The translations under genes and the position numbers were made by a program. A stretch of 64,000 nucleotides of DNA, from assembly GCA_965214745.1 (NCBI GenBank), contig OZ243978.1:2807554-2871553 (forward strand), written 5' to 3'. Origin of the DNA: Dehalococcoidia bacterium (GTDB taxonomy: Bacteria > Chloroflexota > Dehalococcoidia > Lucifugimonadales > UBA1123). How positions within the stretch are numbered: the stretch's first letter is position 1; the number at the start of each line of letters is the position of its first letter. The notes beneath the pieces were generated by a model. It did not search any database. It was not told the origin of the DNA and worked only from the letters and a program-made list of their open reading frames with translations. Shown here piece after piece: positions 1 through 64,000 of this stretch.

Positions 1-1
1 C

Positions 2-1003
2 TTCCCAACCCAACTTTGGGAGCGGATGGCGGCGCGCGGCTGGATGGGGCTTGCGATACCGGAACGCTACGGCGGATCCGGCGGATCGCTCACGGACCTC
101 GCGGTTCTTCTGGAGGAGTTCGGGCGCGCGCTCGCGCCGGGTCCGTTCTTCGATTCGGCGGTCGTCGTCGGGCTGACGATTCTGGACGCCGCGGACGACG
201 AACAGCGCGCCGCGCTGCTCCCCCGCATTGCCGACGGCTCGCTCATAGCCGTCGGCGCGCTGCTGGAAGAGGATGGGCGATGCGATCCGGCATCGCTAGC
301 CACGCGCGTAGAGCGCGGCGCGGATGGCGTGTCCATCAGCGGAACCAAGATGTTCGTCGAGTACGCCTCCGCAGCCGACCTGATGCTGGTGGCGGCGCGC
401 GACGCGAACGGAGTATCGCTCCCGCTCGCGCCCACGCCTGCGGACGGCATAGAGCTGATAGCGCTCGACAGCATCGCGCGCGATAGGCAGTTCGCGGTTC
501 GGTTCGACGGCGCGAAGGGCGAGTTCGGAGCGATAGGCGGCGACGGCGCGGGCGAACCCGCCTTGCGGCGCCTGCTGGACAGGTCCGCAATCCTGCACTG
601 CGCCAGAAGCGTCGGCGGCGCTCAGCGCGTGTTGGAAATGACCGTCGAATACACCAAGCAACGGGTGCAGTTCGACCGCGCCATAGCCACATTCCAATCC
701 GTTCAGCATGACTGCGCCGACATGGTGATAGCCATAGACTCCGCGCGGCTGGCGACATACGAGGCTATCACGCGCCTAGAAGACGGCGAGCCCGCCGATA
801 AAGAGATCGCGCTCGCCAAGACGCTCGCGAACCACGCCTACAAGTGGACGACGCTCACCGCTCAGCAGATACACGGCGGCATCGGCTTCATGGAGGAGTA
901 CGATCTCCAACTGTGGACGCGCCGCGCGAAGGTGGCGGAGCTGAAGTTCGGCGCGTCGTCGGGATACATCGAGCGGTTCGCGCAGGAGATGGGGCTGGCG
1001 TGA
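2..1003 (+). CDS. Acyl-CoA dehydrogenase family protein (5' end outside window)
   Basis: The frame is open from the window edge (FPTQLWERMAARGWMGLAIPERYGGSG). The C-terminal domain is ACAD-like (QIHGGIGFMEEYDLQLWTRRAK). Stop is TGA at 1001-1003. Confidence 0.8.
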   Translation, partial: FPTQLWERMAARGWMGLAIPERYGGSGGSLTDLAVLLEEFGRALAPGPFFDSAVVVGLTILDAADDEQRAALLPRIADGSLIAVGALLEEDGRCDPASLATRVERGADGVSISGTKMFVEYASAADLMLVAARDANGVSLPLAPTPADGIELIALDSIARDRQFAVRFDGAKGEFGAIGGDGAGEPALRRLLDRSAILHCARSVGGAQRVLEMTVEYTKQRVQFDRAIATFQSVQHDCADMVIAIDSARLATYEAITRLEDGEPADKEIALAKTLANHAYKWTTLTAQQIHGGIGFMEEYDLQLWTRRAKVAELKFGASSGYIERFAQEMGLA

Positions 1004-1010
1004 GCCGTCC

Positions 1011-2144
1011 CTACGCCAAGACGCGCTCGAACACGTACCGCCCTACGTCTCGGTTTTCCTCGAACGCGAACCCATCGAAATCGCCGCCATAGCCGATTAT
1101 CGGCACGTCCTGTTCGTGCGCCGATGCGTGGGAGCGCAGCCCGACGCCCGCGCCCGTGTCGTCCCAAGACCCCATTATGGACTTGGGACCGAACACCGTA
1201 TCGGCGTCGCCCGTAACCACTATGTCGCCGATGCGCTCGTAGTTCAGCCGCAGTTCGTCCGCCGCCTGCCGCCGCGTGTAGACGCGCTCGACGCCGCTAG
1301 TCTCGCGCAATGCGCCCGCCGCCGCGTCCGCGGCTGAGTCGTCGTCTAGGTAGACGAACATGCACCCGCCGAGGTTGTTGTGGTGCGCCACGTACCTATC
1401 CTTGATTATCGGAACCACCGTCGCCCGAACGCCGCTTTGCGCCAGCGCGTCTTCCAAGTCCACCATCCGCGTCTTGGCGTTCATGCCGTGATCCGCCGTC
1501 AGCAGCAGCGTGGCGTCGGGCTGAGCCTCCATCATCTCGCCTATGGCGTCATCCATTATAGAGACGTGCCGCTGAGACTCCTCCGCGTCAGGCGGGTACG
1601 TGTGCATCGCGTAGTCGGTCGTCGATATATACGCTACGTCCGCGCGTTCCATCTTCATGGCGAGCGCGGCGGCGCGGATCGCCCAGCCGTTTACTTCGAG
1701 AGAGTATATCGGCGGAGGCTCGCCAACGCCCTCCACCGCCCATCGCGGCGGACGCTCCGACGATATGGCGCGGCTTGCGCCGTCCGACAGCAGCGTTCGC
1801 AGCTTGTCTTTCGACGTGGACAGCAGCGTTCGCGCGCCTGCGCGAGCGGCGCGCTGGAAGAACGTCTCCGCGAGGATGTCCGCGCCCGATTCCATGTACA
1901 CGCCCTCGCCCGTCTCGCGCTCGACTCGGTAGTTCGAGCTTATGCCATGCTCGGACGGATAGCGCCCCGTGAGTATCGACACGTTGTTGACGTTGGTTAC
2001 GGACGGCATCATAGCTTTGCCGGTAACGTGAAACCCGCCGCGCGCAAGCGCGCTCAGGTTCGGAGCGTCGCACGCCGCTAGGTAGTCAGGGTCCAGCCCG
2101 TCGACAGTGATGATGATTGTTGCGCCCAGCATGGCTTCCCCCAC
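1011..2144 (-). CDS. Alkaline-phosphatase-superfamily hydrolase (phosphonoacetate hydrolase / nucleotide pyrophosphatase-like)
   Basis: N-terminal IIITVDGLDPDYL...PNL...MPSVTNVNNVSILTG nucleophile region, STTDYAMH and LLTADHGMN metal-site motifs. Length 377 aa. Confidence 0.6.
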   Translation of the reverse strand: MGEAMLGATIIITVDGLDPDYLAACDAPNLSALARGGFHVTGKAMMPSVTNVNNVSILTGRYPSEHGISSNYRVERETGEGVYMESGADILAETFFQRAARAGARTLLSTSKDKLRTLLSDGASRAISSERPPRWAVEGVGEPPPIYSLEVNGWAIRAAALAMKMERADVAYISTTDYAMHTYPPDAEESQRHVSIMDDAIGEMMEAQPDATLLLTADHGMNAKTRMVDLEDALAQSGVRATVVPIIKDRYVAHHNNLGGCMFVYLDDDSAADAAAGALRETSGVERVYTRRQAADELRLNYERIGDIVVTGDADTVFGPKSIMGSWDDTGAGVGLRSHASAHEQDVPIIGYGGDFDGFAFEENRDVGRYVFERVLA

Positions 2145-2176
2145 ATGGAGTTTTGCATAACTAGATGATCAGGGTG

Positions 2177-2206
2177 TACAGGATATGCGCTGGCGACGGG
2201 ATTTGC
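2177..2206. repeat. Dispersed GGAT-phased intergenic repeat (REP-like), copy
   Basis: TACAGGATATGCGC...CGGGATTTGC in the divergent spacer between 2144 and 2396. Matches the family consensus described in the findings. Confidence 0.5.
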
Positions 2207-2395
2207 ATAGACCTTCCCATCGTTCGAGAGAATCGCAAAAGCCCCCCAGAGCTCTACCGCCATTCCCGCGCGGAGCCTGCCCCCCGCGCTCCGATACAGG
2301 GCGGGAATCCAACCAGAGGGGCGGATGAGATTTCGAGACTTGCGCAATGAAGGCGGAATAGTTGCCTACAGGTATGCCACAATACTCCCATACGC

Positions 2396-3658
2396 ATGAA
2401 AGATTCGGAAACACAGACCCGCCCGCGCAAGTTCGGCTGGGCGCGCAAGACGCTGCTAGCGCTGCTGGCGCTGGCGCTGCTGCTGCCGCGCTCGGACGGC
2501 GTTCACATCACGCCGGCAGAGCGCATCGCCTTCGAGCATCTATTCTCGCTCGCGGAGTGGGAGGCGGTGAACTTCCCGGGCAAGTGGCTGCACCTGCTGA
2601 CATACCTAGTTCCCGGTCGGAAGCCGTCGCGCGAGGAGCGCATCGCCATCGTCTCCGATTACCTCGACACGGTGCGGCGCGCGAACAAGGAGCGTAGACG
2701 GCTGGAGGGCGCGGCGCAGCTTCGCGGCTTCCGCGCGGGCGGCGCGAGCGCGAAGGCGGAGACGCTTACGGACGACTACCTGCAAGAGCTTCAGGCGCGC
2801 GCGCGCGAACTGCGCCCGGAGGCGGAGGAGGCTATCGAGGCGGAGATAGCAGCCGTCGTCGACGGCGCGGGGCTGGGTTCGCGGCTCGGCATCGTCTGGC
2901 CTCCCGTGGACATACGGCTGAGCGATCCGCCCACGCTGCTCGTGCTGTCGCCGCGCGACGACATAAACATGGTAGGCGCGGTGTTCTTGGACGCGGACAT
3001 CGAGCCGTTCGAGCGCGACGACGTGGAAAAGCGAGTGTACGGCGAGCTTGGCTACGCCGCCTACGTGGACGACATCGCGGGGCTGGCGACGTATCCCAAC
3101 ATGGTGTCGGACGCGCATTCGACGAGGCACATCTTGCGAACCGCCGCGCACGAGTGGCTTCACGCATACTGGCTGTTCCACCCGTTCGGCAGAAACTACT
3201 TCGCATCCGAGGAGATGACCACGCTGAACGAGACCGCCGCCACGCTCGCGGGCAACGAGCTGGGCGACATCGTCTTCGAGCGCATGGGCGGAGACCTTTC
3301 CGAGAACGCGCGCCGCTACGCCGCCGAAAGCCGCGTCAACCCGCGCTTCACCGCATTCATGCGCGAGACGCGTCTGGAAACGGAACGGCTGCTGAGCGAT
3401 GGCGAGATAGACGCGGCGGAAGAGTACATGCGAAAACGCCAATGGGAGCTGCGGCTGCGCGGATACTACATCCGAAAGCTCAACCAAGCCTACTTCGCCT
3501 TCCGGGGGCGCTACGCCGACAGCCCCGCGTCGCTAAGCCCCATCGGCGAGCGTATGCGCGAGCTGCGCTCCACCACGTCGGACGTGGGCGAGTTCATCCG
3601 AGAAATCTCCAAAGTATCCACGCCAGCCGAATTCGAAGCGCTGCTGGAGGGGAGATAG
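2396..3658 (+). CDS. Membrane-anchored hypothetical protein with HExxH motif (putative Zn-metallopeptidase)
   Basis: N-terminal hydrophobic anchor (TLLALLALALLLP). Single HEWLH motif (RTAAHEWLHAYW). I recognise no family. Confidence 0.45.
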   Translation: MKDSETQTRPRKFGWARKTLLALLALALLLPRSDGVHITPAERIAFEHLFSLAEWEAVNFPGKWLHLLTYLVPGRKPSREERIAIVSDYLDTVRRANKERRRLEGAAQLRGFRAGGASAKAETLTDDYLQELQARARELRPEAEEAIEAEIAAVVDGAGLGSRLGIVWPPVDIRLSDPPTLLVLSPRDDINMVGAVFLDADIEPFERDDVEKRVYGELGYAAYVDDIAGLATYPNMVSDAHSTRHILRTAAHEWLHAYWLFHPFGRNYFASEEMTTLNETAATLAGNELGDIVFERMGGDLSENARRYAAESRVNPRFTAFMRETRLETERLLSDGEIDAAEEYMRKRQWELRLRGYYIRKLNQAYFAFRGRYADSPASLSPIGERMRELRSTTSDVGEFIREISKVSTPAEFEALLEGR

Positions 3659-3663
3659 CATAG

Positions 3664-3698
3664 ATTTACAGGATATGCGGGATGGACAGTGGTAATTT
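3664..3698. repeat. Dispersed GGAT-phased intergenic repeat (REP-like), copy
   Basis: ATTTACAGGATATGCGGGATGGACAGTGGTAATTT lies between convergent genes. It is 28/35 identical to the reverse complement of 23052-23086. Confidence 0.6.
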
Positions 3699-3741
3699 CA
3701 TGCGGGTCGCACACCCGTCGAATCCCGAAAATCATGCGAAT

Positions 3742-4863
3742 CTATATAGAAAGCCCCATAAGGCGGTTGAGGTTCGCATAGCGCGCCGGGTCTAGGTCGC
3801 GACCGGTGAAGGCTGGGTAGTCCGGCGCGTAGCGGTGCGTTCTGAAGATGGCGTTGCTGGGGTTGCGTCCGCCGCTGTCGGGCGCGAAGAACGGAATGAT
3901 GTATTCCCACACGATTTCGCCGCGATTGGTAACCTCGAACAACCGCCCGTGCGCGCCCTCGCATATGAGCGTATTGCCGTTCGGCAGTCTGTCCGCGCCG
4001 CTGATGTACGAGCTGAAGAACGACACCGGCGGGCTGCCTTCGTAGCTCCAAGCTATTTCGTTCGTCTCGCGGTCCACCTCGACCACGCGGGAGGCGGCGC
4101 GGTTTCGGGAATGCGAGCCGTTGTCGAAGACAAGTATGTTGCCCGAATCCAGCTCGGTGGCGTGGTGCTGGTGTCCTAGCTCGCCATCCCCCCAGCGCCA
4201 AATCAAGCCGCCCGTCTCCCGCGAGACGATAGCCACCGCGCTCGTGCTGCGAAAGCTGAGCAGGAAATCGCCGGACTTGGTGATGTGAATGGAATTGGCG
4301 TGAGTCCACTCGCGTCGCCCCTCCAGCGGGCAGATAACGTTGTCTTCTATGGAGAGCCGCTCCCAAACTCGCCATTCGCCCGTCGTCTCGCCGTCCGCGT
4401 CTATTTCGCGTATCGCGTCGCCCAGCATGTGGATCGGGTCTTCTGGCGTTCTGTATCCGCCGCGGACGCGCGCCGATACGTCCGCGGGCATCTCTTCCCA
4501 GCGCAGATAAACCGTCTCGCCCGTGAGCGTCCGCTCGTAGTCGTGGTGCATCCACGGGTCTCGATGCTCCCACAGCTTCACGCCATCCCAGCTCAGCTCG
4601 ACTATCGAGCCGCCAGAGCCGCCAAGCCCGCGAGTGCGCTCGAAGTCCGACGGGAGCGGCGTCCGCCCCAGCAGGTTGCCGTTGGGGAGCAGCGTCGCGT
4701 ATGTCAGCCCCTCGCGATACTCCCAGCGGTGGCAGACGCGCCCTTCCATGTCGAGAAGCGCCGCGAACTTGCCAGAGTTGGCGAACACCAGCGTATATCC
4801 CTTGAAGGAGAACATCGGGGAATGATGAATCAACCCGACGGGGTGATGTATGGACCAGCCCAA
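3742..4863 (-). CDS. Arylsulfotransferase (ASST)-like beta-propeller protein
   Basis: Repeated NGN(L/T)L and WE(Y/H) blades, MHHDYE, and C-terminal LPNGNTLICEG...GEIVWEY typical of ASST-family propellers. TTG start at 4863 preceded by GCAGGAGC. Confidence 0.6.
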   Translation of the reverse strand: MGWSIHHPVGLIHHSPMFSFKGYTLVFANSGKFAALLDMEGRVCHRWEYREGLTYATLLPNGNLLGRTPLPSDFERTRGLGGSGGSIVELSWDGVKLWEHRDPWMHHDYERTLTGETVYLRWEEMPADVSARVRGGYRTPEDPIHMLGDAIREIDADGETTGEWRVWERLSIEDNVICPLEGRREWTHANSIHITKSGDFLLSFRSTSAVAIVSRETGGLIWRWGDGELGHQHHATELDSGNILVFDNGSHSRNRAASRVVEVDRETNEIAWSYEGSPPVSFFSSYISGADRLPNGNTLICEGAHGRLFEVTNRGEIVWEYIIPFFAPDSGGRNPSNAIFRTHRYAPDYPAFTGRDLDPARYANLNRLMGLSI

Positions 4864-4904
4864 GATAAGCTCCTGCGTCTTGCGCGCGCTTTAGGCAGCG
4901 CGGC

Positions 4905-5753
4905 TTACAGCTCCAGAGGCGTATCCGCGCGGTTCGCCCACTCGCCCATCGAGCCGTCATAGTTGCGCGTGCGGTCGTAGCCTAGCAGCCGCAGCGTGAA
5001 CACTCCGTGCGCCGCACGGATGCCTCCCTGTCAATAGGTGATTATGTTCTTATCCGGCGTCGCGCCTACCGCCTCCAGCATCTCCCGAAGCTCGTCCGCC
5101 GGCTTGAACAGGCGGTGTCGGTCTTCCGTAATCAGGTTCAGCCATTCGAGGTGAACCGCGCCCGGAATCCTCCCCGCGCGCGTGTTGCCCCTGTCGGTCG
5201 AGCCATCCCACTCACCATCCGAGCGGACGTCTAAGAACACCGTGTCCGGATCGCCCACGCGCGCCACGCCGTAGTCGAGCGTGCATACCAGCGAGTCGTC
5301 CGCGCGAGGCGTGAAGGTCGCGTCATCTACGGGCGGCGGTCGGTCGATAGACGTCGGCTTGCCCTCGTCGAACCACTTCTTCCAGCCGCCGTTCAGCACC
5401 TTCACGTTGGCGTGCCCGTAGTAGTTCAAGACCCACCAGAAGCGCGTCGAGTAGAGGCTGCCGGAGTTGTCGTAGGCGACTACGAGCGTATCGTCGCCGA
5501 TGCCCATCTCTTCCATCAGCGCCTTCATGACGTCCGGCTCCGCCACGAGCGGATACTCGCGCGGCGCGGACGGGTAATCGGGATGCTTGATGTAGTGGTG
5601 AACGCGGATGCCAACGGCGTTCTTGATATGCGCGCGCAGGTAAAGCTCGAAGTCGTCGCAGTCTACGACGCGAACGTTCGGGTCATCGATATGCTCCGCG
5701 AGCCAATCGGTGGACGCAAGCAGTTCGGGGCGGGCGTAGTCGGAGGCGGTCAT
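4905..5753 (-). CDS. Two-domain rhodanese (thiosulfate/3-mercaptopyruvate sulfurtransferase-like) with in-frame TGA at the catalytic Cys position; candidate selenocysteine
   Basis: The ORF track ends at TGA 5033-5031 after ...DKNIITY. The same frame continues QGGIRAAHGVFTLRLLGYDRTRNYDGSMGEWANRADTPLEL to TAA 4907-4905. The active-site loop C-x-G-G-x-R and the C-terminal YDGS.GEW motif lie only beyond the TGA. A hairpin at 5020-5004 follows. AGGAG SD lies before ATG 5753. Confidence 0.6.
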
Positions 5754-5859
5754 GGCGTATCTCCTGTGGTGGTGGGTTGGCGTGGGGCAATCGGCCGCTA
5801 GAGGGTTCGCTGTCTACGTCAGCTTGTCGATTCGCCAGAGTCTCGATCAGCTCCCATAG

Positions 5860-5871
5860 CGCGGACGTCAC
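5860..5871. repeat. 12-bp direct repeat CGCGGACGTCAC (left copy)
   Basis: Identical 12-mer at 6084-6095. The two copies bracket a lower-GC segment of about 224 bp. Confidence 0.6.
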
Positions 5872-6095
5872 TTCGGCGCAATGACCTCTGCGTCTTCCAG
5901 AATTCGGTACGCTTTCAGGATGAATCGGGGACCATTGTCCAACAATCTACGAACATGAGATTCTATGAAATCGACTATGCCTCCCGCCATGCGATTGCCG
6001 GAGACCCTAGACGGCTTCATCCATAATATATCCGAATCGGCTCGCGAACGATAGTGTTGCAAGCCAGCCCCGCGCATCCGGCTCGCGGACGTCAC
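5868..6095 (-). CDS. Hypothetical small protein (uncertain)
   Basis: 75-codon frame starting at a GTG that overlaps the Fic stop (GTGA). Lower GC than the flanks. No recognisable domain. Internal ATGs give products of 40-50 aa. Confidence 0.3.
   Translation of the reverse strand: MTSASRMRGAGLQHYRSRADSDILWMKPSRVSGNRMAGGIVDFIESHVRRLLDNGPRFILKAYRILEDAEVIAPK
6084..6095. repeat. 12-bp direct repeat CGCGGACGTCAC (right copy)
   Basis: Identical to 5860-5871. Overlaps the Fic stop codon. Confidence 0.6.
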
Positions 6096-7258
6096 AGCGG
6101 CTCAGTTCCCTCGTTGAGAATGGCGATATAGCGGTCGTATGCGAAGAGCCTGCCCCTGCTCCTACCCGTAATCTCGCGGGCAACGCCCTGCCCAACTAGA
6201 AACCGCATGGCTGAGGATGCGGCGGGGAAGGAAAGATTCGCGCGGGCGGAAGCCTGTTTTATAGACAGTATGGGCATCTCCCTCAGCGCGTCGTACGCTC
6301 GCAGAACGGATCCTGCGCTCCTACCCGCTCGCACTCCGATTTCCGCGCGGTCAGACTCGAACAGCTTCACCAGCCTGTTGGTAGCCCAAACCGCGCCTTC
6401 GGCTGTGATTTTCACCCCTTCGAGGAAGAACGCGAGCCACTTTTCCCAGTCTCCGCTCTCTCGCACGTAATTCAACAAGTCGTAGTATTCATTCCGATGC
6501 TGCTTGAAGTACAAGCTCAGGTATAGCATCGGCTCGGTCAAGACTCGCCGCGCAACTAGCAGGAATGTAATGAGCAGCCGCCCGACACGCCCGTTCCCAT
6601 CCAAGAATGGGTGTATAGTCTCGAACTGCGCGTGGACAAGCCCCGCCCGTATCAGCGTTGGCAACCCGTCGTCCGAGGCGTGTAGAAAGCGCTCCAACGC
6701 ACCCATACAATCGGAAACGGCGGTGTGCGGAGGCGGCACGAAGGCGGCGTTGCCGAGGCGAGAACCGCCAATCCAATTCTGAGAGCGACGGAACTCGCCG
6801 GGCGACTTGTCGGCGCCTCTCCCGCTAGACAGCAGGACGTAGTGAATCTCGCGGATCAGCCGATTGGATAGCGGAAAGCCATTCTCCAATCGCCGCAGCC
6901 CGTGTTCCAACGCATCCACATAGTTCGAGACTTCGACGACGTCGTCGAGCGGAACGCCGGGGGCTTCTTCCAACTCGAACATGAGTAGATCGGACAGCGA
7001 CGATTGAGCGCCCTCTATCTGGGAAGATAGCGCCGCTTCCTTCCGCACGTAAGAGTAGATCAAGAGCGCTTGGTCTGGCAGGAGCGTCGAAATGGCGTCC
7101 AACCGCCCAACCGCGAGAGTCGCCTCCTCGAGCGTCTGCTGAAGCGAACCGTTCAACCGCAAGCCAGGGACCGGTGGCAGCGGATGCGGCGAGAACGCGC
7201 GAACCGTCTCGCCGCCGTAGCTCGATACCGCGTATTCCCCTATTTCTTCGCGCCGCAT
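6092..7258 (-). CDS. Fic family protein (AMPylase-type) with intramolecular inhibitory helix and C-terminal winged-HTH
   Basis: Fic motif HPFLDGNGRVGRLL. N-terminal SSQIEG matches the [ST]xxxE[GN] inhibitory motif. The C-terminal SIKQASARANLSFPAASSAMRFLVGQGV is wHTH-like. Confidence 0.85.
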   Translation of the reverse strand: MRREEIGEYAVSSYGGETVRAFSPHPLPPVPGLRLNGSLQQTLEEATLAVGRLDAISTLLPDQALLIYSYVRKEAALSSQIEGAQSSLSDLLMFELEEAPGVPLDDVVEVSNYVDALEHGLRRLENGFPLSNRLIREIHYVLLSSGRGADKSPGEFRRSQNWIGGSRLGNAAFVPPPHTAVSDCMGALERFLHASDDGLPTLIRAGLVHAQFETIHPFLDGNGRVGRLLITFLLVARRVLTEPMLYLSLYFKQHRNEYYDLLNYVRESGDWEKWLAFFLEGVKITAEGAVWATNRLVKLFESDRAEIGVRAGRSAGSVLRAYDALREMPILSIKQASARANLSFPAASSAMRFLVGQGVAREITGRSRGRLFAYDRYIAILNEGTEPL

Positions 7259-7279
7259 GGCATTCCTATCTAAAACACT

Positions 7280-7302
7280 TTAATAGCGCCGCTCGCTATT
7301 AA
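7280..7302. promoter_or_regulatory. Perfect 9-bp inverted repeat TTAATAGCG-N5-CGCTATTAA upstream of the Fic gene (putative operator)
   Basis: Lies 22-44 nt upstream of the Fic ATG (7258). A third half-site-like TTAATAAC is at 7320-7327. Confidence 0.45.
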
Positions 7303-7424
7303 GATTATAGCCGAAATTCTTAATAACCGCACTCCCGCTTCGCAACCCGCGGCGCGAGCGCCCCCCACCGCCATCCCCATTAGCATATAATGGCTACTAG
7401 CAACCACAATTCGGAGGCAGCCCG

Positions 7425-10400
7425 ATGACGACGACGCGACTATCCCCGAACGACGTAGACCCTCTCATGCTGAACGCGGCGCAGTGGCGCTGCATTGGCC
7501 CTCCGCGCGGCGGGCGCGTGGTGGCGGTGGCGGGCGACCCGGTTCGGCAGGGGACGTTCTACTTCGGCGCATGCGCGGGCGGCGTGTGGAAGACCGAGGA
7601 CGGCGGAACCTACTGGGAGAACGTGTCCGACGGATACTTCGCCACGGCTTCCGTCGGCGCTATCGCGGTGTCGGACTCAGACCCCAGCGTAGTGTACGCC
7701 GGCATGGGCGAGGCGTGCATACGGCTAGACGTCACGCACGGCGACGGCGTATACCGCTCCACCGACGGCGGGCGCAGCTGGACGCATCTGGGATTGGAAG
7801 ACACCCGCCATATATCCCGCGTTCGCATACATCCTAAGAATCCGGACATCGTGTACGTGGCGGCGCTCGGACACGCCTTCGGACCCAACGAGCGGCGCGG
7901 CGTGTTTCGCACCACCGACGGCGGCAAGAACTGGGAACGCATCCTCTACAAGAGCGAGAACGCCGGCGCCGCCGATCTGACTATGGACGCGAACAACCCG
8001 CGCGTGATGTTCGCCTCTATCTGGCAGGCTAGGCGAACCTTCTGGAGCATGGCGAGCGGCGGGCCTGACAGCGGCATCTGGCGAACCACCGACGGCGGCG
8101 ACAGCTGGGAAGACGTGTCCGGCAATCCGGGATTGCCTGAAGGCCCCTTCGGGCGCGTGGGCGTATCCATCGCGCCTTCCAAGCCGGGGCGCGTATACGC
8201 CACTATCGAGGCGAAGGGGCCGGGCGTGTTTCGCTCCGACGACTACGGCGACACGTGGACGCTCGTTTCCGACAACCGAGATCTGCAAGGCAGACCTTGG
8301 TACTACCAGCACATCTTCGCGGATCCGCAAGACGCCGATACGGTGTGGGTCCTCAACTATTCGGCGTGGAAGTCGATAGACGCTGGCAAGAGCTGGGAGG
8401 AGGTGAACACGCCGCACGGGGACAACCATGACCTTTGGATAGACCCGCGAAACCCGCAGCGGATGATAGAGGGCAACGACGGCGGCGCGTGCGTCAGCTT
8501 CAACGGCGGCGACACGTTCTCCACCATCTACAACCAGCTGACCGCGCAGTTCTACCACGCAACTACCGATACGCGCTTCCCGTATCGCGTCTATGGCACC
8601 CAGCAAGACAACAGCGCCATCAGCGTGCCGTCCCGCACGAACAAGGGCGGCATCCCTTGGGGAGACTGCTACACCGTCGGCAGCTCCGAGAGCGGTTACA
8701 TCGTCGTAGACCCGGAAAACCCGAACATCGTCATATCCGGAGCCATCGGCTCGTCGCCGGGCGGCGGCGGCAACATGTTGCGCTACGACCACTCCACCGG
8801 GCAAGTGCGGATAATCACCGTCTGGCCCGAACTCAACACAGGCTACGGAGCTGTGGAAGCCAAGTATCGCTTCCAGTGGACATACCCCATCCTGTTCTCT
8901 CCCCACGACTCCAACACGCTGTACGCGGCGGGCAACGTAGTGTTCGCGTCGAGCGATCAGGGCGGAAGCTGGCGTCCGATTAGCCCAGACCTCACCCGCA
9001 ACGACCCGGACAAGCTACAGCCGTCCGGCGGCGACATCACCGGCGACGCATCCGGAGCGGAGACGTACTGCACGGTGTTTTCGTTCGTGGAGTCTCCCCA
9101 CGAACGCGGCGTGTTCTGGGCGGGATCCGACGACGGCTTGGTTCACATATCCAGGGACGGCGGCGAGAACTGGCAAGACGTCACCCCGCACGATCTGGAA
9201 GAGTGGAGCCGCGTGGACATGATAGAGGTCTCCCCGCACGACGCGGCGACGGCGTACATATCCGCCACCCGATACAAGCACGACGACGACAGACCCTTCC
9301 TCTTCAAGACGGCTGACTACGGCGAGAGCTGGACGTCCATCGTCGGCGACCTCGACGCCAACGACTTCACGCGCTGCATCCGCGAAGACCCGGAGCGCGC
9401 GGGCATGCTGTACATAGGCACGGAGACGGGCGTTCGCGTGTCTTTCGACGACGGCGGAACGTGGCTGTCGCTCAGCGCCAACCTGCCCGTCGTGCCGGTG
9501 TACGACCTCGTCATCGAGGACGACGATCTGATAGCCGCCACGCACGGGCGCAGCTTCTGGATAATGGACGGGCTCAGCCTGCTGCGGCAGACGTCCGGCG
9601 AGCTCGCAGGCGACGAGGCGCGCCTGTTGACGCCGCCCACCAAGATACGCATGGCGGCGCCGTTCAGGGGGCGAGGCGGCGGCAGCGCGAAAGAGTACCA
9701 ACTCGCGCTCGGCGCGGCGGTGGCGTTCCGCGACCACAAAGACGAGCTTGGCGGAATCGAACGGCAGATGCTGGACGCGGGCGCGAACCCGCCCGCCGGC
9801 GTCCGCGTCTGGTACTGGCTGCGCGACGAGCCGGAAACCGACGTGGAGCTTGCCTTCCTAGACGCGAACGGCGAGACGATACGCGCATACTCCAGCGCGA
9901 AGGGCGACGATGACGACGCCCGCCCGCGCCTGTCCGCCCGCGCGGGCATGAACCGCTTCGATTGGAACATGCGCTATCCGGGCGCGAGCAAGGTTCGCGG
10001 CGACAAGACTACGGAAGATAGCCTGCGCGGTCCGCTCGCGCCGCCGGGCGGCTACTCGGTTCGGCTCACCGTTGGCGACACATCGCAGACAGCGAGCTTC
10101 GAGATGGTGAAAGACCCGCGAGTGTCCGCCACGCAGGAGGACTTCGACGCTCAGTTCGAGATGCTCATCGCAATCCGAGACAAGCTCAGCGAGACGCACG
10201 ATAGCGTCAACCGTCTGCGAAGCGCGCGGCGGCAGGTGGGCGAGTGGGCGGAGCGCGCGAAGGGCGGAACAGCGGAAGAGCCGGTGAAGGCGGCGGCGGA
10301 CGCGCTGACAGCCAAGCTCGACGACATCGAATCCGCGCTCATTCAGACTGAGTACCGCGGCGCGCGAGACCGCCTGCACCTGCCCATCAAGCTCAACGCC

Positions 10401-10592
10401 AAGCTCGCGGGCTTGATTCCCGTAGTCGCGTCCTCCGATTCCCGCCCCACGCGGCAGGCGGGAGAGGTGTTCGCGGAGTACTCCGCCGCGCTCGACGCCC
10501 GCTTCGACGAGCTGCGCCGCGTTCTCGAAGACGACATGGACGAGTTCGCGAACCTGCTGGCGGAGCTGGAAGTGCCGCCGGTGGTGGCGTGA
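7425..10592 (+). CDS. BNR/Asp-box repeat, sortilin/Vps10-like double beta-propeller protein
   Basis: At least nine S/T-x-D-x-G-x-(T/S)-W Asp-boxes (STDGGRSWTHL, TTDGGKNWERI, TTDGGDSWEDV, SDDYGDTWTLV and others). Length 1055 aa. Confidence 0.75.
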   Translation: MTTTRLSPNDVDPLMLNAAQWRCIGPPRGGRVVAVAGDPVRQGTFYFGACAGGVWKTEDGGTYWENVSDGYFATASVGAIAVSDSDPSVVYAGMGEACIRLDVTHGDGVYRSTDGGRSWTHLGLEDTRHISRVRIHPKNPDIVYVAALGHAFGPNERRGVFRTTDGGKNWERILYKSENAGAADLTMDANNPRVMFASIWQARRTFWSMASGGPDSGIWRTTDGGDSWEDVSGNPGLPEGPFGRVGVSIAPSKPGRVYATIEAKGPGVFRSDDYGDTWTLVSDNRDLQGRPWYYQHIFADPQDADTVWVLNYSAWKSIDAGKSWEEVNTPHGDNHDLWIDPRNPQRMIEGNDGGACVSFNGGDTFSTIYNQLTAQFYHATTDTRFPYRVYGTQQDNSAISVPSRTNKGGIPWGDCYTVGSSESGYIVVDPENPNIVISGAIGSSPGGGGNMLRYDHSTGQVRIITVWPELNTGYGAVEAKYRFQWTYPILFSPHDSNTLYAAGNVVFASSDQGGSWRPISPDLTRNDPDKLQPSGGDITGDASGAETYCTVFSFVESPHERGVFWAGSDDGLVHISRDGGENWQDVTPHDLEEWSRVDMIEVSPHDAATAYISATRYKHDDDRPFLFKTADYGESWTSIVGDLDANDFTRCIREDPERAGMLYIGTETGVRVSFDDGGTWLSLSANLPVVPVYDLVIEDDDLIAATHGRSFWIMDGLSLLRQTSGELAGDEARLLTPPTKIRMAAPFRGRGGGSAKEYQLALGAAVAFRDHKDELGGIERQMLDAGANPPAGVRVWYWLRDEPETDVELAFLDANGETIRAYSSAKGDDDDARPRLSARAGMNRFDWNMRYPGASKVRGDKTTEDSLRGPLAPPGGYSVRLTVGDTSQTASFEMVKDPRVSATQEDFDAQFEMLIAIRDKLSETHDSVNRLRSARRQVGEWAERAKGGTAEEPVKAAADALTAKLDDIESALIQTEYRGARDRLHLPIKLNAKLAGLIPVVASSDSRPTRQAGEVFAEYSAALDARFDELRRVLEDDMDEFANLLAELEVPPVVA

Positions 10593-10595
10593 CTC

Positions 10596-10640
10596 GCAGG
10601 ATCTACGGGATGAGCGGGATGGAGGATGGATAGGATGAGC
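10596..10640. repeat. GGAT-rich repeat cluster (REP-like family)
   Basis: GCAGGATCTACGGGATGAGCGGGATGGAGGATGGATAGGATGAGC has six GGAT words in 45 nt. It overlaps the dipeptidase RBS and start. Confidence 0.5.
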
Positions 10641-11630
10641 GAGCGCCCTGACGTATACGAGCGGTCCATCGTGTTCGATGGGCTGAACGTGAGCAACTGG
10701 GAGAGCGACGCGGTCTATCGCAGCCTTGCGGCGGGCGGCGTTACGGGCATGAACGCCACCGTCGCCATATGGGAAGGCTTCTCGCAGACGATGGACAACA
10801 TCGCGGCGTGGCTGCGCCGCTTCGAGACGCGCTCCGACACGCTGACGCAGGTGAAGACAGCCGCCGATCTCGTCGAGGCGAAGCGGCTCGGCAAGACGGG
10901 CGTCGCGCTCGGCTGGCAGAACGCATCTCCCATCGGCGCGGACTTGAACCGGCTCGCGCTGTTCCACGCGCTCGGCGTCCGCATCGTCCAGATCACCTAC
11001 AACGAGCGCAACCTGGTCGGCAACGGCTGCTACGAGCGGACGGACGACGGGCTGAGCCGCTTCGGGCAAGACGTGGTGCGCGAGATGAACCGGCTCGGCA
11101 TATTGGTAGACCTTTCGCACGTGGGCGACCGCACCACGCTGGAGGCGGCGGAGCTTTCGGACGCGCCCGTCGCCTGCACCCACGCCAACGCCAGAGCGCA
11201 TTTCGACCACCCGCGCAACAAAACCGACGACGCGCTGAAGCTCATCGCCGAGCGCGGCGGGGTGATAGGCGCGAACGCCTTCCCGCCGTTCCTGCCCGGC
11301 GGGTTCGAGTCCACCGTCGGCGAATACGTGGACGCCATGGAAGACCTCGTGGAGCGCGTCGGCATAGACCACGTGGGCATAGGAACCGACTACACGCAGC
11401 GACAGCCCAAGGCGTTCTTCGATTGGATATTCGCCCAGCAAGGGACGAAGCCCACGCCCGCGTCCGACTCCTACCCCGACGACCCGCCCCACCCTCGCGG
11501 CATGGAAACGCCGGACAGCCTATCCAACGTAGCCGCCGAGCTGCTCGCCCGCGGCTATTCGGAAAACGACGCCGCGAAGCTGCTAGGCGGCAACTGGATG
11601 CGGCTGTTCTCGCGCGTCTGGGGCGGGTGA
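10635..11630 (+). CDS. Membrane dipeptidase (peptidase M19, renal dipeptidase family)
   Basis: VFDGLNVSNW, LSHVGD, CTHANARA and HVGIGTDY motifs of M19 dipeptidases. ATG 10635 has GGAGG 9 nt upstream. In-frame ATG 10626 is an alternative start. Confidence 0.8.
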   Translation: MSERPDVYERSIVFDGLNVSNWESDAVYRSLAAGGVTGMNATVAIWEGFSQTMDNIAAWLRRFETRSDTLTQVKTAADLVEAKRLGKTGVALGWQNASPIGADLNRLALFHALGVRIVQITYNERNLVGNGCYERTDDGLSRFGQDVVREMNRLGILVDLSHVGDRTTLEAAELSDAPVACTHANARAHFDHPRNKTDDALKLIAERGGVIGANAFPPFLPGGFESTVGEYVDAMEDLVERVGIDHVGIGTDYTQRQPKAFFDWIFAQQGTKPTPASDSYPDDPPHPRGMETPDSLSNVAAELLARGYSENDAAKLLGGNWMRLFSRVWGG

Positions 11631-11661
11631 ATCCGGGAATGCGGTCGCCTTGCGCTGGTTG

Positions 11662-12327
11662 TCAGTGCCCCCCGCCGTCTTCCGGCGCGTCGTCTTCGGC
11701 GTCTATGCGCTCCGGGCAGTCTACGGACGTTATCTCGCACATGCCGCATTCCTGCGCGCTGGGGACTTTGCGGGCGGGCGAGTCGGCGGCTACGCGCCCT
11801 ATGAGCGCGTAGAGGCGCCGCATGAACACGTCGTTCATCCTGTCCGCGGGGATTTCGGCTTCTCGCCCGTCGCCGTATATCAGCCGCCCGTCGAACGCCA
11901 CGCCGCGATATTGGCCTGTGCGCGGCATGGCGTACATATATATCAAGAGCTGCGCCTCGTCGGATAGGCGTCGCCTGCCCGTCTTGAGGTCGTACACCGT
12001 CGCGCGTCCGTCCGCGTCGCCGCTTGGGTCTACGGACACCAGATCGGGCTTGCCGCCCAGCACCGCGCCGGACCTGCCGCGCAGAGAGAAGCGGTTCTGA
12101 TTCTCGGTGTACACCGTCAGACCGTCCGCTTCCAGCTTGTCGCGCGTGTCGTTCAGAAGCGCGGTGTGGTCCATGCTCCACGTCGCCTGATCGAAGTCGT
12201 CCGGCGCCTTGTCGTAGGCTATGTAGTGCGCCCTGAACCAGCTAGCCCACTCGCAGGAGTTCTCCCCCACCAGCAGCCGCGAAAGCCATGTCGTCCAAAT
12301 GTAGGGACCCGTTCTCTCTACAGCCAT
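11662..12327 (-). CDS. PD-(D/E)XK nuclease, Cas4/RecB-like with four-Cys cluster
   Basis: GKPDLVSVD...VYDLKTG...QLLIYMY nuclease core. One N-terminal Cys (ENSCEW) plus C-terminal CGMCEITSVDC, as in Cas4/AddB-type Fe-S nucleases. Confidence 0.6.
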   Translation of the reverse strand: MAVERTGPYIWTTWLSRLLVGENSCEWASWFRAHYIAYDKAPDDFDQATWSMDHTALLNDTRDKLEADGLTVYTENQNRFSLRGRSGAVLGGKPDLVSVDPSGDADGRATVYDLKTGRRRLSDEAQLLIYMYAMPRTGQYRGVAFDGRLIYGDGREAEIPADRMNDVFMRRLYALIGRVAADSPARKVPSAQECGMCEITSVDCPERIDAEDDAPEDGGGH

Positions 12328-12328
12328 G

Positions 12329-12355
12329 CCCTATCCCGCGCAATCCGGCGCATCG
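12329..12355. repeat. Dispersed GGAT-phased intergenic repeat (REP-like), degenerate copy
   Basis: CCTATCCCGCGCAATCCGGCGCATC between the glyA stop and the Cas4-like start. Confidence 0.4.
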
Positions 12356-12383
12356 CGTTCACCTTGTGAATCCGCGCTAATTT

Positions 12384-13616
12384 TCACGGCGGCGGAAAAC
12401 GCCCCGCCATGTCCATAGCCTCTTCGCGCGCCCTGCGCTCCGTCGCCGCGCTTCCGATGTCTCCGAGAACCTCTAGGATAAGCTCCCCTACCCGCGCCGC
12501 CTCGCGCTCGCCGAACCCTCTGCTGGTGATGGCGGGCGTTCCGAGCCGGACGCCGCTGGCTACGCGCGGCGGCTTGGGGTCGTATGGAATGGCGTTGCGG
12601 TTGACGACGATGTTCGCGCGCCCGAGAGCCTCTTCCGCCTGCCGTCCGGTGACGTCCAGCGGGCGCAGGTCCACCAAGACCATGTGCGTATCCGTGCCGC
12701 CCGCCACGAGCCGCAGACCGCCCGCCGCAAGCGAATCCGCGAGCGCGACGGCGTTGGCGCGCACCCGGCGCTGGTAGTCGGCGAACTCCGGACGCATCGC
12801 CTCGCCGAACGCCACCGCCTTGGCTGCGATGACGTGCTGGAGCGGTCCGCCCTGCGCGTTGGGGAAAACCGCCCTGTCCACGTCTCGCGCGCGGGATGCG
12901 TCGCACAGTATCATCCCGCCGCGCGGGCCGCGGAGCGTCTTGTGCGTTGTGGATGTTACTATCTGCGCCTCGCCCACGGGCGAAGGATGCTCCCCCGCCG
13001 CTACCAAGCCCGCGATGTGCGCCATGTCCACCATCAGCCGCGCTCCCACGTCGTCCGCTATCTCGCGGAAGCGGCGGAAGTCTATGACGCGCGAATACGC
13101 CGTCGCGCCCGTCACTATCAGCTTGGGGCGCGTCTCGCGCGCGATGCGCTCGACCTCGTCGTAGTCGATAAGCTCCAGCTCGCGGTCTACGCTGTACGGC
13201 TCGAAGCGGTACATCTTGGCGGAGAAGTTGACCGGGCTGCCGTGCGTGAGATGCCCGCCGTGGTCCAGCGCAAGCCCCATCACCGTGTCGCCGGGCGCGA
13301 GCGACGCGAAATACGCCGCCATGTTCGCCTGCGCGCCGGAGTGCGGCTGCACGTTGGCGTGGTCTGCGCCGAACAGCTCCCGCGCGCGCGATATGGCGAG
13401 CCGCTCCGCCACGTCCACGAACTCGCATCCGCCGTAGTATCGCCTTCCGGGGTAGCCCTCGGCGTACTTGTTCGTCATGACCGAGCCTTGCGCCTCCAGA
13501 ACGGCGCGGCTGGCGAAGTTCTCGGACGCAATCAGGTTGATGTTCTCGCGCTGCCTGCGAACCTCGTTCGCTATCGCGTCGGCTATCTGCGGGTCTTGCT
13601 CGGAAAGCGCTGTCAT
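12384..13616 (-). CDS. glyA: Serine hydroxymethyltransferase
   Basis: Full-length SHMT: [23 protein letters not shown], and the PLP-Lys region [15 protein letters not shown]. Confidence 0.95.
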
Positions 13617-13667
13617 GTTGGCGGAATCACCCTTCGCTGCATCCCTATCCCGTCGTGGGAGAGGGAG

Positions 13668-14054
13668 CTAGGATATAGCGTCCTGTCCCTGTACGGCGGC
13701 TGCCATCTCTTCCGCCGCCGCCGCGCTGGCGACGCGCCTGTCCCGCGGCGCTCGGCGCGCCAGACGCTTGCCCTTGCGCCGGCTTATCTGCCTATCCACC
13801 ACGTCGGACACGCCGTCGACAGCCTCGAACAGGTTGACGCCGCGCCCCTCGCCGCGGAGCGTCTGCCCGCCCGCGTCGAGCGTCATCAGCGCGCGAACCC
13901 TCTCGCGCGTCGAGCGGTAGTCGGTTCTGGTCACCTCCAGCTTCGCGTCGCCCGCGTCTCGCAGCCGCCGCCGGATGCTGGCGAACTTCTTGTGGATGTA
14001 CCGTTCGGCATGGGGGTTGAGGACGATGTTCTTCGTCTGGATCTGAATCTCCAC
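13668..14054 (-). CDS. hpf: Ribosome hibernation promoting factor / RaiA family
   Basis: MEIQIQTKNIVLNPHAERYIHKKF... is typical of an HPF N-terminal domain. GTG start with AGGAGG SD. Confidence 0.8.
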   Translation of the reverse strand: MEIQIQTKNIVLNPHAERYIHKKFASIRRRLRDAGDAKLEVTRTDYRSTRERVRALMTLDAGGQTLRGEGRGVNLFEAVDGVSDVVDRQISRRKGKRLARRAPRDRRVASAAAAEEMAAAVQGQDAIS

Positions 14055-14122
14055 GTCGTAGACCTCCTAAGCGTTGTGGGTTGGGCTGCCGGCGGTCGTA
14101 GTTCGTAGGGCCCTGTTCATCA

Positions 14123-14151
14123 ATTGTATGCGCGCTTCGGGGCGCGGGCAA
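14123..14151 (-). promoter_or_regulatory. Putative sigma70-type promoter of hpf
   Basis: Minus strand reads TTGCCC-N17-TACAAT, about 70 nt upstream of the hpf start. Confidence 0.35.
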
Positions 14152-14363
14152 GCGCAAGCGGATGAGAAAATTGCGCCAAATTCATCGGGTCTGCTGACTC
14201 GACCGGTATAATCGAGGCGTGAAAATCCTGAGAATCTCAGAATCACGCAAATCCTAATTCTGACAAACGGCTAGTCCGGGCGATTTCACTTGCCCAACGG
14301 CGGCGGCTTAGGTTATGGTATCTGCGAGCGGGAAGCCCTCGCGCGAGGGGTTCGGACAGACGC

Positions 14364-14456
14364 GGACAGGTGGCCGAGCGGCTGAAGGCGCGCCCCTGCT
14401 AAGGGCGTAGGGTCTCATACAGGCTCTCGTGGGTTCGAATCCCACCCTGTCCGCCA
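14364..14456 (+). tRNA. tRNA-Ser (anticodon GCU), CCA encoded
   Basis: Acceptor GGACAGG/CCTGTCC. Anticodon stem CGCCC/GGGCG with loop CUGCUAA. Long variable arm. T-loop GGTTCGAATCC. Discriminator G followed by CCA. Confidence 0.93.
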
Positions 14457-14564
14457 ACGTCTCGCGTTGCGTAGCGCGTATTGGGACGCTGGCAAGCCGT
14501 TTCCGACGCGCCCGCAAGAACGCGACGGGACGCGCTCGACTCGAACGGCGCCGACAGAGGAAAG

Positions 14565-15620
14565 ATGATTCGAGGCGTTCTGGAGAGATACAGGGGCTAC
14601 CTGCCGGTAACGCCCGACACCCCTATGCTGACGCTCGGCGAAGGGCAAACGCCGCTCGTGAAGTCCCGCGCCGTCGGCGAGATGGTCGGCTGCGAGCGTC
14701 TATACTTCAAGCTCGAAGGCTGCAACCCCACAGGCTCGTTCAAAGATCGCGGCATGGCGCTTGCCGTCGCCAAGGCTATCGAAGCGGGCGTGGACAGCAT
14801 CGCATGCGCCTCCACCGGCAACACCAGCGCATCCGCCGCCGCATACGCCGCCTACATGGGGCTGCGCGCCACCGTCATCGTCCCCAAGGGAAGCGTCTCT
14901 AGGGGCAAGCTGGCGCAGGCGATAGCCTACGGCGCGCGCGTCATGCTCATTCGCGGCAGCTTCGACCACGCGCTGGAGCTAGTGCGCGAGCTTGCCGAGC
15001 GCAACCCCATCGCGCTGGTCAACTCCGTCAACCCGCACCGCATACAGGGGCAGAAGACCGCCGCGTTCGAGATAGTGGAAGACATCTCAGCCGCGCCGGA
15101 CTACGTGTTCATCCCAGTCGGCAACGCGGGCAACATAGCCGCCTACTGGCTCGGCTTCCGCGAGGCGCACGTCAACGAGTGGTGCGGCTCGCTGCCCAAG
15201 ATGATGGGCTTTCAAGCGCAGGGCGCAGCGCCGATAGTGCGCGGCGACGTGGTGCCGGAGCCGGAGACGATAGCCTCCGCCATACGCATCGGCAACCCCG
15301 CGAGCTGGAACGCCGCAATCAGGGCGCGAGACGAATCCGGCGGCAGCATAGACATGGTTTCGGACGACGACATCCTAGAAGCCTATCGCCTAATGGCGAG
15401 CCGCGAAGGGGTGTTTTGCGAACCTGCGTCCGCCGCGAGCGTGGCGGGCTTGATAAAACACGCCAAGGCGGGGCTGGAACTCGAAGGCAAGACGGCGGTA
15501 TGCGTCATCACCGGCAGCGGGCTGAAAGACCCGGACATGGCGAACGAAATCGAACCAGAGTGGATGGAGGAGTACCCGCCGGACATCTCCGCCGTAGAAC
15601 AGGCGCTGCTGGCTCGATAG
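14565..15620 (+). CDS. thrC: Threonine synthase
   Basis: PLP-Lys motif NPTGSFKDRG. Short-form ThrC of 351 aa. ATG 14565 preceded by AGAGGAAAG. The ORF-track start at 14481 overlaps the tRNA flank. Confidence 0.9.
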   Translation: MIRGVLERYRGYLPVTPDTPMLTLGEGQTPLVKSRAVGEMVGCERLYFKLEGCNPTGSFKDRGMALAVAKAIEAGVDSIACASTGNTSASAAAYAAYMGLRATVIVPKGSVSRGKLAQAIAYGARVMLIRGSFDHALELVRELAERNPIALVNSVNPHRIQGQKTAAFEIVEDISAAPDYVFIPVGNAGNIAAYWLGFREAHVNEWCGSLPKMMGFQAQGAAPIVRGDVVPEPETIASAIRIGNPASWNAAIRARDESGGSIDMVSDDDILEAYRLMASREGVFCEPASAASVAGLIKHAKAGLELEGKTAVCVITGSGLKDPDMANEIEPEWMEEYPPDISAVEQALLAR

Positions 15621-15676
15621 CCGCGCGCGAACGCTGCGGACTCGCCCACGCGCGACCGCGTCAGGAGCTTTAGTCT

Positions 15677-16654
15677 ATGACAGCAGAAGTCCGACAGGAG
15701 AGCTTCGACACCATCTGGGAGCGCTGGGAACGCATCCTGCCGCTCTGCGCGACGGATTCCGTATTCCTAACCCCGTGGTGGCATCGCGTCTGGTGGGATT
15801 TGTTCGGCGGCTCGCGTCAGCCGCGCATCCTATCCGCCAACGACGGCGACGAGTTGATTGGCGTCGCGCCGCTCATGCAAGACGGCGACGGGCTGCTGAC
15901 CTTCCTCGGCGACCACAACCTGACGGACTACTTCGACTTCCTGACGCCGCCGGAGCGCGTGGACGATTTCTACCCCGCGCTGTGGGCGAGCCTGTTGGAA
16001 ATGGAGTGGACGACGCTCGATCTGCCGTCCATACCCGGCGCCTCGCCGACTCTCGCGCGCCTGTCCAAACTCGCCGAATCCTCCGGCTACAGCGTCGAGA
16101 TAGAGCGCGAGGAGACCACGCCAACGGCGCGGCTGCCCGCCGATTGGGACGCCTATCTAGCGGGATTGCGAAAGAAAGACCGCCACGAGCTGCGCCGCAA
16201 GCTGCGACGGCTGGATCGCGACAGCAGCCACCGTCAATACGTGGTCGACAGCGAACCGCTCGACGGCGCGATGAGAGAGTTCTTCCGCCTGCTTCGCGCA
16301 AGCCGCCAAGACAAGAACGAGTTTCTGACGCCGGAGCGCGAAGAGTTCTTCATCGAAATAGCGCGGCAGGCGGCGAAGCGAAACATGTTCGAGCTGAGCT
16401 TCCTAGAAGTGGACGGCGAGAACGCCGCCGCCTGCATCTGCTTCGACTACGGCGGGGATTACCTGCTCTACAACAGCGGCTACGACCCGAGCTACTCGCG
16501 CCTGAGCGTCGGCTTGCTCAACAAGGCGCTCAGCCTGCGAGCCGCGATAGAAAACGGAAGGGCCGAGTTCAACTTCCTAAAGGGAAACGAGCGCTACAAG
16601 TATAACCTTGGCGGCAAGGACGCCGACGTCATGCGGCTTCAGGTGCGGCGGTAG
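15677..16654 (+). CDS. GNAT-fold acetyltransferase, CelD/BioF2-like (FemAB-related)
   Basis: C-terminal YLLYNSGYDPSYSRLSVGLL...FNFLKGNERYKYNLG is typical of the CelD/BioF2-like acetyltransferase domain. Confidence 0.6.
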   Translation: MTAEVRQESFDTIWERWERILPLCATDSVFLTPWWHRVWWDLFGGSRQPRILSANDGDELIGVAPLMQDGDGLLTFLGDHNLTDYFDFLTPPERVDDFYPALWASLLEMEWTTLDLPSIPGASPTLARLSKLAESSGYSVEIEREETTPTARLPADWDAYLAGLRKKDRHELRRKLRRLDRDSSHRQYVVDSEPLDGAMREFFRLLRASRQDKNEFLTPEREEFFIEIARQAAKRNMFELSFLEVDGENAAACICFDYGGDYLLYNSGYDPSYSRLSVGLLNKALSLRAAIENGRAEFNFLKGNERYKYNLGGKDADVMRLQVRR

Positions 16655-16725
16655 CTCTGCGCGCTTTTCTCGAGAAGACATCCTAGAATACCCTGATTCA
16701 TCCCGCAAAACCTCAAGAGGAGTTT

Positions 16726-17961
16726 ATGTGTAAGAGACTGGCGCTGTTGAGCCTGCACGGCTGCCCCGTGGCGCGGCTGGGAGAGAAAGACACCGGCGGC
16801 ATGAACGTATACCTGCTTCAGATGGCGAAGCGGTTCGCGCGGCTCGGCTGGCGCGTGGACGTGTTCACGCGGCGGCACGACCCTTGCGACGCGAGCGTTG
16901 TTTCGCTCGAAGACGGCGCGCGCGTGGTTCACCTAGACGCAGGCCCCCAAGATACGGGCAAGTACGATCTAGTGAACTACATCCCGCAGTTCCTCGCCGG
17001 CTTGCGAGAATTCCGGCAGAGTCAGAACGCCTCTTACGATCTGGTCCACTCCCACTACTGGCTTTCATGCGCCGTAGGCGCGGCGCTCGGACGCGAATGG
17101 GGAGTTCCGCACGTCGCCACCTTCCACACGCTCGCGCTCGCCAAGATGAAGGCGCGCGCCGGCGAGAGCGAGCCGCGCATTCGGCAGCGCATCGAGACCG
17201 ACGCGGCGCGCGGCGCAGACAGCCTAGTCGTCTTCACCGAAGAGGAGCGCGACGACCTCGCATCTCTGTACGGCGCGCCCATCCATAGGATAGCCATAAT
17301 GCCGCAGGGCGTAGACCTAGAGCGCTTCTCGCCGGTGGGCAAGTCCGCCGCGCGCCGCGCGCTGGGCATCGGCGAAGACGAGCGCGTCGTCCTGTACGTC
17401 GGGCGGATGGACCCGCTCAAGGGCATAGACATCCTGCTTCGCGCGCTGCCGCTGATGGAGTGCGGCGACAACGCGCGCGCGCTGATAGTGGGCGGCAGCC
17501 AGCGCGGAGACGCCGAGCGCGCCCGCCTCGAATCCCTAGCCGCCAAGCTCGGAGTCGCGGACGCGACCACATTCGTGGGACCTGTGCCGCAAGCCGAGCT
17601 TCCCGCGTACTACAGCGCGGCGGACGTTTTCGTAGCGCCGTCTCATTCGGAGAGCTTCGGGCTTGCCGCGCTGGAGGCGATGTCTTGCGGAACGCCCGTC
17701 GTAGCGTCGCGCGTCGGCGGACTCAAGAAGACAGTCTCCAACGGAGAGAGCGGATACTTGGTGGCGTGGCGCTGCCCGGAGGCGTTCGCTCAGCGGCTCG
17801 ACGTGCTGATGGCGAATCCCGCGCTTCGCGCCGCCATGGGCGCGGCCGCGCGCGAAACCGCGCTGCGTATGAGCTGGGAAGCCGCGGCCGAGCGGCTGAC
17901 CGAACACTACGACGCGCTGCTCGCCGACCGCTCATCCCCCGCCGCGGTCGCCGGCGGCTGA
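16726..17961 (+). CDS. Glycosyltransferase family 4 (MshA-like)
   Basis: N-terminal GEKDTGGMNVY, C-terminal GT-B region PSHSESFGLAALEAMSCGTPVV. GAGGAG SD. Confidence 0.8.
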   Translation: MCKRLALLSLHGCPVARLGEKDTGGMNVYLLQMAKRFARLGWRVDVFTRRHDPCDASVVSLEDGARVVHLDAGPQDTGKYDLVNYIPQFLAGLREFRQSQNASYDLVHSHYWLSCAVGAALGREWGVPHVATFHTLALAKMKARAGESEPRIRQRIETDAARGADSLVVFTEEERDDLASLYGAPIHRIAIMPQGVDLERFSPVGKSAARRALGIGEDERVVLYVGRMDPLKGIDILLRALPLMECGDNARALIVGGSQRGDAERARLESLAAKLGVADATTFVGPVPQAELPAYYSAADVFVAPSHSESFGLAALEAMSCGTPVVASRVGGLKKTVSNGESGYLVAWRCPEAFAQRLDVLMANPALRAAMGAAARETALRMSWEAAAERLTEHYDALLADRSSPAAVAGG

Positions 17962-18028
17962 CCGCCCGCGGCGCCCCCGATAGACAGCCACGCTCCCCGC
18001 CTCATGTCCTGAACTGCCCCGTTCATCC

Positions 18029-19363
18029 ATGCAAAAGAGAACCCATCCCATGCCTTTCGACAACATAGACCTATTCCCAACCACCGCCAGCGTGAACGCG
18101 CGCGACCGCCTGACCATAGGCGGCTGCGACGCGGTTGAGCTTGCCGAGCGGTTCGGCACGCCGCTTCTGGTGTACGACGACGCCACCCTGCGCGGCATGT
18201 GTCGCGCGTTCACGCAAGAGTTCCGCGCGCGATACGCCAAAAGCTCGGTGGTGTACGCATCCAAGGCGTTCGTCAACCCCGCCATAGCGCGGCTGGTGGC
18301 GGAAGAAGGGCTTGGTTTGGACGTGGTTTCCGGAGGTGAGCTTGCGGTAGCCGCAGCCGCGAACGTCGATATGGATGGCGTGTTCTTCCACGGCAACAAC
18401 AAGACGCCGCAGGAACTGGAATACGCGCTAGACATCGGCTGCGGGCGCATAGTGGTGGACAGCTTCCACGAGCTTCGCCTGCTGAACGACATCGCCAAAT
18501 CGCGCGGCGCTACGCAGAAGATACTCCTGAGACTTTCGCCGAACGTAGATCCGCACACCCACGCCAAGACGACGACAGGCATTCTGGACAGCAAGTTCGG
18601 ATTCTCGATAGAGACTGGAGACTCTGCCGCCGCGGTGCGGCAGGCGCTCGCCGCCTCCAACCTAGACCTCGTGGGGCTGCACTTCCATCTCGGATCGCCG
18701 ATATTCGAGCTAGAGCCATACGCCATAGCCATAGACGCGGCGCTGACCCACCTCGCGCAGTTCAGGGGCGAAGGGCTAGACATGCGCGAGTTCAGCCCGG
18801 GCGGCGGGTTCGCCATAGGCTACGTGCGCGACGAGCCTCCCCCCGCGGTGGCGGACTACGCCGAGACGATAACCTCGATATTCGCGCGCCGCTGCGCCGA
18901 GCTTGGCTTCGGCTCGCCGCGCCTGATAATCGAGCCGGGACGCTCCATCGTGGGCAGGGCGGGCGTGGCGCTCTACAGCGTGGGCGCAATCAAGACCATC
19001 CCCAGCGTGCGAAAGTACGTATCGCTAGACGGCGGCATGGGCGACAACATCCGCCCCGCGCTGTACGGCTCGCAGTACGAGGCGGTCGTCGCCTCGCGCA
19101 TGTCCGACGCGCCGAGCGAGACGGTGACGCTCGCCGGCAAGTACTGCGAATCGGGCGACGTGCTGGTGCGAGACATCGCCATGCCGGAGCTGGAACCGGG
19201 AGACGTAATCGCCGTGCCGTCTTCCGGCGCCTACGCGCCCTCTATGGCAAGCAACTACAACCTGAACCCGCGCCCGCCCATAGTCATAGCCGCCGACGGC
19301 GACGCGCGCCTAATCCGCCGCAGAGAAAGCTACGCCGACATGATGGCGCTGGACGTGGGATAA
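18029..19363 (+). CDS. lysA: Diaminopimelate decarboxylase
   Basis: TPLLVYDD, YASKAF (PLP-Lys), GLHFHLGS, EPGRSIVG and CESGD motifs. ATG 18050 is an alternative start. Confidence 0.9.
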   Translation: MQKRTHPMPFDNIDLFPTTASVNARDRLTIGGCDAVELAERFGTPLLVYDDATLRGMCRAFTQEFRARYAKSSVVYASKAFVNPAIARLVAEEGLGLDVVSGGELAVAAAANVDMDGVFFHGNNKTPQELEYALDIGCGRIVVDSFHELRLLNDIAKSRGATQKILLRLSPNVDPHTHAKTTTGILDSKFGFSIETGDSAAAVRQALAASNLDLVGLHFHLGSPIFELEPYAIAIDAALTHLAQFRGEGLDMREFSPGGGFAIGYVRDEPPPAVADYAETITSIFARRCAELGFGSPRLIIEPGRSIVGRAGVALYSVGAIKTIPSVRKYVSLDGGMGDNIRPALYGSQYEAVVASRMSDAPSETVTLAGKYCESGDVLVRDIAMPELEPGDVIAVPSSGAYAPSMASNYNLNPRPPIVIAADGDARLIRRRESYADMMALDVG

Positions 19364-19373
19364 GAGCGGGCGT

Positions 19374-19937
19374 TCAGGCCGAGTCGGATACCCATTCCAA
19401 ACGCGCCTTCAAGCCGTTGAGATGACTCCACGGCAATAAGCCTTCATGCTGTAGGCGCCCGACGACTATGCCCGGCGCTATCCCCTGCTCTTCCGCGAAG
19501 TCCAGAACGCGATACTTGCTGAATCCGCGCGAATGGGTGAACCGTTCCCAACTGTCGGGCGGGATGAGAAAGTCGGCAGCCCACTTGTCGGCTTCTTCGT
19601 CGAATTCCGTTATCCTGCCCTTTTCGTCGTGAATGAAGACATCCCGCTTGCCATGCAGGAGAATGTGTCCCGCTTCGTGAAAGAAGCCGAACCACAGCTG
19701 ATCGTCGCTCATATGGCGCGCGCTCAGCTGAATCAGCGCCTTGCGAGGCGACACCCATCGGCTGACGCCGCTGAGCGCAGTTTTCGGCAGAGGCTTTACG
19801 ATTGCAAATACGACGCCCGACTCTTGGCAGAGCCGTCGAGCGGTTTCGAGCGTCTCGACTGTTGCCGCCGGAGTGAGGCGGCGAATGCGCGCGAGCGCTT
19901 CCCTGAACCTCGCCGCGCTGTAGTCGGCGCACTCCAT
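19374..19937 (-). CDS. ImmA/IrrE family metallopeptidase segment (downstream part of a split HTH-ImmA gene)
   Basis: HEAGH zinc motif (FGFFHEAGHILLHG). In the same frame as the upstream HTH ORF, separated from it by one TAG and 19 sense codons. Confidence 0.75.
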   Translation of the reverse strand: MECADYSAARFREALARIRRLTPAATVETLETARRLCQESGVVFAIVKPLPKTALSGVSRWVSPRKALIQLSARHMSDDQLWFGFFHEAGHILLHGKRDVFIHDEKGRITEFDEEADKWAADFLIPPDSWERFTHSRGFSKYRVLDFAEEQGIAPGIVVGRLQHEGLLPWSHLNGLKARLEWVSDSA

Positions 19938-19994
19938 CCGCTCCGCCTCTACCTCGCCTAGACGAAGCCACGTAGCTAGCGCGCGATCATCGCT

Positions 19995-20474
19995 CTAGAA
20001 GCTCGCGGAATGTCTATATGCGACCGCTGGGTTGGCATACCGATTCGCCAACGCATCTTTCGACGCGACGCCGAAGAACGAGAGCAGAAAGGAGACTCTG
20101 TCCGCGAGCGATTCGGGCTTGGGGATTGCGCCGCGCTCGACAAGCTCGTTTACAGGAAAACCTTTCGCCCAATCCGCCAACTCCGCCGCGCGACGAGATT
20201 CCCTCTCCCGTTCGCGGTGGAGCTGGTATTCCGATTCGATGCCGAGCCAGATGCGCGCGTCCACGCCCAGCGTCTTCTCGAACTGGACCGCGGTCTTCGG
20301 CTGTATAGCCGCCTTCCCAGAGATTATGTCGCTAATCAGCTTCGACGACCTGCCGCATCGCCGCGCGAACTCGGCTTGCGACATGCCCATCGTGTCGAGC
20401 CGTTCTTCGAGAACCCAGCCCGGAGGGATGGCGTAATCTGGTTCGTATATGTATCCCGTGGTTGCCATGTTCAT
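19995..20474 (-). CDS. XRE/HigA(VapI)-type HTH protein segment (upstream part of a split HTH-ImmA gene)
   Basis: HTH MSQAEFARRCGRSSKLISDIISGK. The C-terminal linker FFGVASKDAL...AYRHSASF stops at TAG 19997-19995. Confidence 0.75.
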   Translation of the reverse strand: MNMATTGYIYEPDYAIPPGWVLEERLDTMGMSQAEFARRCGRSSKLISDIISGKAAIQPKTAVQFEKTLGVDARIWLGIESEYQLHRERERESRRAAELADWAKGFPVNELVERGAIPKPESLADRVSFLLSFFGVASKDALANRYANPAVAYRHSASF

Positions 20475-20485
20475 ATACCCTATCA

Positions 20486-20500
20486 GTGGTAGTCTACCAC
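20486..20500. promoter_or_regulatory. 15-bp palindrome GTGGTAG-N-CTACCAC upstream of the HTH gene (putative operator)
   Basis: Perfect 7-bp arms ending about 12 nt upstream of the ORF-track ATG at 20474. Confidence 0.4.
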
Positions 20501-20786
20501 CTCCAAAATGGTAATCGCGCTTACTTTATCAGTATCGACGCCGCCATCTTGCCTTCTCGGTATAGGGTTGCGGGTTGGCGCGAATATCAGCCTATAGGAG
20601 TGAACGAGATCGACCGCCCAAGAATCGCAAGTCTGCGCTGTCGAGATGGGCGCCAACAGCCATATCTCACAGTAACGCCACCTATTCCCGCATACCGCCC
20701 TAGATGCTGTAAACTGCGCCACATCGCCAATTCTATCCCGGTCGTCCTAGCAAACCTATGCGGTCATTCCCTTCGAGGTCTCCACA

Positions 20787-22172
20787 ATGCCCAGCCAGCT
20801 CTTCTCATCAGCCAAGTCCATCGCCGCCGCGATTCGCGCGCGGGACGTGTCCGCCGTCGAGGTGGTCGAGGCGCATCTGGAGCGCGTCGAGCAGGTCGAC
20901 GGGCAGCTCAACGCCGTCGTCGCGCTGTGCGGCGAGCGCGCGATGGACGAGGCGCGGGCGGCTGACGACGCGCTAACTCGCGGCGAGGAGGGCGGCGCGC
21001 TGCTAGGCGTTCCCATCACCGTGAAAGACTCGCACGACACGGCGGGCGTCGTCTCCACCGCCGGCACGCTGGGGCGCAAAGACCACGTTCCTACGCGCGA
21101 CGCGACGGCGGTGGCGCGGATGCGCGCGGCGGGCGCGATAGTTCTGGGCAAGACGAACACGCCTGAGTTCACGCTGGCGTTCGAGACGGAAAACCTAGTC
21201 TACGGGCGCACGAACAACCCATACGACGCGGAGCGGACGCCGGGCGGCAGCAGCGGCGGCGCGGCGGCTATCATCGCAGTGGGCGGATCCGCGCTAGACC
21301 TCGGCACAGACACCGGCGGCAGCATCCGCGTTCCCGCCGCGTTCTGCGGCATCGCCGGACTCAAGCCCACCTCCGGGCGCGTCCCGCGGACGGGCCACGC
21401 CGTGCCGTGGGGCATGGGAGGCATGGACACGCTCACCACCATAGGGCCTATGGCGCGGTTCGTAGAAGACCTCGCGCTCGCGCTGCCCATCATCGCGGGC
21501 GCGGACGGCGTAGACCCCGCCATCCACGACGCGCCGCTCGGCGATCCCGCAGACGTGGACGTCGGCGCGCTAAGGGTGGCGTTCTTCACAGACAACGGCA
21601 CGGTTGGCCCAACCGCCGAAGTGGACGCCGCAATCCGCGAAGCCGCTCGCGCGCTAGCCGACGCGGGCGCGGACGTAACGGAAGATATGCCCGCGTTCAT
21701 CGCCGAGAACCTCGGCGGCAGCATCCTCACGGCGGACGGCGGCGCGGCGGTGCGCCGACTCGTCGACGCGGCAGGCACGACCGAAACGCATAGGTGGATG
21801 CGGCGGTTCGTCGAGGCGTCCGAGCCGCTCAGCATCGAAGAGTACACCGCGCTGCTGGAGCGCATGGACGACTACCGCAGCCGCATGCTCGCGTTCATGC
21901 GAGATTACGACGCGCTGCTCAGCCCCGTCCGCCCGTATGCCGCGCCGCCGCACGGAGAATCCATGACGACGGAGAACAGCGCCGCCAACCTGTACACCAG
22001 CGCATTCAACACCACTGGTTCGCCCGGCGCCGTCGCGCGCGTGGGGACGTCTGCGGAAGGGCTGCCCATAGGCGCGCAGGTCATAGCGCGCCCGTGGCGG
22101 GAGGATGTCGCGCTCGCGCTAGCCGCCGCGCTCGAATCCGCGCTGGGGGGATACCGAAAGCCGGAGATTTAG
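20787..22172 (+). CDS. Amidase (amidase-signature family), paralogue 1
   Basis: Catalytic Lys (ITVKDS), GGSSGG, GTDTGGSIRVPA. C-terminus ALESALGGYRKPEI. Confidence 0.9.
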   Translation: MPSQLFSSAKSIAAAIRARDVSAVEVVEAHLERVEQVDGQLNAVVALCGERAMDEARAADDALTRGEEGGALLGVPITVKDSHDTAGVVSTAGTLGRKDHVPTRDATAVARMRAAGAIVLGKTNTPEFTLAFETENLVYGRTNNPYDAERTPGGSSGGAAAIIAVGGSALDLGTDTGGSIRVPAAFCGIAGLKPTSGRVPRTGHAVPWGMGGMDTLTTIGPMARFVEDLALALPIIAGADGVDPAIHDAPLGDPADVDVGALRVAFFTDNGTVGPTAEVDAAIREAARALADAGADVTEDMPAFIAENLGGSILTADGGAAVRRLVDAAGTTETHRWMRRFVEASEPLSIEEYTALLERMDDYRSRMLAFMRDYDALLSPVRPYAAPPHGESMTTENSAANLYTSAFNTTGSPGAVARVGTSAEGLPIGAQVIARPWREDVALALAAALESALGGYRKPEI

Positions 22173-22201
22173 CGGCGATGCTTGCCGTATCTCACAGAGA
22201 T

Positions 22202-22297
22202 GTGCAGGATGAACGGGATATTCGAGGCGATGGGCGGACGGATCCCCGCAGTGCGGTTATCCTGAGCATCCCCCGAAACCCCTTCATCCTGTAAATC
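22202..22297. repeat. Inverted pair of REP-like repeats forming a long imperfect hairpin between convergent genes
   Basis: GTGCAGGATGAACGGGAT...(centre CCCCGCAGTGCGG)...CCCCTTCATCCTGTAAATC. The arms CAGGATGAA/TTCATCCTG are complementary. Confidence 0.55.
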
Positions 22298-22326
22298 TAC
22301 GCAATCGTGGGCAAATTCAGTGGCGA

Positions 22327-22770
22327 CTACCTCGGAGCGGTGGCGAGGACAACAACGAGACGGGCAAACTCGCGTATGTCTTCAATCATCGTGCCCCTTA
22401 CCCTGCTCAAAGGCTGGCTTGGGAATACTTCCAATCCTCCCGTATCGACATCGTAGCCCCAGCTAGCAATCAACTCCATATAGTTATCGATAGCCTCTCC
22501 TCGGTGATTAGGCAAATAGTGTTCAAGGTGCTGGCGACAAGGTAACATAAGAGAGTCTCCGCCTCTGATTGCCATAAGGGATACAGTTCCGCAACCACTA
22601 TTTGGGCTGTTGACCCTCAGCGAGAACCCCCGTGAGCCGATGGTGTTCGCTTGGAAACGACCGTCCCCGACACTCTCGACCGTATTCGTGAGACGCGGAA
22701 CAAGTGCGCGGCGCACTTCCACCACTAGCTCGCTTCGCCACATTTCCGGGGAAACGCGAGATCTACGCAT
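22327..22770 (-). CDS. Hypothetical protein in a lower-GC islet
   Basis: ATG 22770 is preceded by AAGGAGG at 7 nt and by a near-consensus promoter. No recognisable domain. GC is about 50% against about 65% in the flanks. Confidence 0.6.
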   Translation of the reverse strand: MRRSRVSPEMWRSELVVEVRRALVPRLTNTVESVGDGRFQANTIGSRGFSLRVNSPNSGCGTVSLMAIRGGDSLMLPCRQHLEHYLPNHRGEAIDNYMELIASWGYDVDTGGLEVFPSQPLSRVRGTMIEDIREFARLVVVLATAPR

Positions 22771-22810
22771 GCCAATCCTCCTTACAAGTTGATTATACAG
22801 CACTGCATAC

Positions 22811-22840
22811 AGTATATAGCAGGCTTTATCACTTTGTCAA
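22811..22840 (-). promoter_or_regulatory. Near-consensus sigma70 promoter of the orphan ORF
   Basis: Minus strand reads TTGACA-N16-TATATA (or N18-TATACT), about 40 nt upstream of ATG 22770. Confidence 0.6.
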
Positions 22841-23063
22841 TACGCCATCGCCAGTTGAAATCAGATTACAGGACAGGCTAAGCGCAACAAGCAACGAGAA
22901 TAGCGCCGCTCACCCTACCCTATCCCTCTGGATTCCGACTTTCGTCGGAATAACGGATTGAGGGCAGAAATAGCCAGTTTGCGGCGAGGCGACTCAGCCC
23001 CGAAAGCGGCGACGCTATGATACTCTAGCCGCTATCAGGCACATCCCCGCCAAATGACCATCG

Positions 23064-23086
23064 CCTATCCCGCGCATCCTGTAAAT
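23064..23086. repeat. Dispersed GGAT-phased intergenic repeat (REP-like), copy
   Basis: CCTATCCCGCGCATCCTGTAAAT, ending 18 nt upstream of the amidase-2 ATG. Confidence 0.6.
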
Positions 23087-23104
23087 TCATGCTGAGGTCC
23101 CCCC

Positions 23105-24595
23105 ATGTCGTCGGACATCATCTACCGCTCCGCCAAGCACATCGCCGAATCCATACGCGAAAAGCGCGTGTCGGCTGTCGAGGTCGTCGAGGCGCATCTG
23201 GCGCAGATAGAGGAGTTGAATCCCCACATCAACGCCGTAGTCGCGCTGTGCGCGGAGCGCGCGCTGGACGAGGCCAAGGCAGCCGACGCCGCTATCGCGC
23301 GGGGCGACGAGCTTGGCGCGCTGCACGGCGTCCCCATGACGCTCAAGGACTCGCTGGACACCGAGGGCGTCGTCACCACGGGCGGCACGATGGGGCGCAA
23401 AGATTACGTGCCTGAGCGCGATTCGACCGTGGCGGCGCGACTGCGAGCGGCGGGCGCGATTCTGCTGGGCAAGACGAACACGCCTGAACTTACGCTCGCG
23501 GGGGAGACGGACAACCTCGTCTACGGGAGAACGAACAACCCTTGGGACATGCGGCGCGCGCCGGGCGGCAGCAGCGGCGGCGCGGCGGCTATCGTGTCCG
23601 TCGGCGGCTCGGCGTTCGACATCGGCTCCGACACCGGCGGCTCGATACGCGGCCCCGCGCACTGCTGCGGCATCACCGGCATCAAGCCCACGTCCGGGCG
23701 CGTCCCTCGCACAGGGCACGTCATCCCCTACGGCATGGGCGCGACCGACGCCTTCACCCAAAACGGGCCTATGGCGCGCCGCGTGGAAGACCTCGCGCTC
23801 ATCCTGCCCATCATATCCGGGCCAGACTGGGAAGATCCCGCCATCGTCCCCATGCCGCTCGGAGATCCGGCGGATGTGTCCATCGAGGGGTTGCGGGTAG
23901 CCATCTACGGCGTCGACGAGGGGCAAATCCCTGAGCCATACACTCCCCCATCCGAAGACACGATGAGCGTCATGGAAAGCGTCGTCGCCGCGCTCGAATC
24001 GCTTGGCGCGGCCGTCTCCCCCGCCGCGCCCACCGAGCAGCTGCGCCGCGTCCCAGAGCTTCAAGCGAAGGTGAGCGGCGGCGACGGGCGCGCTTGGGTG
24101 TGGCGGCTTCTAGACAAAGCGGGAACGCGAACCGAAGACGTGTCGCCCTTCCTGAAGAAGCGGTTCGAGGAGGCGGAGACCATCTCCACCGAAGAGTTCG
24201 CGCTTGCGCTGGAAGAGCTGGACAGGTATCGCAGCGAAATGCTCGGCTTCATGCACGACTACGAGTACGACGCGATAATCTGCCCCGTATCGTCCGGACC
24301 CGCGCCGATGCACGGGCAGACTTTCGAGCCACAGAACCGCAACGCATCGTACACAGGCCCCTACAATCTCACGGGGTGGCCCTCTACAGTCGTTCCCGTC
24401 GCATTCTCTCAGCGGATGCCATTAGGCATTCAGATAGTCGCCCGCCCTTGGCGCGAAGACGTCTCGCTGGCGCTCGCGCAAAGTCTGGATCCGGACTCTG
24501 CGGGGTGGACGTTCCCATCCAACGCATCTATGGATTCGGACTGGCGCGGCATCCCCGCCCCGAAAGCGGGTCCGCTGTGGTACTTTAACGACTAG
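23105..24595 (+). CDS. Amidase (amidase-signature family), paralogue 2, with divergent extended C-terminus
   Basis: MTLKDS, GGSSGG, GSDTGGSIRGPA. The N-terminal 250 aa or so are very similar to paralogue 3. The tail DPDSAGWTFPSNASMDSDWRGIPAPKAGPLWYFND replaces the ESALGGW/YRKP ending of the other two. Confidence 0.88.
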   Translation: MSSDIIYRSAKHIAESIREKRVSAVEVVEAHLAQIEELNPHINAVVALCAERALDEAKAADAAIARGDELGALHGVPMTLKDSLDTEGVVTTGGTMGRKDYVPERDSTVAARLRAAGAILLGKTNTPELTLAGETDNLVYGRTNNPWDMRRAPGGSSGGAAAIVSVGGSAFDIGSDTGGSIRGPAHCCGITGIKPTSGRVPRTGHVIPYGMGATDAFTQNGPMARRVEDLALILPIISGPDWEDPAIVPMPLGDPADVSIEGLRVAIYGVDEGQIPEPYTPPSEDTMSVMESVVAALESLGAAVSPAAPTEQLRRVPELQAKVSGGDGRAWVWRLLDKAGTRTEDVSPFLKKRFEEAETISTEEFALALEELDRYRSEMLGFMHDYEYDAIICPVSSGPAPMHGQTFEPQNRNASYTGPYNLTGWPSTVVPVAFSQRMPLGIQIVARPWREDVSLALAQSLDPDSAGWTFPSNASMDSDWRGIPAPKAGPLWYFND

Positions 24596-24646
24596 TCATC
24601 CCATTCATACCGTGAACCTATGCAATAATCCGCGCGGAGGTCTCCG

Positions 24647-26044
24647 ATGTCGGACATCATCTACAGCTCCGCCAAGCGAATCGCGGAATCCATACGCGAA
24701 AAGCGCATCTCCGCTGTCGAGGTCGTCGAGGCGCATCTGGCGCGCGTCGAGCAGGTCAACGGGCAGCTAAACGCCGTAGTCGCGCTGTGCGCCGAGCGCG
24801 CGCTGGAGGAGGCGAAGGCAGCCGACGCCGCTATCGCGCGGGGCGACGAGCTTGGCGCGCTGCACGGCGTCCCTATGACGCTCAAAGACTCGCTGGACAC
24901 CGAAGGCGTCGTCACCACAGGCGGCACAATGGGGCGAAAGGACTACGCGCCTGAGCGCGATTCGACCGTGGCGGCGCGGCTGCGCGCGGCGGGCGCGATT
25001 CTGCTGGGCAAGACGAACACGCCTGAGCTTACGCTCGCGGGCGAAACGGTCAACAGCGTGTACGGGCGCACGAACAACCCGTATCTGCTGGATAGGACTC
25101 CCGGCGGCTCTAGCGGCGGCGCGGCGGCTATCGTGGCGTCCGGCGGCGCGGCGTTCGACATCGGCTCGGACACCGGCGGCTCGATACGAATGCCCGCCCA
25201 CCTGTGCGGCATCGCGGGCGTCAAGCCCAACTCCGGGCGCGTCCCTCGCACAGGGCATATCATTTCTTACGGAATGGGCGCGACGGACGCTTACACGCAG
25301 AACGGGCCAATGGCGCGATACGTAGAAGACCTCGCGCTCATCCTGCCCATCATATGCGGGCCAGACTGGGAAGACCCCGCCATCGTCCCTATGCCGCTCG
25401 GAGACCCCGCGGACGTCGATCTGGGCGCGCTTAGGATCGCGTACTACACAGATGTGGACGGCTACAAAGAGCCGTCTCAGGAGACGCGAGACGCCACGCT
25501 CGCGGCCGCGATGGCGCTGTCGGACGTCGCCGCAAGCGTGGATGAGGACGTTCCGCCGCCGCTCAGCCGCGCGCCGGACATTTCGGCGCGGGTGGGCGAC
25601 GGCGACGGGCGCGCCGGAACGCGCCGCCTGCTCGCAGCCGCAGGCACGGCGGACGCCGACGTATCCCCCAACCTAGCCAAGCGCATCGCGGACGCAAGCG
25701 CCGTATCCGCCGCCGAGTACGGCGAGGCGCTCGAAGAGCTGGACGCCTTCCGCAGCGAGATGCTGGGCTTCATGAGAGGATACGACGCCATAGTCGCGCC
25801 AGTGACCGCGCTGCCCGCCACGCCTCACGGCGAGACGTTCGAGGAGCATTACAAGAACGGCTTCTACACGGGGCCATACAACCTGACCGGTTGGCCCGGC
25901 GCGGTCGTGCGATGCGGAACGTCGTCCGAAGGCTTGCCCATCGGCGCGCAGATAATCGCGCGCGCGTGGCGCGAGGACGTATCGCTCGCCATAGCCTCGT
26001 TCTTGGAATCCGCGCTCGGCGGCTGGAGGAAGCCGCCGCTGTAA
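24647..26044 (+). CDS. Amidase (amidase-signature family), paralogue 3
   Basis: MTLKDS, GGSSGG, GSDTGGSIRMPA. C-terminus FLESALGGWRKPPL. Confidence 0.9.
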   Translation: MSDIIYSSAKRIAESIREKRISAVEVVEAHLARVEQVNGQLNAVVALCAERALEEAKAADAAIARGDELGALHGVPMTLKDSLDTEGVVTTGGTMGRKDYAPERDSTVAARLRAAGAILLGKTNTPELTLAGETVNSVYGRTNNPYLLDRTPGGSSGGAAAIVASGGAAFDIGSDTGGSIRMPAHLCGIAGVKPNSGRVPRTGHIISYGMGATDAYTQNGPMARYVEDLALILPIICGPDWEDPAIVPMPLGDPADVDLGALRIAYYTDVDGYKEPSQETRDATLAAAMALSDVAASVDEDVPPPLSRAPDISARVGDGDGRAGTRRLLAAAGTADADVSPNLAKRIADASAVSAAEYGEALEELDAFRSEMLGFMRGYDAIVAPVTALPATPHGETFEEHYKNGFYTGPYNLTGWPGAVVRCGTSSEGLPIGAQIIARAWREDVSLAIASFLESALGGWRKPPL

Positions 26045-26054
26045 TCGCCGCCCC

Positions 26055-27092
26055 ATGACCACGGAAACCGACGCCTATATGCTGTTCACGCAGGCGCACG
26101 CCCACTACGTGCGCGGTCTCAGGCGCGCCGTGCGAGAGCGGCTAGAGGCGGCGCACGGCGCGAAGTGGTGGGAAAGCGGCGCGCTTGCCGTCTTGACCGA
26201 GCCGCAGAGAGACAACATCGTTCGCGCAATGGATAGGACATCCGATCAGCCGCCGGAGGATTTTCTGGACGCGATCCACTTCCCTAGAATCGTGGGCGTC
26301 AACCACAAGCAAGCGTTCGCAGACGCATTTCCCAACGCCAGCTCGACGTTCATCAGGATGCGAAACATAGCCGCAATGCGTAACGATTGGGCGCATGTGC
26401 AGACGCTGCGGTATCCTAGCGTCATCCAATCCATGAATGCGATGAAGGGCATATTAGCGTCGCTGGACTGCAAAGAGGCGCTGGAGATAGAGAAGATGAG
26501 CGACGACTTGGAGAAGTATCCGCAAACCGCCTCAGGAGAGCTAACCGACGCGGGCGAGCCTATGGATGACGGCGACGATTCGGATGTCGAGATCGAACGC
26601 ATTGACGTGTTGGATTATTGGAAACGGATTCATTCTTATTTGGTTCTAGAAAAGGAGGTGTCTCTTCCTGAAGATGGATCGAACGGTCAAGCCGAAGTCC
26701 TGCTGAGGGCGCGCAACACGGCGCCGGACATCGAAGGCAACCTTATGATAATCTTCCGGTCCATCAGAGTGGAGTACTACCAAGAAGGCGGGGGCAGAAA
26801 CTATGAGAGCATGAAAGACTTGGGTCCGGGGGACAGCGATCGAATAATGTTGCGGTTTTCTCCCGGCGCGTTGGCTACGGTCGAGTTGGAGCTTTGCGGC
26901 GATCTTGATTTAGCCACGCTAATTCGCGTCAGAAGAAAGAGCAGTCTGCCCGATGATGTCGTAGCTCCCATTCTGGCTGAATTCGTTGCAGAATTCGAGA
27001 AGATTGGCATCAAGAAAACGATGGACGATCTTATGGAAAGAATCAAGTCTATAGATGAGACGACAACCATTCGACAATTGTCCGACGTTTGA
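26055..27092 (+). CDS. Swt1-like HEPN domain protein with an unknown C-terminal domain
   Basis: The N-terminal 140 aa or so carry KWWESG...FPRIVGVNHKQAFADAFPN...IRMRNIAAMRNDWAH (R-N-x-x-A-H, an Rx4H HEPN motif, codons 109-114 at nt 26379-26396). An acidic linker follows, then a beta-rich domain I do not recognise. GC falls to about 40-50% after about 26400. Confidence 0.65.
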   Translation: MTTETDAYMLFTQAHAHYVRGLRRAVRERLEAAHGAKWWESGALAVLTEPQRDNIVRAMDRTSDQPPEDFLDAIHFPRIVGVNHKQAFADAFPNASSTFIRMRNIAAMRNDWAHVQTLRYPSVIQSMNAMKGILASLDCKEALEIEKMSDDLEKYPQTASGELTDAGEPMDDGDDSDVEIERIDVLDYWKRIHSYLVLEKEVSLPEDGSNGQAEVLLRARNTAPDIEGNLMIIFRSIRVEYYQEGGGRNYESMKDLGPGDSDRIMLRFSPGALATVELELCGDLDLATLIRVRRKSSLPDDVVAPILAEFVAEFEKIGIKKTMDDLMERIKSIDETTTIRQLSDV

Positions 27093-27098
27093 ACAGGT

Positions 27099-27371
27099 TT
27101 GGCAGATGTCAGACCCTGGGCGCGAACAATGCTGAGAGAGTTGAGCAACCTAAGAGACGCTTACCATATCCCTCGAGAGTCTGAATTAGGCAATCGGTTC
27201 ACAAGTATCTCCCAGCAAATCGAATACTTCTATCGGCATATTCGCAGCTTGAACGAGGCTATTGCCGGCATAGATCTAACACAGATCGCACAAGTCGTTC
27301 AGCGTCTAGAGGAGATTCGACTTGCAATCGTGCGCGACCACGACGCGATCCTCGATATAAAGGCTGATTAG
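27099..27371 (+). CDS. Small helical hypothetical protein, partner of the HEPN gene
   Basis: 90 codons from TTG 27099 (6 nt after the HEPN stop), or 80 from ATG 27129. Low GC. Predicted all-helical (LNEAIAGIDLTQIAQVVQRLEEIRLAIVRDHDAILDI). No recognisable domain. Confidence 0.45.
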   Translation: MADVRPWARTMLRELSNLRDAYHIPRESELGNRFTSISQQIEYFYRHIRSLNEAIAGIDLTQIAQVVQRLEEIRLAIVRDHDAILDIKAD

Positions 27372-27384
27372 CGCGCCCCACCAC

Positions 27385-28848
27385 GTGAACTGCATGAGCT
27401 GGCAAGACGACTACCGCCGCAAGCTGACCACCCCCGAAGACGCCGTCTCCATCGTCGAGGACGGCGACCGCGTTTTCGTGCCGCTCTCCGAACAGCCGAT
27501 GACGCTCATCGCCGCGCTTGCCGAACGGGCGCGCGACGTGCGGGGCGCGACGCTCAGCGTATCCGTGCCGCAGTTCGACCTCGCGCCTTTCCTAGAAGCG
27601 GGCTGGAACGTGGACGTCGAGAACTTCATAGGCCCATTCGGCAGGACCTACGAGAACGCGGGGCAGGCGCCCTACTCGCCGCTCGCTTTCTCGCTCACGT
27701 TCAAGGCGAACGACGAACGCCCAAGCGAAGCGCGCCCCATAGACGTGGCGCTGGTCGTCGTGTCGCGCCCCAACAGGCAGGGGCAGATAACCTTTGGGCC
27801 GCAATCTTGGTACAAGCGCGGCTTCGCCCAGCGCGCTCGCAAAGTCGCAGCCGAAGTCCACCCGTCGCTCATCCGCACCTACGGGGACGGGTTCATGCCC
27901 GCTAGCGGCATCGACAAGCTGGTCGAGGGCAAGGCGTCGGACGCAACCGCAGAATCTCTGCTCGCCGCAACCGCCGAGTTGCCACGCGGACGTCGGGATG
28001 CGCTCGCGGACATCATCGTGCGCGTCGCGCCGAGCCGTCTGGCGGCCGCCGCGCCCCACTTCGCGGACATAAACCTAGACAGGCTGCGGCGACAGCTTGG
28101 CATAGACGAGCCTTCCGCGGAATCCCGCGCCATCGCGGACAATGTGAAGCCGCTTGTGCCGAACGGCGCGACGATTCAGATAGGCGTCGGAACGCCGTCG
28201 TCTTACCTGCCGCGGCTGGGCGTCTTCGACGACAAGATAGACTTGGGGCTGCACTCCGAACTTACCGTGCCGGGCGTCGCCAAGCTGGTGGCGGCGGGCG
28301 TCATCAACGGCGCGCGCAAGACGATACACCGCGGGCGCGCGGTGGCGACCAGCTGGAGCGGCGCGAACGACGAAGACTTAGCCATAATCGACGACAACCC
28401 GCTGTTCGAGCTGTACTCGCCCGAATACACGCTGAACCCCGCCGTGATTGCGAGCAACCACATGCAAACCGGCATCAACAACGCGCTGAACGTGGACTTG
28501 CGCGGGCAGATTGGCTCGGAAAGCATCTTCGGAGGGCAGATGTACAACGGCATCGGCGGCCAGCCGGAGACGCATCTCGGCGCGCTGTACTCGCCGGGCG
28601 GGCGCGCGATAACGCTGCTGTACTCCACCGCTATCGGCGGCGCGGTGTCACGCATCGTTCCGCGCTTGGAGTCCGGCGAGATAGTGACCATGCCGCACTT
28701 CTGGGCGGACACGGTGGTTACCGAGTACGGCGTGGCGCAGCTGCTGGGCAAGAATCACCGCCAGCGGGCGGATGCGCTGATAGGCATAGCCCATCCCGAC
28801 TTCCGCGCCGAGCTGCGCCGAGCCGCCGCCGGCTGGCTGCTGGCGTGA
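27385..28848 (+). CDS. Acetyl-CoA hydrolase/transferase family protein (4-hydroxybutyrate CoA-transferase-like)
   Basis: Family-typical LHSELTVPG and GIGGQPE regions. 487 aa. GTG 27385 or ATG 27394 start. Confidence 0.75.
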   Translation: MNCMSWQDDYRRKLTTPEDAVSIVEDGDRVFVPLSEQPMTLIAALAERARDVRGATLSVSVPQFDLAPFLEAGWNVDVENFIGPFGRTYENAGQAPYSPLAFSLTFKANDERPSEARPIDVALVVVSRPNRQGQITFGPQSWYKRGFAQRARKVAAEVHPSLIRTYGDGFMPASGIDKLVEGKASDATAESLLAATAELPRGRRDALADIIVRVAPSRLAAAAPHFADINLDRLRRQLGIDEPSAESRAIADNVKPLVPNGATIQIGVGTPSSYLPRLGVFDDKIDLGLHSELTVPGVAKLVAAGVINGARKTIHRGRAVATSWSGANDEDLAIIDDNPLFELYSPEYTLNPAVIASNHMQTGINNALNVDLRGQIGSESIFGGQMYNGIGGQPETHLGALYSPGGRAITLLYSTAIGGAVSRIVPRLESGEIVTMPHFWADTVVTEYGVAQLLGKNHRQRADALIGIAHPDFRAELRRAAAGWLLA

Positions 28849-28878
28849 GCGGCTTGTCCTGACACGCGGAGGTTCCCA

Positions 28879-30036
28879 TTGCCCGGCGCTTTCACCATCG
28901 CCACCATCCACGGCGTGAGCTTTCGCGTCCATTTCTCTTGGCTGTTCGTGTTCGCGCTCGTAACATGGTCGCTCGCGGCGGGCTGGCTGCCTACTCGGTA
29001 CGAGGGCTGGAGCGTAACGCTGTACTGGACTATCGGCGCGATGGGCAGCGTCTTCCTGTTCATGTGCGTGGCTATTCACGAGTTCAGCCACTCTCTGGAG
29101 GCGACGCGGCGCGGGCTGATGGTGCGGAGCGTAACGCTCTTCTTGCTGGGTGGATACTCGGTCATAGAAGATCCTCGCAGCGCGCGCGAAGAGTTCTGGG
29201 TGTCCGCCGCCGGACCCATCGCAAGCCTCGCACTCGCCGCTGTGTTCGGGCTGCTCTACTACAACGTGAGAGCGTCGGAAAGCCCGTTCGCGGCGCTCAC
29301 GCAGTATCTGGCATTCGCCAACTTCTTCATCGCGCTGTTCAACCTAGCGCCCGCCTACCCGCTCGACGGCGGGCGCGTGCTGCGCGCGCTAGTGTGGCGC
29401 GCCACGAACAGCGAGCGGCGCGCGAGCCAAGTGGCGGGCTTCGCCGGAGTGTCGCTCGGCTATGGGCTCATCGGCGGAGGAGTCGCGCTGGCGCTCATCG
29501 CGCCCGCGTTCACCTCGCTTTGGTTCAGCGGAGTGTGGATTGCCGCCATAGGATGGTTCATCCGCTCAGCCGCGTCTTCTGCGGGCAGACAGTCGGCGCG
29601 TAGGGTGTCCATATCCGGGCGGCGCGTCGGAGAGGCGATGAGCGCGTTCGAGTCCGTGCCGCCCGGCATGACCATCCAGCGGCTGATCGAAGAGCGCATG
29701 GCGGCGGATTTGCAGCGCGTCTATCTCGTAACGCTCGGCGACACTTTCCACGGCATCATCACCGCGTCCGACGCGCTGCGCGCGCCGGCGGCGGAGCGCG
29801 CCCGCGCGTGGGTATCGCAAGCTATGACGCGGGCTAGCGACGTACATACGCTCGCGCCGAGCGACACGCTGGAAGACGGGCTAGCGGTACTGGCGGACAA
29901 CGAAATCCAGCAGGCGCCCGTCATAGAAGACGGCAAACCCGTGGGGCTGCTGACTCGCCACGACGTTTTGCGCGTGATGGAGGTGTCGCAGCTTGCGCCG
30001 GGCAACCCCGACGCCGAGCCGCAACCGCCCGAATAG
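28879..30036 (+). CDS. Site-2 protease (peptidase M50) with tandem CBS domains
   Basis: HEFSHSL zinc motif, second motif NLAPAYPLDGGRV, several TM helices, and a C-terminal CBS pair. TTG start with GGAGG SD. Confidence 0.85.
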   Translation: MPGAFTIATIHGVSFRVHFSWLFVFALVTWSLAAGWLPTRYEGWSVTLYWTIGAMGSVFLFMCVAIHEFSHSLEATRRGLMVRSVTLFLLGGYSVIEDPRSAREEFWVSAAGPIASLALAAVFGLLYYNVRASESPFAALTQYLAFANFFIALFNLAPAYPLDGGRVLRALVWRATNSERRASQVAGFAGVSLGYGLIGGGVALALIAPAFTSLWFSGVWIAAIGWFIRSAASSAGRQSARRVSISGRRVGEAMSAFESVPPGMTIQRLIEERMAADLQRVYLVTLGDTFHGIITASDALRAPAAERARAWVSQAMTRASDVHTLAPSDTLEDGLAVLADNEIQQAPVIEDGKPVGLLTRHDVLRVMEVSQLAPGNPDAEPQPPE

Positions 30037-30040
30037 ATCC

Positions 30041-30090
30041 ACAGCATGAACGGGATTTACATGCCTCTCATCCTGTTTATCTTGTTTTTA
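30041..30090. terminator. Hairpin built from an inverted REP-like pair plus T-run, a candidate bidirectional terminator
   Basis: ACAGCATGA (30041-30049) pairs with TCATCCTGT (30069-30077) at 8 of 9 positions, followed by TTATCTTGTTTTTA. It lies between the convergent S2P and CoA-transferase genes. Confidence 0.5.
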
Positions 30091-31284
30091 GACGATAACG
30101 CCCTTCTCCCGCAGGTCGGGCAACTCGTCGGGAGACACGCCTAGCAGCGAGGTCAGTATCTCGTCGGTATGCTCGGAGTACAGCGGCGCGGCTTCCACCT
30201 CCACGGGCGAGTCTTGCAGCTTCACCGGGCAACCTATCATGCGATAGTCGCCGCGCGCTTCGTCTTTCACCGTAACCAGCATGTCGCGCGCTTCTAGGTG
30301 GTGGTTTTCCAGCACTTCCAGCGGCGTGAACACGGGGCCGCACCACACGCCGGCGGCGGCAAGCGTCTCGAACGCCTCTACTTTGGTGCGCTGCATCGTC
30401 CACTCTTCGATGATGGACTGAATCTCTTCGGCGTGCTGCCCCTGCGTCTCGAAGCGCGTCAGTCGGTCGTCCGCCAGCAGGTCTTCGCGTCCGATGAGCG
30501 CGAGCGTCAACTCCAGCATCTTGCCGCGAATGTGGATCATAACGTAGTCATCGGGTCCGCCGGGCGCGCACCTGAACACTTGCGGCACGCCGCTCCAGCC
30601 CTTGTCGCCGGGTCGTCCGCCCCAAACGCCCGCTCCGAGCGGGTGGATCATGCTGATCCGCATGAGATTCAGCACGCCGTCTTGCATCGAGACTTCGACC
30701 TGCTGCCCTTCGCCGGTGGCGTCGCGCTGTCGGAGCGCGGCTAGAATGCCTATCGCCATGTGCAGCCCGGTGCCGCTGTCGCCCGCGCCAACGCCAACGG
30801 ATATGGGAGGACCGTCCGGGTAGCCGGTAACCGCCATCAGTCCGGCGGTCGCCTGCGCCGCTATCTCGTAAGACTTGTAGTCGGAGTAAGGCCCCCACGT
30901 GCCGAAGCCCTTGATGGTGGCGTAGATTACGGCGGGGTTTATCTGCTTGAGACGCTCGTAGCCAAAGCCGAGACGCTCCATAACGCCCTTCGAGAAGTTC
31001 TCCAGCACCACGTCCGCCCACTCGACCAGCTTGACGAACAACTGCTTGCCACGCTCGGTCTTGAGGTTCAGCGTTATGGCGCGCTTGTTGTTGTTGAATA
31101 TGGTGAAGTAGACGCTGTCCTGATCGGTTCGGGCGGCAAGCTCCCATCGCGTGTTGTCGCCGCCCGCAGCGTCTTCGAGCTTGATAACGTCCGCGCCGAG
31201 AAAGCCGAGCATCTGCGCGCACGAAGGCCCCGCCTGCACGCGGCTCATGTCGAGTATCTTGATGCCTGTGAGCGCCTTGTCCAT
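30088..31284 (-). CDS. Family III CoA-transferase (CaiB/BaiF/Frc-like)
   Basis: GIKILDMSRVQAGPSCAQMLGFLGADVIKLE N-terminus with catalytic-Asp region. 398 aa. Confidence 0.88.
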   Translation of the reverse strand: MDKALTGIKILDMSRVQAGPSCAQMLGFLGADVIKLEDAAGGDNTRWELAARTDQDSVYFTIFNNNKRAITLNLKTERGKQLFVKLVEWADVVLENFSKGVMERLGFGYERLKQINPAVIYATIKGFGTWGPYSDYKSYEIAAQATAGLMAVTGYPDGPPISVGVGAGDSGTGLHMAIGILAALRQRDATGEGQQVEVSMQDGVLNLMRISMIHPLGAGVWGGRPGDKGWSGVPQVFRCAPGGPDDYVMIHIRGKMLELTLALIGREDLLADDRLTRFETQGQHAEEIQSIIEEWTMQRTKVEAFETLAAAGVWCGPVFTPLEVLENHHLEARDMLVTVKDEARGDYRMIGCPVKLQDSPVEVEAAPLYSEHTDEILTSLLGVSPDELPDLREKGVIV

Positions 31285-31332
31285 TCAGCCGTCTCCTCTC
31301 GATGCCTGACGGGGGCATGTGTCGTACTTCGC

Positions 31333-31355
31333 AATATCCCGCGCATCCCGTGAAT
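31333..31355. repeat. Dispersed GGAT-phased intergenic repeat (REP-like), copy
   Basis: AATATCCCGCGCATCCCGTGAAT between the CoA-transferase start and the stop of Uma2 copy 1. Confidence 0.55.
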
Positions 31356-31356
31356 G

Positions 31357-32079
31357 CTAGGGATTTCGTCGCAAGTCTAGTTCAGCTCTGAGCCGACGGT
31401 TCTCAGCTTCGAGGGCAAGCCGCCGCTCGCGCTCCGCCAGCCGTCCTATGCGCTCGTCCCGGTGCGTCATCAGGTAAAGTCCAGTCTCAGGATCCCGAAA
31501 GCGCAACTCCCCATGCTCCCAGCACACATCCAGCCCCAAGACCTTGCTGCGCCCCCAGTATATCCCATCGCCCACCTGAACTATCGCTATGGGACGGTAT
31601 ACACCATCCACCAACTCGTCGCCAGCCAATCCTGGACGGCGCACCCACCCTGCATCGGGGTTCGGCTCGAAGCGCCAGTACTCCTGCGCTTCGTAGTCCT
31701 CGTAGCCCTTGCGCTTGGCGGTCGCGTCGCGGCGGCGGGTGCTGGGCGAAGCCACCTCCAGAACGAAGTCCGGCGGCTTGCCCCACTCCTCTATCGCGTA
31801 GCCGCGACGGTCGATGATGGCGTCGCGATCCACGTCGAACACTACGAGCAGATCGGGTATGAGTATCCCCCGCCGACTCTGGTCGTGCCGCCATCCGATG
31901 GGGACTTCGCTGAGGATGAGCGTGGTGGGAGAGTCTCCGAAGTGGAGTATCAGCGCGGTCTGGTGTCCGGGCAGGTGGAGATGGATGGGATTGAGCATAT
32001 CGCCCCTGGGCGGGAATACCGGGAAGCGCTGGACCCTCGTTGCGGATGGCTGCGGCGCGGCGAGCCTCGTGGTCGTCAT
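31357..32079 (-). CDS. Uma2/DUF820 family PD-(D/E)XK endonuclease, array copy 1 (240 aa, shortest tail)
   Basis: PDLLVVFDVD...PPDFVLEVASPSTRRRDATAKRKGYEDYEAQEYWRF core. 30-aa tail ...ERERRLALEAENRRLRAELD. Start MTTTRL (ATG 32079) with TAGGAGG SD. TATAAT at 32132-32127. Confidence 0.8.
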   Translation of the reverse strand: MTTTRLAAPQPSATRVQRFPVFPPRGDMLNPIHLHLPGHQTALILHFGDSPTTLILSEVPIGWRHDQSRRGILIPDLLVVFDVDRDAIIDRRGYAIEEWGKPPDFVLEVASPSTRRRDATAKRKGYEDYEAQEYWRFEPNPDAGWVRRPGLAGDELVDGVYRPIAIVQVGDGIYWGRSKVLGLDVCWEHGELRFRDPETGLYLMTHRDERIGRLAERERRLALEAENRRLRAELDLRRNP

Positions 32080-32110
32080 AGAGCGCCTCCTAACGCGGTC
32101 TTGCATGGTT

Positions 32111-32143
32111 TCACGGGATGAAGAGGATTATACGGGATATTCG
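32111..32143. repeat. REP-like repeat in the Uma2 spacer (contains the -10 box of copy 1)
   Basis: TCACGGGATGAAGAGGATTATACGGGATATTCG. The reverse complement contains TATAAT. Confidence 0.55.
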
Positions 32144-32283
32144 ATATGGCTGCTTTGCCGGATGAACACGGCGAGAGAGAGAATCCCATCCTAACCGAAT
32201 CCTAGCGCGGCTAGTCGCGCCCCAAGACGCGCGGCGGCAGACTGCGCTTGCGCGGCATCCCGCCTATCCCTTCACAATCTGCG

Positions 32284-33090
32284 CTAGATATCCTTTTGGT
32301 GGTCTAGCTCTGCTCTGAGGCGGCGGTTCTCGGCTTCGAGAGCTAGCCGACGCTCGCGCTCCGAGCCGTATGCGGTCTCGGCAGCTAGCCGACGCTCGCG
32401 TTCCGCCAACCGCCGATCATACTCGGCAATCCGCCGTTCACGCTCCGCCAGCCGTCCTATGCGCTCGTCCCGGTGCGTCATCAGGTAGAGTCCGCTCTCA
32501 GGATCCCGAAAGCGCAATTCCCCATGCTCCCAGCACACGTCCAGACCCAAGACATTGCTGCGTCCCCAGTATATCCCGTCGCCCACCTGAACTATCTCAA
32601 TGGGACGGTACACCCCATCCACCAGCTCATCGCCAGCCAGCCCCGGGCGGCGCGCCCAGCCGGCATCGGGGTTCGGCTCGAAGCGCCAGTACTCCTGCGC
32701 TCTGTAGTCCTCATAGCCCTTGCGCTTGGCGGTCGCGGCGCGGCGGCGGGTGCTGGGGGACGCCACCTCCAGAACGAAGTCAGGCGGCTTGCCCCACTCC
32801 TCTATCGCGTAGCCGCGACGGTCGATGATCGCGTCGCGATCCACGTCGAACACTACGAGCAGATCGGGTATGAGTATCCCTCGCCGACTCTGGTCATGCC
32901 GCCATCCGATAGGGACTTCGCTGAGGATGAGCGTGGTGGGAGAGTCTCCGAAGTGGAGTATCAACGCGGTCTGGTGTCCGGGCAGGTGGAGATGGATGGG
33001 ATTGAGCATATCGCCCCTGGGCGGGAATACCGGGAAGCGCTGGACCCTCGTTGCGGAAGGCTGCTGCGCGGCGAGCCTCGTGGTCGTCAT
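32284..33090 (-). CDS. Uma2/DUF820 family endonuclease, array copy 2 (268 aa; Asp to Ala in the STRRR(D/A)ATAKRK motif)
   Basis: N-terminal 210 aa differ from copy 1 at about 7 positions. 58-aa tail. TATAAT at 33141-33136. Confidence 0.8.
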   Translation of the reverse strand: MTTTRLAAQQPSATRVQRFPVFPPRGDMLNPIHLHLPGHQTALILHFGDSPTTLILSEVPIGWRHDQSRRGILIPDLLVVFDVDRDAIIDRRGYAIEEWGKPPDFVLEVASPSTRRRAATAKRKGYEDYRAQEYWRFEPNPDAGWARRPGLAGDELVDGVYRPIEIVQVGDGIYWGRSNVLGLDVCWEHGELRFRDPESGLYLMTHRDERIGRLAERERRIAEYDRRLAERERRLAAETAYGSERERRLALEAENRRLRAELDHQKDI

Positions 33091-33119
33091 AGCATGCCTC
33101 CTGACGCGGTCTTGCGTGG

Positions 33120-33152
33120 CTACGGGATGAAGGAGATTATACGGGATATTCG
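33120..33152. repeat. REP-like repeat in the Uma2 spacer (contains the -10 box of copy 2)
   Basis: CTACGGGATGAAGGAGATTATACGGGATATTCG. Confidence 0.55.
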
Positions 33153-33270
33153 AGATGGCTGCTTTGCCGGAGCGACCGCGGGCGGGAGAAATCCCCTCCT
33201 AACCGAACCCTAGCGCAGCTAGTAGAACCCAAGACGCGCAGCAGCGCCCCGCCTATCCATGCAATCCGCG

Positions 33271-34119
33271 CTAGATATCCGTTCGGTGGTCTAGCTCAGC
33301 TCTAAGGCGGCGGTTCTCGGACTCGAGGAATAGCCGACGCTCGCGCTCCGCGTCGTATGCAGTCTCGGCAGCTAGCCGACGCTCACGCTCCGCAATCCTG
33401 CGCTCGTACTCGGCAATCCGCCATTCGCGCTCCGCGTCGTATGCAGTCTCGGCAGCTAGCCGCCGCTCACGCTCCGCAATCCTGCCCCGCCGCTCGTCCC
33501 GGTGCGTCATCAGGTAGAGTCCGCTCTCAGGATCCCGAAAGCGCAACTCCCCATGCTCCCAGCACACATCCAGCCCCAAGACCTTGCTGCGCCCCCAGTA
33601 TATCCCCTCGCCCACCTGAACTATCTCGATGGGACGGTATACACCATCCACCAACTCGTCGCCAGCCAGCCCCGGACGGCGCGCCCACCCTGCATCGGGG
33701 TTCGGCTCGAAGCGCCAGTACTCCCGCGCCCCGTAGTCCTCATAGCCCTTGCGCTTCGCAGTAGCGTCGCGGCGGCGGGTGCTGGGAGACGCCACCTCCA
33801 GAACGAAGTCCGGCGGCTTGCCCCACTCCTCTATCGCGTAGCCGCGCCGGTCGATGATGGCGTCTCGATCCACGTCGAACACTACGAGCAGATCGGGTAT
33901 GAGTATCCCCCGCCTACTCTGGTCATGTCGCCATCCGATAGGGACTTCGCTGAGGATGAGCGTGGTGGGAGAGTCTCCGAAGTGGAGTATCAGCGCGGTC
34001 TGGTGTCCGGGCAGGTGGAGATGTATCGGATTGAGCATATCGCCCCTAGGCGGGAATACTGGGAAGCGCTCGACCTTCGTTGCGGATGGCTGCGACGCGG
34101 CGAGCCTCGTGGTCGTCAT
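33271..34119 (-). CDS. Uma2/DUF820 family endonuclease, array copy 3 (282 aa, longest tail)
   Basis: The 72-aa tail contains an internal near-perfect 84-bp duplication (33343-33400 against 33427-33484). TATAAT at 34163-34158. Confidence 0.8.
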   Translation of the reverse strand: MTTTRLAASQPSATKVERFPVFPPRGDMLNPIHLHLPGHQTALILHFGDSPTTLILSEVPIGWRHDQSRRGILIPDLLVVFDVDRDAIIDRRGYAIEEWGKPPDFVLEVASPSTRRRDATAKRKGYEDYGAREYWRFEPNPDAGWARRPGLAGDELVDGVYRPIEIVQVGEGIYWGRSKVLGLDVCWEHGELRFRDPESGLYLMTHRDERRGRIAERERRLAAETAYDAEREWRIAEYERRIAERERRLAAETAYDAERERRLFLESENRRLRAELDHRTDI

Positions 34120-34150
34120 AGCGAGCCTCCTGAAACGATCTTGCGTGGCT

Positions 34151-34174
34151 TCACAGGATTATACGGGATGTTCG
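34151..34174. repeat. REP-like repeat in the Uma2 spacer (contains the -10 box of copy 3)
   Basis: TCACAGGATTATACGGGATGTTCG. Confidence 0.5.
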
Positions 34175-34252
34175 AGATGGTTGCTTTGCCGGTGCGACGG
34201 CGAGCGGAAAGAAAAATCCCCTTCATACTGCCTATCCATACAACAATCTGCG

Positions 34253-35080
34253 CTAGAGGTCCGTTCGGCGGTCTAGCTCGGCTCTGAGGAGACGGTTCTC
34301 GGCTTCGAGGGCTAGCCGCCGTTCGCGCTCGGCATCGTATGCGGTCTCGGCAGCTAGCCGCCGCTCGCGCTCCGCCAGCCTGCGCTCATACTCGGCAATC
34401 CGCCGCTCGCGTTCCGCGTCGAGGATAGTCTCCGCCGCCAGCCTGCCCAACCGCTCGTCCCGGTGCGTCATCAGGTAGAGTCCGGTTCCAGGATCCCGAA
34501 AGCGCAACTCCCCATGCTCCCAGCACACGTCCAGCCCCAAGACCTTGCTGCGCCCCCAGTATATCCCGTCGCCCACCTGAACTATCTCGACGGGACGGTA
34601 CACACCATCCACCAACTCGTCGCCAGCCAACCCCGGACGGCGCACCCACCCTGCATCGGGATTAGGCTCGAAGCGCCAGTACTCCTGCGCTTCGTAGTCC
34701 TCATATCCCTTGCGCTTCGCGGTCGCGTCGCGGCGGCGGGTACTGGGAGACGCCACCTCCAGAACGAAGTCCGGCGGCTTGCCCCACTCCTCTATCGCGT
34801 AGCCGCGCCGGTCGATGATAGCGTCTCGATCCACGTCGAACACTACGAGCAGATCGGGTATGAGTATCCCCCGCCTGCTCTGGTCATGCCGCCATCCGAT
34901 AGGGACTTCGCTGAGGATGAGCGTGGTGGGAGAATCTCCGAAGTGGAGTATCAACGCGGTCTGGTGTCCGGGCAGGTGGAGATGGATGGGATTGAGCATA
35001 TCGCCCCTGGGCGGGAATACCGGGAACCGCTGGACCTTCGTTTCGGAAGGCTGCTGCGCGGCGAGCCTCGTGGTCGTCAT
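34253..35080 (-). CDS. Uma2/DUF820 family endonuclease, array copy 4 (275 aa)
   Basis: 65-aa tail. An extended -10 TGGTACAAT (35135-35127) follows the fmt stop directly. TAGGAGG SD. Confidence 0.8.
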   Translation of the reverse strand: MTTTRLAAQQPSETKVQRFPVFPPRGDMLNPIHLHLPGHQTALILHFGDSPTTLILSEVPIGWRHDQSRRGILIPDLLVVFDVDRDAIIDRRGYAIEEWGKPPDFVLEVASPSTRRRDATAKRKGYEDYEAQEYWRFEPNPDAGWVRRPGLAGDELVDGVYRPVEIVQVGDGIYWGRSKVLGLDVCWEHGELRFRDPGTGLYLMTHRDERLGRLAAETILDAERERRIAEYERRLAERERRLAAETAYDAERERRLALEAENRLLRAELDRRTDL

Positions 35081-35135
35081 AGAGCGCCTCCTAGCGTGTC
35101 GAGCGACAGTCTGTTCTTAGCTGTCGATTGTACCA

Positions 35136-36098
35136 TCACGCGCCGAGCGTCGCGCCGATGAAATCTCGGTAGCCGCGCGCGAATTCGGCGGCGGCGGCGC
35201 GGCGACGCCCCTCTAGCTGGATTGCTCCAAGCTCCAGCGCGCCCGCGCCCGCGCCGACCACTATGCGCCCGTCGGCGAGCCGCTCCACGGCGCCCGCGCC
35301 GACGCCGGCCGCGTCCACGTCGTCCGCCGTGCGCGCGCTGATTATCTTCAGCGTCCGCCCGTCCCACGCGGTGAAGCTGCCGGGCCACGGCGTGAACGCG
35401 CGAACGCGCCGCTCCAACTCGGACGCGGGCAGCCGCCAGTCTATGCGCCCGTCTTCGCGTTCGAGCCTGCGCGTCGTAGTGGCGAGCGACTCGTCTTGAG
35501 GCTGAGGATGGATTAGCCCAGCCGCCCAGTCGTCCAGCGCGCGAACCAGCAGCGAAGTTCCCATATCGAACAGGCGGATGGTAAGCCGCTCACAGTCCTC
35601 ATCCGGTTCTATGAGAGTCTCCAACTGGGCTAGGATGGGGCCGGTGTCCATGCCCTCGTCCAGCATCATGACGGTAGCCCCGCTCCGCTCGTCTCCCGCT
35701 AGGATGGCGGATGCGACTGGCGACGCTCCGCGATGACGCGGCAAGAGCGAGGGATGTATATTCAGGCAGCCCAACGGCGGAATATCGAGCGCGTCTTTCG
35801 GCAGGAACAGCCCGTAGGCGGCGACGATGATGGCGTCCGGCGCCAGCGCGCCTAGCTGGCGAACGGCGGAGGGGTTGCCGCGCAAGGCTCTGGGCTGGTA
35901 GACAGGCAGCCCGCGCTCGACGGCGAACGCCTTGACAGGCGGAGGGCGCATCCGCCTGCCCCTGCCGGCGCGCGTGTCCGGGCGCGTGAACACGCCCGCC
36001 ACTTCATGCCCGGCGTCTATCAGCGCGTCGAGCGCGGGAATGGCGAACGCAGGCGTCCCCATGAACACGATCCGCAGCCGTTTGCGCGCGCCGCTCAA
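35136..36098 (-). CDS. fmt: Methionyl-tRNA formyltransferase
   Basis: RIVFMGTPAFAIP, HPSLLPRHRGASP. TTG start overlapping the upstream stop (TTGA). Confidence 0.9.
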   Translation of the reverse strand: MSGARKRLRIVFMGTPAFAIPALDALIDAGHEVAGVFTRPDTRAGRGRRMRPPPVKAFAVERGLPVYQPRALRGNPSAVRQLGALAPDAIIVAAYGLFLPKDALDIPPLGCLNIHPSLLPRHRGASPVASAILAGDERSGATVMMLDEGMDTGPILAQLETLIEPDEDCERLTIRLFDMGTSLLVRALDDWAAGLIHPQPQDESLATTTRRLEREDGRIDWRLPASELERRVRAFTPWPGSFTAWDGRTLKIISARTADDVDAAGVGAGAVERLADGRIVVGAGAGALELGAIQLEGRRRAAAAEFARGYRDFIGATLGA

Positions 36099-36607
36099 CA
36101 GCCCGCCCCCGATACAGAGAATCCGCTGAATCGCGCCGCGTCGCCGACCGCGATGCCATGCTCGGCTACCTCGCCAGCGTTGATTTCCAGCACGTAACGC
36201 ACAGGGCTAGACGGCTGATATATACGCAAGTCGGCGGGCGCGACATCGAGCGGCGGCGGGGGGATGTCCGACAGCGTATCTACGACTACGCAGTTCTCGC
36301 CAATCCATACGAAATCCAGCGGGAATCGCATCTCCTTCATCCAGAACGACGCCACATGCTCCGACTCGAACACGAACAGCATCCCCGCGCCATCTGGCAG
36401 GCTTTGGCGTCCCGAAAGCCCGCGTTGACGAGTCTCCGCGCTGTCCGCGATCTCCACGGCGAACGACGCCGCGCCAATCTCGACTCGCGGCGTCGGGATG
36501 GGCGTCGCCGTTGGGAGCGGCGCGGGCGCGGGCGGCGCGATGGCGGCGCAGACGGCGGCGAACAGCGCGATAGCCGTTGCGTATGCGGTTATGATGGTGT
36601 CCGGCAT
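36095..36607 (-). CDS. DUF192 domain protein with N-terminal anchor
   Basis: GLSGRQSLPDGAGMLFVF...FWMKEMRFPLDFVWI is typical of DUF192 (COG1430). Confidence 0.75.
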   Translation of the reverse strand: MPDTIITAYATAIALFAAVCAAIAPPAPAPLPTATPIPTPRVEIGAASFAVEIADSAETRQRGLSGRQSLPDGAGMLFVFESEHVASFWMKEMRFPLDFVWIGENCVVVDTLSDIPPPPLDVAPADLRIYQPSSPVRYVLEINAGEVAEHGIAVGDAARFSGFSVSGAGC

Positions 36608-36619
36608 GCTGGCGTCCGC

Positions 36620-39010
36620 TCAGATCATCTCCGCCCACGTTGCGCCGCTGCCGCCGCGCTCCCGCGGCTCTTGCCCGAAGTCGCCTACCGAGCGATGGCG
36701 GCGCAGACGCTCGCGCACCATGTTTCTGAGCGCGCCCGTGCCGCGCCCATGTATCACGCGCACTTTGGAAAGCCCGTCGCGCATCGCATGATCTAGGAAC
36801 TCTTCCAGCTCGATCTCCGCGTCCGCGGCGCGCCTGCCGCGAATGTCAAGCTCGTCGCTTGCGAGCGCGGGCGCGAGCCGCGCGCTGTACGCTGGCGACG
36901 GGTCAGGGCTTTCGTCCGCACCGTCCGCCGATTCCCGCTCGATGCGCGACAGCCGGTGAAGCTCGACGCTCACGCGGACGCGACCGATGGCGACTTCCAC
37001 CTCCTCGGTGTGACTGTCCATGGACACGATGCGCCCGCTAAGCCCCATGCCGCGCACGAATACGGTGTCGCCGACTGAGAGCGGTCGAGCGGCGAGCGCG
37101 GGCGGTCTGGCGGGCGCCGGCTGGGGAGGCTCGACTGCGGCGAGCCGTTGGCGAACGCGACGAACGCGACGCGCGGCTGCGGACGCGGATTCGGCGGGCG
37201 CTCCCCAATCCAGCGACGCTTCCACGCTATCCAGCTTTCGGCTCGCGTCGCGCGTTCTTCGCGCGATGTCGCGTCGGGCGGCGTCCAGCATATCGTCGCG
37301 GTGGCTGACGATGTACTCCAGCTGCTCTACCAGTTCGCGACGCAGACTCTCAGCCTCCGCCCTGTCGCGCTCCGCGTTCTCGACGCTCGCTTGCAGCCGC
37401 TGCCGCTCGCGCTGAAGCTCGCTCAGCCAGTCCTCGAACAGCAGGTGGCGCGGCTCCATAAGCGAGCGGGCGCGTTCGAGAACGCTCGCGGGAAGCCCCA
37501 GCCGCTCGGCTACCGCCATAGCGTAGCTGCGCCCCGGCGCGCCTATCGTTATCTCATAGGTGGGTTCGAGCGTGTCGGGATCCAGCTCGAAGCTGGCGTT
37601 AGCCATGCGGGGGGATGTCTCCGCGAACGCGGCTACGCTGCGATGGTGGGTGGTTGCGATGGTCGATACGCCCGTGTCCGCGAGATGCGCGAGAATGGAC
37701 TTGGCAAGCGCCGAACCCTCTTCGGGATCGGTGCTTGCGCCAATCTCGTCGAGAAGAACGAGCGAATCGGCTGCGGCGTGTCGCAAAATTCTGACGAGGC
37801 TTCGGATGTGCGAGCCGAACGTGGATACGGATTCGGCTATGCTCTGCTGATCTCCGATGTCCGCGAAGACGCCGTCGAACACGGGGAGCGCGCTTCCCTC
37901 GTCCGCCGCAATCTGCAATCCGCATTGGTGCATGAGCGCGGCTATGCCGACTGTTTTCATGGCGACGGTCTTGCCGCCGGTGTTGGGTCCGGTGATGACG
38001 AGCGCGCGCCAGTCGGGTCCGACGCTGACAGTGAGCGGCACGGCATCGCGCCCAAGCAGCGGGTGGCGGGCGCGGATGAGGCGGAGGCGCTGCCCGCCGC
38101 TGACAGGAACGGGCGCCGAGGCGCCGAGGCTGAGCGCGTACCTCGCTCGGGCGAGCGCGAAATCCACCTTGGCGGTGGTCTCGTTCGCGCCGCGAATATC
38201 TTGCGCCACGCCGCCGACTAGCTCCGACAGATCTCGCAGAACGCGCGCGACCTCGCGCTCCTCCTCCAATGCAAGCTCTCGCCATTCGTTGCACAGCTCT
38301 ACCGTCGAGAACGGCTCGACGAACACGGTGGCGCCTGTGTTGGAAGCGTCGTGGACGATGCCCGCGACGCGGCGGCGGCGCTCGGCTTTGACCGGCACCA
38401 CGAGCCTGTCGGCGCGAACCGATATGACCGGATCCTGAAGCGAGTCGCGCGCGGCGTCCGACTCTATGAAGCGCTGAAGCGAGTCCGTAACCCGCTCGTA
38501 GGCGTCGCGCACCTGGGAGCGGAGCGCGCGCAGCGTAGGCGTCGCGTCGTCGACGACCTCGCCGCGCTGCCCAATCTTGGCGCGAATCTGCCGCTGAAGC
38601 TCGCGCAGATCCGGAACCAGCCCGCCAAGCTCGGCCATGAGCGGAGCTACGTTTGCCGCGCCGGCAAGCGCGCGACGCAGGCGGCGATGCACCTCCAGCG
38701 TGCCGGCTATGGCGAGCAGCTCGCCGCCTGTGAGCGCTCCGCCAAGCTCGGCGCGGGTTACGGATTGCGACGTGTCGGCGTCGGACGAGAGGCTGAGATC
38801 GCCTATCTCGTCCAGCAGAGCGCGCGCGTCAGCGGTCTCGCGCTGAAGCCGCGCCACCTCATGCGGGTCTACCGACGGCGTGATGGAGAGCGCCATCGCG
38901 CGCGCCTCGTAGAAGGTGGCGTGACCCGACAGCCGAGCGCGAATCTCGTCGAAGTCGAGCAGGGCTAGCGACGCTTGCTGAAGCGCGTCGCGCTCGGCGG
39001 CGTCGTCCAT
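36620..39010 (-). CDS. mutS2: Endonuclease MutS2 (MutS domain V ATPase plus C-terminal Smr)
   Basis: Walker A ITGPNTGGKTV, DEIGASTDPEEG, C-terminal Smr (ELDIRGRRAADA...VRVIHGRGTGALR). Likely start at ATG 39010. Confidence 0.9.
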   Translation of the reverse strand: MDDAAERDALQQASLALLDFDEIRARLSGHATFYEARAMALSITPSVDPHEVARLQRETADARALLDEIGDLSLSSDADTSQSVTRAELGGALTGGELLAIAGTLEVHRRLRRALAGAANVAPLMAELGGLVPDLRELQRQIRAKIGQRGEVVDDATPTLRALRSQVRDAYERVTDSLQRFIESDAARDSLQDPVISVRADRLVVPVKAERRRRVAGIVHDASNTGATVFVEPFSTVELCNEWRELALEEEREVARVLRDLSELVGGVAQDIRGANETTAKVDFALARARYALSLGASAPVPVSGGQRLRLIRARHPLLGRDAVPLTVSVGPDWRALVITGPNTGGKTVAMKTVGIAALMHQCGLQIAADEGSALPVFDGVFADIGDQQSIAESVSTFGSHIRSLVRILRHAAADSLVLLDEIGASTDPEEGSALAKSILAHLADTGVSTIATTHHRSVAAFAETSPRMANASFELDPDTLEPTYEITIGAPGRSYAMAVAERLGLPASVLERARSLMEPRHLLFEDWLSELQRERQRLQASVENAERDRAEAESLRRELVEQLEYIVSHRDDMLDAARRDIARRTRDASRKLDSVEASLDWGAPAESASAAARRVRRVRQRLAAVEPPQPAPARPPALAARPLSVGDTVFVRGMGLSGRIVSMDSHTEEVEVAIGRVRVSVELHRLSRIERESADGADESPDPSPAYSARLAPALASDELDIRGRRAADAEIELEEFLDHAMRDGLSKVRVIHGRGTGALRNMVRERLRRHRSVGDFGQEPRERGGSGATWAEMI

Positions 39011-39071
39011 GGGCTGGCGCTGGTCAATCGGGTAGTTCACGGCGTCATTGTAGCAGGCATCGACCCAACGG

Positions 39072-40700
39072 CTAGAACTCCACTGCGCCATCCACCGCGA
39101 GCAGGCGGAGCGCGTCCAGCATGGCGCTTGCCGCCATGCGCCGCTGGTCGGGCGATGGAATGGCGGCTGTCAGGCTGTCGAGTATCCGCAACGTCTCCCT
39201 ACGCCCGTCTATGCCGGCGGCGAGCGCGGCTACGGGTTTGCTCAGGGGCAAGCCGTCGGGACGCTGCGGGCTGACGAGCGCGTCGCTCCACGCGAATTCG
39301 CCATCCGCGAATATGGGCATTCGCTCGACGCGCGCGCCGCGCGCGAGACGCGGGACGGAGCGCAGAACGCGCTCGGCGTCCAGCGCGTTTCGCCTTGCGC
39401 CGCGCTCGGACTCGACAGCGTTTATGGCGGCTATCGTTTCGGGCGGGAGCTCCCCACGCTCCAGAACCGCGCGCTCGTAACCGCGCGGCGGCTGGCCGGC
39501 GACGGCGCGAACGAACGCCGCGCGCGCCGTCTCGTCTTCGGCCGCGCCCAGCAGACGGCGCGCCTCCCAGAAGTACGAGTCCACCGCGCGGTTGCTGGCG
39601 TAGAAGAGCGCGGCAAGCTCGCGGAAGTGGGCGTATTCGGTGCGATATAGACGCTGGTATACGCGGGCGGCGGATTCGCGCATGGATGCGTCGCGCGAGA
39701 CGGCGCGGATGTATGCCGCCGCCATGACCGCGGACATCATCGCTAGATGCACGCCGGACGAGAAGAGCGGATCTACGAAGCAAGCAGCGTCTCCGACGAG
39801 TATCCAACCGTCGCCAGCGGTTCGTTCGGAGGTGTACGACCAATCCTTGACGACGCGCGGCGCGGCTACGGATCGGGCGGCGCACAGCATCCGCCGCGTT
39901 CGGGGGGCGGCGTCCAGCTGTCGGCGGAAGTATCGCGGAACGCTGAGCGCGGCTATATCGTCCCGCCCTCGCTCGGAATCCACAACGACGCCGACGCTCG
40001 CCAGACCGCCGGACAGCGGGATATTCCACACCCAGCCGTTTTCGTAGGATTCGATGAAGATGTTGGTTTCGTCCGGTTCGGGCAGCCGCTCTCCGCCCTC
40101 GAAGTAGCCGTAGACCGCCATGTTGCGGAAGCGGTCGTCCCACCGCCGCAAGCCGAGCGCGCGCCCGACGAGCGCGGATTGTCCGCTGGCGTCGATAACC
40201 CACTCGGCGGCCGCCACGCGCGCGGCGCCGTCGGCGGAGCGGTAGCGGACGCCCGAAACCCGCTCGCCGTCGCGCAAGACGGCGGTGACGGCGCACCGCT
40301 CGCGCACGTCCGCGCCGCTCGATCGCGCGTTGTCCAGCAAGATGGCGTCGAACTCGGCGCGGTGAACCTGATAGGCGTGCGGGTAGGCGCGGTTCGTCTC
40401 CGCGAACCGCCAGCTCCAAGCGTCGGGTTCGCGCCCCCAAAGCATCGTCGCGCCGTACTTCTTGGGGAAGCCGGCGGCTGCCACCCTATCCAGAACGCCA
40501 AGTTCTTCCAGCACCGGCATGGACGCGGGCAAGAGCGATTCGCCCACGTGGTCGCGCGGGAAGCGCTCGCGTTCTAGCAGCGTAACCGAGAAACCGTCTC
40601 GCGCGAGCAGCGCGGCGGCGGTAGAGCCGCCCGGACCGCCGCCGATGACCACGACGTTCGAGCGGGTCACTCCCCTCGCTCGTCCGAAAGCTCTTGCCAT
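39072..40700 (-). CDS. Flavin-dependent halogenase-like FAD oxidoreductase
   Basis: VVVIGGGPGGS FAD fold. GWVWNIP matches the WxWxIP halogenase signature. FVDPLFSSGVHLA. The start is either ATG 40700 or GTG 40670, which overlaps the GH32 stop (GTGA). Confidence 0.65.
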   Translation of the reverse strand: MARAFGRARGVTRSNVVVIGGGPGGSTAAALLARDGFSVTLLERERFPRDHVGESLLPASMPVLEELGVLDRVAAAGFPKKYGATMLWGREPDAWSWRFAETNRAYPHAYQVHRAEFDAILLDNARSSGADVRERCAVTAVLRDGERVSGVRYRSADGAARVAAAEWVIDASGQSALVGRALGLRRWDDRFRNMAVYGYFEGGERLPEPDETNIFIESYENGWVWNIPLSGGLASVGVVVDSERGRDDIAALSVPRYFRRQLDAAPRTRRMLCAARSVAAPRVVKDWSYTSERTAGDGWILVGDAACFVDPLFSSGVHLAMMSAVMAAAYIRAVSRDASMRESAARVYQRLYRTEYAHFRELAALFYASNRAVDSYFWEARRLLGAAEDETARAAFVRAVAGQPPRGYERAVLERGELPPETIAAINAVESERGARRNALDAERVLRSVPRLARGARVERMPIFADGEFAWSDALVSPQRPDGLPLSKPVAALAAGIDGRRETLRILDSLTAAIPSPDQRRMAASAMLDALRLLAVDGAVEF

Positions 40701-42190
40701 ATGGATCGCATCCGCCAGCAGTCCAAAGACAGCAGCCGCGCCGACGATCCGCGCGCGAACAACGATACCGAGCGGCTGTCGGCGCGCTGCGGATAGACGC
40801 GGATGGTGAGGCACTGCCGCCCGTTGGCGAACGCCTCGACAACGCTGCGGTCTATGAACACGCGCAGATCGAGCGGCTCGCCTTCGTCCAGACGCAGAGG
40901 GCCCATCTCGGCGGAGCGCGCCCACACGTCCGAGCGCAGAGACGACTCCGATACGTCTATTTGCAGCGTTCCCGTGTCGAACCTGCGATGCTCGTTCGGG
41001 TAGAACGATACGCGCGTCCGCTCCGCGCCGTCCGGAGAGCGCAAGACGTACAATCCGACCTCGCGCGCCGCCTGCGGGTCTATGCGCGCGCGAATCTCCA
41101 CCGCGTCGCCGCCGATGCCGTCGAGCGCGACCTCGCCGTTCGCTGGAATGTCCATCGCGCCGACGGACGCGCGCTCGGCGCGGAGCGACTCCGTCTCCTC
41201 GACGGGCGACATGAGGAGGGAGTTGTCAGCGTCCAGCCGGTAGTGGCGCGGGAGCGTCATAAGCTCGTCGGTGTCCGCGGCGTCGCGCCCGGTGTGCATG
41301 TTGAAGATGCCGATGTACCGCCCGCGCTCGTCTATGGTGGCGGATGGCGCGTGCAGGCTGCCCACCACCCAAGCGCCATAGTTCATCCTGCCATGCGTTT
41401 CAGGCGTGAAGCGGTGTGTCTGCGAATCGTACTTGCCAATGTAGTATCTCGCGGCGCGCTTGTGGCTGAACAGCAGCAGCATATGGCGACCGTTGCCTAT
41501 GGGCCAAAAGTTAGGCACGGCGGCATCCTCGCCCGGCTCCGCGAAGAAGGCGTCTTCCATCAACGGCCCCAGATACTCCCACTCCGCGAGGTCTTTCGAT
41601 CTGAAAAGATGATCCACGCCAACGCCGTCCACGCCGCGCTCTCCGCCCTTGTACGTGCCGGAAAGCGAGTAGTAGAAGCCATCGTCCTCTTTCCAGATGC
41701 ACGGGTCGAACACGCGATAGCCGCCAGCGTCGTCGAGCGTTCGGTTCGTGCCGGGAATCACGGGGTTGTTGGGATGCTTCCGCCAATCCGTCAGCATATC
41801 GTCGGACGCGGTGGCGATGGCGTTTCCGGACTCCGTCCCGTGATATATGGCTACTACGCGATCTCTCTCGACGAGCGTTTGGCCACTGAAGCAGTCGCGC
41901 TCCACATCCGGGTACAGCGCGACGGGCATATCCCGCCAGTGGATTAGATCGTCGCTGACGGTATGCCCCCAGTGGACGCGATCCACGCCGGCGGGTCTGA
42001 ACTGGTAGAACATGTGATAGCGACCGCGCCACTGGCACAAGCCGTTGGGGTCGTTCATATAGTTTTCCGGCGATGAGAAGTGATAGATCGGGCGGTACGG
42101 GTCCGTCTCCGCCAGCCTCCGCCGAGATTCCGCGAACCGCCGGAGCCAACCGTCTCCGTCTATCGGCAAAGCCGCGCCTGTGGTTGTCAT
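40667..42190 (-). CDS. Glycoside hydrolase family 32 (beta-fructofuranosidase / levanase-like)
   Basis: YRPIYHFSSPENYMNDPNGLCQWRGRYHMFYQ (NDPNG nucleophile motif) and a C-terminal beta-sandwich. Start at ATG 42190 (MTTTGAAL). Confidence 0.85.
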   Translation of the reverse strand: MTTTGAALPIDGDGWLRRFAESRRRLAETDPYRPIYHFSSPENYMNDPNGLCQWRGRYHMFYQFRPAGVDRVHWGHTVSDDLIHWRDMPVALYPDVERDCFSGQTLVERDRVVAIYHGTESGNAIATASDDMLTDWRKHPNNPVIPGTNRTLDDAGGYRVFDPCIWKEDDGFYYSLSGTYKGGERGVDGVGVDHLFRSKDLAEWEYLGPLMEDAFFAEPGEDAAVPNFWPIGNGRHMLLLFSHKRAARYYIGKYDSQTHRFTPETHGRMNYGAWVVGSLHAPSATIDERGRYIGIFNMHTGRDAADTDELMTLPRHYRLDADNSLLMSPVEETESLRAERASVGAMDIPANGEVALDGIGGDAVEIRARIDPQAAREVGLYVLRSPDGAERTRVSFYPNEHRRFDTGTLQIDVSESSLRSDVWARSAEMGPLRLDEGEPLDLRVFIDRSVVEAFANGRQCLTIRVYPQRADSRSVSLFARGSSARLLSLDCWRMRSIWQELSDERGE

Positions 42191-42300
42191 GCAACGCCTC
42201 CCCGCGCCGTTTCGCGCTAGCCGAGTGTATACCACGCGCGCGGCTCTGGTACAGTTGCGGCGCGCAACTCCTCTGCATAGACAAACAGGATGGGCAGGAT

Positions 42301-42909
42301 ATGACCAGCGGCGGCGCAATCCGAATTTTCGTGGCGGTGGAGCTGTCGGCGGAGATGCGCGCGGCTGCGGGCGATGCGGCGCGCGCCATAGACGCGCTCA
42401 GGATTCGCGGCGCGCGGACGGCGCGGAGCGACGGCGCGCACGTCACGCTCAGGTTCTTGGGCGACGTGGAGCGGCGCAGAGTCGCGGATGTGGAGCGCGC
42501 CATGGCGCTCGCGGCGGCGGGAAGCGAGCCGTTCGAGCTGCGGCTTGCGGAGGGCGGCGCGTTCCCCAACGTCCATAGGGCGCGCGTGGTTTGGCTCGGC
42601 GTGGACGGCGATACGGACAGCCTCGCGCGATTGAGGCGGGAATTGGAGGATCGGCTTGCCGACGCCGGCTTCGGGCGAGAACGGCGGCGCGGACGCTTCG
42701 AGCCGCACGTCACGCTCGCGCGGATTCGAGATAGCGTCGGCGCGGCGGATAGGCGGCGGATTGCGCGGCTCATGTCGCGCGGAGACCACGCCCGCGCCGT
42801 CATGCGCGTCGAATTCGTCAGCCTGATGCAGTCTACGCTTCGCCCAAGCGGAGCGACATACGAGAGGCTGAGCCGGCGGCGTTTGGGCGTCCCGCGCGAC
42901 GCTCGCTGA
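42301..42909 (+). CDS. thpR: RNA 2',3'-cyclic phosphodiesterase (2H family, ThpR/LigT)
   Basis: Two H-x-T-x motifs (HVTLRFLG, HVTLARI). IRIFVAVEL N-terminus. Confidence 0.85.
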   Translation: MTSGGAIRIFVAVELSAEMRAAAGDAARAIDALRIRGARTARSDGAHVTLRFLGDVERRRVADVERAMALAAAGSEPFELRLAEGGAFPNVHRARVVWLGVDGDTDSLARLRRELEDRLADAGFGRERRRGRFEPHVTLARIRDSVGAADRRRIARLMSRGDHARAVMRVEFVSLMQSTLRPSGATYERLSRRRLGVPRDAR

Positions 42910-42932
42910 GGGGGCGGCGGGCGCGTTTCGTC

Positions 42933-42962
42933 TTGTTCGGGCGCTTCGCCCAATGCTATACT
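42933..42962 (+). promoter_or_regulatory. Putative promoter of the small zinc-ribbon gene
   Basis: TTGTTC-N18-TATACT with TG at the extended -10 position (AATGCTATACT). Confidence 0.45.
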
Positions 42963-43008
42963 CTGTCGCCCCGAACGCGGGTCGAGGCGGTATTTCGAGG
43001 AGGGATTC

Positions 43009-43224
43009 GTGGAAGGCAAAGACTTTCCGAAATGTTTGTGTTGCTCGGGCGGAAGGCTGCTTCCCCTGTCCGATTTCGGCAGCCAAGGGGCGCCGATTCA
43101 CTATAAGGCTTGGGTGTGCAGCAACCCGGATTGCGGGTTCAACATCAAGATTCGCAACGGCGACGTCTACCTCAACGAGCCTATCAAGGAGGGGATGGCG
43201 CACTCATCATCGCGCTACCGCTAG
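43009..43224 (+). CDS. Small zinc-ribbon protein (71 aa)
   Basis: Cys pairs CLCC and CSNPDC. GTG start after GAGGAGGG. It has its own promoter-like sequence and a downstream intrinsic terminator. Confidence 0.55.
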   Translation: MEGKDFPKCLCCSGGRLLPLSDFGSQGAPIHYKAWVCSNPDCGFNIKIRNGDVYLNEPIKEGMAHSSSRYR

Positions 43225-43257
43225 CGACTAAGCGCGTTCCCATCCGAAAGCAGCAAG

Positions 43258-43283
43258 CAGCCCGCCTAGCGCGGGCTGTCTTT
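43258..43283 (+). terminator. Rho-independent terminator
   Basis: CAGCCCGC-CTA-GCGGGCTG (8-bp GC-rich stem) followed by TCTTTGG. Confidence 0.65.
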
Positions 43284-43357
43284 GGTCTGGGGCGGCGAGC
43301 GGCCGCGCAACGCTCGCGGCGTTCGGACTTTGCGCATGCGCCTGAGAATCTCCCGCG

Positions 43358-44158
43358 CTAGGCAAGCGCGATGAACGCTCCCCCGACAGCCATGCCCGCG
43401 CCCGCGGCTATGACGAACCAGCCGAATCGAAGCCGACGCGCAAGCGTGGCGAGCGCCCTGATAGTCGCCACGCCAACGGCGGCGGATACGGCAAGCGCGA
43501 AGAGCGCCTCGAACGAGACCTCTACGCTGCCAGTGAGCGCGACGTATGCCCCGGCAACGGCGCTGGCGGGGACGCTAAGCAAAAAGCTGAGCGCGAGCGC
43601 CTCGCGTCGGTCTACGCGGCGGGCGAGAAGAGCGGACACGGTGAGACCGGAGCGGCTCATGCCGGGCAGCGCCGCCACCCCCTGCGCGAAGCCTGTCAGC
43701 GCGGCGTCCACCCAAGTCAGATCGCGCCTGCTGCGATGGCTGGCTGAGCGGCGCGCGCTTGCGCGAAGCTGCGCTCCGCCGGCGACTACCATCAGCGCGC
43801 CGATGGCGGACATAGCCAGCGCGCCGACGCGCTCGGAGAACTCCGACAGCCCGAGCAGCAGCGCCAATCCGATTGGCGCGCTCGCCGCCGTGCCGATGAC
43901 GATGAAGACGACGAGCGGCGTCGGCGCGAGCGGACGGCTCAGCGCGTCGCGCGCGATTGCAAGCGCGTCGCGCCTGTACGCCACGCTCACCGATATGGCG
44001 GTGCCGATATGCAGCCACAGCGCCACGCCTACGGATTCCGCAAGCGGAGCGTCGAACGCGAGCGCGTACACGTATGCGACTACGCCCTCCGAGCTTACGG
44101 GCAGCCACTCCAACGCGCCCTGCATCGCGCCGAGGAGCGCGGCTTGCCACAGGCTCAA
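43358..44158 (-). CDS. uppP: Undecaprenyl-diphosphate phosphatase
   Basis: GAMQGALEWLPVSSEG and LPGMSRSG motifs, multi-TM. Only the last 266 codons or so of the 686-aa track ORF are real. The TTG 44158 start overlaps the kinase stop (TTGA). Confidence 0.8.
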   Translation of the reverse strand: MSLWQAALLGAMQGALEWLPVSSEGVVAYVYALAFDAPLAESVGVALWLHIGTAISVSVAYRRDALAIARDALSRPLAPTPLVVFIVIGTAASAPIGLALLLGLSEFSERVGALAMSAIGALMVVAGGAQLRASARRSASHRSRRDLTWVDAALTGFAQGVAALPGMSRSGLTVSALLARRVDRREALALSFLLSVPASAVAGAYVALTGSVEVSFEALFALAVSAAVGVATIRALATLARRLRFGWFVIAAGAGMAVGGAFIALA

Positions 44159-45552
44159 GACGCGCGCCGCAGGCGGAGCGTGAACGCGCTGCCCTCGCCC
44201 TCCACGCTCGTCGCGCTGATGTCGCCGCCCTGCGCCTGCGCCAGATGCTTGACGATGGCAAGCCCCAGCCCGGAGCCTCCCTCGCGCCGCGCCCTGTCCA
44301 CCTTGTAGAAGCGCTCGAACACGTGCGGCAGATGCTCGCGCGGAATGCCCACGCCGGTGTCCGACACTGCGATCTCGACCCATTGCGAATCGAATGCGGC
44401 GGCAATCTCCACCCGCCCGCCCGACGGCGTGAACTTGAGCGCGTTCTCTACTAGGTTGGAGAGCGCTTGATCGAGCTTGCGCTCCTCCGCCATTACGCGG
44501 GGGAGGTCTCGCGGCAGTCGGCTGACTATCTCCACGCGCGCGGCGCTCGCCTGAACGCCCACTCTCCGCGTCAGCTCGTCCACCACGCGCGCCACGTCCA
44601 CCGGGGACAGGTGAATGGGCATCTGCCCGCTCTCTAGGCTGGCAAGCTCCAGCAGCTCTTCGACGAGCGTAGTCATGCGCGCCACGCTGTCGCGGATGCG
44701 GAGCAGGAAGTCGGCGGCAACCTCGCGGTCGTCGATGCCGCCCTCTTCCAGCAGTTCCAGCAGCGCGCTTGCGGACGCGAGCGGGCTTCTCAGCTCGTGC
44801 GACACGTTGCTTACGAACTCGCGCCGCGTGGTCTCTACCTGCCGCAGGCTGGTCAGGTCTTGGAGCGTGAGCAGCGCGCCGCTTCTGCCCTGTCCGCGAA
44901 TGGGAGACGCGATGACGTTGAGCAGGCGGCGCTGGTGGAGCAGGTCTATCTGCGCGTGTCGCATCGCGCCGCCGTCCGTCGCGCGGGAGACCAGCTCCAG
45001 CAGCTCCGGGTCGCGCACGGATTGCGCCAGCGGCCTGCCCCGCGCGTCTTGCGCGCTGACGCCAAGCATCCGCTCGGCGGCTGGGTTGATGAGCCTCACC
45101 CGCGCATCCTCGTCCAGCGCAACTAGCCCGTCCGCCATTACGTTTATCGCAAGCGCCATCCGGTGGCGCTCGTCTTCCAGATCGCGGACTCTGGATTGAA
45201 TGGCGGCGCTCATTCTGTTGAAGGCGTCGACCGGCTCGCGCCCTTGCGGGGAGGGCGCGCTGGCTCGCGTCGTTAGATCCCCGTCGGCTACGCGAGTGGC
45301 GGCGGCGCTCACGCTGCGGGCTGCGGCGGCGTCTCTGCGCGCTGCGGCAAGCTCCCTGCCAAGTACGACGAGCGCGAGCAGCCCGCCCGCGCCTGCGACG
45401 GCGCACGCGACGCGCCACGCCGTCGCCAACGATGTGGACGCCAAGGCGAGCAGCAGCGCGGACGAGAGCGCAATCGCGGCAAGCGCGGCGAAAGACAGGG
45501 CGCGCGCGCGCAGCGGCGACATCCGCGCTGCTCCCGGCTCGCCTTCGTACAT
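44155..45552 (-). CDS. Sensor histidine kinase (TM-HAMP-PAS-HisKA-HATPase, PhoR-like)
   Basis: H-box SHELRSPL, N-box LVENALKF, G-boxes DTGVGI and GGSGLGLAIV. Confidence 0.88.
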   Translation of the reverse strand: MYEGEPGAARMSPLRARALSFAALAAIALSSALLLALASTSLATAWRVACAVAGAGGLLALVVLGRELAAARRDAAAARSVSAAATRVADGDLTTRASAPSPQGREPVDAFNRMSAAIQSRVRDLEDERHRMALAINVMADGLVALDEDARVRLINPAAERMLGVSAQDARGRPLAQSVRDPELLELVSRATDGGAMRHAQIDLLHQRRLLNVIASPIRGQGRSGALLTLQDLTSLRQVETTRREFVSNVSHELRSPLASASALLELLEEGGIDDREVAADFLLRIRDSVARMTTLVEELLELASLESGQMPIHLSPVDVARVVDELTRRVGVQASAARVEIVSRLPRDLPRVMAEERKLDQALSNLVENALKFTPSGGRVEIAAAFDSQWVEIAVSDTGVGIPREHLPHVFERFYKVDRARREGGSGLGLAIVKHLAQAQGGDISATSVEGEGSAFTLRLRRAS

Positions 45553-45557
45553 CTCCG

Positions 45558-46253
45558 CTACCCGTCGAATCGGTAGCCGACCCCTCGGATGGTGACGATG
45601 CGGCGGGGTTTAGACGGCTCCGGTTCGATCTTCTCTCTCAGCCAGCGCACATGGACGTCTACGGTTCGGGAGTCTCCTATGTAGTCGTGTCCCCAGAGCC
45701 GTTCGAGAATCTGGTTTCGGGTGAACGCCCGCCCGCGGTTGGCGGCGAGCAGAGCCATTAGCGAGAACTCTCGCGGCTTCATCGCAAGCGGTTCGCCGTT
45801 CAACTCCGCCGAGTGGCTTGCGAGGTCTATGGCGAGGTTGCCGGATCGGATAAGCTCGTCGTCGCTTCTGCCGCGCTCCGCTTCAGACGCCGAGCGTCGC
45901 CGCAGCATGTTGCGGACGCGCGCGCGCAGCTCGCCCGGGCTGTGCGGCTTGACGACGTAATCGTCCGCGCCTAGTTCCAGCCCTCTGATGCGGTCTCCTT
46001 CCTCGCCGCGCGCGGAGAGCATGAGGATAGGCACGCTAGACTCTCGCCGCAGGATGCGACACACCTCGAACCCGCTCATGCCCGGCAGCATGACATCGAG
46101 GATGACGAGGTCGGGCGCTCTGCTGCGGGCAAGCTCCAAGCCCGCGCTGCCGTCCGCCGCGGTCAGCACGCGGCAGCCATCCTGCTCCAACGCGAATCGG
46201 AGCGCGAACAGCATGTTCGGGTCGTCCTCGACGACCAAGACGGTGTTGGGCAT
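45558..46253 (-). CDS. OmpR/PhoB-family response regulator
   Basis: Receiver domain (VLVVEDD...DLVILDVMLPG) plus winged-helix C-terminus (TVDVHVRWLREKIE...IRGVGYRF). Confidence 0.92.
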   Translation of the reverse strand: MPNTVLVVEDDPNMLFALRFALEQDGCRVLTAADGSAGLELARSRAPDLVILDVMLPGMSGFEVCRILRRESSVPILMLSARGEEGDRIRGLELGADDYVVKPHSPGELRARVRNMLRRRSASEAERGRSDDELIRSGNLAIDLASHSAELNGEPLAMKPREFSLMALLAANRGRAFTRNQILERLWGHDYIGDSRTVDVHVRWLREKIEPEPSKPRRIVTIRGVGYRFDG

Positions 46254-46394
46254 GGCTCTTGCCTCATCGAGAGTAGAGAATCGCTAGGGGCGAGCATAGA
46301 GCGAGGGGAGCGGCGGATTGCCTAGCGTTGGCTGCTCGGTTGCGATTCGCCCGCCTGCGGAATACTCATTCCTCGCCACTCTGAATTCTGGGAG

Positions 46395-46763
46395 CTAGCT
46401 CACGGGTATTACAGCTCTCTTGTGGGTAGCCTTGCCTATCGGCTTGTCCCCCTCGTGGGCTTCTATCTCGTAGGTAAGGCGGTTGCGGTCCACTTCGGTG
46501 AGCGCCGCGCGAACGGTGACGCGCCCGCCGACGCTCGTGGGCGCGATGTGCCGCAGCCCATCCACCGCGTAGCCGACGCTGGTGTATCCATCCGGCAGAT
46601 TCCCGTCTGTGGCTTGGATGCAGGCGTTCTCCATAAGCCCAAGCAGGTGCGGCGTGGAAAGCACGTCCGCGCCTTGCCTGCCCATGCGATTGGTGGTCAG
46701 CTCCGCGGTGACCTCCACTTCCAGCGTAGCCTCTTGTCCGAGCGCGATGCCTCGCATTGTCAT
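46395..46763 (-). CDS. Hotdog-fold thioesterase (FlK/YbgC-like)
   Basis: LSTPHLLGLMENA...GRVTVRAALTEVDRNRLTYEIEA pattern. ATG 46763 with AAGGAG SD. Confidence 0.65.
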   Translation of the reverse strand: MTMRGIALGQEATLEVEVTAELTTNRMGRQGADVLSTPHLLGLMENACIQATDGNLPDGYTSVGYAVDGLRHIAPTSVGGRVTVRAALTEVDRNRLTYEIEAHEGDKPIGKATHKRAVIPVS

Positions 46764-46844
46764 GTTTTCGATCTCCTTCGTTGGGCGGTCCACAGCCGCG
46801 CAAGACATCATAGTAGCATAGCGCCGCCGCTCCGCGTGTCGCCT

Positions 46845-48779
46845 CTATTCCAGCCCCTCTATCTCCACCGGCTCTATGTCGTCCGCCGGCTCGAAGCCTA
46901 GTATGCGGCTGTAGAAGTACAGTTCCGCTTCCAGTGAGCGGATGATGTTCTCGGAGCGGCGGAAACCGTGTTGTTCGCCCTCGAAGGGGATGTACGCCAC
47001 CGGCAGCCGCTTGGCGCGGAGCGCGGCGAGCATCTCTTCCGCCTGATTGGGCGGCACTACCCTGTCTTCCAAGCCCTGAAACAGGATGATGGGGCATGAG
47101 AGCCGCTCGGTGTGGCGAATGGGCGAGCGCTCGACGTATAGATCGCGCCGCTCGGGGTATGGACCCACCATCGAATCCAGATAGCGCGACTCGAACTTGT
47201 GCGTCTCGGCGGCGAGCGCTTCCAGATCGCTCACGCCGTAGTAGCTGGCGCCCGCTCTGAACACGTCTCGAAAGGTCAGCGCGGCAAGCGTCGTGTATCC
47301 GCCCGCGCTGCCGCCGCGAGCCAGCAGCCTATCGGCGTCCGCCAGCCCCTCGCGCGCGAGATGCAGCGCGGCGTTCACGCAGTCATCCACGTCCACTATC
47401 CCCCACCGCCCGTTGAGCCGCCGTCTGTACGCGGAGCCGTAGCCCGTGCTGCCGCCGTAGTCCACATCGACGACCGCGATTCCGCGACTCGTCCAGAACT
47501 GACAGGCGAGGTCTAGCGCGCCGCTCGCGGCGCCCGTAGGTCCGCCGTGGCTGATTACCAACAGCGGCGGCAGCTCTCCCAACGGCGCGGCGTAGTCTGG
47601 GTTGCGGGGCGCGTAGTGAAAGGCGCGAGCGGTCTCGCCGCCCGTCGTCTCGAACTCTATCGGACGCGGCGCAGATATGTAGGACGCATCCACCGACGCC
47701 GGACGCGACTCGCGCAGCAAGCTCGTCTCGCCGCTTTCGAGGTCTATGGACGCCAGCGAAGTGGGCATAGTGGGCGAGCCTGCCGCCAAGACGACGCGAC
47801 CGTTGGACGCCCGTATGTCGCCGCGAGCCATCTCGGTAAACGGCGCATCCAGCGGGCGCAGTTCCGCGCCGCGCGCGTCCAGCGTCGCCAGCGCCCACCG
47901 CCCCGCCTGCGCGTACTGGCACACGATGCGATCCGCCGACTCTATGGCATACGTCCGCGAGCCGAGCGCCCAGCCCGGAACTCCGAACTCCGCCGTCATC
48001 GGCGCGAGCGCCTCGATGTCGCCGTCTATCCAGCGATACAGATTCCACCAGCCCGTTCTGTCGGATACGAAGTAGAGCGCGCCGTCTGGAGACCATTCGG
48101 GCTGAAACACCGATTCCCCGCGCCGCCCGGCTATCTTCGTCGGGCTGCCCAGCGCGCCGTCTGGCAGTATGGGCGCTATCCAAAGCTGCGTGTCGTCCCA
48201 CGGCATGTTGGGGTGATCCCAAGACAGCCAACACAGCGTAGAGCCGTCCGCGCTGACGCATGGAGCGGCGTAGAAATCGCTGCCGGACACCAGAATCTCG
48301 CCCTCGCCGCCGTCGAGATCGAGCGCCACAATCGAGTTGACGGCTTCCCTATCCGTCTGCCGGTGGTCTTCGCGCACGCAAACTAGGCGGTTGCGGCGCG
48401 CGTCTATCATGCCGTCGGCGTATCGCAGATCGACGCCCGCGGGCGTGATGGGGACGAGCGATTCGCCGCGCCGCTGTCGGTAGACGCGCTGATCCGAGTA
48501 GTTGGCGAAGTAGAGATCGCGCCCAGACGCCCAGAAGCATAGACCGCCGTACTCGTGAACGCGGGTTCGCGCGCTGTACGGCGCGGGTATGGCGTCTTGC
48601 GCGTCGCCGCTAGCGTCGCGCCGAACGACGACGCTCCGCCCGCCCTCGTTCGGGCGCGTCTCCACCCAGTACATCGCATCGCCATCCAGCTGAACCGCGC
48701 CTATGCCAACCGCGTCCTCGACGACGAGCGCGGCGCTGATTGGCGATTTCCAAGTTCCGTATGGGGCTTCGATCCGCAT
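46845..48779 (-). CDS. S9 family serine peptidase (acylaminoacyl-peptidase / DPP-like)
   Basis: N-terminal beta-propeller. C-terminal alpha/beta hydrolase with nucleophile GGSAGG, plus Asp and His (GEQHGF). ATG 48779 with AAGGGAG SD. Confidence 0.85.
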
Positions 48780-48807
48780 TTCGCGCTCCCTTGCCTTTCG
48801 CATAGAT

Positions 48808-48834
48808 GAATAGGATATGCGGGATAGGATATAC
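48808..48834. repeat. Dispersed GGAT-phased intergenic repeat (REP-like), copy
   Basis: GAATAGGATATGCGGGATAGGATATAC in a divergent spacer. Confidence 0.55.
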
Positions 48835-48893
48835 AGAATACCGAACCGAACATTGTATAATCACCCCAAAGAATAGGCGCGGAGACGAACTAC

Positions 48894-49667
48894 ATGCGCG
48901 AACGCATTGCGCTTTACGAAACTCGCGACGGCGTGGCGTTCGTCACGCTCAACAATCCTGAGCGCCGCAACGCGCTTTCGCGCGCGATGATGGAGCGTCT
49001 GCTGACGTTGCTGGCGCGCGCTGACGAGGACGCCGCCGTTCGCGTCGTCGTGATTCGCGCGCGGGGGACGGCGTTTTGCTCGGGACACGACCTGCGCGAG
49101 CTTGCGGAGTCGGGCGCCGAAGAGCAGCAGCGGCTGTTCGCGCTCTGCACTCGGCTGATGGAGGCGATTCGGCTGATGCCCAAGCCGGTGATAGCGCAGG
49201 CGCAGGGGCTGGCGACGGCGGCGGGCTGCCAGTTGGTGGCGACGTGCGATCTGGCGGTGGCGTCGGAAGATGCCGCGTTCGCCACGCCGGGCGTGAACAT
49301 CGGGCTGTTCTGCACCACGCCCGCGGTAGCGCTTGGGCGAGCCGTACCGAACAAGGTAGCCATGGAGATGCTGCTCACCGGCGAGCCTATCTCGGCGCGC
49401 GCGGCGCTGAACGCCGGCTTGGTGAACCGCGTGGCGGCGGCGGAGTCTCTCGAACGCGAAACCGTCGAGCTGGCGCGCAAGATAGCCGCCGCGCCCGCAA
49501 GCGCCGTATCCATAGGCAAGCCGGCGTTCTACGCGCAGATGGCGCTGGACCGCCCGGACGGATACGACCTAGCGCAGCGCGTCATGGTGGAAAACCTCCA
49601 GCAATCGGACGCGACGGAGGGCATCCGCGCCTTTCTGGAAAAGCGCCGCCCAAACTGGACTAGCTAG
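48894..49667 (+). CDS. Enoyl-CoA hydratase/isomerase (crotonase) family protein
   Basis: VAFVTLNNPERRNAL, FCSGHDL and GLATAAGCQL oxyanion-hole regions. Confidence 0.88.
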   Translation: MRERIALYETRDGVAFVTLNNPERRNALSRAMMERLLTLLARADEDAAVRVVVIRARGTAFCSGHDLRELAESGAEEQQRLFALCTRLMEAIRLMPKPVIAQAQGLATAAGCQLVATCDLAVASEDAAFATPGVNIGLFCTTPAVALGRAVPNKVAMEMLLTGEPISARAALNAGLVNRVAAAESLERETVELARKIAAAPASAVSIGKPAFYAQMALDRPDGYDLAQRVMVENLQQSDATEGIRAFLEKRRPNWTS

Positions 49668-49681
49668 AGCGAGGATATGCG

Positions 49682-50635
49682 ATGAAAGTAGTTGTCGCCA
49701 GCCTATTCGGAGACGGTTTCGAGGAAAGCCTGACACGCGAGTTTCCGGGCGTGGAGTTCGCGTTCGCCGAGTCCGATGAGGAGCAGGCGAGCGCGATTCG
49801 AGACGCGGACGCCTTCATGGGAATGCCGAGCCGAGAGGCGCTCGCGTCCGCCGAGCGGCTTCGCTGGATGCACTGCCCCGGCACGGGCATCGACACGCTG
49901 ATAGGCGTTCCTGAGATAATCGACAGCGACGTAGTCCTGACGAACGCGCGCGGTCCCCACGCCGCGCCGATGGCGGATCACGTCATGGCGGTATGCCTCG
50001 CGTTCGCGCACAAGACGAACGAGATGATGGCTGACCAGCGCGCCCGCGTTTGGGACACCGGCAAGTACGACCGCGGCATAGTGGAGATGGCGGGCGGCGC
50101 GATGGGCATTCTCGCGCTCGGCGGCATCGGCTCCGCAGTGGCGCGCCGCGCGGCGGGGTTCGGGATGAAGGTGTACGCGGTGGACAAGAACCCCGCCGCG
50201 CCGCCGCCGTTCGTGGAAGAGGTCTGGGGGCTGGACAGGCTGGACGATCTGCTGGCGATGTCCGACTGGTTCGTGGTGACCGCGCCGTACACGACGGAAT
50301 CTCGAGGCATGATAGACGCGGAGCGGCTCGCGCTGATGAAGCCGACGGCGCATCTAGTAGTTATCTCGCGCGGCGGCATAGTGGACGAAGCCGCGCTGTT
50401 CGACGCGCTCTCCAACCGTCGAATCGCGGGCGCGGCGATAGACGCCTTCGAGGAAGAGCCGCTGCCTCCGGATAGCGCGTGGTGGGGGCTGGACAACGTA
50501 ATCATCTCGCCCCACGCCTCCGCGCTGACAGCGGAGATGTGGGAAGGTCGGCGCGAGATATTCCGCGAGAACCTGCGACGATTCCTAGCCGATGAGCCGT
50601 TCTTGTACGTGTGCGACAAGACGGCGGGGTTCTAA
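49682..50635 (+). CDS. D-isomer-specific 2-hydroxyacid dehydrogenase family protein
   Basis: NAD fold GILALGGIGSAVARR. Catalytic region ISRGGIVDE...DAFEEEPLP...SPHAS. Confidence 0.85.
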   Translation: MKVVVASLFGDGFEESLTREFPGVEFAFAESDEEQASAIRDADAFMGMPSREALASAERLRWMHCPGTGIDTLIGVPEIIDSDVVLTNARGPHAAPMADHVMAVCLAFAHKTNEMMADQRARVWDTGKYDRGIVEMAGGAMGILALGGIGSAVARRAAGFGMKVYAVDKNPAAPPPFVEEVWGLDRLDDLLAMSDWFVVTAPYTTESRGMIDAERLALMKPTAHLVVISRGGIVDEAALFDALSNRRIAGAAIDAFEEEPLPPDSAWWGLDNVIISPHASALTAEMWEGRREIFRENLRRFLADEPFLYVCDKTAGF

Positions 50636-50647
50636 GCGGGCAGCCCT

Positions 50648-51436
50648 CTACCGCCCCTCGAACGCCGGCTCGCGCCGTTCTAGGAACGCGCGGACGCCCT
50701 CGGCGCGGTCTTCGGTGGCGCCGGCGGCGGCGCTCGCCTGCCCTTCCATCCACAGCTGATCTTCGAGCGCGCGGGTGTGGGCGGAATACGCCAGCTTCTT
50801 GGTGAGCGCGTGCGCGACGGACGGACCGCGGGCGAGCCGCTGAGCCAAATCCATGGCGCGCTCGGCAAGCTCGTCGTCCGGCGAGACGCGGCTGACCAGC
50901 CCAATGCGCTCGGCTTCGGCGGCGTCTATGATGTCACCCGTGTACATCAGTTCCATTGCGCGAGACATGCCCACCGCGAGCGGCAGGAGCTGCGTGCATC
51001 CATAGTCGGGCGACAGCGCGCGCTTGGCGAATATGGCGGAAAACTTGGCGCTCTCGGCCGCGATGCGTATGTCGCATGCGAGCGCAAGCCCAAGCCCCGC
51101 GCCGACCGCCGCTCCGTTGACGGCGGCTACGGTCGGGCGCGGGAACCGCTGAATCAGCAGCGACGGGAATCCGAGCGGCATCCCCTTCTTGCCGAGCGTC
51201 TCGGTTCCCGGCGTATGCCCCTGCCCTTTGGGGGCGGTGAGGTCCGCGCCCGCGCAGAACCCGCGCCCCGCGCCGGTAATCAGCAGCGCGCGAACGCCGT
51301 CCTCGCGGCAAGAGCGGATTGCCTCCTCTATGCCGTCTATCATCGAGCGGTCGATGGCGTTCAGCTTCTCCGGGCGGTTCAGCGTCACTACGCCGACGTC
51401 GCCCACTCGCTCGTTCAACACGCTGGGGTTGGACAT
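50648..51436 (-). CDS. Enoyl-CoA hydratase/isomerase (crotonase) family protein
   Basis: VGVVTLNRPEKLNAI, FCAGADL, GAAVGAGLGLALACD. ATG 51436 with GGAG SD. Confidence 0.88.
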   Translation of the reverse strand: MSNPSVLNERVGDVGVVTLNRPEKLNAIDRSMIDGIEEAIRSCREDGVRALLITGAGRGFCAGADLTAPKGQGHTPGTETLGKKGMPLGFPSLLIQRFPRPTVAAVNGAAVGAGLGLALACDIRIAAESAKFSAIFAKRALSPDYGCTQLLPLAVGMSRAMELMYTGDIIDAAEAERIGLVSRVSPDDELAERAMDLAQRLARGPSVAHALTKKLAYSAHTRALEDQLWMEGQASAAAGATEDRAEGVRAFLERREPAFEGR

Positions 51437-51487
51437 GTCTCGCTCCATATCATCATCATCATCGGGTTCGGGAAGGTTCGCATGGAT

Positions 51488-52519
51488 TCACCAAGACGGA
51501 TCCAAGTCTTCCGCGTCGTTCCTAGTTACGCGGCGCTGCTCCGCGCCGTCGGGCTTCATTATGAAGATGTCCGCGTCGCCGTCGAGGCGGCTTACGAAGG
51601 CTATATCCTTGCCGGTGGGCGACCACGTAGGCTGAATATCGTCTACTTTGTTGGATGTGAGGCGCTTCATGTTGGAGCCGTCGCGCCCGACTACGTATAT
51701 CTCCGGGTTGCCGTCCTGATCAGAAACGAACGCTATGAGCCTGCCGTTCGGAGACCACGCTATATCGAACACGTCGCCGCTCGTTTCGGTTACGCGCCGC
51801 TTGTCCGCGCCGTCCGCGTTCATGACGAACACGTCGGATCCGCCGTCCACTTCGGATACGAACGCTATCTGCCTCGAGTTGGGCGAAAAGCGCGGCTCGG
51901 AGTCCGCGCCGTCGCTAAGCCGATACTCGTTCACCCCGTCTGGGCTGGCGACGTATATGCCGCTCCAATCGTCTTCCAGCGCCGAGAACGCAATCGCGCT
52001 GCCGGTCTTCGCCCAGCTTCCAATGTCCAAGCCCGCTATGGACGTGAGGTTTGCGGACTCCGCGCCGTCGGCGCGCGTCGTGATTGCGATGGACTCTTCC
52101 GCGTTCTCCACCAGAAGCGCTAGGCGGCGGCTGTCGGGGCTCCAGATGTGGCTAACGACGTCGCGTTCCGCCTCGTAAGCTCGAACTCGGTTCTCGCCTC
52201 TCGCGTCTATCACGTCCACCGACACCCCACCGCCGCTGTCGGAGTCCGACAAGAAGGCGATTAGCCTGCGGTTTGGCGAGACGACTGGGGATCGCTCGTC
52301 CTGCGGCGACTTGGTGAGGTTCAGCGTGTTTTCGCCCGACCTGTCCGTGGCGAATATGTCGAAGCTGCCCGCCGCGTCCGATCTGTATATGATAGGCGCG
52401 GACTCTGCGGAAGAGCATCCAGCGGCGAGCGTGACTAGCGCGATCGTCAGGACGGCGAGCGGCGTCAGAGCGCGCCGTTTTGGAACGCATGCGGTTTCGA
52501 TGCTGAGCGGATTTCGCAC
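51488..52519 (-). CDS. TolB-like PD40 beta-propeller lipoprotein
   Basis: Lipobox LAAGCSS. Repeated PD40 blades (P.WSP(D/N)G..IAF.S...G..D(I/V)). GTG 52519 is preceded by AAGGAGG at 9 nt. Confidence 0.75.
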   Translation of the reverse strand: MRNPLSIETACVPKRRALTPLAVLTIALVTLAAGCSSAESAPIIYRSDAAGSFDIFATDRSGENTLNLTKSPQDERSPVVSPNRRLIAFLSDSDSGGGVSVDVIDARGENRVRAYEAERDVVSHIWSPDSRRLALLVENAEESIAITTRADGAESANLTSIAGLDIGSWAKTGSAIAFSALEDDWSGIYVASPDGVNEYRLSDGADSEPRFSPNSRQIAFVSEVDGGSDVFVMNADGADKRRVTETSGDVFDIAWSPNGRLIAFVSDQDGNPEIYVVGRDGSNMKRLTSNKVDDIQPTWSPTGKDIAFVSRLDGDADIFIMKPDGAEQRRVTRNDAEDLDPSW

Positions 52520-52757
52520 GCCGAATATCCTCCTTCGCGCGCCTGCGCTATCGCAGCCGCCCATCCGATCGAGCGGGCGGCACAAGCCAATATACCATTG
52601 CGAGCGAGCGCGGGCGTAGGAAGCCGCGCGGTTCGGTCTGCGATTTCGGCGAGAGCGCTTCCCCCGCCCCGCTCCCCTCGCCGCCTCGCATCCCGCCTGC
52701 GGCGGAATGACGATTTGGCGCTGTGGGCGCAGCCACTAGCGAGTTGGCGACAATGCT

Positions 52758-52765
52758 GATATAAT
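52758..52765 (+). promoter_or_regulatory. Extended -10 promoter element TGATATAAT upstream of nusA
   Basis: TG-N-TATAAT at 52757-52765. No good -35. About 130 nt upstream of the nusA GTG. Confidence 0.45.
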
Positions 52766-52817
52766 CTGGGAGAAAGTCAATCGGCGCTGAGGCGTCTTTT
52801 TATGAGGCGTCCGTTGG

Positions 52818-52844
52818 AAGTGGGCAATGCCCACTTTGTTTGTT
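52818..52844 (+). terminator. Intrinsic-terminator-like hairpin in the nusA leader (candidate attenuator)
   Basis: AAGTGGGC-AAT-GCCCACTT followed by TGTTTGTT. It lies inside a 14-codon uORF (52802-52846, MRRPLEVGNAHFVC) that has GAGG 9 nt upstream. Confidence 0.5.
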
Positions 52845-52891
52845 AATTGGCATAGACGATACAGGCGAACGCTCCGGGAGGTGGCTAGACA

Positions 52892-54592
52892 GTGAAAAGC
52901 GAATTTCTCATTGCGCTGACTCAGCTGGCGGCCGAGCGCAACCTGCCGCGCGAAGTGGTGCTTTCCGCCATCGAGGCGGCGCTCATTTCAGCGTACCGCA
53001 AGGATGCGGAAACTAGCGGACAGAACATATCCGTCAAGCTGGACCCCAGCAGCGGAGAGATTACCGCCTACATCCTCAAGACCGTCGTCGAAGAGGTGAT
53101 CGACGAGGTAACCGAGATCTCGCTCGTAGAAGCGCGCGCGAAATACCCCAACGCGCATCTGGATCAGGTCATCGCAACCGAGCGCATGCCGCGGAGCGCG
53201 GGGCGCATCGCGGCGCAGACGGCTAAGCAGGTAGTGCTTCAGCGCCTGCGCGAAGCCGAGCGCGATCTGGTCTATCAGGAGTTCGTCGAGAGAGTCGGCG
53301 AGGTGTTCTCGGTAACCGTCCAGCGCGTAGAGCCGCGCCACATCGTGGTGGACTTGGCGCGCGGCGAAGCCATCCTGCCCATATCGGAACAGATGCCCAA
53401 CGAGCGCTACCGGCAGGGGCAGAAGTTCAAGGTGCTGCTCCGCTCAGTCGATCGCACCGCGCGAGGCACTGAGATAATCGTCTCCCGAGCCGATCGAGAC
53501 CTGCTCCGCCGCCTGTTCGAAATGGAAGTGCCGGAGATATTCAACGGCGCGGTCGAGATGGTCGCCGTGGCGCGCGAAGCCGGCTCCAGAAGCAAGGTAG
53601 CCGTCCGCGCCAGACAAGACGGCGTGGACCCCGTCGGCTCGTGCGTCGGGCTGCGAGGCGTCAGAATCCAAAACATCGTCAACGAGCTTCAGAACGAGAA
53701 GGTGGACGTTCTAGAGTGGCACCGCGACACCGCTAGGTTCATCGCCAACAGCCTCAACCCCGCGCAGGTGCTTCGCGTGGAGCTAGACCCGTACACCGAG
53801 ACGGCTATCGCGGTGGTGCCGGACAATCATCTGTCGCTCGCCATCGGCAAAGAGGGGCAAAACGCGCGGCTGGCGGCGAAGCTGACTGGCTGGAACGTGG
53901 ACATCAAGAGTTCCGCCGAAGCCGAGGCGCTGGCGCTGGAACGCGCCCGACTCGCGGCTGAGCGGGCTGCGGAAGAGGCGCGCAGGAGAGAGGAAGAGGC
54001 GCGAATCGCGGCCGAAGAGGAAGCTGCGGCAGCCGTCGCAGCCGCCGAAGAAGTCGTCGCCGCGTCCAAGCCATCCCCTGCCGAGGAAGCGGAGCCGGAT
54101 AGCGAGCAGACGCCGGAAGAGGCGCCCGCCATTCCCGACCCGGTCGCCGCTCAGCTCGAAGCGGAGCGCGTCGCAGCCGAGATTGCGCGGCGCGAGGCGG
54201 CGGAAGAAGCGGAGTTGCTCGCACAACTCGAACGCGAAGAAGCCGAACGGCGCGAACGCGAAGAGCGCGAAGCGGCGGAAGAAGCGGAGTTGCTCGCACA
54301 ACTCGAACGCGAAGAAGCCGAACGGCGCGAACGCGAAGAGCGCGAAGCGGCGGAAGCCGCCGCCGCGCCCGAACTGACGTCGCTGCGAGACCTGCCCGAA
54401 CACGTGTGGGCTATCCCCACCGCGCGCGGACAGTCCGAGCCGAGCCGGATTCGGTTCGCCGAAGACATAGACGGTCTGCGAGGCGGCGTTACCGTGCGGA
54501 GGTCGAGACGATCCGGCGGCGCGGACGGCGCGCCTCCGACTCCGACTCGCGGACGGCGACGGCGCGGCAGATCGGTCAGGAGACGACGCTAG
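52892..54592 (+). CDS. nusA: Transcription termination/antitermination factor NusA with a tail of about 220 aa, E/A/R-rich and ending Arg-rich
   Basis: NusA N-terminal, S1 and two KH domains (to about residue 345), then a low-complexity tail ending RRSRRSGG...RGRRRRGRSVRRRR. GTG start with GGGAGG SD. Confidence 0.9.
   Translation: MKSEFLIALTQLAAERNLPREVVLSAIEAALISAYRKDAETSGQNISVKLDPSSGEITAYILKTVVEEVIDEVTEISLVEARAKYPNAHLDQVIATERMPRSAGRIAAQTAKQVVLQRLREAERDLVYQEFVERVGEVFSVTVQRVEPRHIVVDLARGEAILPISEQMPNERYRQGQKFKVLLRSVDRTARGTEIIVSRADRDLLRRLFEMEVPEIFNGAVEMVAVAREAGSRSKVAVRARQDGVDPVGSCVGLRGVRIQNIVNELQNEKVDVLEWHRDTARFIANSLNPAQVLRVELDPYTETAIAVVPDNHLSLAIGKEGQNARLAAKLTGWNVDIKSSAEAEALALERARLAAERAAEEARRREEEARIAAEEEAAAAVAAAEEVVAASKPSPAEEAEPDSEQTPEEAPAIPDPVAAQLEAERVAAEIARREAAEEAELLAQLEREEAERREREEREAAEEAELLAQLEREEAERREREEREAAEAAAAPELTSLRDLPEHVWAIPTARGQSEPSRIRFAEDIDGLRGGVTVRRSRRSGGADGAPPTPTRGRRRRGRSVRRRR
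54197..54356 (+). repeat. Perfect 75-bp tandem duplication (2.1 copies) inside the nusA tail
   Basis: The unit GCGGCGGAAGAAGCGGAGTTGCTCGCACAACTCGAACGCGAAGAAGCCGAACGGCGCGAACGCGAAGAGCGCGAA starts at 54197 and 54272. It encodes AAEEAELLAQLEREEAERREREERE twice. Confidence 0.9.
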
Positions 54593-54635
54593 CCCGCCGT
54601 CGCGGGCGGACGGCTGCGGAAGAAGAGGCGCGCGC

Positions 54636-54917
54636 GTGGCGAAGAAGCGCAGACATACGCCTATGCGAAGTTGCGTATCCTGCGGCGCGAAAGCCGCCAA
54701 GCGCGAGTTGCTCAGGGTGGTTTCGCCGCCGCAAGGCGCGGTGAGCGTGGACACCGGCGGACGGCTCGACGGGCGCGGCGCGTACCTGTGCGAGCGCTGC
54801 CGCAAAGCGCCGAAAGCGCTGCGGCGCGGACGGCTCGAATACTCGCTTAGAACGAAGATAGCAGAAGACGACTGGCATGCGCTGCTGAAAGCGCTGAGCG
54901 ATGATATAGACGGCTAA
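54636..54917 (+). CDS. ylxR: YlxR/DUF448 RNA-binding protein
   Basis: RSCVSCGAKAAKRELLRVV...GRGAYLCE motif. Canonical position between nusA and infB. Confidence 0.85.
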   Translation: MAKKRRHTPMRSCVSCGAKAAKRELLRVVSPPQGAVSVDTGGRLDGRGAYLCERCRKAPKALRRGRLEYSLRTKIAEDDWHALLKALSDDIDG

Positions 54918-54945
54918 CGGGAAAGAACGGAGGCGAACGCGGCAT

Positions 54946-56778
54946 ATGACGATGAATCGAGCGCAAACCGAAACTAGAGAACACAGCTTGGAAGAGATCT
55001 CCACCGCCATCAGGCTTCAAGGTCTCGAACCGCTGGACCTGCCGCCCGCCGTAACGGTGGCGGACCTAGCCGCCGTGATGGAAGTGGGGCCTGTCGAGGT
55101 CATCAAAGAGCTGATGCGAAGCGGCCACATGTTCACCATCAACGACGTGATAGAGCATGACATGGCGTCCGTAGTCGCGCCCAGCTTCGGGTGGGGCGTA
55201 CTTCCGCTAAACGCCGAATCGTCCGCCGACAGCGGCTCCACGTCGCTCGTGTTCTCAGCGGAGGAGGAAGAGGATCAAGACGCGCTCCGCCCGCGCCCGC
55301 CGGTGGTCGTCATTCTAGGACACGTGGATCACGGCAAGACTACGCTGCTGGACACGATACGCAGCGCGAACGTGGTCGAAGGCGAGGCGGGCGGCATCAC
55401 CCAGCACATCGGCGCGTACCAGATAGACCACGACGACACAACCATCACGTTCATAGACACGCCCGGACACGAGGCGTTCACCGCCATGCGAGCGCGCGGC
55501 GCGCAGGTTACGGACATCGCCATTCTGATAGTAGCCGCCGACGATGGCATCATGCCGCAAACTATCGAGGCGATAGACCACGCGCGCGCGGCCGAGGTGC
55601 CCATCGTAGTCGCAATCAACAAGACAGACCTGCCCAACTCCGATCAGGAGCGCGTCAAGCGGCAGCTCGCCGAAAACAACCTGCTCATCGAAGAGTGGGG
55701 CGGCGACATCATATGCGTTCCAGTGTCCGCGCTGCGCGGCGACGGCATAGACGAGCTGCTGGAAAACATCATCGTGCTTTCCGAGATAAGCGAGTTTCAG
55801 GCGAATCCGGAGCGATACGGGCTAGGGGTAGTCATAGACGCGCGCCGCGACAAGAGCCGAGGGAGCGTCGTAACGCTGCTGATTCAGACGGGAACGCTCG
55901 AAGTCGGCGACAGCATCGTAGTCGGAGCGACGCGCGGCAAGATACGCGCGATGTTCGACCACGAAGGCAACCGCATCGAAAGCGCGGGACCATCCGCGCC
56001 CGTCGAGATACTGGGGCTGAGCGGCTTGCCAGACCCGGGAGAGCTGTTCGAGGCGGCTGAGAACGAACGCGAGGCGCGCCAGATAGCTACGGAGAACGAG
56101 CGCGAGGCGCAGATCGAGCGCAGCGCGGGACCCACGCTGGAAGACGTCCACACGCGCATACAGATGGGCGAGGTCAAAGCGCTCAATCTCATCGTCAAGA
56201 CAGACGTTCAAGGCACCGTCGAGCCGGTTCGCGGCGCGCTCGAGCGGCTCAACACCCAAGCCACCCGCGTCAACATCGTCCACATAGCCAGCGGCGGCAT
56301 CACCGAGAGCGACATCTTGCTAGCCGTAGCCTCGAAGGCGATCATCATCGGGTTCGGCAGCCCGCCCGAGCAGGGCGCGAGCGCGCTCGCCAAGCAAGAG
56401 GGCGTAGAGATACGCAGCTACGACGTCATCTACCACATGACCGAAGACATAGAGCGGGCGCTGACGGGGATGCTGGAGCCGGTGTTCAGGGACGTTCTGG
56501 AGGGACGCGCGGCGGTTCGCGCGGTATTCAACCTCGGCAGGCGCGCGAAAGCGGCGGGCATCTACGTCAACGACGGACGCATAGCGCGCGGCGCAACCCT
56601 ACGAGTCACGCGCGGCGGACGGAAGATAGCCGAAGGCGAAATCGCCAGCCTGAGACACTTCCAAAACGACGTGCGCGAGATAGTCAACGGGCTGGAAGGC
56701 GGCGTAACCATAGACGGCTTCGACGATTGGCAGGAAGAAGACCTAATCGAAGCGTACCGCTCCGAACAGGTTAGCTGA
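54946..56778 (+). CDS. infB: Translation initiation factor IF-2 (short N-terminus)
   Basis: G-domain [29 protein letters not shown]-terminal domains present. Confidence 0.95.
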
Positions 56779-56789
56779 GCTTACAACGC

Positions 56790-57167
56790 ATGACCTCCAG
56801 ACGAACAGAGCGGCTCAACTCGATAATCCGTCGCGACCTCAGCGACCTGATACGCAACGAGGTCGGAGACCCGCGCGCCGCCGGAGTCGTCAGCGTTACG
56901 CACGTGGAGACGTCCCCGGACGTTCAGCACGCGCGCGTGTACGTGAGCGTGTACGGCAGCCTGCGCGAGAAGGAAGACGCCGTAGCCGCCCTCAGCGACG
57001 CCGCGCGCTTCCTGCGCCGACAGCTGCGCGCGCGCATCCACACGCGGCAGGTGCCAGAGCTGCGGTTCATCCTCGACGAGTCGCTGGACGAGGGCAACGA
57101 GATGCTCCGCTTGCTAGACAGCATCGCCGAACAACTCCCGCCGGAAGAGGGCGCGCCCCCATCATGA
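56790..57167 (+). CDS. rbfA: Ribosome-binding factor A
   Basis: RTERLNSIIRRDLSDLI...VTHVETSPDVQHARVYVS is the typical RbfA pattern. Confidence 0.9.
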   Translation: MTSRRTERLNSIIRRDLSDLIRNEVGDPRAAGVVSVTHVETSPDVQHARVYVSVYGSLREKEDAVAALSDAARFLRRQLRARIHTRQVPELRFILDESLDEGNEMLRLLDSIAEQLPPEEGAPPS

Positions 57168-58093
57168 CAGGCGCGTCCGCGCGAGCCGAATCCGCCATGA
57201 TGGGAATTCTCAACATAGACAAGCCCTACGGCATGACGTCCATGGACGTTACCCGGCGGATAAAGCGCGCCGCCGGACTGAGGCGCGGCGTCGGACACGC
57301 CGGCACGCTGGACCCAATCGCCACGGGCGTTCTGCCCATCTGCGTCGGGCGCGCCACCCGCGTGATAGAGTACCTAGTGGACGACTCCAAAGAGTACGTC
57401 GCCGGGATCGCGCTGGGCATCGCCACCGACACCTACGACGCGCTGGGCGAGACGACAGCCGAGCGAGACGCCTCCGCCATCACGCGCGAGCGGTTCGAGG
57501 CGGCGCTGGAAGCGTTTCGCGGCGAAATACTGCAAACGCCGCCGATGCACAGCGCCATCAAGCGGCAGGGCAAGCGGCTGTACGAGCTGGCGAGAGCCGG
57601 CGTCGAAGTGGAGCGGGAAGCTAGAGCCGTAGTCGTTCACCATCTGGCGCTGACCGATTGGCGTCCGCCGCTGGCGACGGTGGAGATAACCTGCGGCAAG
57701 GGGTTCTACGTCCGCTCTCTCGCCCACGACTTGGGAGAGGCGCTCGGATGCGGCGCGCACATGCGCTCGCTATCGCGCCGCCGCGCGGGCGCCTTCCACA
57801 TAGACGACGCGATTGGGCTGGATGACGCCGTGGAGCGCATAGAGCGGAACGACTTGAGCGCCGCGCTCCACCCGCCCGACGCGGCGCTGGCGTCGATGCC
57901 CTCCATGGTTCTCGACGACGAGCGCGCCGCCGCGTTCCGAAACGGCAGACCGCTGCCGCCGGACGCCTCCCCCAACGCGCCGAGCGACGGGCAGAGCTGC
58001 CGAGCTTACGGCGCGGACGGCGCGTTTCTCGGCATAGCGCGCTACGACGCCGCGCGACGCCGCTGGCTGCCGCGCAAGGTGTTCGCGCGATAG
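57164..58093 (+). CDS. truB: tRNA pseudouridine(55) synthase
   Basis: GILNIDKPYGMTS...VGHAGTLDPIATGVLPI (catalytic Asp). ATGA overlap with rbfA. ATG 57197 or 57200 are possible alternative starts. Confidence 0.9.
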   Translation: MTGASARAESAMMGILNIDKPYGMTSMDVTRRIKRAAGLRRGVGHAGTLDPIATGVLPICVGRATRVIEYLVDDSKEYVAGIALGIATDTYDALGETTAERDASAITRERFEAALEAFRGEILQTPPMHSAIKRQGKRLYELARAGVEVEREARAVVVHHLALTDWRPPLATVEITCGKGFYVRSLAHDLGEALGCGAHMRSLSRRRAGAFHIDDAIGLDDAVERIERNDLSAALHPPDAALASMPSMVLDDERAAAFRNGRPLPPDASPNAPSDGQSCRAYGADGAFLGIARYDAARRRWLPRKVFAR

Positions 58094-58231
58094 CGGCAAT
58101 GGTCGCTTGCAAGCCGCCGCTATAGACAATAGCGGGTCGTTCAGACATTCACGCATCGCGCCCCTCGAACAAGGCGCTCGCGCCGCGGCAGCCAAGCGGC
58201 GGCGGAGCTTCTCTGCTATACTGCGCCTATC

Positions 58232-59134
58232 ATGCCCCCGTTGCTGGAAGCCAGAGACCTCACCAAGCGCTACGGCGACGCCACCGCGCTGGAGAACGCG
58301 AGTTTCGAGATAGGCGCGGGCATTACCGGGCTTCTAGGCCCCAACGGCGCGGGCAAAAGCACCGCGATGAAGCTGTTTCTCGGCATACTCGCGCCCACGT
58401 CTGGCGAGGCGCTCGTGATGGGGGAATCGCCACACAAGAACGCGGGAGCGCGCGCGCCGCTGGGGTACATGCCCGAACATGACTGCCTGCCGCCGCGCCT
58501 TGCCGCCGCCGAGTTCGTGTCGCACATGGCGCAGATTAGCGGCTTGCCGCCCACAGCCGCGCGAACGCGCGCCGCCGACACGCTCCGACACGTCGGATTG
58601 GACGAGGAACGATACCGCGCCATCGGCGAATACTCCACCGGCATGATCCAGCGCGTCAAGCTCGCGCAAGCGCTCGTTCACGACCCAGCGATAGCGCTGC
58701 TCGACGAGCCGACCGCCGGGCTGGACCCGGCCGGACGCGCGGAGATGCTCGATCTCATCAGCCGCACCGCGCGCGAGTTCGGAATCAGCGTAGTCCTGTC
58801 CACCCACCTAATGGCGGACGTGGAGACTACCTGCGACCGCATCATCGTGCTGGAAAGCGGGCGGGTAGCCGAATCGGGAGACGTGGCGGGCTTCACCGCC
58901 GAGAGCGAGACGATATACGTGGACGTGGACGGCGACGCGAGCGCGCTCATAGCGTCGCTCAGATCGCGCGGGCTTGCCGCGGACATGGACGGCGTATCCA
59001 TCGCAGTGAGCGGCGTCGGCGACGCCGAGTACGACCACATCCGCGACGCGCTCGCCGAAACCGGGGCGCGCCTGCGGCGGCTTGGACCGCGCCGACGTCG
59101 GCTGACCGAGATATTCAGGAACAGCGGCGCATGA
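58232..59134 (+). CDS. ABC transporter ATP-binding protein
   Basis: Walker A GPNGAGKST, signature YSTGMIQR, Walker B ALLDEPTAGLD. Confidence 0.9.
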   Translation: MPPLLEARDLTKRYGDATALENASFEIGAGITGLLGPNGAGKSTAMKLFLGILAPTSGEALVMGESPHKNAGARAPLGYMPEHDCLPPRLAAAEFVSHMAQISGLPPTAARTRAADTLRHVGLDEERYRAIGEYSTGMIQRVKLAQALVHDPAIALLDEPTAGLDPAGRAEMLDLISRTAREFGISVVLSTHLMADVETTCDRIIVLESGRVAESGDVAGFTAESETIYVDVDGDASALIASLRSRGLAADMDGVSIAVSGVGDAEYDHIRDALAETGARLRRLGPRRRRLTEIFRNSGA

Positions 59135-60006
59135 ACGAAGCCGAAGGGCAGGTATTCGATCTCGGCTACCGCCCATACGACGGACCGCGCGAGGGACGCG
59201 CCCGCGCGCTGCGGGCGCTGTTCGCGAACGGGGTTCGCAGCGCGTTCGGCTTAGGGCGCGGCGCGTGGGCTAAGGTCTTGCCCGCACTCTTCCTGCTTTG
59301 GATGATGGCTCCGGCGGCAGCGCTTGCCGCGCTGACAGGCTTGTTCGGCGAAACGCTCATGGAGATTGCCGACCTGCCCGGGCCCGAGGACTACTACGGC
59401 TTCGTCTCAGGCGGGATGCTGATATTCGCGGCGCTGATAGCGCCGGAGCTGCTATGCCCAGACCGCCGCGACGGGGTAATCAGCCTGTATCTGGTTCGCC
59501 CGATAACCACGCTCGACTACCTGCTAAGCAGGTGGCTGGCGTTCTTCTCGGTAAGCCTCGCGTGCATCTACGCCGGGCAAACTCTGCTCTTGGCGGGGCT
59601 TGCGCTGGGCGCGGACTCGATTACCGAACACCTGCGCGAGAATTGGCTGGACATCCCCCGCAGCTTGGGCGCGGGCGCGGCGATAGCCGTGTTCGCCGCA
59701 GCCATCCCGCTAGCCGCCGCGTCGCTTACGGACAGGCGCGCGTATGCAATCGTCGGGGCTATCGGCTTGTTCACCGCAACATCCATCGCGGCGGGGATTC
59801 TGGGAAACATAGACAGCGTGGAGCGGTGGGCGAGCCTAATAAACATCGGCGGCGTTCCGCTAATGGTGAACGACATCATCTTCGGCGTGTACGAAGACGC
59901 CTCTGAGCCGCGCCCGCCCATGCCGCTGACTGCGGCATGGTACGCGGCGATAGCGGCGGGCGCGGCGCTGCTGATGTGGAGCCGATACAGGAAGTTGACG
60001 ACGTGA
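59131..60006 (+). CDS. ABC-2-type transporter permease (putative)
   Basis: Six predicted hydrophobic segments. Translationally coupled to both flanking ATPase genes. Confidence 0.6.
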   Translation: MNEAEGQVFDLGYRPYDGPREGRARALRALFANGVRSAFGLGRGAWAKVLPALFLLWMMAPAAALAALTGLFGETLMEIADLPGPEDYYGFVSGGMLIFAALIAPELLCPDRRDGVISLYLVRPITTLDYLLSRWLAFFSVSLACIYAGQTLLLAGLALGADSITEHLRENWLDIPRSLGAGAAIAVFAAAIPLAAASLTDRRAYAIVGAIGLFTATSIAAGILGNIDSVERWASLINIGGVPLMVNDIIFGVYEDASEPRPPMPLTAAWYAAIAAGAALLMWSRYRKLTT

Positions 60007-60926
60007 GCGCGGCGCCAGTCATACAGGTCTCGGAGGCGTCCAAGTGGTTCGGCAGCGTCGTCGCGGTGAACGACGTCTCGCTGGAGGTGGGGCCCGGCAT
60101 AACCGGACTGCTAGGCCCCAACGGGGCGGGCAAGACGACGCTGCTGTACATGATTGCCGGCCTGACAGCCTGCTCCAAGGGCGAGGCGACTATCTTCGGA
60201 GAGCCGGTTCGAGACAACCCGAAGCTGTATGGGCGCGTCGGCTTCCTGCCGGAGCAAGAGACGGTCTATCCGTTTCTAACCGGGCGGCAGTTCGTAGAGA
60301 TGTCCGCCAAGCTGCACGGCATGGAGTCTGCGGCGGACGCGGCAGGCAGAGCCATCGCCACCGTCGGGCTGGAGGACGCTCAGCACAGGCGCATGGGCGA
60401 CTACTCGCGCGGGATGAAGCAGCGAATGCGGCTCGCGGCGAGCTTGGCGCACGATCCGCAGGTCATCATTCTGGACGAACCGCTCAACGGCGCTGACCCG
60501 CGACAGCGGCTCGCGTTCCAAGACGCGATGAATGCGCTGGCGCGCGAGGGGCGGACGATTCTCATATCGTCGCACATACTCGAAGAGGTGGAGACTATCG
60601 CGGAACGCATCCTGCTGATGATAAGCGGCAAGCTGGCGGCGAGCGGAGACTTCCGAGCCATCCGCGCGCGGCTCGACGAACACGCCTACCAACTGCGCGT
60701 CGTCGTAGACTCGCCGCGCGCGATGGCCGCCGCCATAGTGGGCATGGACTCGGTGGACTCGGTAAGCGTCGAGGAAGACGGCGCGGTAATCGCGCACAGC
60801 CGCGACATAGCAGAGCTGCAAACGGCTATCCCCCAGCTGGCGGCGCGAAACGGCATTCGGCTGACCCGCCTAGAGCTGTTGGACGAGTCTTTGGAAAGCC
60901 TGTTCCAGTACATGGTCGAACGTTAG
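60003..60926 (+). CDS. ABC transporter ATP-binding protein
   Basis: Walker A GPNGAGKTT, signature YSRGMKQR, Walker B IILDEPLNGAD. The GTG 60003 start overlaps the upstream stop (GTGA). Confidence 0.88.
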   Translation: MSAAPVIQVSEASKWFGSVVAVNDVSLEVGPGITGLLGPNGAGKTTLLYMIAGLTACSKGEATIFGEPVRDNPKLYGRVGFLPEQETVYPFLTGRQFVEMSAKLHGMESAADAAGRAIATVGLEDAQHRRMGDYSRGMKQRMRLAASLAHDPQVIILDEPLNGADPRQRLAFQDAMNALAREGRTILISSHILEEVETIAERILLMISGKLAASGDFRAIRARLDEHAYQLRVVVDSPRAMAAAIVGMDSVDSVSVEEDGAVIAHSRDIAELQTAIPQLAARNGIRLTRLELLDESLESLFQYMVER

Positions 60927-61682
60927 ATGTTTCCTATCTTCCTGCTTACACTGAGGCAGATAGCCGGCGGGCGACGGCTTGCGATAGTCGGATTGCTGAC
61001 GGCTCTGCCCGTCGCGCTCGCGCTCGTCTTGCGGCTGACGGATAGCGTGGAAGCTCCGCCGGGGGCATCGTATCCGCCGGGGGCATCGTATTCTAAGGAT
61101 TTCGTCGACGGCTTCATCAGCGGGCTTCTGGCGAGCGTCATGCTGCCGATAACGACGCTTGCGCTGGCGACTCCCGCGTTCGGCGGCGAGCTGGAAGACC
61201 GAACGCTGAGCTATCTCACGCTGAAGCCGATAGCGCGCTGGCGGATAGCGCTCCCCAAGCTAGCCGCCCCTATGCTGGCAGCTGCGCCGTTCGCGACGGT
61301 GAGCGGGATGCTGTCTTGCGCCATCGCGCTGGAGCCGTCGCCGAGCCTGATGTTGTCGGTGGGCGCATCGCTGCTAGTCGGCGTCGTGGCGTACTCCGCC
61401 ATCTTCGGCTGGGCGGGGATCATGACATCGCGCGCGCTGGCGGCGGGCGTGGTGTACGTGTTCGTGTGGGAAGCCGCTATCGGCTCGCTGCTGGAGGGCG
61501 CGGGCTACCTGAGCGTGCGGGGATACACGCTGGCGATAATGCGAGCGCTGGACGCCGAAGGCTTGTCCGCGCTCGGCGAGCAGACGATAGAGCTTCCGGC
61601 GGCGGTCGTCGGGGCGGCTGTGGCGACAGTCGCATTCTTCGCGCTCACGGTCTGGAGACTGAAGCGGATGGACGTTCCATAG
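60927..61682 (+). CDS. ABC-2-type transporter permease (putative)
   Basis: Multi-TM. Starts 1 nt after the ATPase stop. Confidence 0.6.
   Translation: MFPIFLLTLRQIAGGRRLAIVGLLTALPVALALVLRLTDSVEAPPGASYPPGASYSKDFVDGFISGLLASVMLPITTLALATPAFGGELEDRTLSYLTLKPIARWRIALPKLAAPMLAAAPFATVSGMLSCAIALEPSPSLMLSVGASLLVGVVAYSAIFGWAGIMTSRALAAGVVYVFVWEAAIGSLLEGAGYLSVRGYTLAIMRALDAEGLSALGEQTIELPAAVVGAAVATVAFFALTVWRLKRMDVP
61055..61090 (+). repeat. Perfect 18-bp tandem duplication within the permease gene
   Basis: CCGCCGGGGGCATCGTAT x2, encoding PPGASY twice. Confidence 0.9.
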
Positions 61683-61713
61683 GCTTGCGCGGCGCGCTTC
61701 TTGCCGCGCTCTA

Positions 61714-62100
61714 TTAGATGCGCTTCAGAACCCGCTCGACGAAATCGTAGACCATCGGCTTCCCCATCTCGAGCTCCCAGTCTTCCATTTCGTATCGCTC
61801 TCGTATCCGGCTGAATCGCAGGGGAACGATGTATTGGGCAGCCATGAGATGGTCATCCCGTTCGCTTGCAAGACGCCGTACCGCAAGCCAGAGCGCTCGC
61901 CTGCCTTCATACTCCCAGCCGCGCCGTTTGGCTGCCTCGGCGACCACGTATGCGGACGCCTCCCACAGCTTCCGAGAGCCGCGAACTAGGTCGTCGTTGG
62001 CGAATTCCCGCTCGGCTTCCGAAAGAATTTCGTGAACGGCTTGCGCGTGTTCCTCTAGCCTGAACTCGCGCGCCGTCAGCATGTGACCGCGCGGCGTCAC
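61714..62100 (-). CDS. PaREP1-like helical protein (HEPN-related fold; tentative)
   Basis: RGSRKLWEASAYVVAEAAKRRGWEYEGRRALWLAVRRLASE resembles the PaREP1 core (EK.W.A...A.KA.A...GW...SH..L). The GTG 62100 start overlaps the fba stop (GTGA). ATG 62082 is an alternative start. Confidence 0.4.
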   Translation of the reverse strand: MTPRGHMLTAREFRLEEHAQAVHEILSEAEREFANDDLVRGSRKLWEASAYVVAEAAKRRGWEYEGRRALWLAVRRLASERDDHLMAAQYIVPLRFSRIRERYEMEDWELEMGKPMVYDFVERVLKRI

Positions 62101-63107
62101 GCGCTATACGCGCCCTGCCGCGCCGCGCTGGTTAGCTCGGCGCGGCGGCGGAACGCGGCTTGCGCTACGGGGACGTTCTCCGCCTTGCCCGCCCAGATAG
62201 CGAGCGGCGCGGACTGCAACCCGCGCGCGAACGAGAAGCTGAGTTGCCACGGCGCGCCCGCCTCCCGACCGCGCAAGACTATCGCGTTCAGGTTCGCGGT
62301 GGATTCGGCGTCGCTCTGTCCGCCCGATAGGAACACTATGCCGGGAACGGCGGCGGGGACGGAGCGCATCAGGCAGCTCACGGTCGCCGCCGCCACTTCC
62401 CCGCTTCCGGCGCGCTCGGCGGCGTCTCTGCCGGACACCACCATGTTGGGCTTCAGCAGCGTTCCTTCCAGCAAGACGCGCTGGATAGCCAGCTGATCGT
62501 ACACCGCTCTCAGCGTTTGCGCAGTAACCTCGCCGCAGCGCTCTATGGAGTAGTCGCCGTCGAGCATGACCTCCGGCTCGACTATGGGAACCAGCCCCGC
62601 CTCCTGCGCGAGCGCGGCGTATCTGCCGAGCGCGTGCGCGTTCGCCTCGATGCAGTATCGGCTGGGCATGTGTTCGCCTATGGAGATGACGGCGCGCCAC
62701 TTGGCGAACCGCGCGCCCAGCGAGCGATACTCGGCGAGCCTATCTCGCAGCCCGTCCAGCCCCTCGGTCACCATCTCGCCGGGCGCGTCCGCCAGCGGAT
62801 TGGCGCCGGTGTCCACCTTGATGCCCGGCAGGATGCCGCGCGACGTGAGCGCGTCCACCAGCGGCTCGCCGTTCGCGCCGCGCTGCCTGAGCGTCTCATC
62901 GTAGAGGATGACGCCGCTGATGCAGTCCTCGACGCCCTCCGAAGAGATCAGCATCTCGCGGTAGTCGCGTCGGTTGGCTTCCGTGTTGTCCACCCCCGCC
63001 GAATCGAAGCGGACGCCTATGGTTCGGTTGCTCTCGTCCGCCGCCAGTATGCCCTTGCGCGGAGCGACCAGCGCGTTCGCGGTGTCTATCAGAGAGCCAG
63101 CGTCCAT
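62097..63107 (-). CDS. fba: Class I fructose-bisphosphate aldolase
   Basis: GILAADESNRTIGVRF, LEGTLLKPNMV (Schiff-base Lys region), FLSGGQS. Confidence 0.9.
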   Translation of the reverse strand: MDAGSLIDTANALVAPRKGILAADESNRTIGVRFDSAGVDNTEANRRDYREMLISSEGVEDCISGVILYDETLRQRGANGEPLVDALTSRGILPGIKVDTGANPLADAPGEMVTEGLDGLRDRLAEYRSLGARFAKWRAVISIGEHMPSRYCIEANAHALGRYAALAQEAGLVPIVEPEVMLDGDYSIERCGEVTAQTLRAVYDQLAIQRVLLEGTLLKPNMVVSGRDAAERAGSGEVAAATVSCLMRSVPAAVPGIVFLSGGQSDAESTANLNAIVLRGREAGAPWQLSFSFARGLQSAPLAIWAGKAENVPVAQAAFRRRAELTSAARQGAYSA

Positions 63108-63139
63108 GTCGATTCACCTCTACAGCGGTTCGATTGCGT

Positions 63140-64000
63140 CTAAAGCGAGCCTGCCAGATCGACGACTCCGCCGTATCGTTCGACGAACTCTCCGGGAGAC
63201 ATTCGGGCGGCGGCGGACATGCCGGCGAGCATGTCATCGTCGGCGAGATCCGACTTCTCCAGCCGAATCATGTACCCTCGCGCGGCGCGATATGCGTCGC
63301 CGTCGATGTCTACGCGACGCACGCGGGTTCTGCCTGTGACCGGATCGCGCATCCGCTCGAACGGCAGCGCTCTTATGTGTCCGTCAACGATACAGATCAT
63401 GCCGCTCTCGTCGTTCGGGCTGCCGTCCAGACCGCTCAGCAGGAAGCGCGCCGCGCCGTATCCTAGGCTGCGCGTGTAGTCTATATCGAACGGTATAGGC
63501 GGGCTGGAGCGCAATTCGTATCCGACGTTCGCCTCGATTATCGCCATGTCGTCGCCGCGTTCCGCGAACCTGCGCTCCATCTCGCGCCTGAGCGCCTTTT
63601 CGAGCTGGATGTCCGCGAGCCGCAGGTGGCCATGCTGATCCCTGGACACCTCCGCGCCGGGGATGTTCGCAAGCTCTTCGGGGTCGAACTTCTCCGCGAC
63701 GCCCTCGGCGACGACCGCCAGACCGCGCGGCTTGCCCATCGCGCGCCGCTTGAAGATAGCCGTTTCCAGCACATCGCACACGTCGCGCATGCTGATGCGG
63801 TCGTCCGGAAACTCCTCAGGGATGATAGTGAGCGTAGCGGCGGCGGCTTTGCCTATACCGAGCGCGAGATGGCCTGCGGCGCGCCCCATGGCGGTGACGA
63901 AGTACCAGCGGTTCGTCGCGCGCGAGTCGTCTATCAGGTTGCGGACAAGCTCCGTGCCGACGTGTCTCGCGGTCTCGTATCCGAAGGTGGGCATTCCGCC
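63140..64000 (-). CDS. 6-phosphofructokinase (ATP- or PPi-dependent), N-terminus outside window
   Basis: TFGYETA..., VTAMGRAAGHLALG and subsequent PFK-family sequence. The frame stays open to the window edge. Confidence 0.85.
   Translation of the reverse strand, partial: GGMPTFGYETARHVGTELVRNLIDDSRATNRWYFVTAMGRAAGHLALGIGKAAAATLTIIPEEFPDDRISMRDVCDVLETAIFKRRAMGKPRGLAVVAEGVAEKFDPEELANIPGAEVSRDQHGHLRLADIQLEKALRREMERRFAERGDDMAIIEANVGYELRSSPPIPFDIDYTRSLGYGAARFLLSGLDGSPNDESGMICIVDGHIRALPFERMRDPVTGRTRVRRVDIDGDAYRAARGYMIRLEKSDLADDDMLAGMSAAARMSPGEFVERYGGVVDLAGSL

Follow-up and report, generated by a model that had tools for sequence, protein, structure and literature searches.

The 64,000-nt stretch of Dehalococcoidia DNA analysed here (hereafter, the window) carries, on its minus strand, a rhodanese gene whose frame is interrupted by one TGA, a hairpin shortly 3′ of this codon and, further downstream, a gene of the arylsulfotransferase (ASST) family (Table 1). 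The rhodanese ORF begins with the ATG at 5753-5751 and ends as ...PDKNIITY-TGA at 5033-5031; past the TGA the same frame stays open for 41 sense codons, QGGIRAAHGVFTLRLLGYDRTRNYDGSMGEWANRADTPLEL, up to the TAA at 4907-4905. This frame, with its 282-residue product, had been described in an earlier sequence-only reading of the locus, and every coordinate given for it proved correct. A scan of positions 3500-6200 with E. coli-type consensus sequences gave no promoters or terminators.

Table 1 Features of the rhodanese locus and the codons with the lowest synonymous entropy
Feature	Position	Strand	Description
Predicted Sec-rhodanese CDS	4905..5753	minus	240 codons + UGA (Sec241) + 41 codons + TAA = 282 aa
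In-frame TGA, putatively read as selenocysteine	5031..5033	minus	catalytic position; active-site loop U-Q-G-G-I-R-A
TAA, predicted true stop of the selenoprotein	4905..4907	minus	read from sequence
Shine-Dalgarno-like AGGAG	5761..5765	minus	7 nt upstream of ATG at 5753; read from sequence
Hairpin UCCGUGC-GGC-GCACGGA (SECIS candidate)	5004..5020	minus	17 nt; 7-bp stem; GGC loop 5013-5011
Conserved UGA context TAT-TGA-CAG	5028..5036	minus	Tyr240 and Gln242 have the 4th and 8th lowest entropies of 147
ASST-family beta-propeller gene	3742..4863	minus	PF05935 6.8e-19, PF14269 1.1e-15; 373 aa
Codon Ala247			GCG 80/80; relative entropy 0
Codon Ala248			GCG 80/80; relative entropy 0
Codon His249			CAC 80/80; relative entropy 0
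Codon Tyr240			TAT 79/80; relative entropy 0.10
Codon Arg246			CGT 76/80; relative entropy 0.11
Codon Ile245			ATC 75/80; relative entropy 0.25
Codon Gly250			GGA 69/76; relative entropy 0.26
Codon Gln242			CAG 75/80; relative entropy 0.34

The read-through product contains two Rhodanese domains (PF00581, E 2.8e-37 in Pfam), and its alignment to the closest solved structure, the T. thermophilus rhodanese 1UAR, spans residues 6-280 (E 1.9e-47). The catalytic residue heads the six-residue active-site loop in the C-terminal domain, as in other two-domain rhodaneses. The TGA falls at exactly this residue: it aligns with the catalytic Cys of 12 of 12 full-length (~280 aa) homologues, whose motif reads TY-C-Q.GIRA, and the Cys of 1UAR likewise aligns with the TGA position (U241), so that the sequence-only reading had placed the codon correctly. 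It had also held that a product ending at the TGA would have no active site, and the remainder of the loop and the YDGS.GEW motif are indeed encoded 3′ of that codon. In this read-through part the GC content by codon position (0.67/0.51/0.79) is coding-like. The solved rhodaneses 1UAR, A. vinelandii RhdA (1E0C) and M. tuberculosis SseA (3HZU) share the fold, length and catalytic position of the product described here but have Cys at that position, and their loops differ, for example CRIAERS in 1UAR versus UQGGIRA here.

The interruption is not a matter of the code as a whole. TGA ends 18 of the 54 greedy ORFs in the window, among them Pfam-verified genes for IF-2, RbfA, an ABC ATPase and Fic that stop there at the expected length, which upholds the earlier view of TGA as an ordinary stop elsewhere and of this case as local recoding or a lesion. 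Relatives also use TGA as the second stop of the rhodanese gene, and homologues have Cys at the aligned site, not Trp or Gly. The probability that a variant genetic code assigns UGA to an amino acid such as Trp or Gly is therefore negligible.

Taken from one sequence, the combination of a TGA, an open frame and a hairpin is weak evidence. The window has 1187 TGA triplets: at least 41 stop-free codons follow 26% of these, and in this 65%-GC DNA 1.3% are followed by a perfectly paired stem, 7 bp or longer, in SECIS geometry. The fold of the 71-nt region is unexceptional against shuffled sequence (z = 0.22). One in-frame stop in one assembly, with an open run of a length that chance often provides, resembles an error, and the locus might on these grounds be an ordinary Cys-rhodanese gene with a nonsense mutation, a pseudogene or a sequencing or consensus error in which TGC or TGT was misread. 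The case is singled out because homology puts the TGA at the catalytic position, and it is the comparative sequence data that, in our assessment, settle it, lifting the observation far above chance.

A search of a 5.8-billion-protein collection with the read-through product returned 5674 matches. The best 120 of these 5674 matches (62-85% identity) are 238-243 aa long, except for four outliers of 247-328 aa; they cover 82-85% of the query, and none passes the TGA codon. The underlying DNA was compared in 80 species-representative genome loci with 56-88% protein identity, drawn from Dehalococcoidia including SAR202, Chloroflexota MAGs, eight Candidatus Binatia and one Tectomicrobia. In 79 of these 80 loci the homologous codon is TGA, the frame goes on with QGGIRAAHG...RNYDGSMGEWAN and a second stop (TAA, TAG or TGA) closes it where expected. 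The TGA and the hairpin are also present in the 80th locus (L037), where a 1-nt indel lies just 5′ of them. Six metagenome loci, all of which had been retrieved with the closest Cys form (P0123) as query, proved to be TGA forms as well (6/6).

The TGA is thus kept in 86 of 86 orthologous loci, from independent assemblies of three phyla with host-locus GC contents of 29 to 67%, and in three more divergent relatives. The sequence-only reading had named TGC or TGT at the codon as the mark of a consensus error, and truncated or decayed genes in close relatives as the mark of a pseudogene; the uniform TGA and the intact read-through frame in these relatives favour Sec on both counts. No relative with at least 56% identity has Cys, the nearest Cys form being only 53% identical, and the frame downstream of the TGA is intact and under purifying selection. 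An error or a pseudogene is, on this evidence, hardly credible. The predicted Sec state instead appears fixed throughout a large orthologue group comprising Dehalococcoidia/SAR202, Binatia and Tectomicrobia. In the wider family, sampled as 150 representative clusters, 101 have Cys and 29 end at the site (TGA-type); a crude neighbour-joining tree with parsimony suggests at least 14 Sec/Cys switches, a number that is indicative only.

At codons 251-280 the amino acids are conserved against a background of synonymous change, with relative synonymous entropies of 0.57-0.98; judged by this substitution pattern, the read-through peptide is under protein-level (purifying) selection. This bears on whether the 240-aa truncated protein could itself be functional, as a rhodanese-like module without catalytic activity, the 41 codons after it staying untranslated. 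Such a protein is exactly what gene callers and public databases annotate, and inactive rhodanese domains exist. However, selection on the amino acids of the 41 codons, their coding-like GC3 and their content, namely the remainder of the active-site loop and YDGS.GEW, in an alignment to solved rhodaneses that runs through residue 280, make a functional truncated product extremely unlikely.

The hairpin begins 10 nt 3′ of the TGA and overlaps codons I245-G250 of the active-site loop. Its sequence and offset are as the sequence-only reading had described them, and its geometry agrees with that of bacterial SECIS (bSECIS) elements, for which the published criteria are a loop of 3-9 nt with G in the first or second position (usually G, then G/U), an upper stem of 4-16 bp, a UGA-to-loop distance of 16-37 nt and a minimum free energy (MFE) of -7.5 kcal/mol or below (PMC13188914). 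The present element falls within all four, with a GGC loop, 7 bp, 17 nt and -9.9 kcal/mol. With the bSECIS model as summarized in that source (bSECISearch, Zhang and Gladyshev 2005; prototype, E. coli fdhF), it shares a position inside the coding region, directly 3′ of the UGA, a small apical loop led by G-G and these stem, spacing and energy values. It differs in being minimal, a 17-nt element with a triloop and without a convincing lower stem, for which SelB recognition is putative; it also differs in being near-invariant across phyla and in coinciding with codons of the active-site loop. A candidate lower stem, CAGGG/CCYUG, was paired in only 77% of cases and inconsistently between sequences, and is not claimed here.

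Over the 74 distinct TGA-form sequences, 97.1% of cells for the seven stem pairs are paired, whereas a control with the 3′ arm slid by 1-3 nt gave 29-59%. So little of the element varies that covariation is sparse. Where changes occur, two loci (L063 and L085, 29% GC) have a compensatory C-G to A-U replacement at pair 2, the second of them with an additional G-C to G-U change; a relative that is 38% identical (L102) replaces the outer pairs U-A and C-G with G-C and G-C, adds one pair and has a GUC loop. Another divergent relative (L101) has lost the hairpin; it forms another stem, of 8 bp, whose GUC loop lies 25 nt from the UGA. In a third (L100) no canonical bSECIS was seen. RNAalifold retained only 5 pairs of the upper stem, and no Rfam model recognized the hairpin at gathering thresholds or at permissive E-values. 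A search with the hairpin core for further copies elsewhere gave two matches, both attributable to chance. Support for the hairpin is mostly its invariance, which some other nucleotide-level constraint could in principle produce.

Synonymous sites allow this invariance to be located. In a codon alignment of the window and 79 further loci, 147 conserved degenerate columns were scored, with a mean relative synonymous entropy of 0.80. The eight lowest values of all 147 columns lie within codons 240-250 (Table 1), the next lowest value in the gene being 0.54; the probability that all eight should fall among the ten scored columns of codons 240-250 is about 1e-11. Tyr240 is encoded by TAT, unlike the other Tyr columns of the gene, which prefer TAC. 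Synonymous choice is free at the two Gly codons that separate the UGA from the hairpin (entropies 0.85 and 0.71), and the constraint therefore maps to the 17-nt hairpin and the UGA context (U-UGA-C), not to the region as a whole. As a control, we examined the DNA of eight Cys-form homologues obtained from exact-protein look-ups: their Arg codon is CGC, CGA or CGT, the next two codons are varied (GCA, GCC, GCT, GCG, TCG, TCA, ACG, ACC), and no equivalent hairpin was found in any of the eight. The comparison shows what we read as RNA-level selection on the hairpin and the UGA context, in the TGA forms only, in line with the earlier proposal of a SECIS-like hairpin.

Genes for the Sec machinery were sought in the 64-kb window and in about 1.6 Mb of flanking sequence from related loci. 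No tblastn match to E. coli SelA or SelD was found there, and E. coli SelB matched only IF-2 and EF-Tu in the window and the related loci; the sole SelB-like match in the window is IF-2 itself (54946-56778), in a nusA-ylxR-infB-rbfA-truB operon. ARAGORN called no tRNA-Sec in the 64-kb window or the 86 loci, the tRNAs called in the window being a tRNA-Ser(GCU) and a doubtful tRNA-Met. Neither the window nor the ~1.6 Mb of flanks yielded a second selenoprotein gene: a GC3 screen of the window for TGA-bridged ORFs returned the rhodanese and three cases of adjacent same-frame genes only, and a scan of the 1.6-Mb flanks for Sec/Cys pairs returned off-frame noise and ordinary TGA stops only. At the level of the lineage, the ten bacteria richest in selenoproteins according to BSepDB include two Dehalococcoidia MAGs, which have 49 and 46 selenoprotein genes (PMC13326102). 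Many of the loci compared here come from the UUID-named MAG series to which one of these two belongs. By analogy with such selenoprotein-rich Dehalococcoidia MAGs, and at lineage level only, a Sec machinery may be expected in the host.

That the machinery is absent from the sequence searched would also be compatible with a UGA read through without it, for instance by a suppressor tRNA or by near-cognate decoding with Trp- or Cys-tRNA, with the hairpin as a generic stimulator and Cys or Trp at position 241. Hairpins 3′ of a stop can stimulate read-through generally, and the divergent relative with no canonical bSECIS would fit this explanation. The hairpin of the orthologue group, however, has bSECIS geometry down to the loop-initial G-G, and the recoded position is that of the catalytic nucleophile, a role that only Cys or Sec can fill. 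Inefficient near-cognate decoding would, moreover, be a poor route to so widely conserved an enzyme, the family is catalogued among selenoproteins and the lineage is selenoprotein-rich. We regard read-through without Sec as very unlikely.

Sec-containing proteins of this kind have a precedent, to which the sequence-only reading had pointed. In 2005 the Sargasso Sea metagenome yielded a predicted Sec 'rhodanese-related sulfurtransferase' (COG2897; PMC1088965), and the family was reported again in the GOS survey of 2008, under cd01449 and COG2897 (PMC2398784); in their entries for the family, these surveys contain a handful of sequences (3 in the former; 8 for cd01449 and 1 for COG2897 in the latter), unlike the 86 loci here. 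Reviews of 2022 and 2026 list the family as predicted, with PF00581, the motif UxxG and the designation 'form 4' (PMC9312934, PMC13188914). Like the published proteins, the product described here is a two-domain, SseA-like PF00581 protein of COG2897 type, with Sec predicted in place of the catalytic Cys in a U-x-x-G motif (here U-Q-G-G); both come from marine or environmental uncultured bacteria and are predicted bioinformatically only. Assigned by domain and motif only, the gene would be an unannotated new member of the published COG2897/UxxG family. The representatives given for the published form are MQG53192.1 and MCY3690685.1; a cluster look-up gave only MCI0438648.1 and MBR97913.1, both named 'hypothetical protein'.

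Two other family models were tried. The score of 114.6 bits against the SseA/3-mercaptopyruvate sulfurtransferase equivalog model (NF008557; cutoff, 250) marks the protein as a homologue, not an equivalog, and the CxU rhodanese_LYCAU model (NF041203) gave a partial match of 32.3 bits against a cutoff of 115. Single-domain COG0607 proteins, the CxU form (NF041203) and the TsoB rhodanese/DsbD fusion also have Sec in a rhodanese domain, but differ from the gene here in architecture and motif.

Our reading, to which we assign a probability of roughly 0.9, is that the locus holds a genuine bacterial selenoprotein gene, a two-domain rhodanese in which UGA-encoded Sec replaces the catalytic Cys under the direction of a conserved SECIS element. 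The sequence-only reading had put forward the same recoding as a candidate, and the comparative data bear it out. We favour this reading because the UGA is conserved, the read-through is selected, the site forms a Sec/Cys pair with homologues, the hairpin and its context bear the signature of RNA-level selection and the hairpin fits the bSECIS model. Following the established bacterial Sec pathway, with the UGA on the ribosome the hairpin would be bound by SelB-GTP-Sec-tRNA(Sec), which, competing with RF2, would bring Sec to the A site. The ribosome would go on to translate the remaining loop residues (QGGIRA) and the last 41 residues, completing the catalytic domain and placing a selenol at the head of the loop U-Q-G-G-I-R-A; failing recoding, a 240-aa product with no active site would result. 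A selenosulfide or perselenide intermediate, instead of the usual persulfide, would be the natural expectation for such an enzyme.

The ASST-like gene, noted earlier as lying 41 nt downstream, does start at that distance from the rhodanese TAA, with a TTG at 4863 preceded by AGGAG at 4874-4870; it matches both ASST Pfam families (Table 1) and has a GC3 of 0.80. Its product has no obvious signal peptide, and matches the PDB sulfotransferase 9KF4 weakly (E 1.5e-10). Among 83 informative loci, an ASST-like gene lies directly downstream of the rhodanese gene (4-173 nt, same strand) in 45 and within 2 kb in 5 more; it is absent in 33, including all Binatia, and none was found in the sampled Cys-form loci. 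It is a probable operon partner of the Sec-rhodanese gene, and the distribution suggests a lineage-specific two-gene unit.

More speculatively, in SAR202-type Dehalococcoidia the Sec-rhodanese and a cytoplasmic ASST-like protein might form a dedicated module, in which a selenium nucleophile would drive an undescribed sulfur or sulfuryl transfer; we hold this to be possible but doubtful. Equally tentative is a separate idea, that RNA and protein constrain each other at the active-site loop. The SECIS candidate lies on the codons of that loop and mutual constraint would follow, which would explain why IRAAHG and its codons are frozen in loci of 29-67% GC.

The picture of Sec decoding is unchanged by these results, the family having been listed since 2005. 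What the analysis adds, on comparative sequence evidence, is an apparently fixed Sec state, the spread of the TGA form, a minimal and near-invariant candidate SECIS on active-site codons, and a probable partner gene. Public records of the protein stop at the UGA and are named 'hypothetical protein' or 'thiosulfate/3-mercaptopyruvate sulfurtransferase', because none of the NCBIfam models covers this Sec-rhodanese form; an abundant enzyme of SAR202, other Dehalococcoidia and Binatia would thus be systematically mis-annotated, minus its active site. The compact, highly conserved 17-nt SECIS is a candidate for work on SelB recognition, and lineages known for their organosulfur metabolism gain, with this gene, a well-supported selenoprotein of sulfur transfer.

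The sequence context of the in-frame UGA is almost invariant among the window and the 79 loci aligned to it by codon. The preceding codon is TAT in 79 of 80 sequences, whereas other tyrosine columns favour TAC, and the following codon is CAG in 75 of 80. Because both flanking codons are frozen, a U-UGA-C context is conserved; it may serve to adjust how selenocysteine insertion competes with termination.

Downstream, an arylsulfotransferase-family beta-propeller gene starts 41 nt 3′ of the selenoprotein gene and encodes a protein with no obvious signal peptide. Among 83 related loci that are informative, 45 have it next to the rhodanese gene, at identities down to 47%, whereas it is missing from all Binatia loci and from the sampled loci with cysteine at the UGA position; the two genes may share an operon. 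In most close relatives (L001–L026, approximately 70–75% identity), synteny is kept past this gene, through the 420-aa open reading frame (ORF) and the PhnA-like gene (Table). Upstream, the Fic/DOC-family gene and the overlapping 75-aa ORF are not syntenic in relatives, the sole match (43%) lying 7 kb off in the related locus L003, and therefore may represent an inserted toxin–antitoxin-like cassette.

Table. Features of the window
Feature	Position	Strand	Basis or remark
PhnA-like gene, alkaline-phosphatase superfamily	1011-2144	(-)	TIGR02335, 215 bits, under cutoff
420-aa ORF	2396-3658	(+)	no family match
Arylsulfotransferase-family beta-propeller gene	3742-4863	(-)	PF05935/PF14269
Frozen codons flanking UGA	5034-5036 (TAT), 5028-5030 (CAG)	(-)	codon counts
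75-aa ORF	5868-6095	(-)	overlaps Fic/DOC-family gene; just upstream of rhodanese
Fic/DOC-family gene (Fic_N + Fic)	6092-7258	(-)	just upstream of rhodanese
M19 dipeptidase gene	10626-11630		neighbour of PD-(D/E)XK / Cas4-like ORF
PD-(D/E)XK / Cas4-like nuclease-domain ORF	11662-12327	(-)	adjoins M19 dipeptidase gene
tRNA-Met call	38596-38670	(-)	ARAGORN
TolB-like beta-propeller gene, TGA end, then in-frame enoyl-CoA hydratase-like gene	50648-52735	(-)	
nusA-ylxR-infB-rbfA-truB operon, canonical	52892-58093	(+)	

Elsewhere in the window, the sole SelB-like match is IF-2 of the nusA–truB operon. An apparent read-through candidate was rejected as two same-frame genes, TolB-like and enoyl-CoA hydratase-like, and a longer plus-strand ORF there (50777-52123; GC3 0.65) was dismissed as spurious. 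The tRNA-Met call, which sits within a long ORF (36620-39091) and is not reported by the Rfam tRNA model at its gathering threshold, is probably a false positive.

The hairpin that follows the UGA is identical in the Tectomicrobia KatS3mg131 orthologue (L037, 10600-10900), which also has the TGA; its frame is shifted by a 1-nt indel approximately 30 nt upstream, so that the assembly is wrong here or the gene has recently become a pseudogene. Two more divergent TGA-form relatives do not retain the hairpin: L101 (1349-1400) has another stem instead, of 8 bp and capped by a GUC loop that lies 25 nt from the UGA, and no canonical bacterial SECIS was found in L100 (723-770). These two loci suggest SECIS turnover inside the selenocysteine-rhodanese family.

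Follow-up and report, generated by a model that had tools for sequence, protein, structure and literature searches.

A supposed two-gene HEPN toxin cassette in a Dehalococcoidia genome is a single gene with an in-frame stop codon

Two tightly packed open reading frames (ORFs) lie at 26055..27371 on the forward strand of the window (the whole 64,000-nucleotide stretch of Dehalococcoidia DNA analysed here); do they encode a HEPN protein and a separate partner, or one protein? The initial annotation described them as a compositionally foreign two-gene cassette, consisting of a Swt1-type HEPN gene and a small helical partner ORF. Both ORFs exist as described; the first (26055..27092) encodes 345 aa from an ATG start and the second (27099..27371) encodes 90 aa from a TTG start. 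The reported spacing is also correct: the HEPN gene starts 10 nt after the stop codon of the upstream amidase gene, the TTG follows the HEPN stop by 6 nt, and the downstream CoA-transferase gene begins 13 nt beyond the second ORF. The division into two genes is not upheld; the supposed toxin cassette is a single gene.

One reading frame and its interruption

The two ORF starts are 1044 nt apart (27099 - 26055 = 348 x 3); both ORFs therefore lie in the same frame. Translation of 26055-27371 gives 438 codons with just one internal TGA, at codon 346 (27090..27092). This single interrupted frame encodes, in order, a HEPN_Swt1 domain, a linker, a beta-sandwich and a helical bundle. The former partner ORF (27099..27371, forward strand, in the frame of 26055) represents the final 90 codons of the gene, cut off by the stop; its product aligns to the C-terminus in every full-length homologue.

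Two close relatives carry the gene intact. The L001 locus has 97.4% nucleotide identity to the window and the same gene order; it has CGA at codon 346 and encodes a 438-aa protein, P0001. L023, a short-read assembly from another sample, is 99.3% identical to the window, again with the same gene order, and encodes an intact 438-aa protein, P0166. Both relatives have C where the window has T at position 27090; the stop thus goes back to an arginine codon in which the C of a CpG became T (TTCGAA to TTTGAA). Thirteen of 17 homologues are 431-464 aa long and span the whole length, including the "partner" region, and all 13 homologues that cover the stop column in the alignment (A1) have arginine there. 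The shared frame, the CGA codon in both close relatives, and the arginine and continuation in all homologues reaching this position establish that this is one gene.

A real cassette of a 345-aa HEPN protein and an 80-90-aa helical protein, for example a toxin and an antitoxin, is very unlikely. Such a reading can point to the TTG just past the stop and to an in-frame ATG at codon 11 of the small ORF; the source-genome annotation calls an 80-aa product (P0167) from this Met11, and the database holds short proteins consisting of the tail only. Against this, both ORFs lie in one frame, with the stop at a position otherwise occupied by an invariant arginine. L001 and L023 are unsplit, and a separate small gene at this position is absent in all full-length homologues. 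The tail-only database entries start at many different alignment positions, as would be expected of fragments, and the modelled tail helices belong to one helical region of the same polypeptide. Inspection by eye found no convincing ribosome-binding site before either start, and no partner gene conserved across the genomic contexts of the family was found. The two-gene system is largely refuted by the shared frame, the derived TGA, the single-gene homologues and the lack of a conserved neighbour.

The locus as a whole is best explained (probability roughly 0.88) as one gene of a Dehalococcoidia family, split by a C-to-T stop which is either a recent mutation or a consensus error, and whose intact form is a putative regulated RNase. 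A tight pair of "toxin" and "small partner" can therefore be a single gene broken by one nonsense codon; the reading frame and one close relative suffice to expose such a split. A scan of the window for further same-frame ORF pairs split by a stop carries no information, since spurious long open frames are frequent in high-GC DNA.

Origin and age of the stop codon

The TGA arose either by genuine mutation, very recently, or through a consensus-sequence error. In the case of a mutation, a C-to-T transition at the CpG would have converted the conserved Arg346 codon CGA to TGA in the source genome. This would leave a 345-aa product without its last three helices, together with an orphan 3' frame that resembles a small helical gene.

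Between the window and L001, dN/dS over codons 1-345 is 0.08 and that of neighbouring genes is 0.07-0.12; from this closeness, the gene was under purifying selection until very recently. The corresponding value after the stop is 0.29, but it is based on only 10 substitutions and the difference is not significant (Fisher's p = 0.22). The window gene differs from that of L023 at 4 of 1317 nt, the TGA/CGA difference among them, and the 276 nt downstream of the stop are identical in the two. No decay is therefore visible.

A sequencing or assembly error, with the gene in the organism being an ordinary intact full-length member, is possible but on the unlikely side. The identical 276-nt tail is consistent with an error, as is the composition of the protein cluster, where there are two intact 438-aa members and the truncated product is known from one contig only; this contig is listed in the protein table, and the gene-position index has no entry for a contig with exactly the 345-aa product. 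The change also falls at a CpG within the palindrome TTCGAA, and methylation at such sites can upset long-read base calling. In addition, the frameshift of one homologue sits in a G-run, as expected of long-read error. A test for systematic miscalls at TTCGAA gave no support, however: the window has three further TTCGAA sites, all unaltered, and the 300 differences from L001 have a normal transition-biased spectrum, which gives no sign of systematic miscalling. Single-base substitutions are uncommon in a well-covered consensus, while C-to-T at CpG is the commonest type of real mutation.

Continued production of full-length protein by readthrough or recoding of the TGA is extremely unlikely. 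A tail identical to that of L023 is what readthrough would lead one to expect, but the relatives use a plain CGA arginine codon. A tRNA is the one Rfam match across the window that reaches the gathering threshold; neither a SECIS nor a recoding element was detected. The tRNA genes of the window are those for tRNA-Ser and tRNA-Met only, and TGA serves as a normal stop in neighbouring genes such as the amidase (26042-26044).

An assembly error or a pseudogene of very recent origin probably accounts for the copy in the window, which is most likely inactive if truly truncated. This copy is of little interest in itself. The C-terminal tail is also broken in two further members of the family (L005, and the mutually identical L008 and L009); it follows that shortened versions might have a role of their own instead of simply having lost function.

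HEPN domain and C-terminal module

The N-terminal domain (residues 1-153, 26055..26513, forward strand) is predicted to be all-helical; the AlphaFold2 model places helices across residues 3-153 with pLDDT of about 80-96. Pfam HEPN_Swt1 (PF18731) aligns to residues 19-136 (E = 1.6e-7); its 32 bits exceed the gathering score of 27.5 bits. Within the domain is the putative catalytic Rx4H motif RNDWAH (R109-H114, 26379..26396, forward strand), read from the codons CGT AAC GAT TGG GCG CAT at the position first reported. R109, N110, W112, A113 and H114 are invariant across 17 homologues in alignment A1, where the motif is RNxWAH. The original assignment to Swt1-type HEPN domains thus holds. No solved HEPN structure is found among the 50 listed Foldseek matches or among the PDB sequence matches, and the assignment therefore relies on the motif together with the Pfam match.

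The domain is followed by an acidic, predicted-disordered linker (residues 155-182, 26517..26600, forward strand; pLDDT < 50), which includes the acidic stretch ELTDAGEPMDDGDDSDVE noted previously. Both the sequence and the length of this region vary across alignment A1. The remainder of the protein had been described as a beta-rich middle and a helical end without an assigned family; predicted secondary structure agrees with this, and neither profile nor structure searches gave a family.

The beta-rich part consists, in the predicted model, of a helix and a seven-stranded beta-sandwich (residues 183-297, 26601..26945, forward strand). It contains a conserved NTAPD motif (residues 221-225, nt 26715-26729) and a PG pair at residues 258-259. 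The C-terminal helical region (residues 300-438, 26952..27368, forward strand) has six modelled helices, at residues 300-317, 319-331, 339-349, 352-369, 377-404 and 408-433; its last part resembles a four-helix bundle. Both models are confident, mean pLDDT being 81 for the whole protein and 92.1 for a model of the module only.

Structure searches return generic folds. For the beta-sandwich, Foldseek matches include the transglutaminase beta-barrel 2xzz (target-normalised TM-score 0.60), ApaG and PDE6D; for the helical region they are four-helix bundles, namely BRIL, Tar (1jmw) and the LytS N-terminal domain (5xsj_L). The module-only model has a best E-value of 5e-4 against the PDB (2wb7_A, pT26-6p), with a TM-score of just 0.25. 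Among the matches listed, the full-length model has only generic beta-sandwiches in the PDB and viral structures, with no HEPN structure. The family profile has only chance-level coiled-coil matches among PDB sequences (E >= 0.13), and the small ORF and C-terminal half give nothing significant in Pfam, NCBIfam, PHROGs or PADLOC.

The beta-sandwich and bundle together form a module of about 250 aa that no Pfam model covers. The module is also found as a protein by itself or fused to an Xre-type HTH domain, and once with both an HTH and a NYN RNase domain. In 117 representatives carrying the module, the only enzymatic domains detected alongside it are HEPN_Swt1 (34 proteins; best E = 3e-15) and NYN (one protein). 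The intact family is a new architecture among Swt1-type HEPN proteins, and its module is found alone as well as joined to HTH domains and to RNase domains of two unrelated kinds. In P0152, a C-terminal extension looks HEPN-like (RKARNEAVHP), without Pfam support.

For this family, RNase activity and a need for dimerisation would follow from what is generally known of the HEPN superfamily (Anantharaman et al. 2013, PMC3710099). Like HEPN proteins with an intact Rx4-6H motif, the intact protein would be a metal-independent endoribonuclease, and its active site would form between two HEPN domains. The beta-sandwich and helical-bundle module would serve as a dimerisation or sensor-regulator unit; this regulatory or dimerisation role is a guess from its fusion partners. 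By analogy, the intact protein is most likely a self-contained regulated RNase, which would combine both functions in a single polypeptide and require no separate antitoxin.

A wider reading is speculative and rather improbable. The module may be a new sensor or regulatory domain that has been joined repeatedly to RNases (HEPN_Swt1, NYN) and Xre-type HTH domains, with the HEPN fusion acting as a single-protein, RNA-targeting switch in stress or immunity; the tail breaks in the window, L005 and L008/L009 might then reflect selection against a costly RNase, or its modulation. If the module is a sensor or regulator, it offers a route to studying how stand-alone HEPN RNases are restrained without an antitoxin. 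Such systems have hardly been studied in the class Dehalococcoidia of the Chloroflexota.

Genomic context, composition and links to defence

All nine full-length genome matches are in Dehalococcoidia MAGs. Judging by sequence searches, this is a small, uncharacterised family which is so far known only in Dehalococcoidia. No relatives were found by tblastn in 50,697 phage or 72,556 plasmid records.

The gene is located between metabolic genes. Upstream is the third of three tandem amidase genes (24647..26044, forward strand; Pfam PF01425, E = 5.8e-107), which is syntenic in L001, L023 and L013; amidases are also found upstream in L012. Downstream is a gene of the acetyl-CoA hydrolase/transferase family (27385..28848, forward strand; PF13336, E = 1.7e-46). 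A CoA-transferase gene lies directly 3' of the HEPN gene in L001, L023, L012 (2-nt gap) and L013 (5-nt gap). In L012 and L013, the flanking proteins are 69-78% identical to those of the window and the HEPN protein only 35-38%, yet the position between amidases and CoA-transferase is kept. Loci with this amidase-HEPN-CoA-transferase order fall in one clade of the gene tree.

Metabolic neighbours are found in the window and in L001, L004, L006, L007, L011-L013, L015 and L018-L020. L003, L005, L008 and L010 have mobile-element or defence-like neighbours, with transposases, integrases or an AAA_15 ATPase around L005, L008 and L010; the sample is too small for statistics.

The gene differs in composition from its surroundings. 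In 200-nt windows, GC is 0.65-0.70 in the flanks and 0.445-0.57 over about 26200-27400; the 5' part encoding the HEPN domain is richer in GC than the 3' part. Overall GC is 0.535 for the gene and 0.652 for its flanks. GC3 is 0.64 compared with 0.82-0.85 in neighbouring genes, and it falls along the gene from 0.77 through 0.62 to 0.51. The GC dip and the shift within the HEPN gene reported initially are thus confirmed. "Compositionally foreign" is correct as a measurement; it is weak as a sign of recent acquisition, given the family-wide low GC, the conserved gene order and the lack of repeats.

A recently acquired, horizontally transferred defence gene within a metabolic operon is accordingly an unlikely explanation, since low GC is found throughout the family and gene order is kept in diverged genomes. 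Such a transfer would fit the low GC and GC3 of the gene, the transposases, integrases and AAA_15 ATPase near some homologues, and the match of the HEPN part to a PADLOC model in 11 of 17 members (see below). It does not fit the presence of the gene at the same site in L001, L023, L012 and L013, the last two with diverged flanks and all within one gene-tree clade. Gene GC is 4-16 points below that of the flanks in all 20 loci examined. No flanking repeats were found and no tRNA gene adjoins the gene, searches of the phage and plasmid records gave no relatives, and the surroundings are in most cases ordinary metabolic genes. The frequency of terminator-like sites in 22000-29000 does not exceed that in shuffled sequence, and no such site separates the three genes.

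The gene may have a role in toxin-antitoxin or abortive-infection systems. In sequence comparison, its sole tie to defence is the modest similarity of the HEPN part to PDC-M34B, a PADLOC candidate model. This model matches the HEPN region only, in 11 of 17 members, with a best E of about 5e-6; against the 345-aa ORF of the window E is 0.018, and P0001 has no match at E up to 0.01. The feature shared with the PDC-M34 system is therefore the HEPN-region match to component B; the second component, M34A, was not detected, and PDC-M34 is itself a computational candidate only. Literature searches for HEPN_Swt1 and PDC-M34 found no papers in the library searched.

Three further groups of known systems are comparable. 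Firstly, the protein resembles bacterial HEPN proteins of the Swt1/Abi2 clade in its PF18731 match and in the Rx4H motif of its N-terminal domain; this motif defines the catalytically active bacterial versions of the clade (PMC3710099). In the bacterial Swt1 architectures listed there, the domain is fused to an AAA+ ATPase (DUF499) within restriction-modification operons or to an SF-I helicase, or the protein is anchored in the membrane (PMC3710099). In contrast, the family described here has a beta-sandwich and helical-bundle module, is encoded by a lone gene, and has only Dehalococcoidia among its named hosts.

Secondly, HEPN-MNT toxin-antitoxin systems of types II and VII also have a HEPN domain with an Rx4-6H motif and a presumed RNase activity. 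Here, the members examined have no adjoining MNT gene, and the HEPN domain is of the Swt1 type rather than of the NT-associated families. Pfam annotation of the neighbours at about 15 independent loci gave no MNT or other recognised antitoxin beside the gene, in agreement with the missing MNT partner noted at the outset.

Thirdly, AbiD and AbiF (Abi2 family) and AbiJ are, like this protein, single-polypeptide HEPN proteins that stand alone, carry an additional domain and lack a cognate antitoxin gene. The present family differs from them in having no phage or plasmid association and mostly metabolic neighbours, and it has no sequence match to the Abi_2 and AbiJ Pfam families. At one locus, L003, the homologue adjoins a gene with a sub-threshold AbiJ_NTD4 match.

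A stop codon within the HEPN gene

The locus at 26055-27371 was initially annotated as a two-gene cassette consisting of an HEPN gene and a small helical partner ORF. Both ORFs are present, at 26055..27092 (345 aa, ATG start) and 27099..27371 (90 aa, TTG start), and the spacing is as described: 10 nt from the upstream amidase gene, 6 nt between the ORFs and 13 nt to the CoA-transferase gene. The two ORFs lie in a common frame (27099 - 26055 = 1044 = 348 x 3); translation of 26055-27371 on the forward strand gives 438 codons with a single internal TGA at 27090-27092.

A homologue search of 5.8 billion proteins returned only 17 relatives, 13 of which have 431-464 aa. P0001, the closest at 99% identity, has 438 aa, which corresponds to 345 + 90 plus three intervening codons; where the window reads ...QLSDV-stop-TGLADV..., P0001 reads ...QLSDVRTGLADV... 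The locus encoding P0001, L001, shares the gene order of the window (three amidase genes, HEPN gene, CoA-transferase, M50/CBS peptidase) at about 97.4% nucleotide identity. Position 27090 is C in L001 (CGA, Arg) and T in the window (TGA). A second intact locus, L023, assembled from short reads of a different sample, matches the window at 99.3% identity over 8.3 kb; its HEPN gene differs at 4 of 1317 nt, CGA versus TGA among them. Arginine occupies the stop column in all 13 family sequences that reach this point of the family alignment, and in all 13 the "partner" region forms the protein's own C-terminal end, with the conserved motif LxQIQLAVLRVED. Of the four members of the protein cluster, two are intact at 438 aa; the other two, the 345-aa product and an 80-aa call, both lie on one contig, evidently that of the window's genome. 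Short database entries covering only the tail have many different alignment start positions and are fragment-like, not a conserved small gene.

The common frame, the CGA codon in relatives and the conserved arginine and tail therefore identify the supposed partner as the severed 3' end of the HEPN gene, which is unsplit in both close relatives. The two-gene cassette was rejected, as it is accounted for by a single nonsense codon. Comparison with these sequences marks the TGA as derived, by a C-to-T transition at a CpG (TTCGAA to TTTGAA).

The stop is either a very recent mutation or a sequence error. Both are consistent with a tail that shows no decay relative to L023 (no differences in the 276 nt 3' of the stop) and with a truncated product recorded on only one contig. 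An error is disfavoured by the three other TTCGAA sites in the window, which are intact, and by the ordinary transition-biased spectrum of the 300 differences from L001. For HEPN codons 1-345, dN/dS against L001 is 0.08, which is comparable to the neighbouring genes (amidase 0.11, CoA-transferase 0.12, M50 peptidase 0.07); purifying selection therefore acted on the HEPN gene until very recently. The TGA is unlikely to be recoded, since the position is an ordinary Arg codon in relatives, a tRNA is the sole match to Rfam in the window, and nearby genes such as the amidase gene terminate normally at TGA. A genuine stop would leave a probably inactive product that lacks half of the helical region.

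Frameshifts break the C-terminal tail of two further family members, in which a different frame still encodes the missing part. The homologue locus L005 has an extra G in a G-run near codon 362 (about 9085-9095), which could be a long-read or assembly artefact. L008 and L009 share a 1-nt deletion near codon 385 (about 9150-9160 in L008), identical in the assemblies of two samples. Together with the window, these read as three independent breaks of the C-terminal tail; the pattern is suggestive, but the count is too small, and too open to assembly error, to be read further.

Protein anatomy and the C-terminal module

The HEPN assignment was upheld by profile search: PF18731 (HEPN_Swt1) matches residues 19-136 with 32 bits against a gathering score of 27.5 bits (E = 1.6e-7). 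RNDWAH is found at 26379-26396 as reported (codons CGT AAC GAT TGG GCG CAT), and R109, N110, W112, A113 and H114 of this HEPN Rx4H motif are invariant in the family. The N-terminal domain thus belongs to the Swt1-like HEPN family by both profile threshold and motif. The C-terminal half and the small ORF have no significant match in Pfam, NCBIfam, PHROGs or PADLOC.

An AlphaFold2 model of the intact protein, built with the family alignment (mean pLDDT 81.4), places a helical domain at the N-terminus (residues 3-153), then an acidic linker that is disordered (155-182), then a helix leading into a seven-stranded beta-sandwich (185-297), and finally six more helices (300-433). A separate model of residues 183-438 with a deeper alignment reaches a mean pLDDT of 92.1. 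Invariant residues in the sandwich include P258 and G259; N221, part of a largely conserved NTAPD motif, is also invariant. With the stop at codon 346, the final three helices (352-369, 377-404 and 408-433) are lost.

Structural similarities are generic. In Foldseek searches, the sandwich resembles a transglutaminase beta-barrel (2xzz, target-normalised TM-score 0.60), ApaG and PDE6D/Unc119, while the tail resembles the four-helix bundles of BRIL, Tar (1jmw) and the LytS N-terminal domain (5xsj_L). The lowest E-value, 5e-4, is to pT26-6p (2wb7_A) with a TM-score of only 0.25. The N-terminal domain is modelled as all-helical, and the Foldseek matches listed include no solved HEPN structure. A Foldseek search of a viral structure library gave nothing useful, and a PDB sequence search gave no match below E = 0.13.

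A profile of the C-terminal module (residues 183-438) matches 225 of 1.84 billion representative proteins at E <= 1e-3, and 59 at E <= 1e-30. In HEPN fusions the module begins near residue 180-200. Among 117 longer representatives scanned against Pfam, 34 contain HEPN_Swt1 and three contain HTH_3 (one with NYN as well); the remainder have no Pfam domain. A Xre-type HTH precedes the module in P0150 and P0156, and an HTH plus an NYN RNase domain precede it in one protein, P0125. Module-only proteins of ~260 aa, such as P0079, P0082 and P0096, have no Pfam match; one stand-alone member adjoins ABC transporter genes and has no nuclease gene in its vicinity. In P0152 the module (hhalign probability 96.9%) is followed by an extension with RKARNEAVHP, which looks like another Rx4H motif, though without profile support.

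A subgroup (P0083, P0085, P0089, P0129, P0150, P0152 and P0156) has a large insert in the beta-sandwich and a shared C-terminal motif, [YH]x[IL]SDxE[VA]xYxYR. The N-terminus of P0129 resembles a lipoprotein signal peptide.

Predicted function and relation to known systems

For the family, the analysis shows the domain make-up, an invariant Rx4H motif, purifying selection, no partner gene, and a module that associates with RNase and HTH domains. HEPN superfamily biology (Anantharaman et al. 2013, PMC3710099) suggests a metal-independent endoRNase for the intact protein, with an active site between two HEPN domains. The beta-sandwich and helical bundle may provide dimerisation or signal-dependent control; the protein would then be a regulated RNase contained in one polypeptide, without a separate antitoxin. 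Its role may be in anti-phage defence, stress response or RNA processing. PDC-M34B, component B of a PADLOC candidate defence system, matches the HEPN region of 11 of the 17 members (best E about 5e-6) and the window's protein at E = 0.018; this match is the only apparent tie to defence, and a modest one.

Unlike two-gene toxin-antitoxin systems, the locus has neither two genes nor an antitoxin, MNT or other, and the absence of MNT agrees with the initial annotation. The 2013 survey (PMC3710099) lists bacterial Swt1/Abi2 architectures without the combination of HEPN_Swt1 and this module, for which Pfam has no model; the intact family thus adds an architecture to the Swt1-type HEPN proteins.

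Composition, genomic context and residence

GC is 0.65-0.70 in the flanks and drops to 0.445-0.57 over about 26200-27400 (200-nt windows), confirming the reported dip, and the bin 26001-27000 (GC 0.567) is the second-lowest 1-kb bin of the 64-kb window. GC3 is 0.64 in the HEPN gene versus 0.82-0.85 in flanking genes, and declines along it from 0.77 (residues 1-150) to 0.62 (151-300) and 0.51 (301-438). A similar fall is seen in the L013 gene (8001-9308) and is absent from most other family members. Swapping of the C-terminal module by recombination is a possible source of this gradient, despite apparent long residence.

Amidase and CoA-transferase genes flank the HEPN gene in the window, L001, L023, L012 and L013. 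The slot between them, with gaps of 2-13 nt, is retained in L012 and L013, although identity to the window is 69-78% for the flanking proteins and just 35-38% for the HEPN protein. L012 and L013 group with the window in one clade of a neighbour-joining tree. The HEPN gene has a GC content 4-16 points under its flanks in 20 of 20 loci, and no flanking repeats were found around it. Together, these features indicate long residence; the HEPN gene does not look like a fresh insertion but, on this comparative evidence, like a fast-evolving resident that has kept an atypical composition. Recent insertion is unlikely, and the locus fails the tests for one. The "compositionally foreign" label holds as a description of low GC and GC3 and is weak evidence of recent arrival. 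Terminator-like sites in 22000-29000 are no commoner than in shuffled DNA, and the three genes have none between them; the HEPN gene is probably co-transcribed with its neighbours.

All nine full-length reference-genome matches are Dehalococcoidia MAGs, and 50,697 phage and 72,556 plasmid records contain no relatives. Some loci, in a set too small for statistical comparison, have mobile-element or defence-like neighbours: L005 lies in an integrase/Toprim/AAA_25 island, L008 and L010 have transposases and an AAA_15 ATPase, and L003 has a neighbour with a sub-threshold AbiJ_NTD4 match. Elsewhere, L011, L015 and L018-L020 have various metabolic or repair genes, L006 has Uma2 and PTE genes, and L004, L007 and L017 have a MoCF-biosynthesis gene upstream and a 115-118-aa ORF downstream. 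No neighbour is conserved across the whole family among the loci compared.

This 115-118-aa ORF (L004 9329-9685, L007 9302-9649, L017 9317-9664) has no Pfam match; its start overlaps the HEPN stop codon exactly, and it is kept in three syntenic genomes of one sub-lineage. It could be a lineage-specific partner gene or a neighbour held by synteny.

Upstream of the HEPN gene, 20787-26044 contains three tandem paralogous amidase genes (PF01425), 53-69% mutually identical. The array is kept in L001 and L023; L012 has two copies and one is seen upstream in L013. A ~790-bp segment at 22301-23091 (GC about 0.565, lowest of the window's 1-kb bins) is missing from L001 and L023. It is bracketed by a ~15-nt direct repeat, CATCCTGTAAATCTA at 22286-22300 and CATCCTGTAAATTCA at 23077-23091, which is single-copy in L001, and looks like a small insertion with target-site duplication. 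The segment carries a 158-aa ORF without a Pfam match (22327..22803, minus strand), preceded by a near-consensus promoter, TTGACA-18-TATACT, at 22840-22811 (minus strand).

An ORF with a fragment of a Uma2-family putative restriction endonuclease (PF05685; 31357-31842, minus strand) adjoins a family III CoA-transferase gene (30088-31284, minus strand). Uma2 genes are also found near the HEPN gene in L004 and L006, and the HEPN gene of L015 is directly followed by a family III CoA-transferase gene.

What the first reader, a model, noticed from the sequence alone, without database searches (positions are those of the whole stretch)
31357..35135. Tandem array of four near-identical Uma2/DUF820 nuclease genes whose coiled-coil tails differ by whole heptads
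- **Gene set:** Four head-to-tail minus-strand genes lie at 31357-32079, 32284-33090, 33271-34119 and 34253-35080. Their first 210 aa differ at only a handful of positions (about 7 between copies 1 and 2 by eye).
- **Family match:** They fit the Uma2/DUF820 PD-(D/E)XK pattern (PDLLVVFDVD ... PPDFVLEVASPSTRRRDATAKRKGYEDY.A.EYWRF).
- **Tails:** After residue 210 every copy switches to a charged helical tail made of ERERR(L/I)A and AETAYDA modules, ending in LEAENRRLRAELD. Tail lengths are 30, 58, 72 and 65 aa. Relative to the shortest copy these are +28, +42 and +35 aa, all multiples of 7.
- **Internal duplication:** Copy 3 has a near-perfect 84-bp (28-aa) duplication (33343-33400 against 33427-33484). 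This shows how length changes arise.
- **Copy 2 variant:** Only copy 2 has RRRAATAKRK in place of RRRDATAKRK, losing a family-conserved Asp.
- **Spacers:** The 130-200 bp spacers are homologous. Each carries its own -10 box (TATAAT at 32132-32127, 33141-33136 and 34163-34158; TGGTACAAT at 35135-35127) and a TAGGAGG SD. The copies therefore look individually expressed.
- **Divergence:** Substitutions between copies include synonymous ones, for example CTT against CTC in ...GLY....
- **Why it matters:** No biochemical role is established for Uma2 proteins. A locus that keeps one nuclease head on a graded set of coiled-coil stalks suggests a hetero-oligomeric or ruler-like assembly, or phase-variable length switching by repeat recombination.
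Basis: partly seen in the sequence, partly recalled or inferred. Interest (0 to 1): 0.72.

Follow-up and report, generated by a model that had tools for sequence, protein, structure and literature searches.

The report
Uma2 nuclease genes with heptad-stepped tails
Four neighbouring copies of an uncharacterised, probably selfish nuclease-like gene (Uma2 family) have almost identical bodies but helical tails that differ by whole 7-residue blocks, and this 7-residue rule holds across the wider subfamily, so the tail is a built-in, recombining length module of unknown purpose.

Summary
Four head-to-tail minus-strand genes of 240, 268, 282 and 275 aa all pass Pfam Uma2. They keep the family's PD-EXX-K residues (D76, E108, K122). 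The AlphaFold2 model matches solved DUF820 structures. Heads are 93-94% identical in DNA, with dS about 0.2 and dN/dS about 0.1, so these are old, selected paralogs and not an assembly artefact.

Tails are strings of 7-residue modules. The source genome appears to hold at least 13 such paralogs of 240-289 aa, and every length is 2 mod 7. A strain 98% identical at the same locus has orthologues whose tails differ by 0, 14 and 21 aa. In 92 of 95 distant homologues the distance from head to terminal motif is in the same phase mod 7. Independent arrays exist elsewhere, including one of seven genes.

Tandem Uma2 cassettes and their selfish proliferation are already published. The heptad-quantised, recombining tail was not found in the literature searched. 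Whether the tail is a coiled coil or a single charged helix, and what it does, remains open. Phase variation and four independent promoters are not supported.

The parts
34253..35080 (-). Copy 4 (first in transcription order), Uma2-family gene, 275 aa, tail modules L-C-B-D-B-C-B-Y-Z
   Evidence: ORF. Pfam Uma2 E 1.1e-12. Module string. The orthologue in L003 is also 275 aa.
33271..34119 (-). Copy 3, Uma2-family gene, 282 aa, tail L-B-C-B-D-B-C-B-Y-Z
   Evidence: ORF. Pfam E 2.2e-12. AF2 model has pLDDT 92.7 with helix 206-281. Foldseek hits 9y1l, 6okh, 3ot2 and 1wdj.
32284..33090 (-). Copy 2, Uma2-family gene, 268 aa, tail L-B-D-B-C-B-Y-Z, carries D118A
   Evidence: ORF. Pfam E 3e-11. The orthologue in L003 is 254 aa and keeps D118.
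31357..32079 (-). Copy 1 (last in the array), Uma2-family gene, 240 aa, minimal tail L-B-Y-Z
   Evidence: ORF. Pfam E 2.4e-12. The 240-aa product is in the public collection and the 249-aa extension from the ATG at 32106 is not.
34253..34456 (-). Tail-coding part of copy 4 (residues 209-275 plus stop): heptad modules ending in LEAENRL LRAELD
   Evidence: TRF period 21 at 34356-34417. There are 8 substitutions within gene nt 630-656, which spans the head-tail junction (window 34425-34451), against an otherwise almost identical orthologue. This looks like a short conversion tract.
33271..33495 (-). Tail-coding part of copy 3 (residues 209-282 plus stop)
   Evidence: TRF period 42, 3.5 copies, at 33331-33477.
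33334..33485 (-). Internal 84-bp (28-aa, four-heptad) duplication in copy 3: 33334-33401 and 33418-33485
   Evidence: the repeat finder: 68 nt, 94% identity, spacing 84.
32284..32466 (-). Tail-coding part of copy 2
31357..31455 (-). Tail-coding part of copy 1 (shortest: two stalk heptads plus the cap)
32737..32739 (-). GCC codon, the D118A substitution private to copy 2 of this genome
   Evidence: Sequence. The column is at least 90% Asp in 120 homologues. Orthologue P0129 has Asp.
32080..32283 (-). Spacer between copy 2 and copy 1, with TATAAT at 32132-32127 and AGGAGG before the start
   Evidence: No -35/-10 pair or terminator by scan.
33091..33270 (-). Spacer between copy 3 and copy 2, with TATAAT at 33141-33136
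34120..34252 (-). Spacer between copy 4 and copy 3, with TATAAT at 34163-34158
35081..35135 (-). 55-bp leader between the fmt stop codon and copy 4. It is not homologous to the internal spacers except at the ribosome-binding site. It holds TGGTACAAT (35135-35127) and a CGACAG/CTGTCG inverted repeat.

Best explanation
**What it is**
- This is a chromosomal cassette of four paralogous Uma2 (COG4636/DUF820) genes. The family is PD-EXX-K nuclease-like, biochemically uncharacterised, and already regarded as selfishly proliferating or as 'solo toxin' genes.
- These genes belong to a subfamily that adds a C-terminal alpha-helical tail. The tail has a linker heptad (ERxGR[IL]A), then a variable string of 7-residue modules (ERERR[IL]A, AETAYDA, EYERR[IL]A), then a fixed two-heptad leucine-zipper-like cap (LEAENRR LRAEL).

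**Shown here**
- The array is old and each copy is kept by purifying selection.
- Tails change by duplication, deletion and exchange of 21-bp-multiple modules, within a gene and between paralogs by gene conversion.
- Almost only in-phase (7n) products are seen, across paralogs, strains and the subfamily.

**Inferred**
- The phase rule reflects a structural need to keep the terminal cap in register with the head through a continuous helix.
- The cap, helped by the stalk, most likely pairs two chains, as expected for a nuclease fold that normally works as a dimer.
- Because co-resident paralogs share the cap, they may also pair with each other.
- Stalk length would then be a tolerated or selected variable rather than a switch.
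For: **Family**
- Pfam Uma2 passes in all four copies.
- D76, E108 and K122 are present, plus H46, matching the published D/E/K/His set.
- The AF2 head matches 9y1l, 6okh, 3ot2, 1wdj and 3ijm.

**Age and selection**
- dS is 0.16-0.24 between copies and dN/dS is 0.06-0.15.

**The same locus in a second strain**
- L003 is 97.9% identical over 12.7 kb and has the order MutS2-DUF192-fmt-Uma2 x3.
- Orthologue tail differences are 0, -21 and -14 aa.

**The heptad rule**
- 13 paralogs are attributed to the 2,927,413-bp source contig, and 4 close relatives come from other assemblies. All 17 lengths are 2 mod 7.
- In 92 of 95 homologues at about 50% identity the anchor-to-anchor distance is 6 mod 7, ranging from 13 to 104 aa.
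- 41 of 56 more distant cluster representatives share one phase.
- Lag-7 autocorrelation is 0.226 against a background of about 0.12.

**Recombination**
- Copy 3 carries an 84-bp duplication.
- Each paralog spells a module 'word' following the grammar L-(B|C|D)n-B-Y-Z.
- k-mer painting shows a mosaic o2 head, an unmatched o3 tail, and 8 substitutions clustered in 27 nt across the head-tail junction of c4/o4.

**Shared cap**
- In L012 the heads are 40-48% identical, but the last 25 aa are 64-92% identical and up to 68 of 75 nt match. Tail differences there are still multiples of 7.

**Recurrence**
- L005 has seven genes of 264, 264, 278, 264, 257, 257 and 243 aa, all 5 mod 7.
- Further arrays occur in L012, L024, L029, L049 and L077.

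**Helix**
- Residues 206-281 form one helix with pLDDT 95-98.
Against: - No activity, oligomeric state or phenotype is known for any Uma2 protein.
- The stalk is a poor canonical coiled coil. It has one Ile/Leu per heptad, Ala next to it, 53% charged residues, and a hydrophobic position offset from the cap's a/d register.
- Multiples of 7 follow automatically if change happens only by duplicating 21-bp units, so selection for phase is inferred and not shown.
The other loci could not be fetched.
- The anchors for the mod-7 test are regular expressions, and 22 of 131 proteins could not be anchored.
Confidence: 0.6

Rival explanations
1. The stalk is a single alpha-helix (ER/K-type SAH) that acts as a semi-rigid spacer. 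Only the two-heptad cap binds something, either another chain or a partner. The paralog set then gives heads tethered at graded distances, roughly 1.5 Å per residue, about 45-120 Å.
For: - Tails are 52-54% charged with net charge near zero.
- Opposite-charge i,i+4 pairs outnumber like-charge pairs about 2:1 or more.
- There is only one Ile/Leu per heptad.
- Relatives have Ala/Glu/Arg-only stalks such as AEARAGT repeats, with almost no hydrophobic seam.
- AF2 gives an isolated straight helix with very high confidence.
Against: - A free helix has no obvious need for 7n lengths, yet phase is kept in 92 of 95 relatives.
- The conserved Ile/Leu-Ala pair every seven residues is not needed in an SAH.
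- The rare exceptions add 18 residues (7+11), a coiled-coil-type periodicity.
Confidence: 0.22
2. Tail length has no function. The genes are selfish and multiply, the tail is repetitive DNA that expands and contracts, and the 7n pattern is only the footprint of a 21-bp repeat unit.
For: - The founding paper argues that the family's primary 'function' is to spread, with insertion sites close to random and tandem duplications present.
- Singletons sit inside housekeeping operons.
- Several L005 copies share the same tail, so diversity is not obligatory.
Against: - Different lineages use unrelated modules (EREARIA, AQSERDA, AESQRNTERQARLA, ARIVAEGARDADRA), but always with period 7 or 14.
- Small non-7 indels are almost absent from tails of proteins only 50% identical.
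- The tail end is better conserved than the head among co-resident paralogs.
Confidence: 0.15
3. The array is a contingency locus. Tail length switches at high frequency by repeat slippage, giving phase-variable protein forms.
For: - A recent 84-bp duplication is present.
- Tail lengths differ between strains that are 98% identical.
Against: - Repeat units are long and degenerate (63-71% matches by TRF), unlike slippage-prone tracts.
- Strain differences are mosaics with many substitutions rather than simple unit gains or losses.
- All forms stay in frame, so nothing is switched off.
Confidence: 0.03
4. Assembly artefact: one or two real copies were inflated into four.
For: Related short-read assemblies break inside the arrays (L001 and L003 end within or just after a copy).
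Against: - Copies differ at 36-47 of 645 head positions, mostly synonymous, and have different spacers and tails.
- An independent assembly has at least three copies in the same order.
Confidence: 0.01

Closest known systems
Uma2 / COG4636 / DUF820 paralog cassettes (Feder & Bujnicki 2005, PMC551604; Makarova et al. 2009, PMC2701414)
   Same: - Same fold, same PD-EXX-K residues and same Pfam family.
- Many copies per genome, insertion at seemingly arbitrary chromosomal sites, and tandem runs. A run of four consecutive genes was reported in Crocosphaera watsonii.
- The family is described as mostly forming cassettes of paralogous genes, and is read as a selfish element or solo toxin.
   Different: - Published members and solved structures are about 150-190 residues long and have no long helical tail.
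- The word 'coiled' does not occur in the founding paper.
- The subfamily here adds an N-terminal FPxFPPRxDMxNP motif and the heptad-modular tail.
Chicken MHC BG (butyrophilin-like) gene arrays
   Same: Tandemly arrayed paralogs have cytoplasmic tails built from many heptad repeats encoded by 21-nucleotide units. The tails differ in length between genes and haplotypes through expansion and contraction (PMC4046983).
   Different: These are eukaryotic membrane immune proteins. Each heptad is its own exon, and there is no nuclease domain and no shared ancestry. The likeness is in evolutionary mechanics only.
Type I restriction specificity subunits (HsdS) with variable central coiled-coil repeats (own knowledge, not tested here)
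   Same: A nuclease-associated protein in which the number of short helical repeats changes geometry, and with it the length of the DNA target spacer. It is the best precedent for a helical 'ruler' in a nuclease system.
   Different: The repeats are 4 aa long and lie between two DNA-recognition domains in one chain. The system needs HsdM and HsdR partners, and no such partners flank these genes.
ER/K single alpha-helix (SAH) spacers (own knowledge)
   Same: Long, highly charged Glu/Arg-rich helices that are stable on their own and act as spacers. The composition resembles the stalk here.
   Different: SAH domains show no conserved hydrophobic residue every seven positions and no quantised length.
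PADLOC phage-defence candidate PDC-S03
   Same: Copy 3 matches three PDC-S03 profiles, best E 8e-12, over the nuclease core.
   Different: - The match is partial (residues 68-139).
- It is a candidate with no description in the library and no paper was found.
- The flanking genes are housekeeping, not a defence island.

Membership tests
Uma2 / COG4636 / DUF820 (PF05685) | Profile HMM match above the curated threshold | tested here: met
   43.5-48.2 bits against a cut-off of 27 in all four copies.
Uma2 / COG4636 / DUF820 (PF05685) | PD-EXX-K active-site variant: Asp after Pro, Glu in the next core strand, Lys moved to the following helix (all3650 D83, E111, K127) | tested here: met
   P75-D76 and E108 are invariant and K122 is at least 90% conserved in 120 homologues. 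All are present in the four copies. Motif definition from PMC551604.
Uma2 / COG4636 / DUF820 (PF05685) | Conserved N-terminal His (all3650 H43) | tested here: inconclusive
   H46 is at least 90% conserved and lies in the N-terminal helix. Its equivalence to H43 was not shown by structural superposition.
Uma2 / COG4636 / DUF820 (PF05685) | Restriction-endonuclease-like fold as in 1wdj and 3ot2 | tested here: met
   AF2 model with pLDDT 92.7. Foldseek probability is 1.00 for 9y1l, 6okh, 3ot2, 1wdj and 3ijm.
Uma2 / COG4636 / DUF820 (PF05685) | Nuclease activity | not testable with these tools
   No biochemical study of any member was found.
Canonical dimeric coiled coil | Hydrophobic residues at both a and d positions through most heptads | tested here: not met
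   The stalk has Ile/Leu at one position only (39% hydrophobic family-wide), with Ala beside it. Only the last two heptads have a Leu/Asn/Leu/Leu a-d pattern.
Canonical dimeric coiled coil | Length changes restricted to heptad (or 11/18-residue) steps | tested here: met
   17 of 17 close paralogs, 92 of 95 homologues, and exceptions of +18 residues.
ER/K single alpha-helix | At least about 75% Glu/Lys/Arg with dense i,i+4 salt bridges and no hydrophobic periodicity | tested here: not met
   52-54% charged with a conserved Ile/Leu-Ala pair every 7 residues. The 75% threshold is from own knowledge.
Phase-variable contingency locus | Near-perfect short tandem repeats prone to slippage | tested here: not met
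   TRF finds only period 21 and period 42 arrays with 63-71% matches.
Type II toxin-antitoxin pair | Adjacent small antitoxin gene | tested here: not met
   No ORF other than Uma2 copies lies between fmt and the CoA-transferase gene. Makarova et al. also class Uma2 as a likely solo toxin.

The most novel reading that the evidence does not exclude
- The heptad-module string is a functional code and not a by-product.
- Co-resident paralogs share one zipper cap and assemble through their tails into homo- and hetero-dimers.
- The two nuclease heads in each dimer are then held at graded, quantised separations or orientations, a built-in set of molecular rulers that widens the range of DNA (or other) targets.
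- Nuclease-induced breaks or recombination within the tail-coding repeats continually reshuffle the set.
- This would be a new way for bacteria, or for a selfish element, to diversify a nuclease: by varying geometry instead of the recognition surface.
Probability: 0.1. Interest if true: 0.8.

Novelty: new variant of a known kind. Interest (0 to 1): 0.55.

Why it matters
- Uma2/DUF820 is one of the large bacterial protein families with solved structures but no known activity. It can make up over 2% of the genes in some genomes.
- The tailed subfamily offers a concrete handle. Its architecture rule is simple and strongly conserved: head, then n heptads, then a fixed cap, with n from 0 to about 13.
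- That rule can be tested directly by changing n or breaking the phase.
- The locus is also a clean natural example of protein length evolving in quantised steps, through recombination among 21-bp modules and gene conversion between paralogs. Orthologous tails are already rearranged between strains that are 98% identical.
- If stalk length proves functional, it would be a new way of diversifying a nuclease. If not, it still documents how structural periodicity filters repeat-driven indels.

Tried and rejected
**Searches that led nowhere**
- The other paralogs of the source genome (P0002, P0005, P0006) could not be fetched, because no gene record was available. Their arrangement is therefore unknown.
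- The genome-contig scan with copy 3 gave only one 40% relative, in a Dehalococcoidia MAG. The organism was not identified beyond a likely Chloroflexota affinity.
- The viral-contig scan with the family alignment found no relatives. A phage origin is unsupported, although the L005 array sits beside portal and terminase genes.
- The first metagenome scan, with the four-copy alignment, found nothing.
- NCBIfam gave no meaningful hit. PHROGs gave only an unknown-function family.
- Rfam found no RNA family in or near the array.
- No sigma-70 promoter pairs or intrinsic terminators were detected.
- A literature search for PDC-S03 gave no papers.

**Ideas considered and rejected**
- A bZIP-like reading was rejected because the stalk has net charge near zero and is not basic.
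- The long antisense ORFs over each copy were rejected as genes, because the synonymous/nonsynonymous pattern fits the minus-strand frame.
- The 249-aa start for copy 1 was rejected.

**Not possible with these tools**

Full report
**1. The observation**

The four minus-strand ORFs are at the stated coordinates and encode 240, 268, 282 and 275 aa. Aligned, they are almost invariant for about 215 residues. After that they differ by gaps of 42, 14, 0 and 7 residues. All four pass the Pfam Uma2 model (43-48 bits against a threshold of 27). tblastn finds no further copy in the 64-kb window.

Head DNA identity is 92.7-94.4%. Pairs differ at 20-32 synonymous and 7-12 nonsynonymous codons. Nei-Gojobori estimates give dS of 0.16-0.24 and dN/dS of 0.06-0.15. 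These are old paralogs, each under purifying selection. They are not a collapsed or inflated repeat.

- The 84-bp duplication in copy 3 is real (68 nt, 94%, spacing 84).
- The D118A change in copy 2 is present.
- The TATAAT and TGGTACAAT boxes sit at the stated coordinates, and the three internal spacers are homologous.

There are three corrections:
- The ribosome-binding site is AGGAGG in all four copies, but TAGGAGG in only two.
- No -35/-10 pair or intrinsic terminator is detected.
- The leader of copy 4 is unrelated to the other spacers.

**2. Family membership**

In a 120-sequence alignment, P75, D76 and E108 are invariant. K122, D118 and H46 are at least 90% conserved. This matches the PD-EXX-K site defined for COG4636 (all3650 D83, E111 and K127, plus H43).

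An AlphaFold2 model of copy 3 has mean pLDDT 92.7 and pTM 0.80. Its head matches the solved but uncharacterised DUF820 structures 9y1l, 6okh, 3ot2, 1wdj and 3ijm. D118 is conserved in this subfamily but is not one of the published catalytic residues. The orthologue of copy 2 in a sister strain keeps Asp, so D118A is a private change of unknown effect.

**3. The tail is modular and its length is quantised far beyond this array**

Written in heptads, each tail follows one plan:
- a linker heptad, ERxGR[IL]A;
- a string of ERERR[IL]A (B), AETAYDA (C) and EYERR[IL]A (D) modules;
- a fixed cap, LEAENRR LRAEL.

Cluster look-up shows 13 such proteins attributed to the same 2,927,413-bp contig as the window genes. 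Their lengths are 240, 254, 254, 261, 268, 268, 275, 275, 282, 282, 282, 289 and 289 aa. Four more come from related assemblies. All 17 lengths are 2 mod 7.

Among homologues of about 50% identity, the modules differ (EREARIA, AQSERDA, AESQRNTERQARLA, ARIVAEGARDADRA). Even so, the distance from a head anchor (YLxTH) to the terminal L-x-x-E-L motif is 6 mod 7 in 92 of 95 proteins, spanning 13 to 104 residues. The three exceptions carry one or two copies of an 18-residue (7+11) module.

Further support:
- Lag-7 self-identity is 0.226 against about 0.12 at other lags.
- In a more divergent, independent set of cluster representatives, 41 of 56 anchored proteins share one phase. At least three of the 15 exceptions (anchor distances of 233-238 residues) are anchoring errors.
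- The subfamily is sizeable, with 116 clusters (at 50% identity) at E <= 1e-30.

**4. Comparison between strains**

Locus L003 (GCA_964347705.1) is 97.9% identical to window 45080-32273. It shows MutS2-DUF192-fmt followed by Uma2 genes of 275, 261 and 254 aa before the contig ends.

By head sequence these are the orthologues of copies 4, 3 and 2:

| Pair | dS | Tail difference |
|---|---|---|
| c4 / o4 | 0.007 | 0 aa |
| c3 / o3 | 0.033 | 21 aa |
| c2 / o2 | 0.105 | 14 aa |

k-mer painting shows how the changes arise:
- c4 and o4 are identical except for 8 substitutions within 27 nt spanning the head-tail junction, plus one more.
- At that site o4 encodes ERIGRLAAETTLDA, the version found in other paralogs of the genome.
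- The o3 tail shares no 18-mers with copy 3.
- The o2 head is a mosaic.

Gene conversion between paralogs is therefore active, and the tail is its hotspot.

**5. Recurrence elsewhere**

- A 4.67-Mb genome (L005) has seven consecutive genes of 264, 264, 278, 264, 257, 257 and 243 aa, all 5 mod 7. They have 109-bp spacers and near-identical heads.
- Metagenome loci L012, L024 and L029 carry arrays of three or four genes. L027, L049, L070 and L077 carry pairs.
- In L012 the heads are only 40-48% identical, yet the last 25 residues are 64-92% identical and up to 68 of 75 nt match. Tail lengths still differ by 0 or 14 residues. Tail ends are thus homogenised or co-selected among co-resident paralogs.
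- Singletons sit inside housekeeping operons: between acyl-CoA carboxylase subunits in a Dehalococcoidia MAG, next to dnaE, and next to gatB.
- The window array itself lies between fmt and a family III CoA-transferase gene, with no mobile-element or defence genes beside it.

**6. What kind of helix**

AlphaFold2 predicts one uninterrupted helix, residues 206-281, with pLDDT of 95-98. The tail is therefore not disordered.

The stalk is 52-54% charged with net charge near zero. It has one Ile/Leu per heptad next to a near-constant Ala. This is weaker than a canonical a/d core. Only the cap has a canonical pattern (Leu d, Asn a, Leu d, Leu a here; Val/Leu/Leu/Leu in relatives).

- The strict 7n (or +18) length rule and the conserved Ile/Leu-Ala pair favour a coiled-coil-type assembly.
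- The composition leaves a single-alpha-helix spacer with a terminal zipper as a serious rival.

**7. What is known**

The founding paper on COG4636 (PMC551604) already reports several of these features:
- extensive proliferation;
- near-random insertion;
- tandem duplications, including four consecutive genes in Crocosphaera watsonii;
- a selfish-element interpretation.

Makarova et al. (PMC2701414) call Uma2 a likely solo toxin that mostly forms cassettes of paralogous genes. Expansions are also noted in Thermus and Thermosynechococcus. No biochemical function was found in the literature searched.

None of the papers read mentions a C-terminal helical repeat tail, and 'coiled' does not occur in the founding paper. 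Solved structures are 146-190 residues long and have no tail.

The nearest analogy in evolutionary mechanics is the chicken BG gene array, whose heptad-repeat tails are encoded by 21-nt units and vary in length.

**8. Verdict**

The array as such is a known kind of thing. The new element is a subfamily-wide, heptad-quantised, recombining helical tail with a fixed cap. It is seen here in an unusually clear form: four adjacent genes, about 13 per genome, and strain polymorphism.

The descriptive account (points 3-5) is well supported. The functional account, pairing through the tail with length as a tolerated or selected variable, is inference. Phase variation, assembly artefact and four proven promoters are not supported.

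I rate this a new variant of a known kind, with moderate interest.

Noticed in passing
window 26055-27092 (+), within a low-GC patch (26001-28000, GC 0.57-0.59 against about 0.65): A 345-aa ORF matches the Swt1-like HEPN domain (PF18731, E 1.6e-7). It sits in one of the two lowest-GC kilobases of the window, so it may be a horizontally acquired defence or toxin gene.
   Followed up: partly
window 38596-38670 (-): ARAGORN calls a tRNA-Met here, inside the MutS2 ORF (36620-39091). Rfam's tRNA model does not report it at gathering score, so it is probably a false positive.
   Followed up: partly
window 22001-23000: This is the lowest-GC kilobase of the window (0.565). It lies just after the ORF at 20787-22172 and was not examined.
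   Followed up: no
window 53001-57000 (+): Strong positive AT skew (0.21-0.37) lies over the nusA-infB region (NusA 52892-54592, IF-2 54946-56778). It probably reflects charged, A-rich coding segments, but this was not analysed.
   Followed up: partly
window 7425-10592 (+): A 1055-aa ORF has Sortilin-Vps10 and BNR/Asp-box repeats.
   Followed up: no
L005 2912-5825 (-) beside the array at 6195-12344: The seven-gene Uma2 array in this 4.67-Mb genome directly abuts phage portal and terminase-like genes. However, no relative of the subfamily was found in the IMG/VR viral contigs.
   Followed up: partly
L002 5947-6795; L006 3280-4170 and 8001-8966; L004 8001-8873: Single tailed Uma2 genes are inserted inside or between housekeeping operons (between acyl-CoA carboxylase subunits, before gatB, before dnaE). 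This echoes the cyanobacterial DUF820 gene inside the hox operon.
   Followed up: partly
window 31357-32079 and L005 11613-12344: In both complete arrays the last gene in transcription order has the shortest tail (240 aa; 243 aa). With only two cases this may be chance.
   Followed up: no
residues 17-31 of all four copies (for example window 34028-34071 in copy 3): A subfamily-specific N-terminal motif, FPxFPPR(D/G)DMxNPI, is at least 90% conserved across 120 homologues. It lies in a lower-confidence, non-helical part of the model, and its role is unknown.
   Followed up: no
window 35081-35135: The 55-bp leader between fmt and copy 4 holds an inverted repeat (CGACAG...CTGTCG) just downstream of the TGGTACAAT box. 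It could be a small hairpin that affects read-through from fmt, but it was not folded.
   Followed up: no
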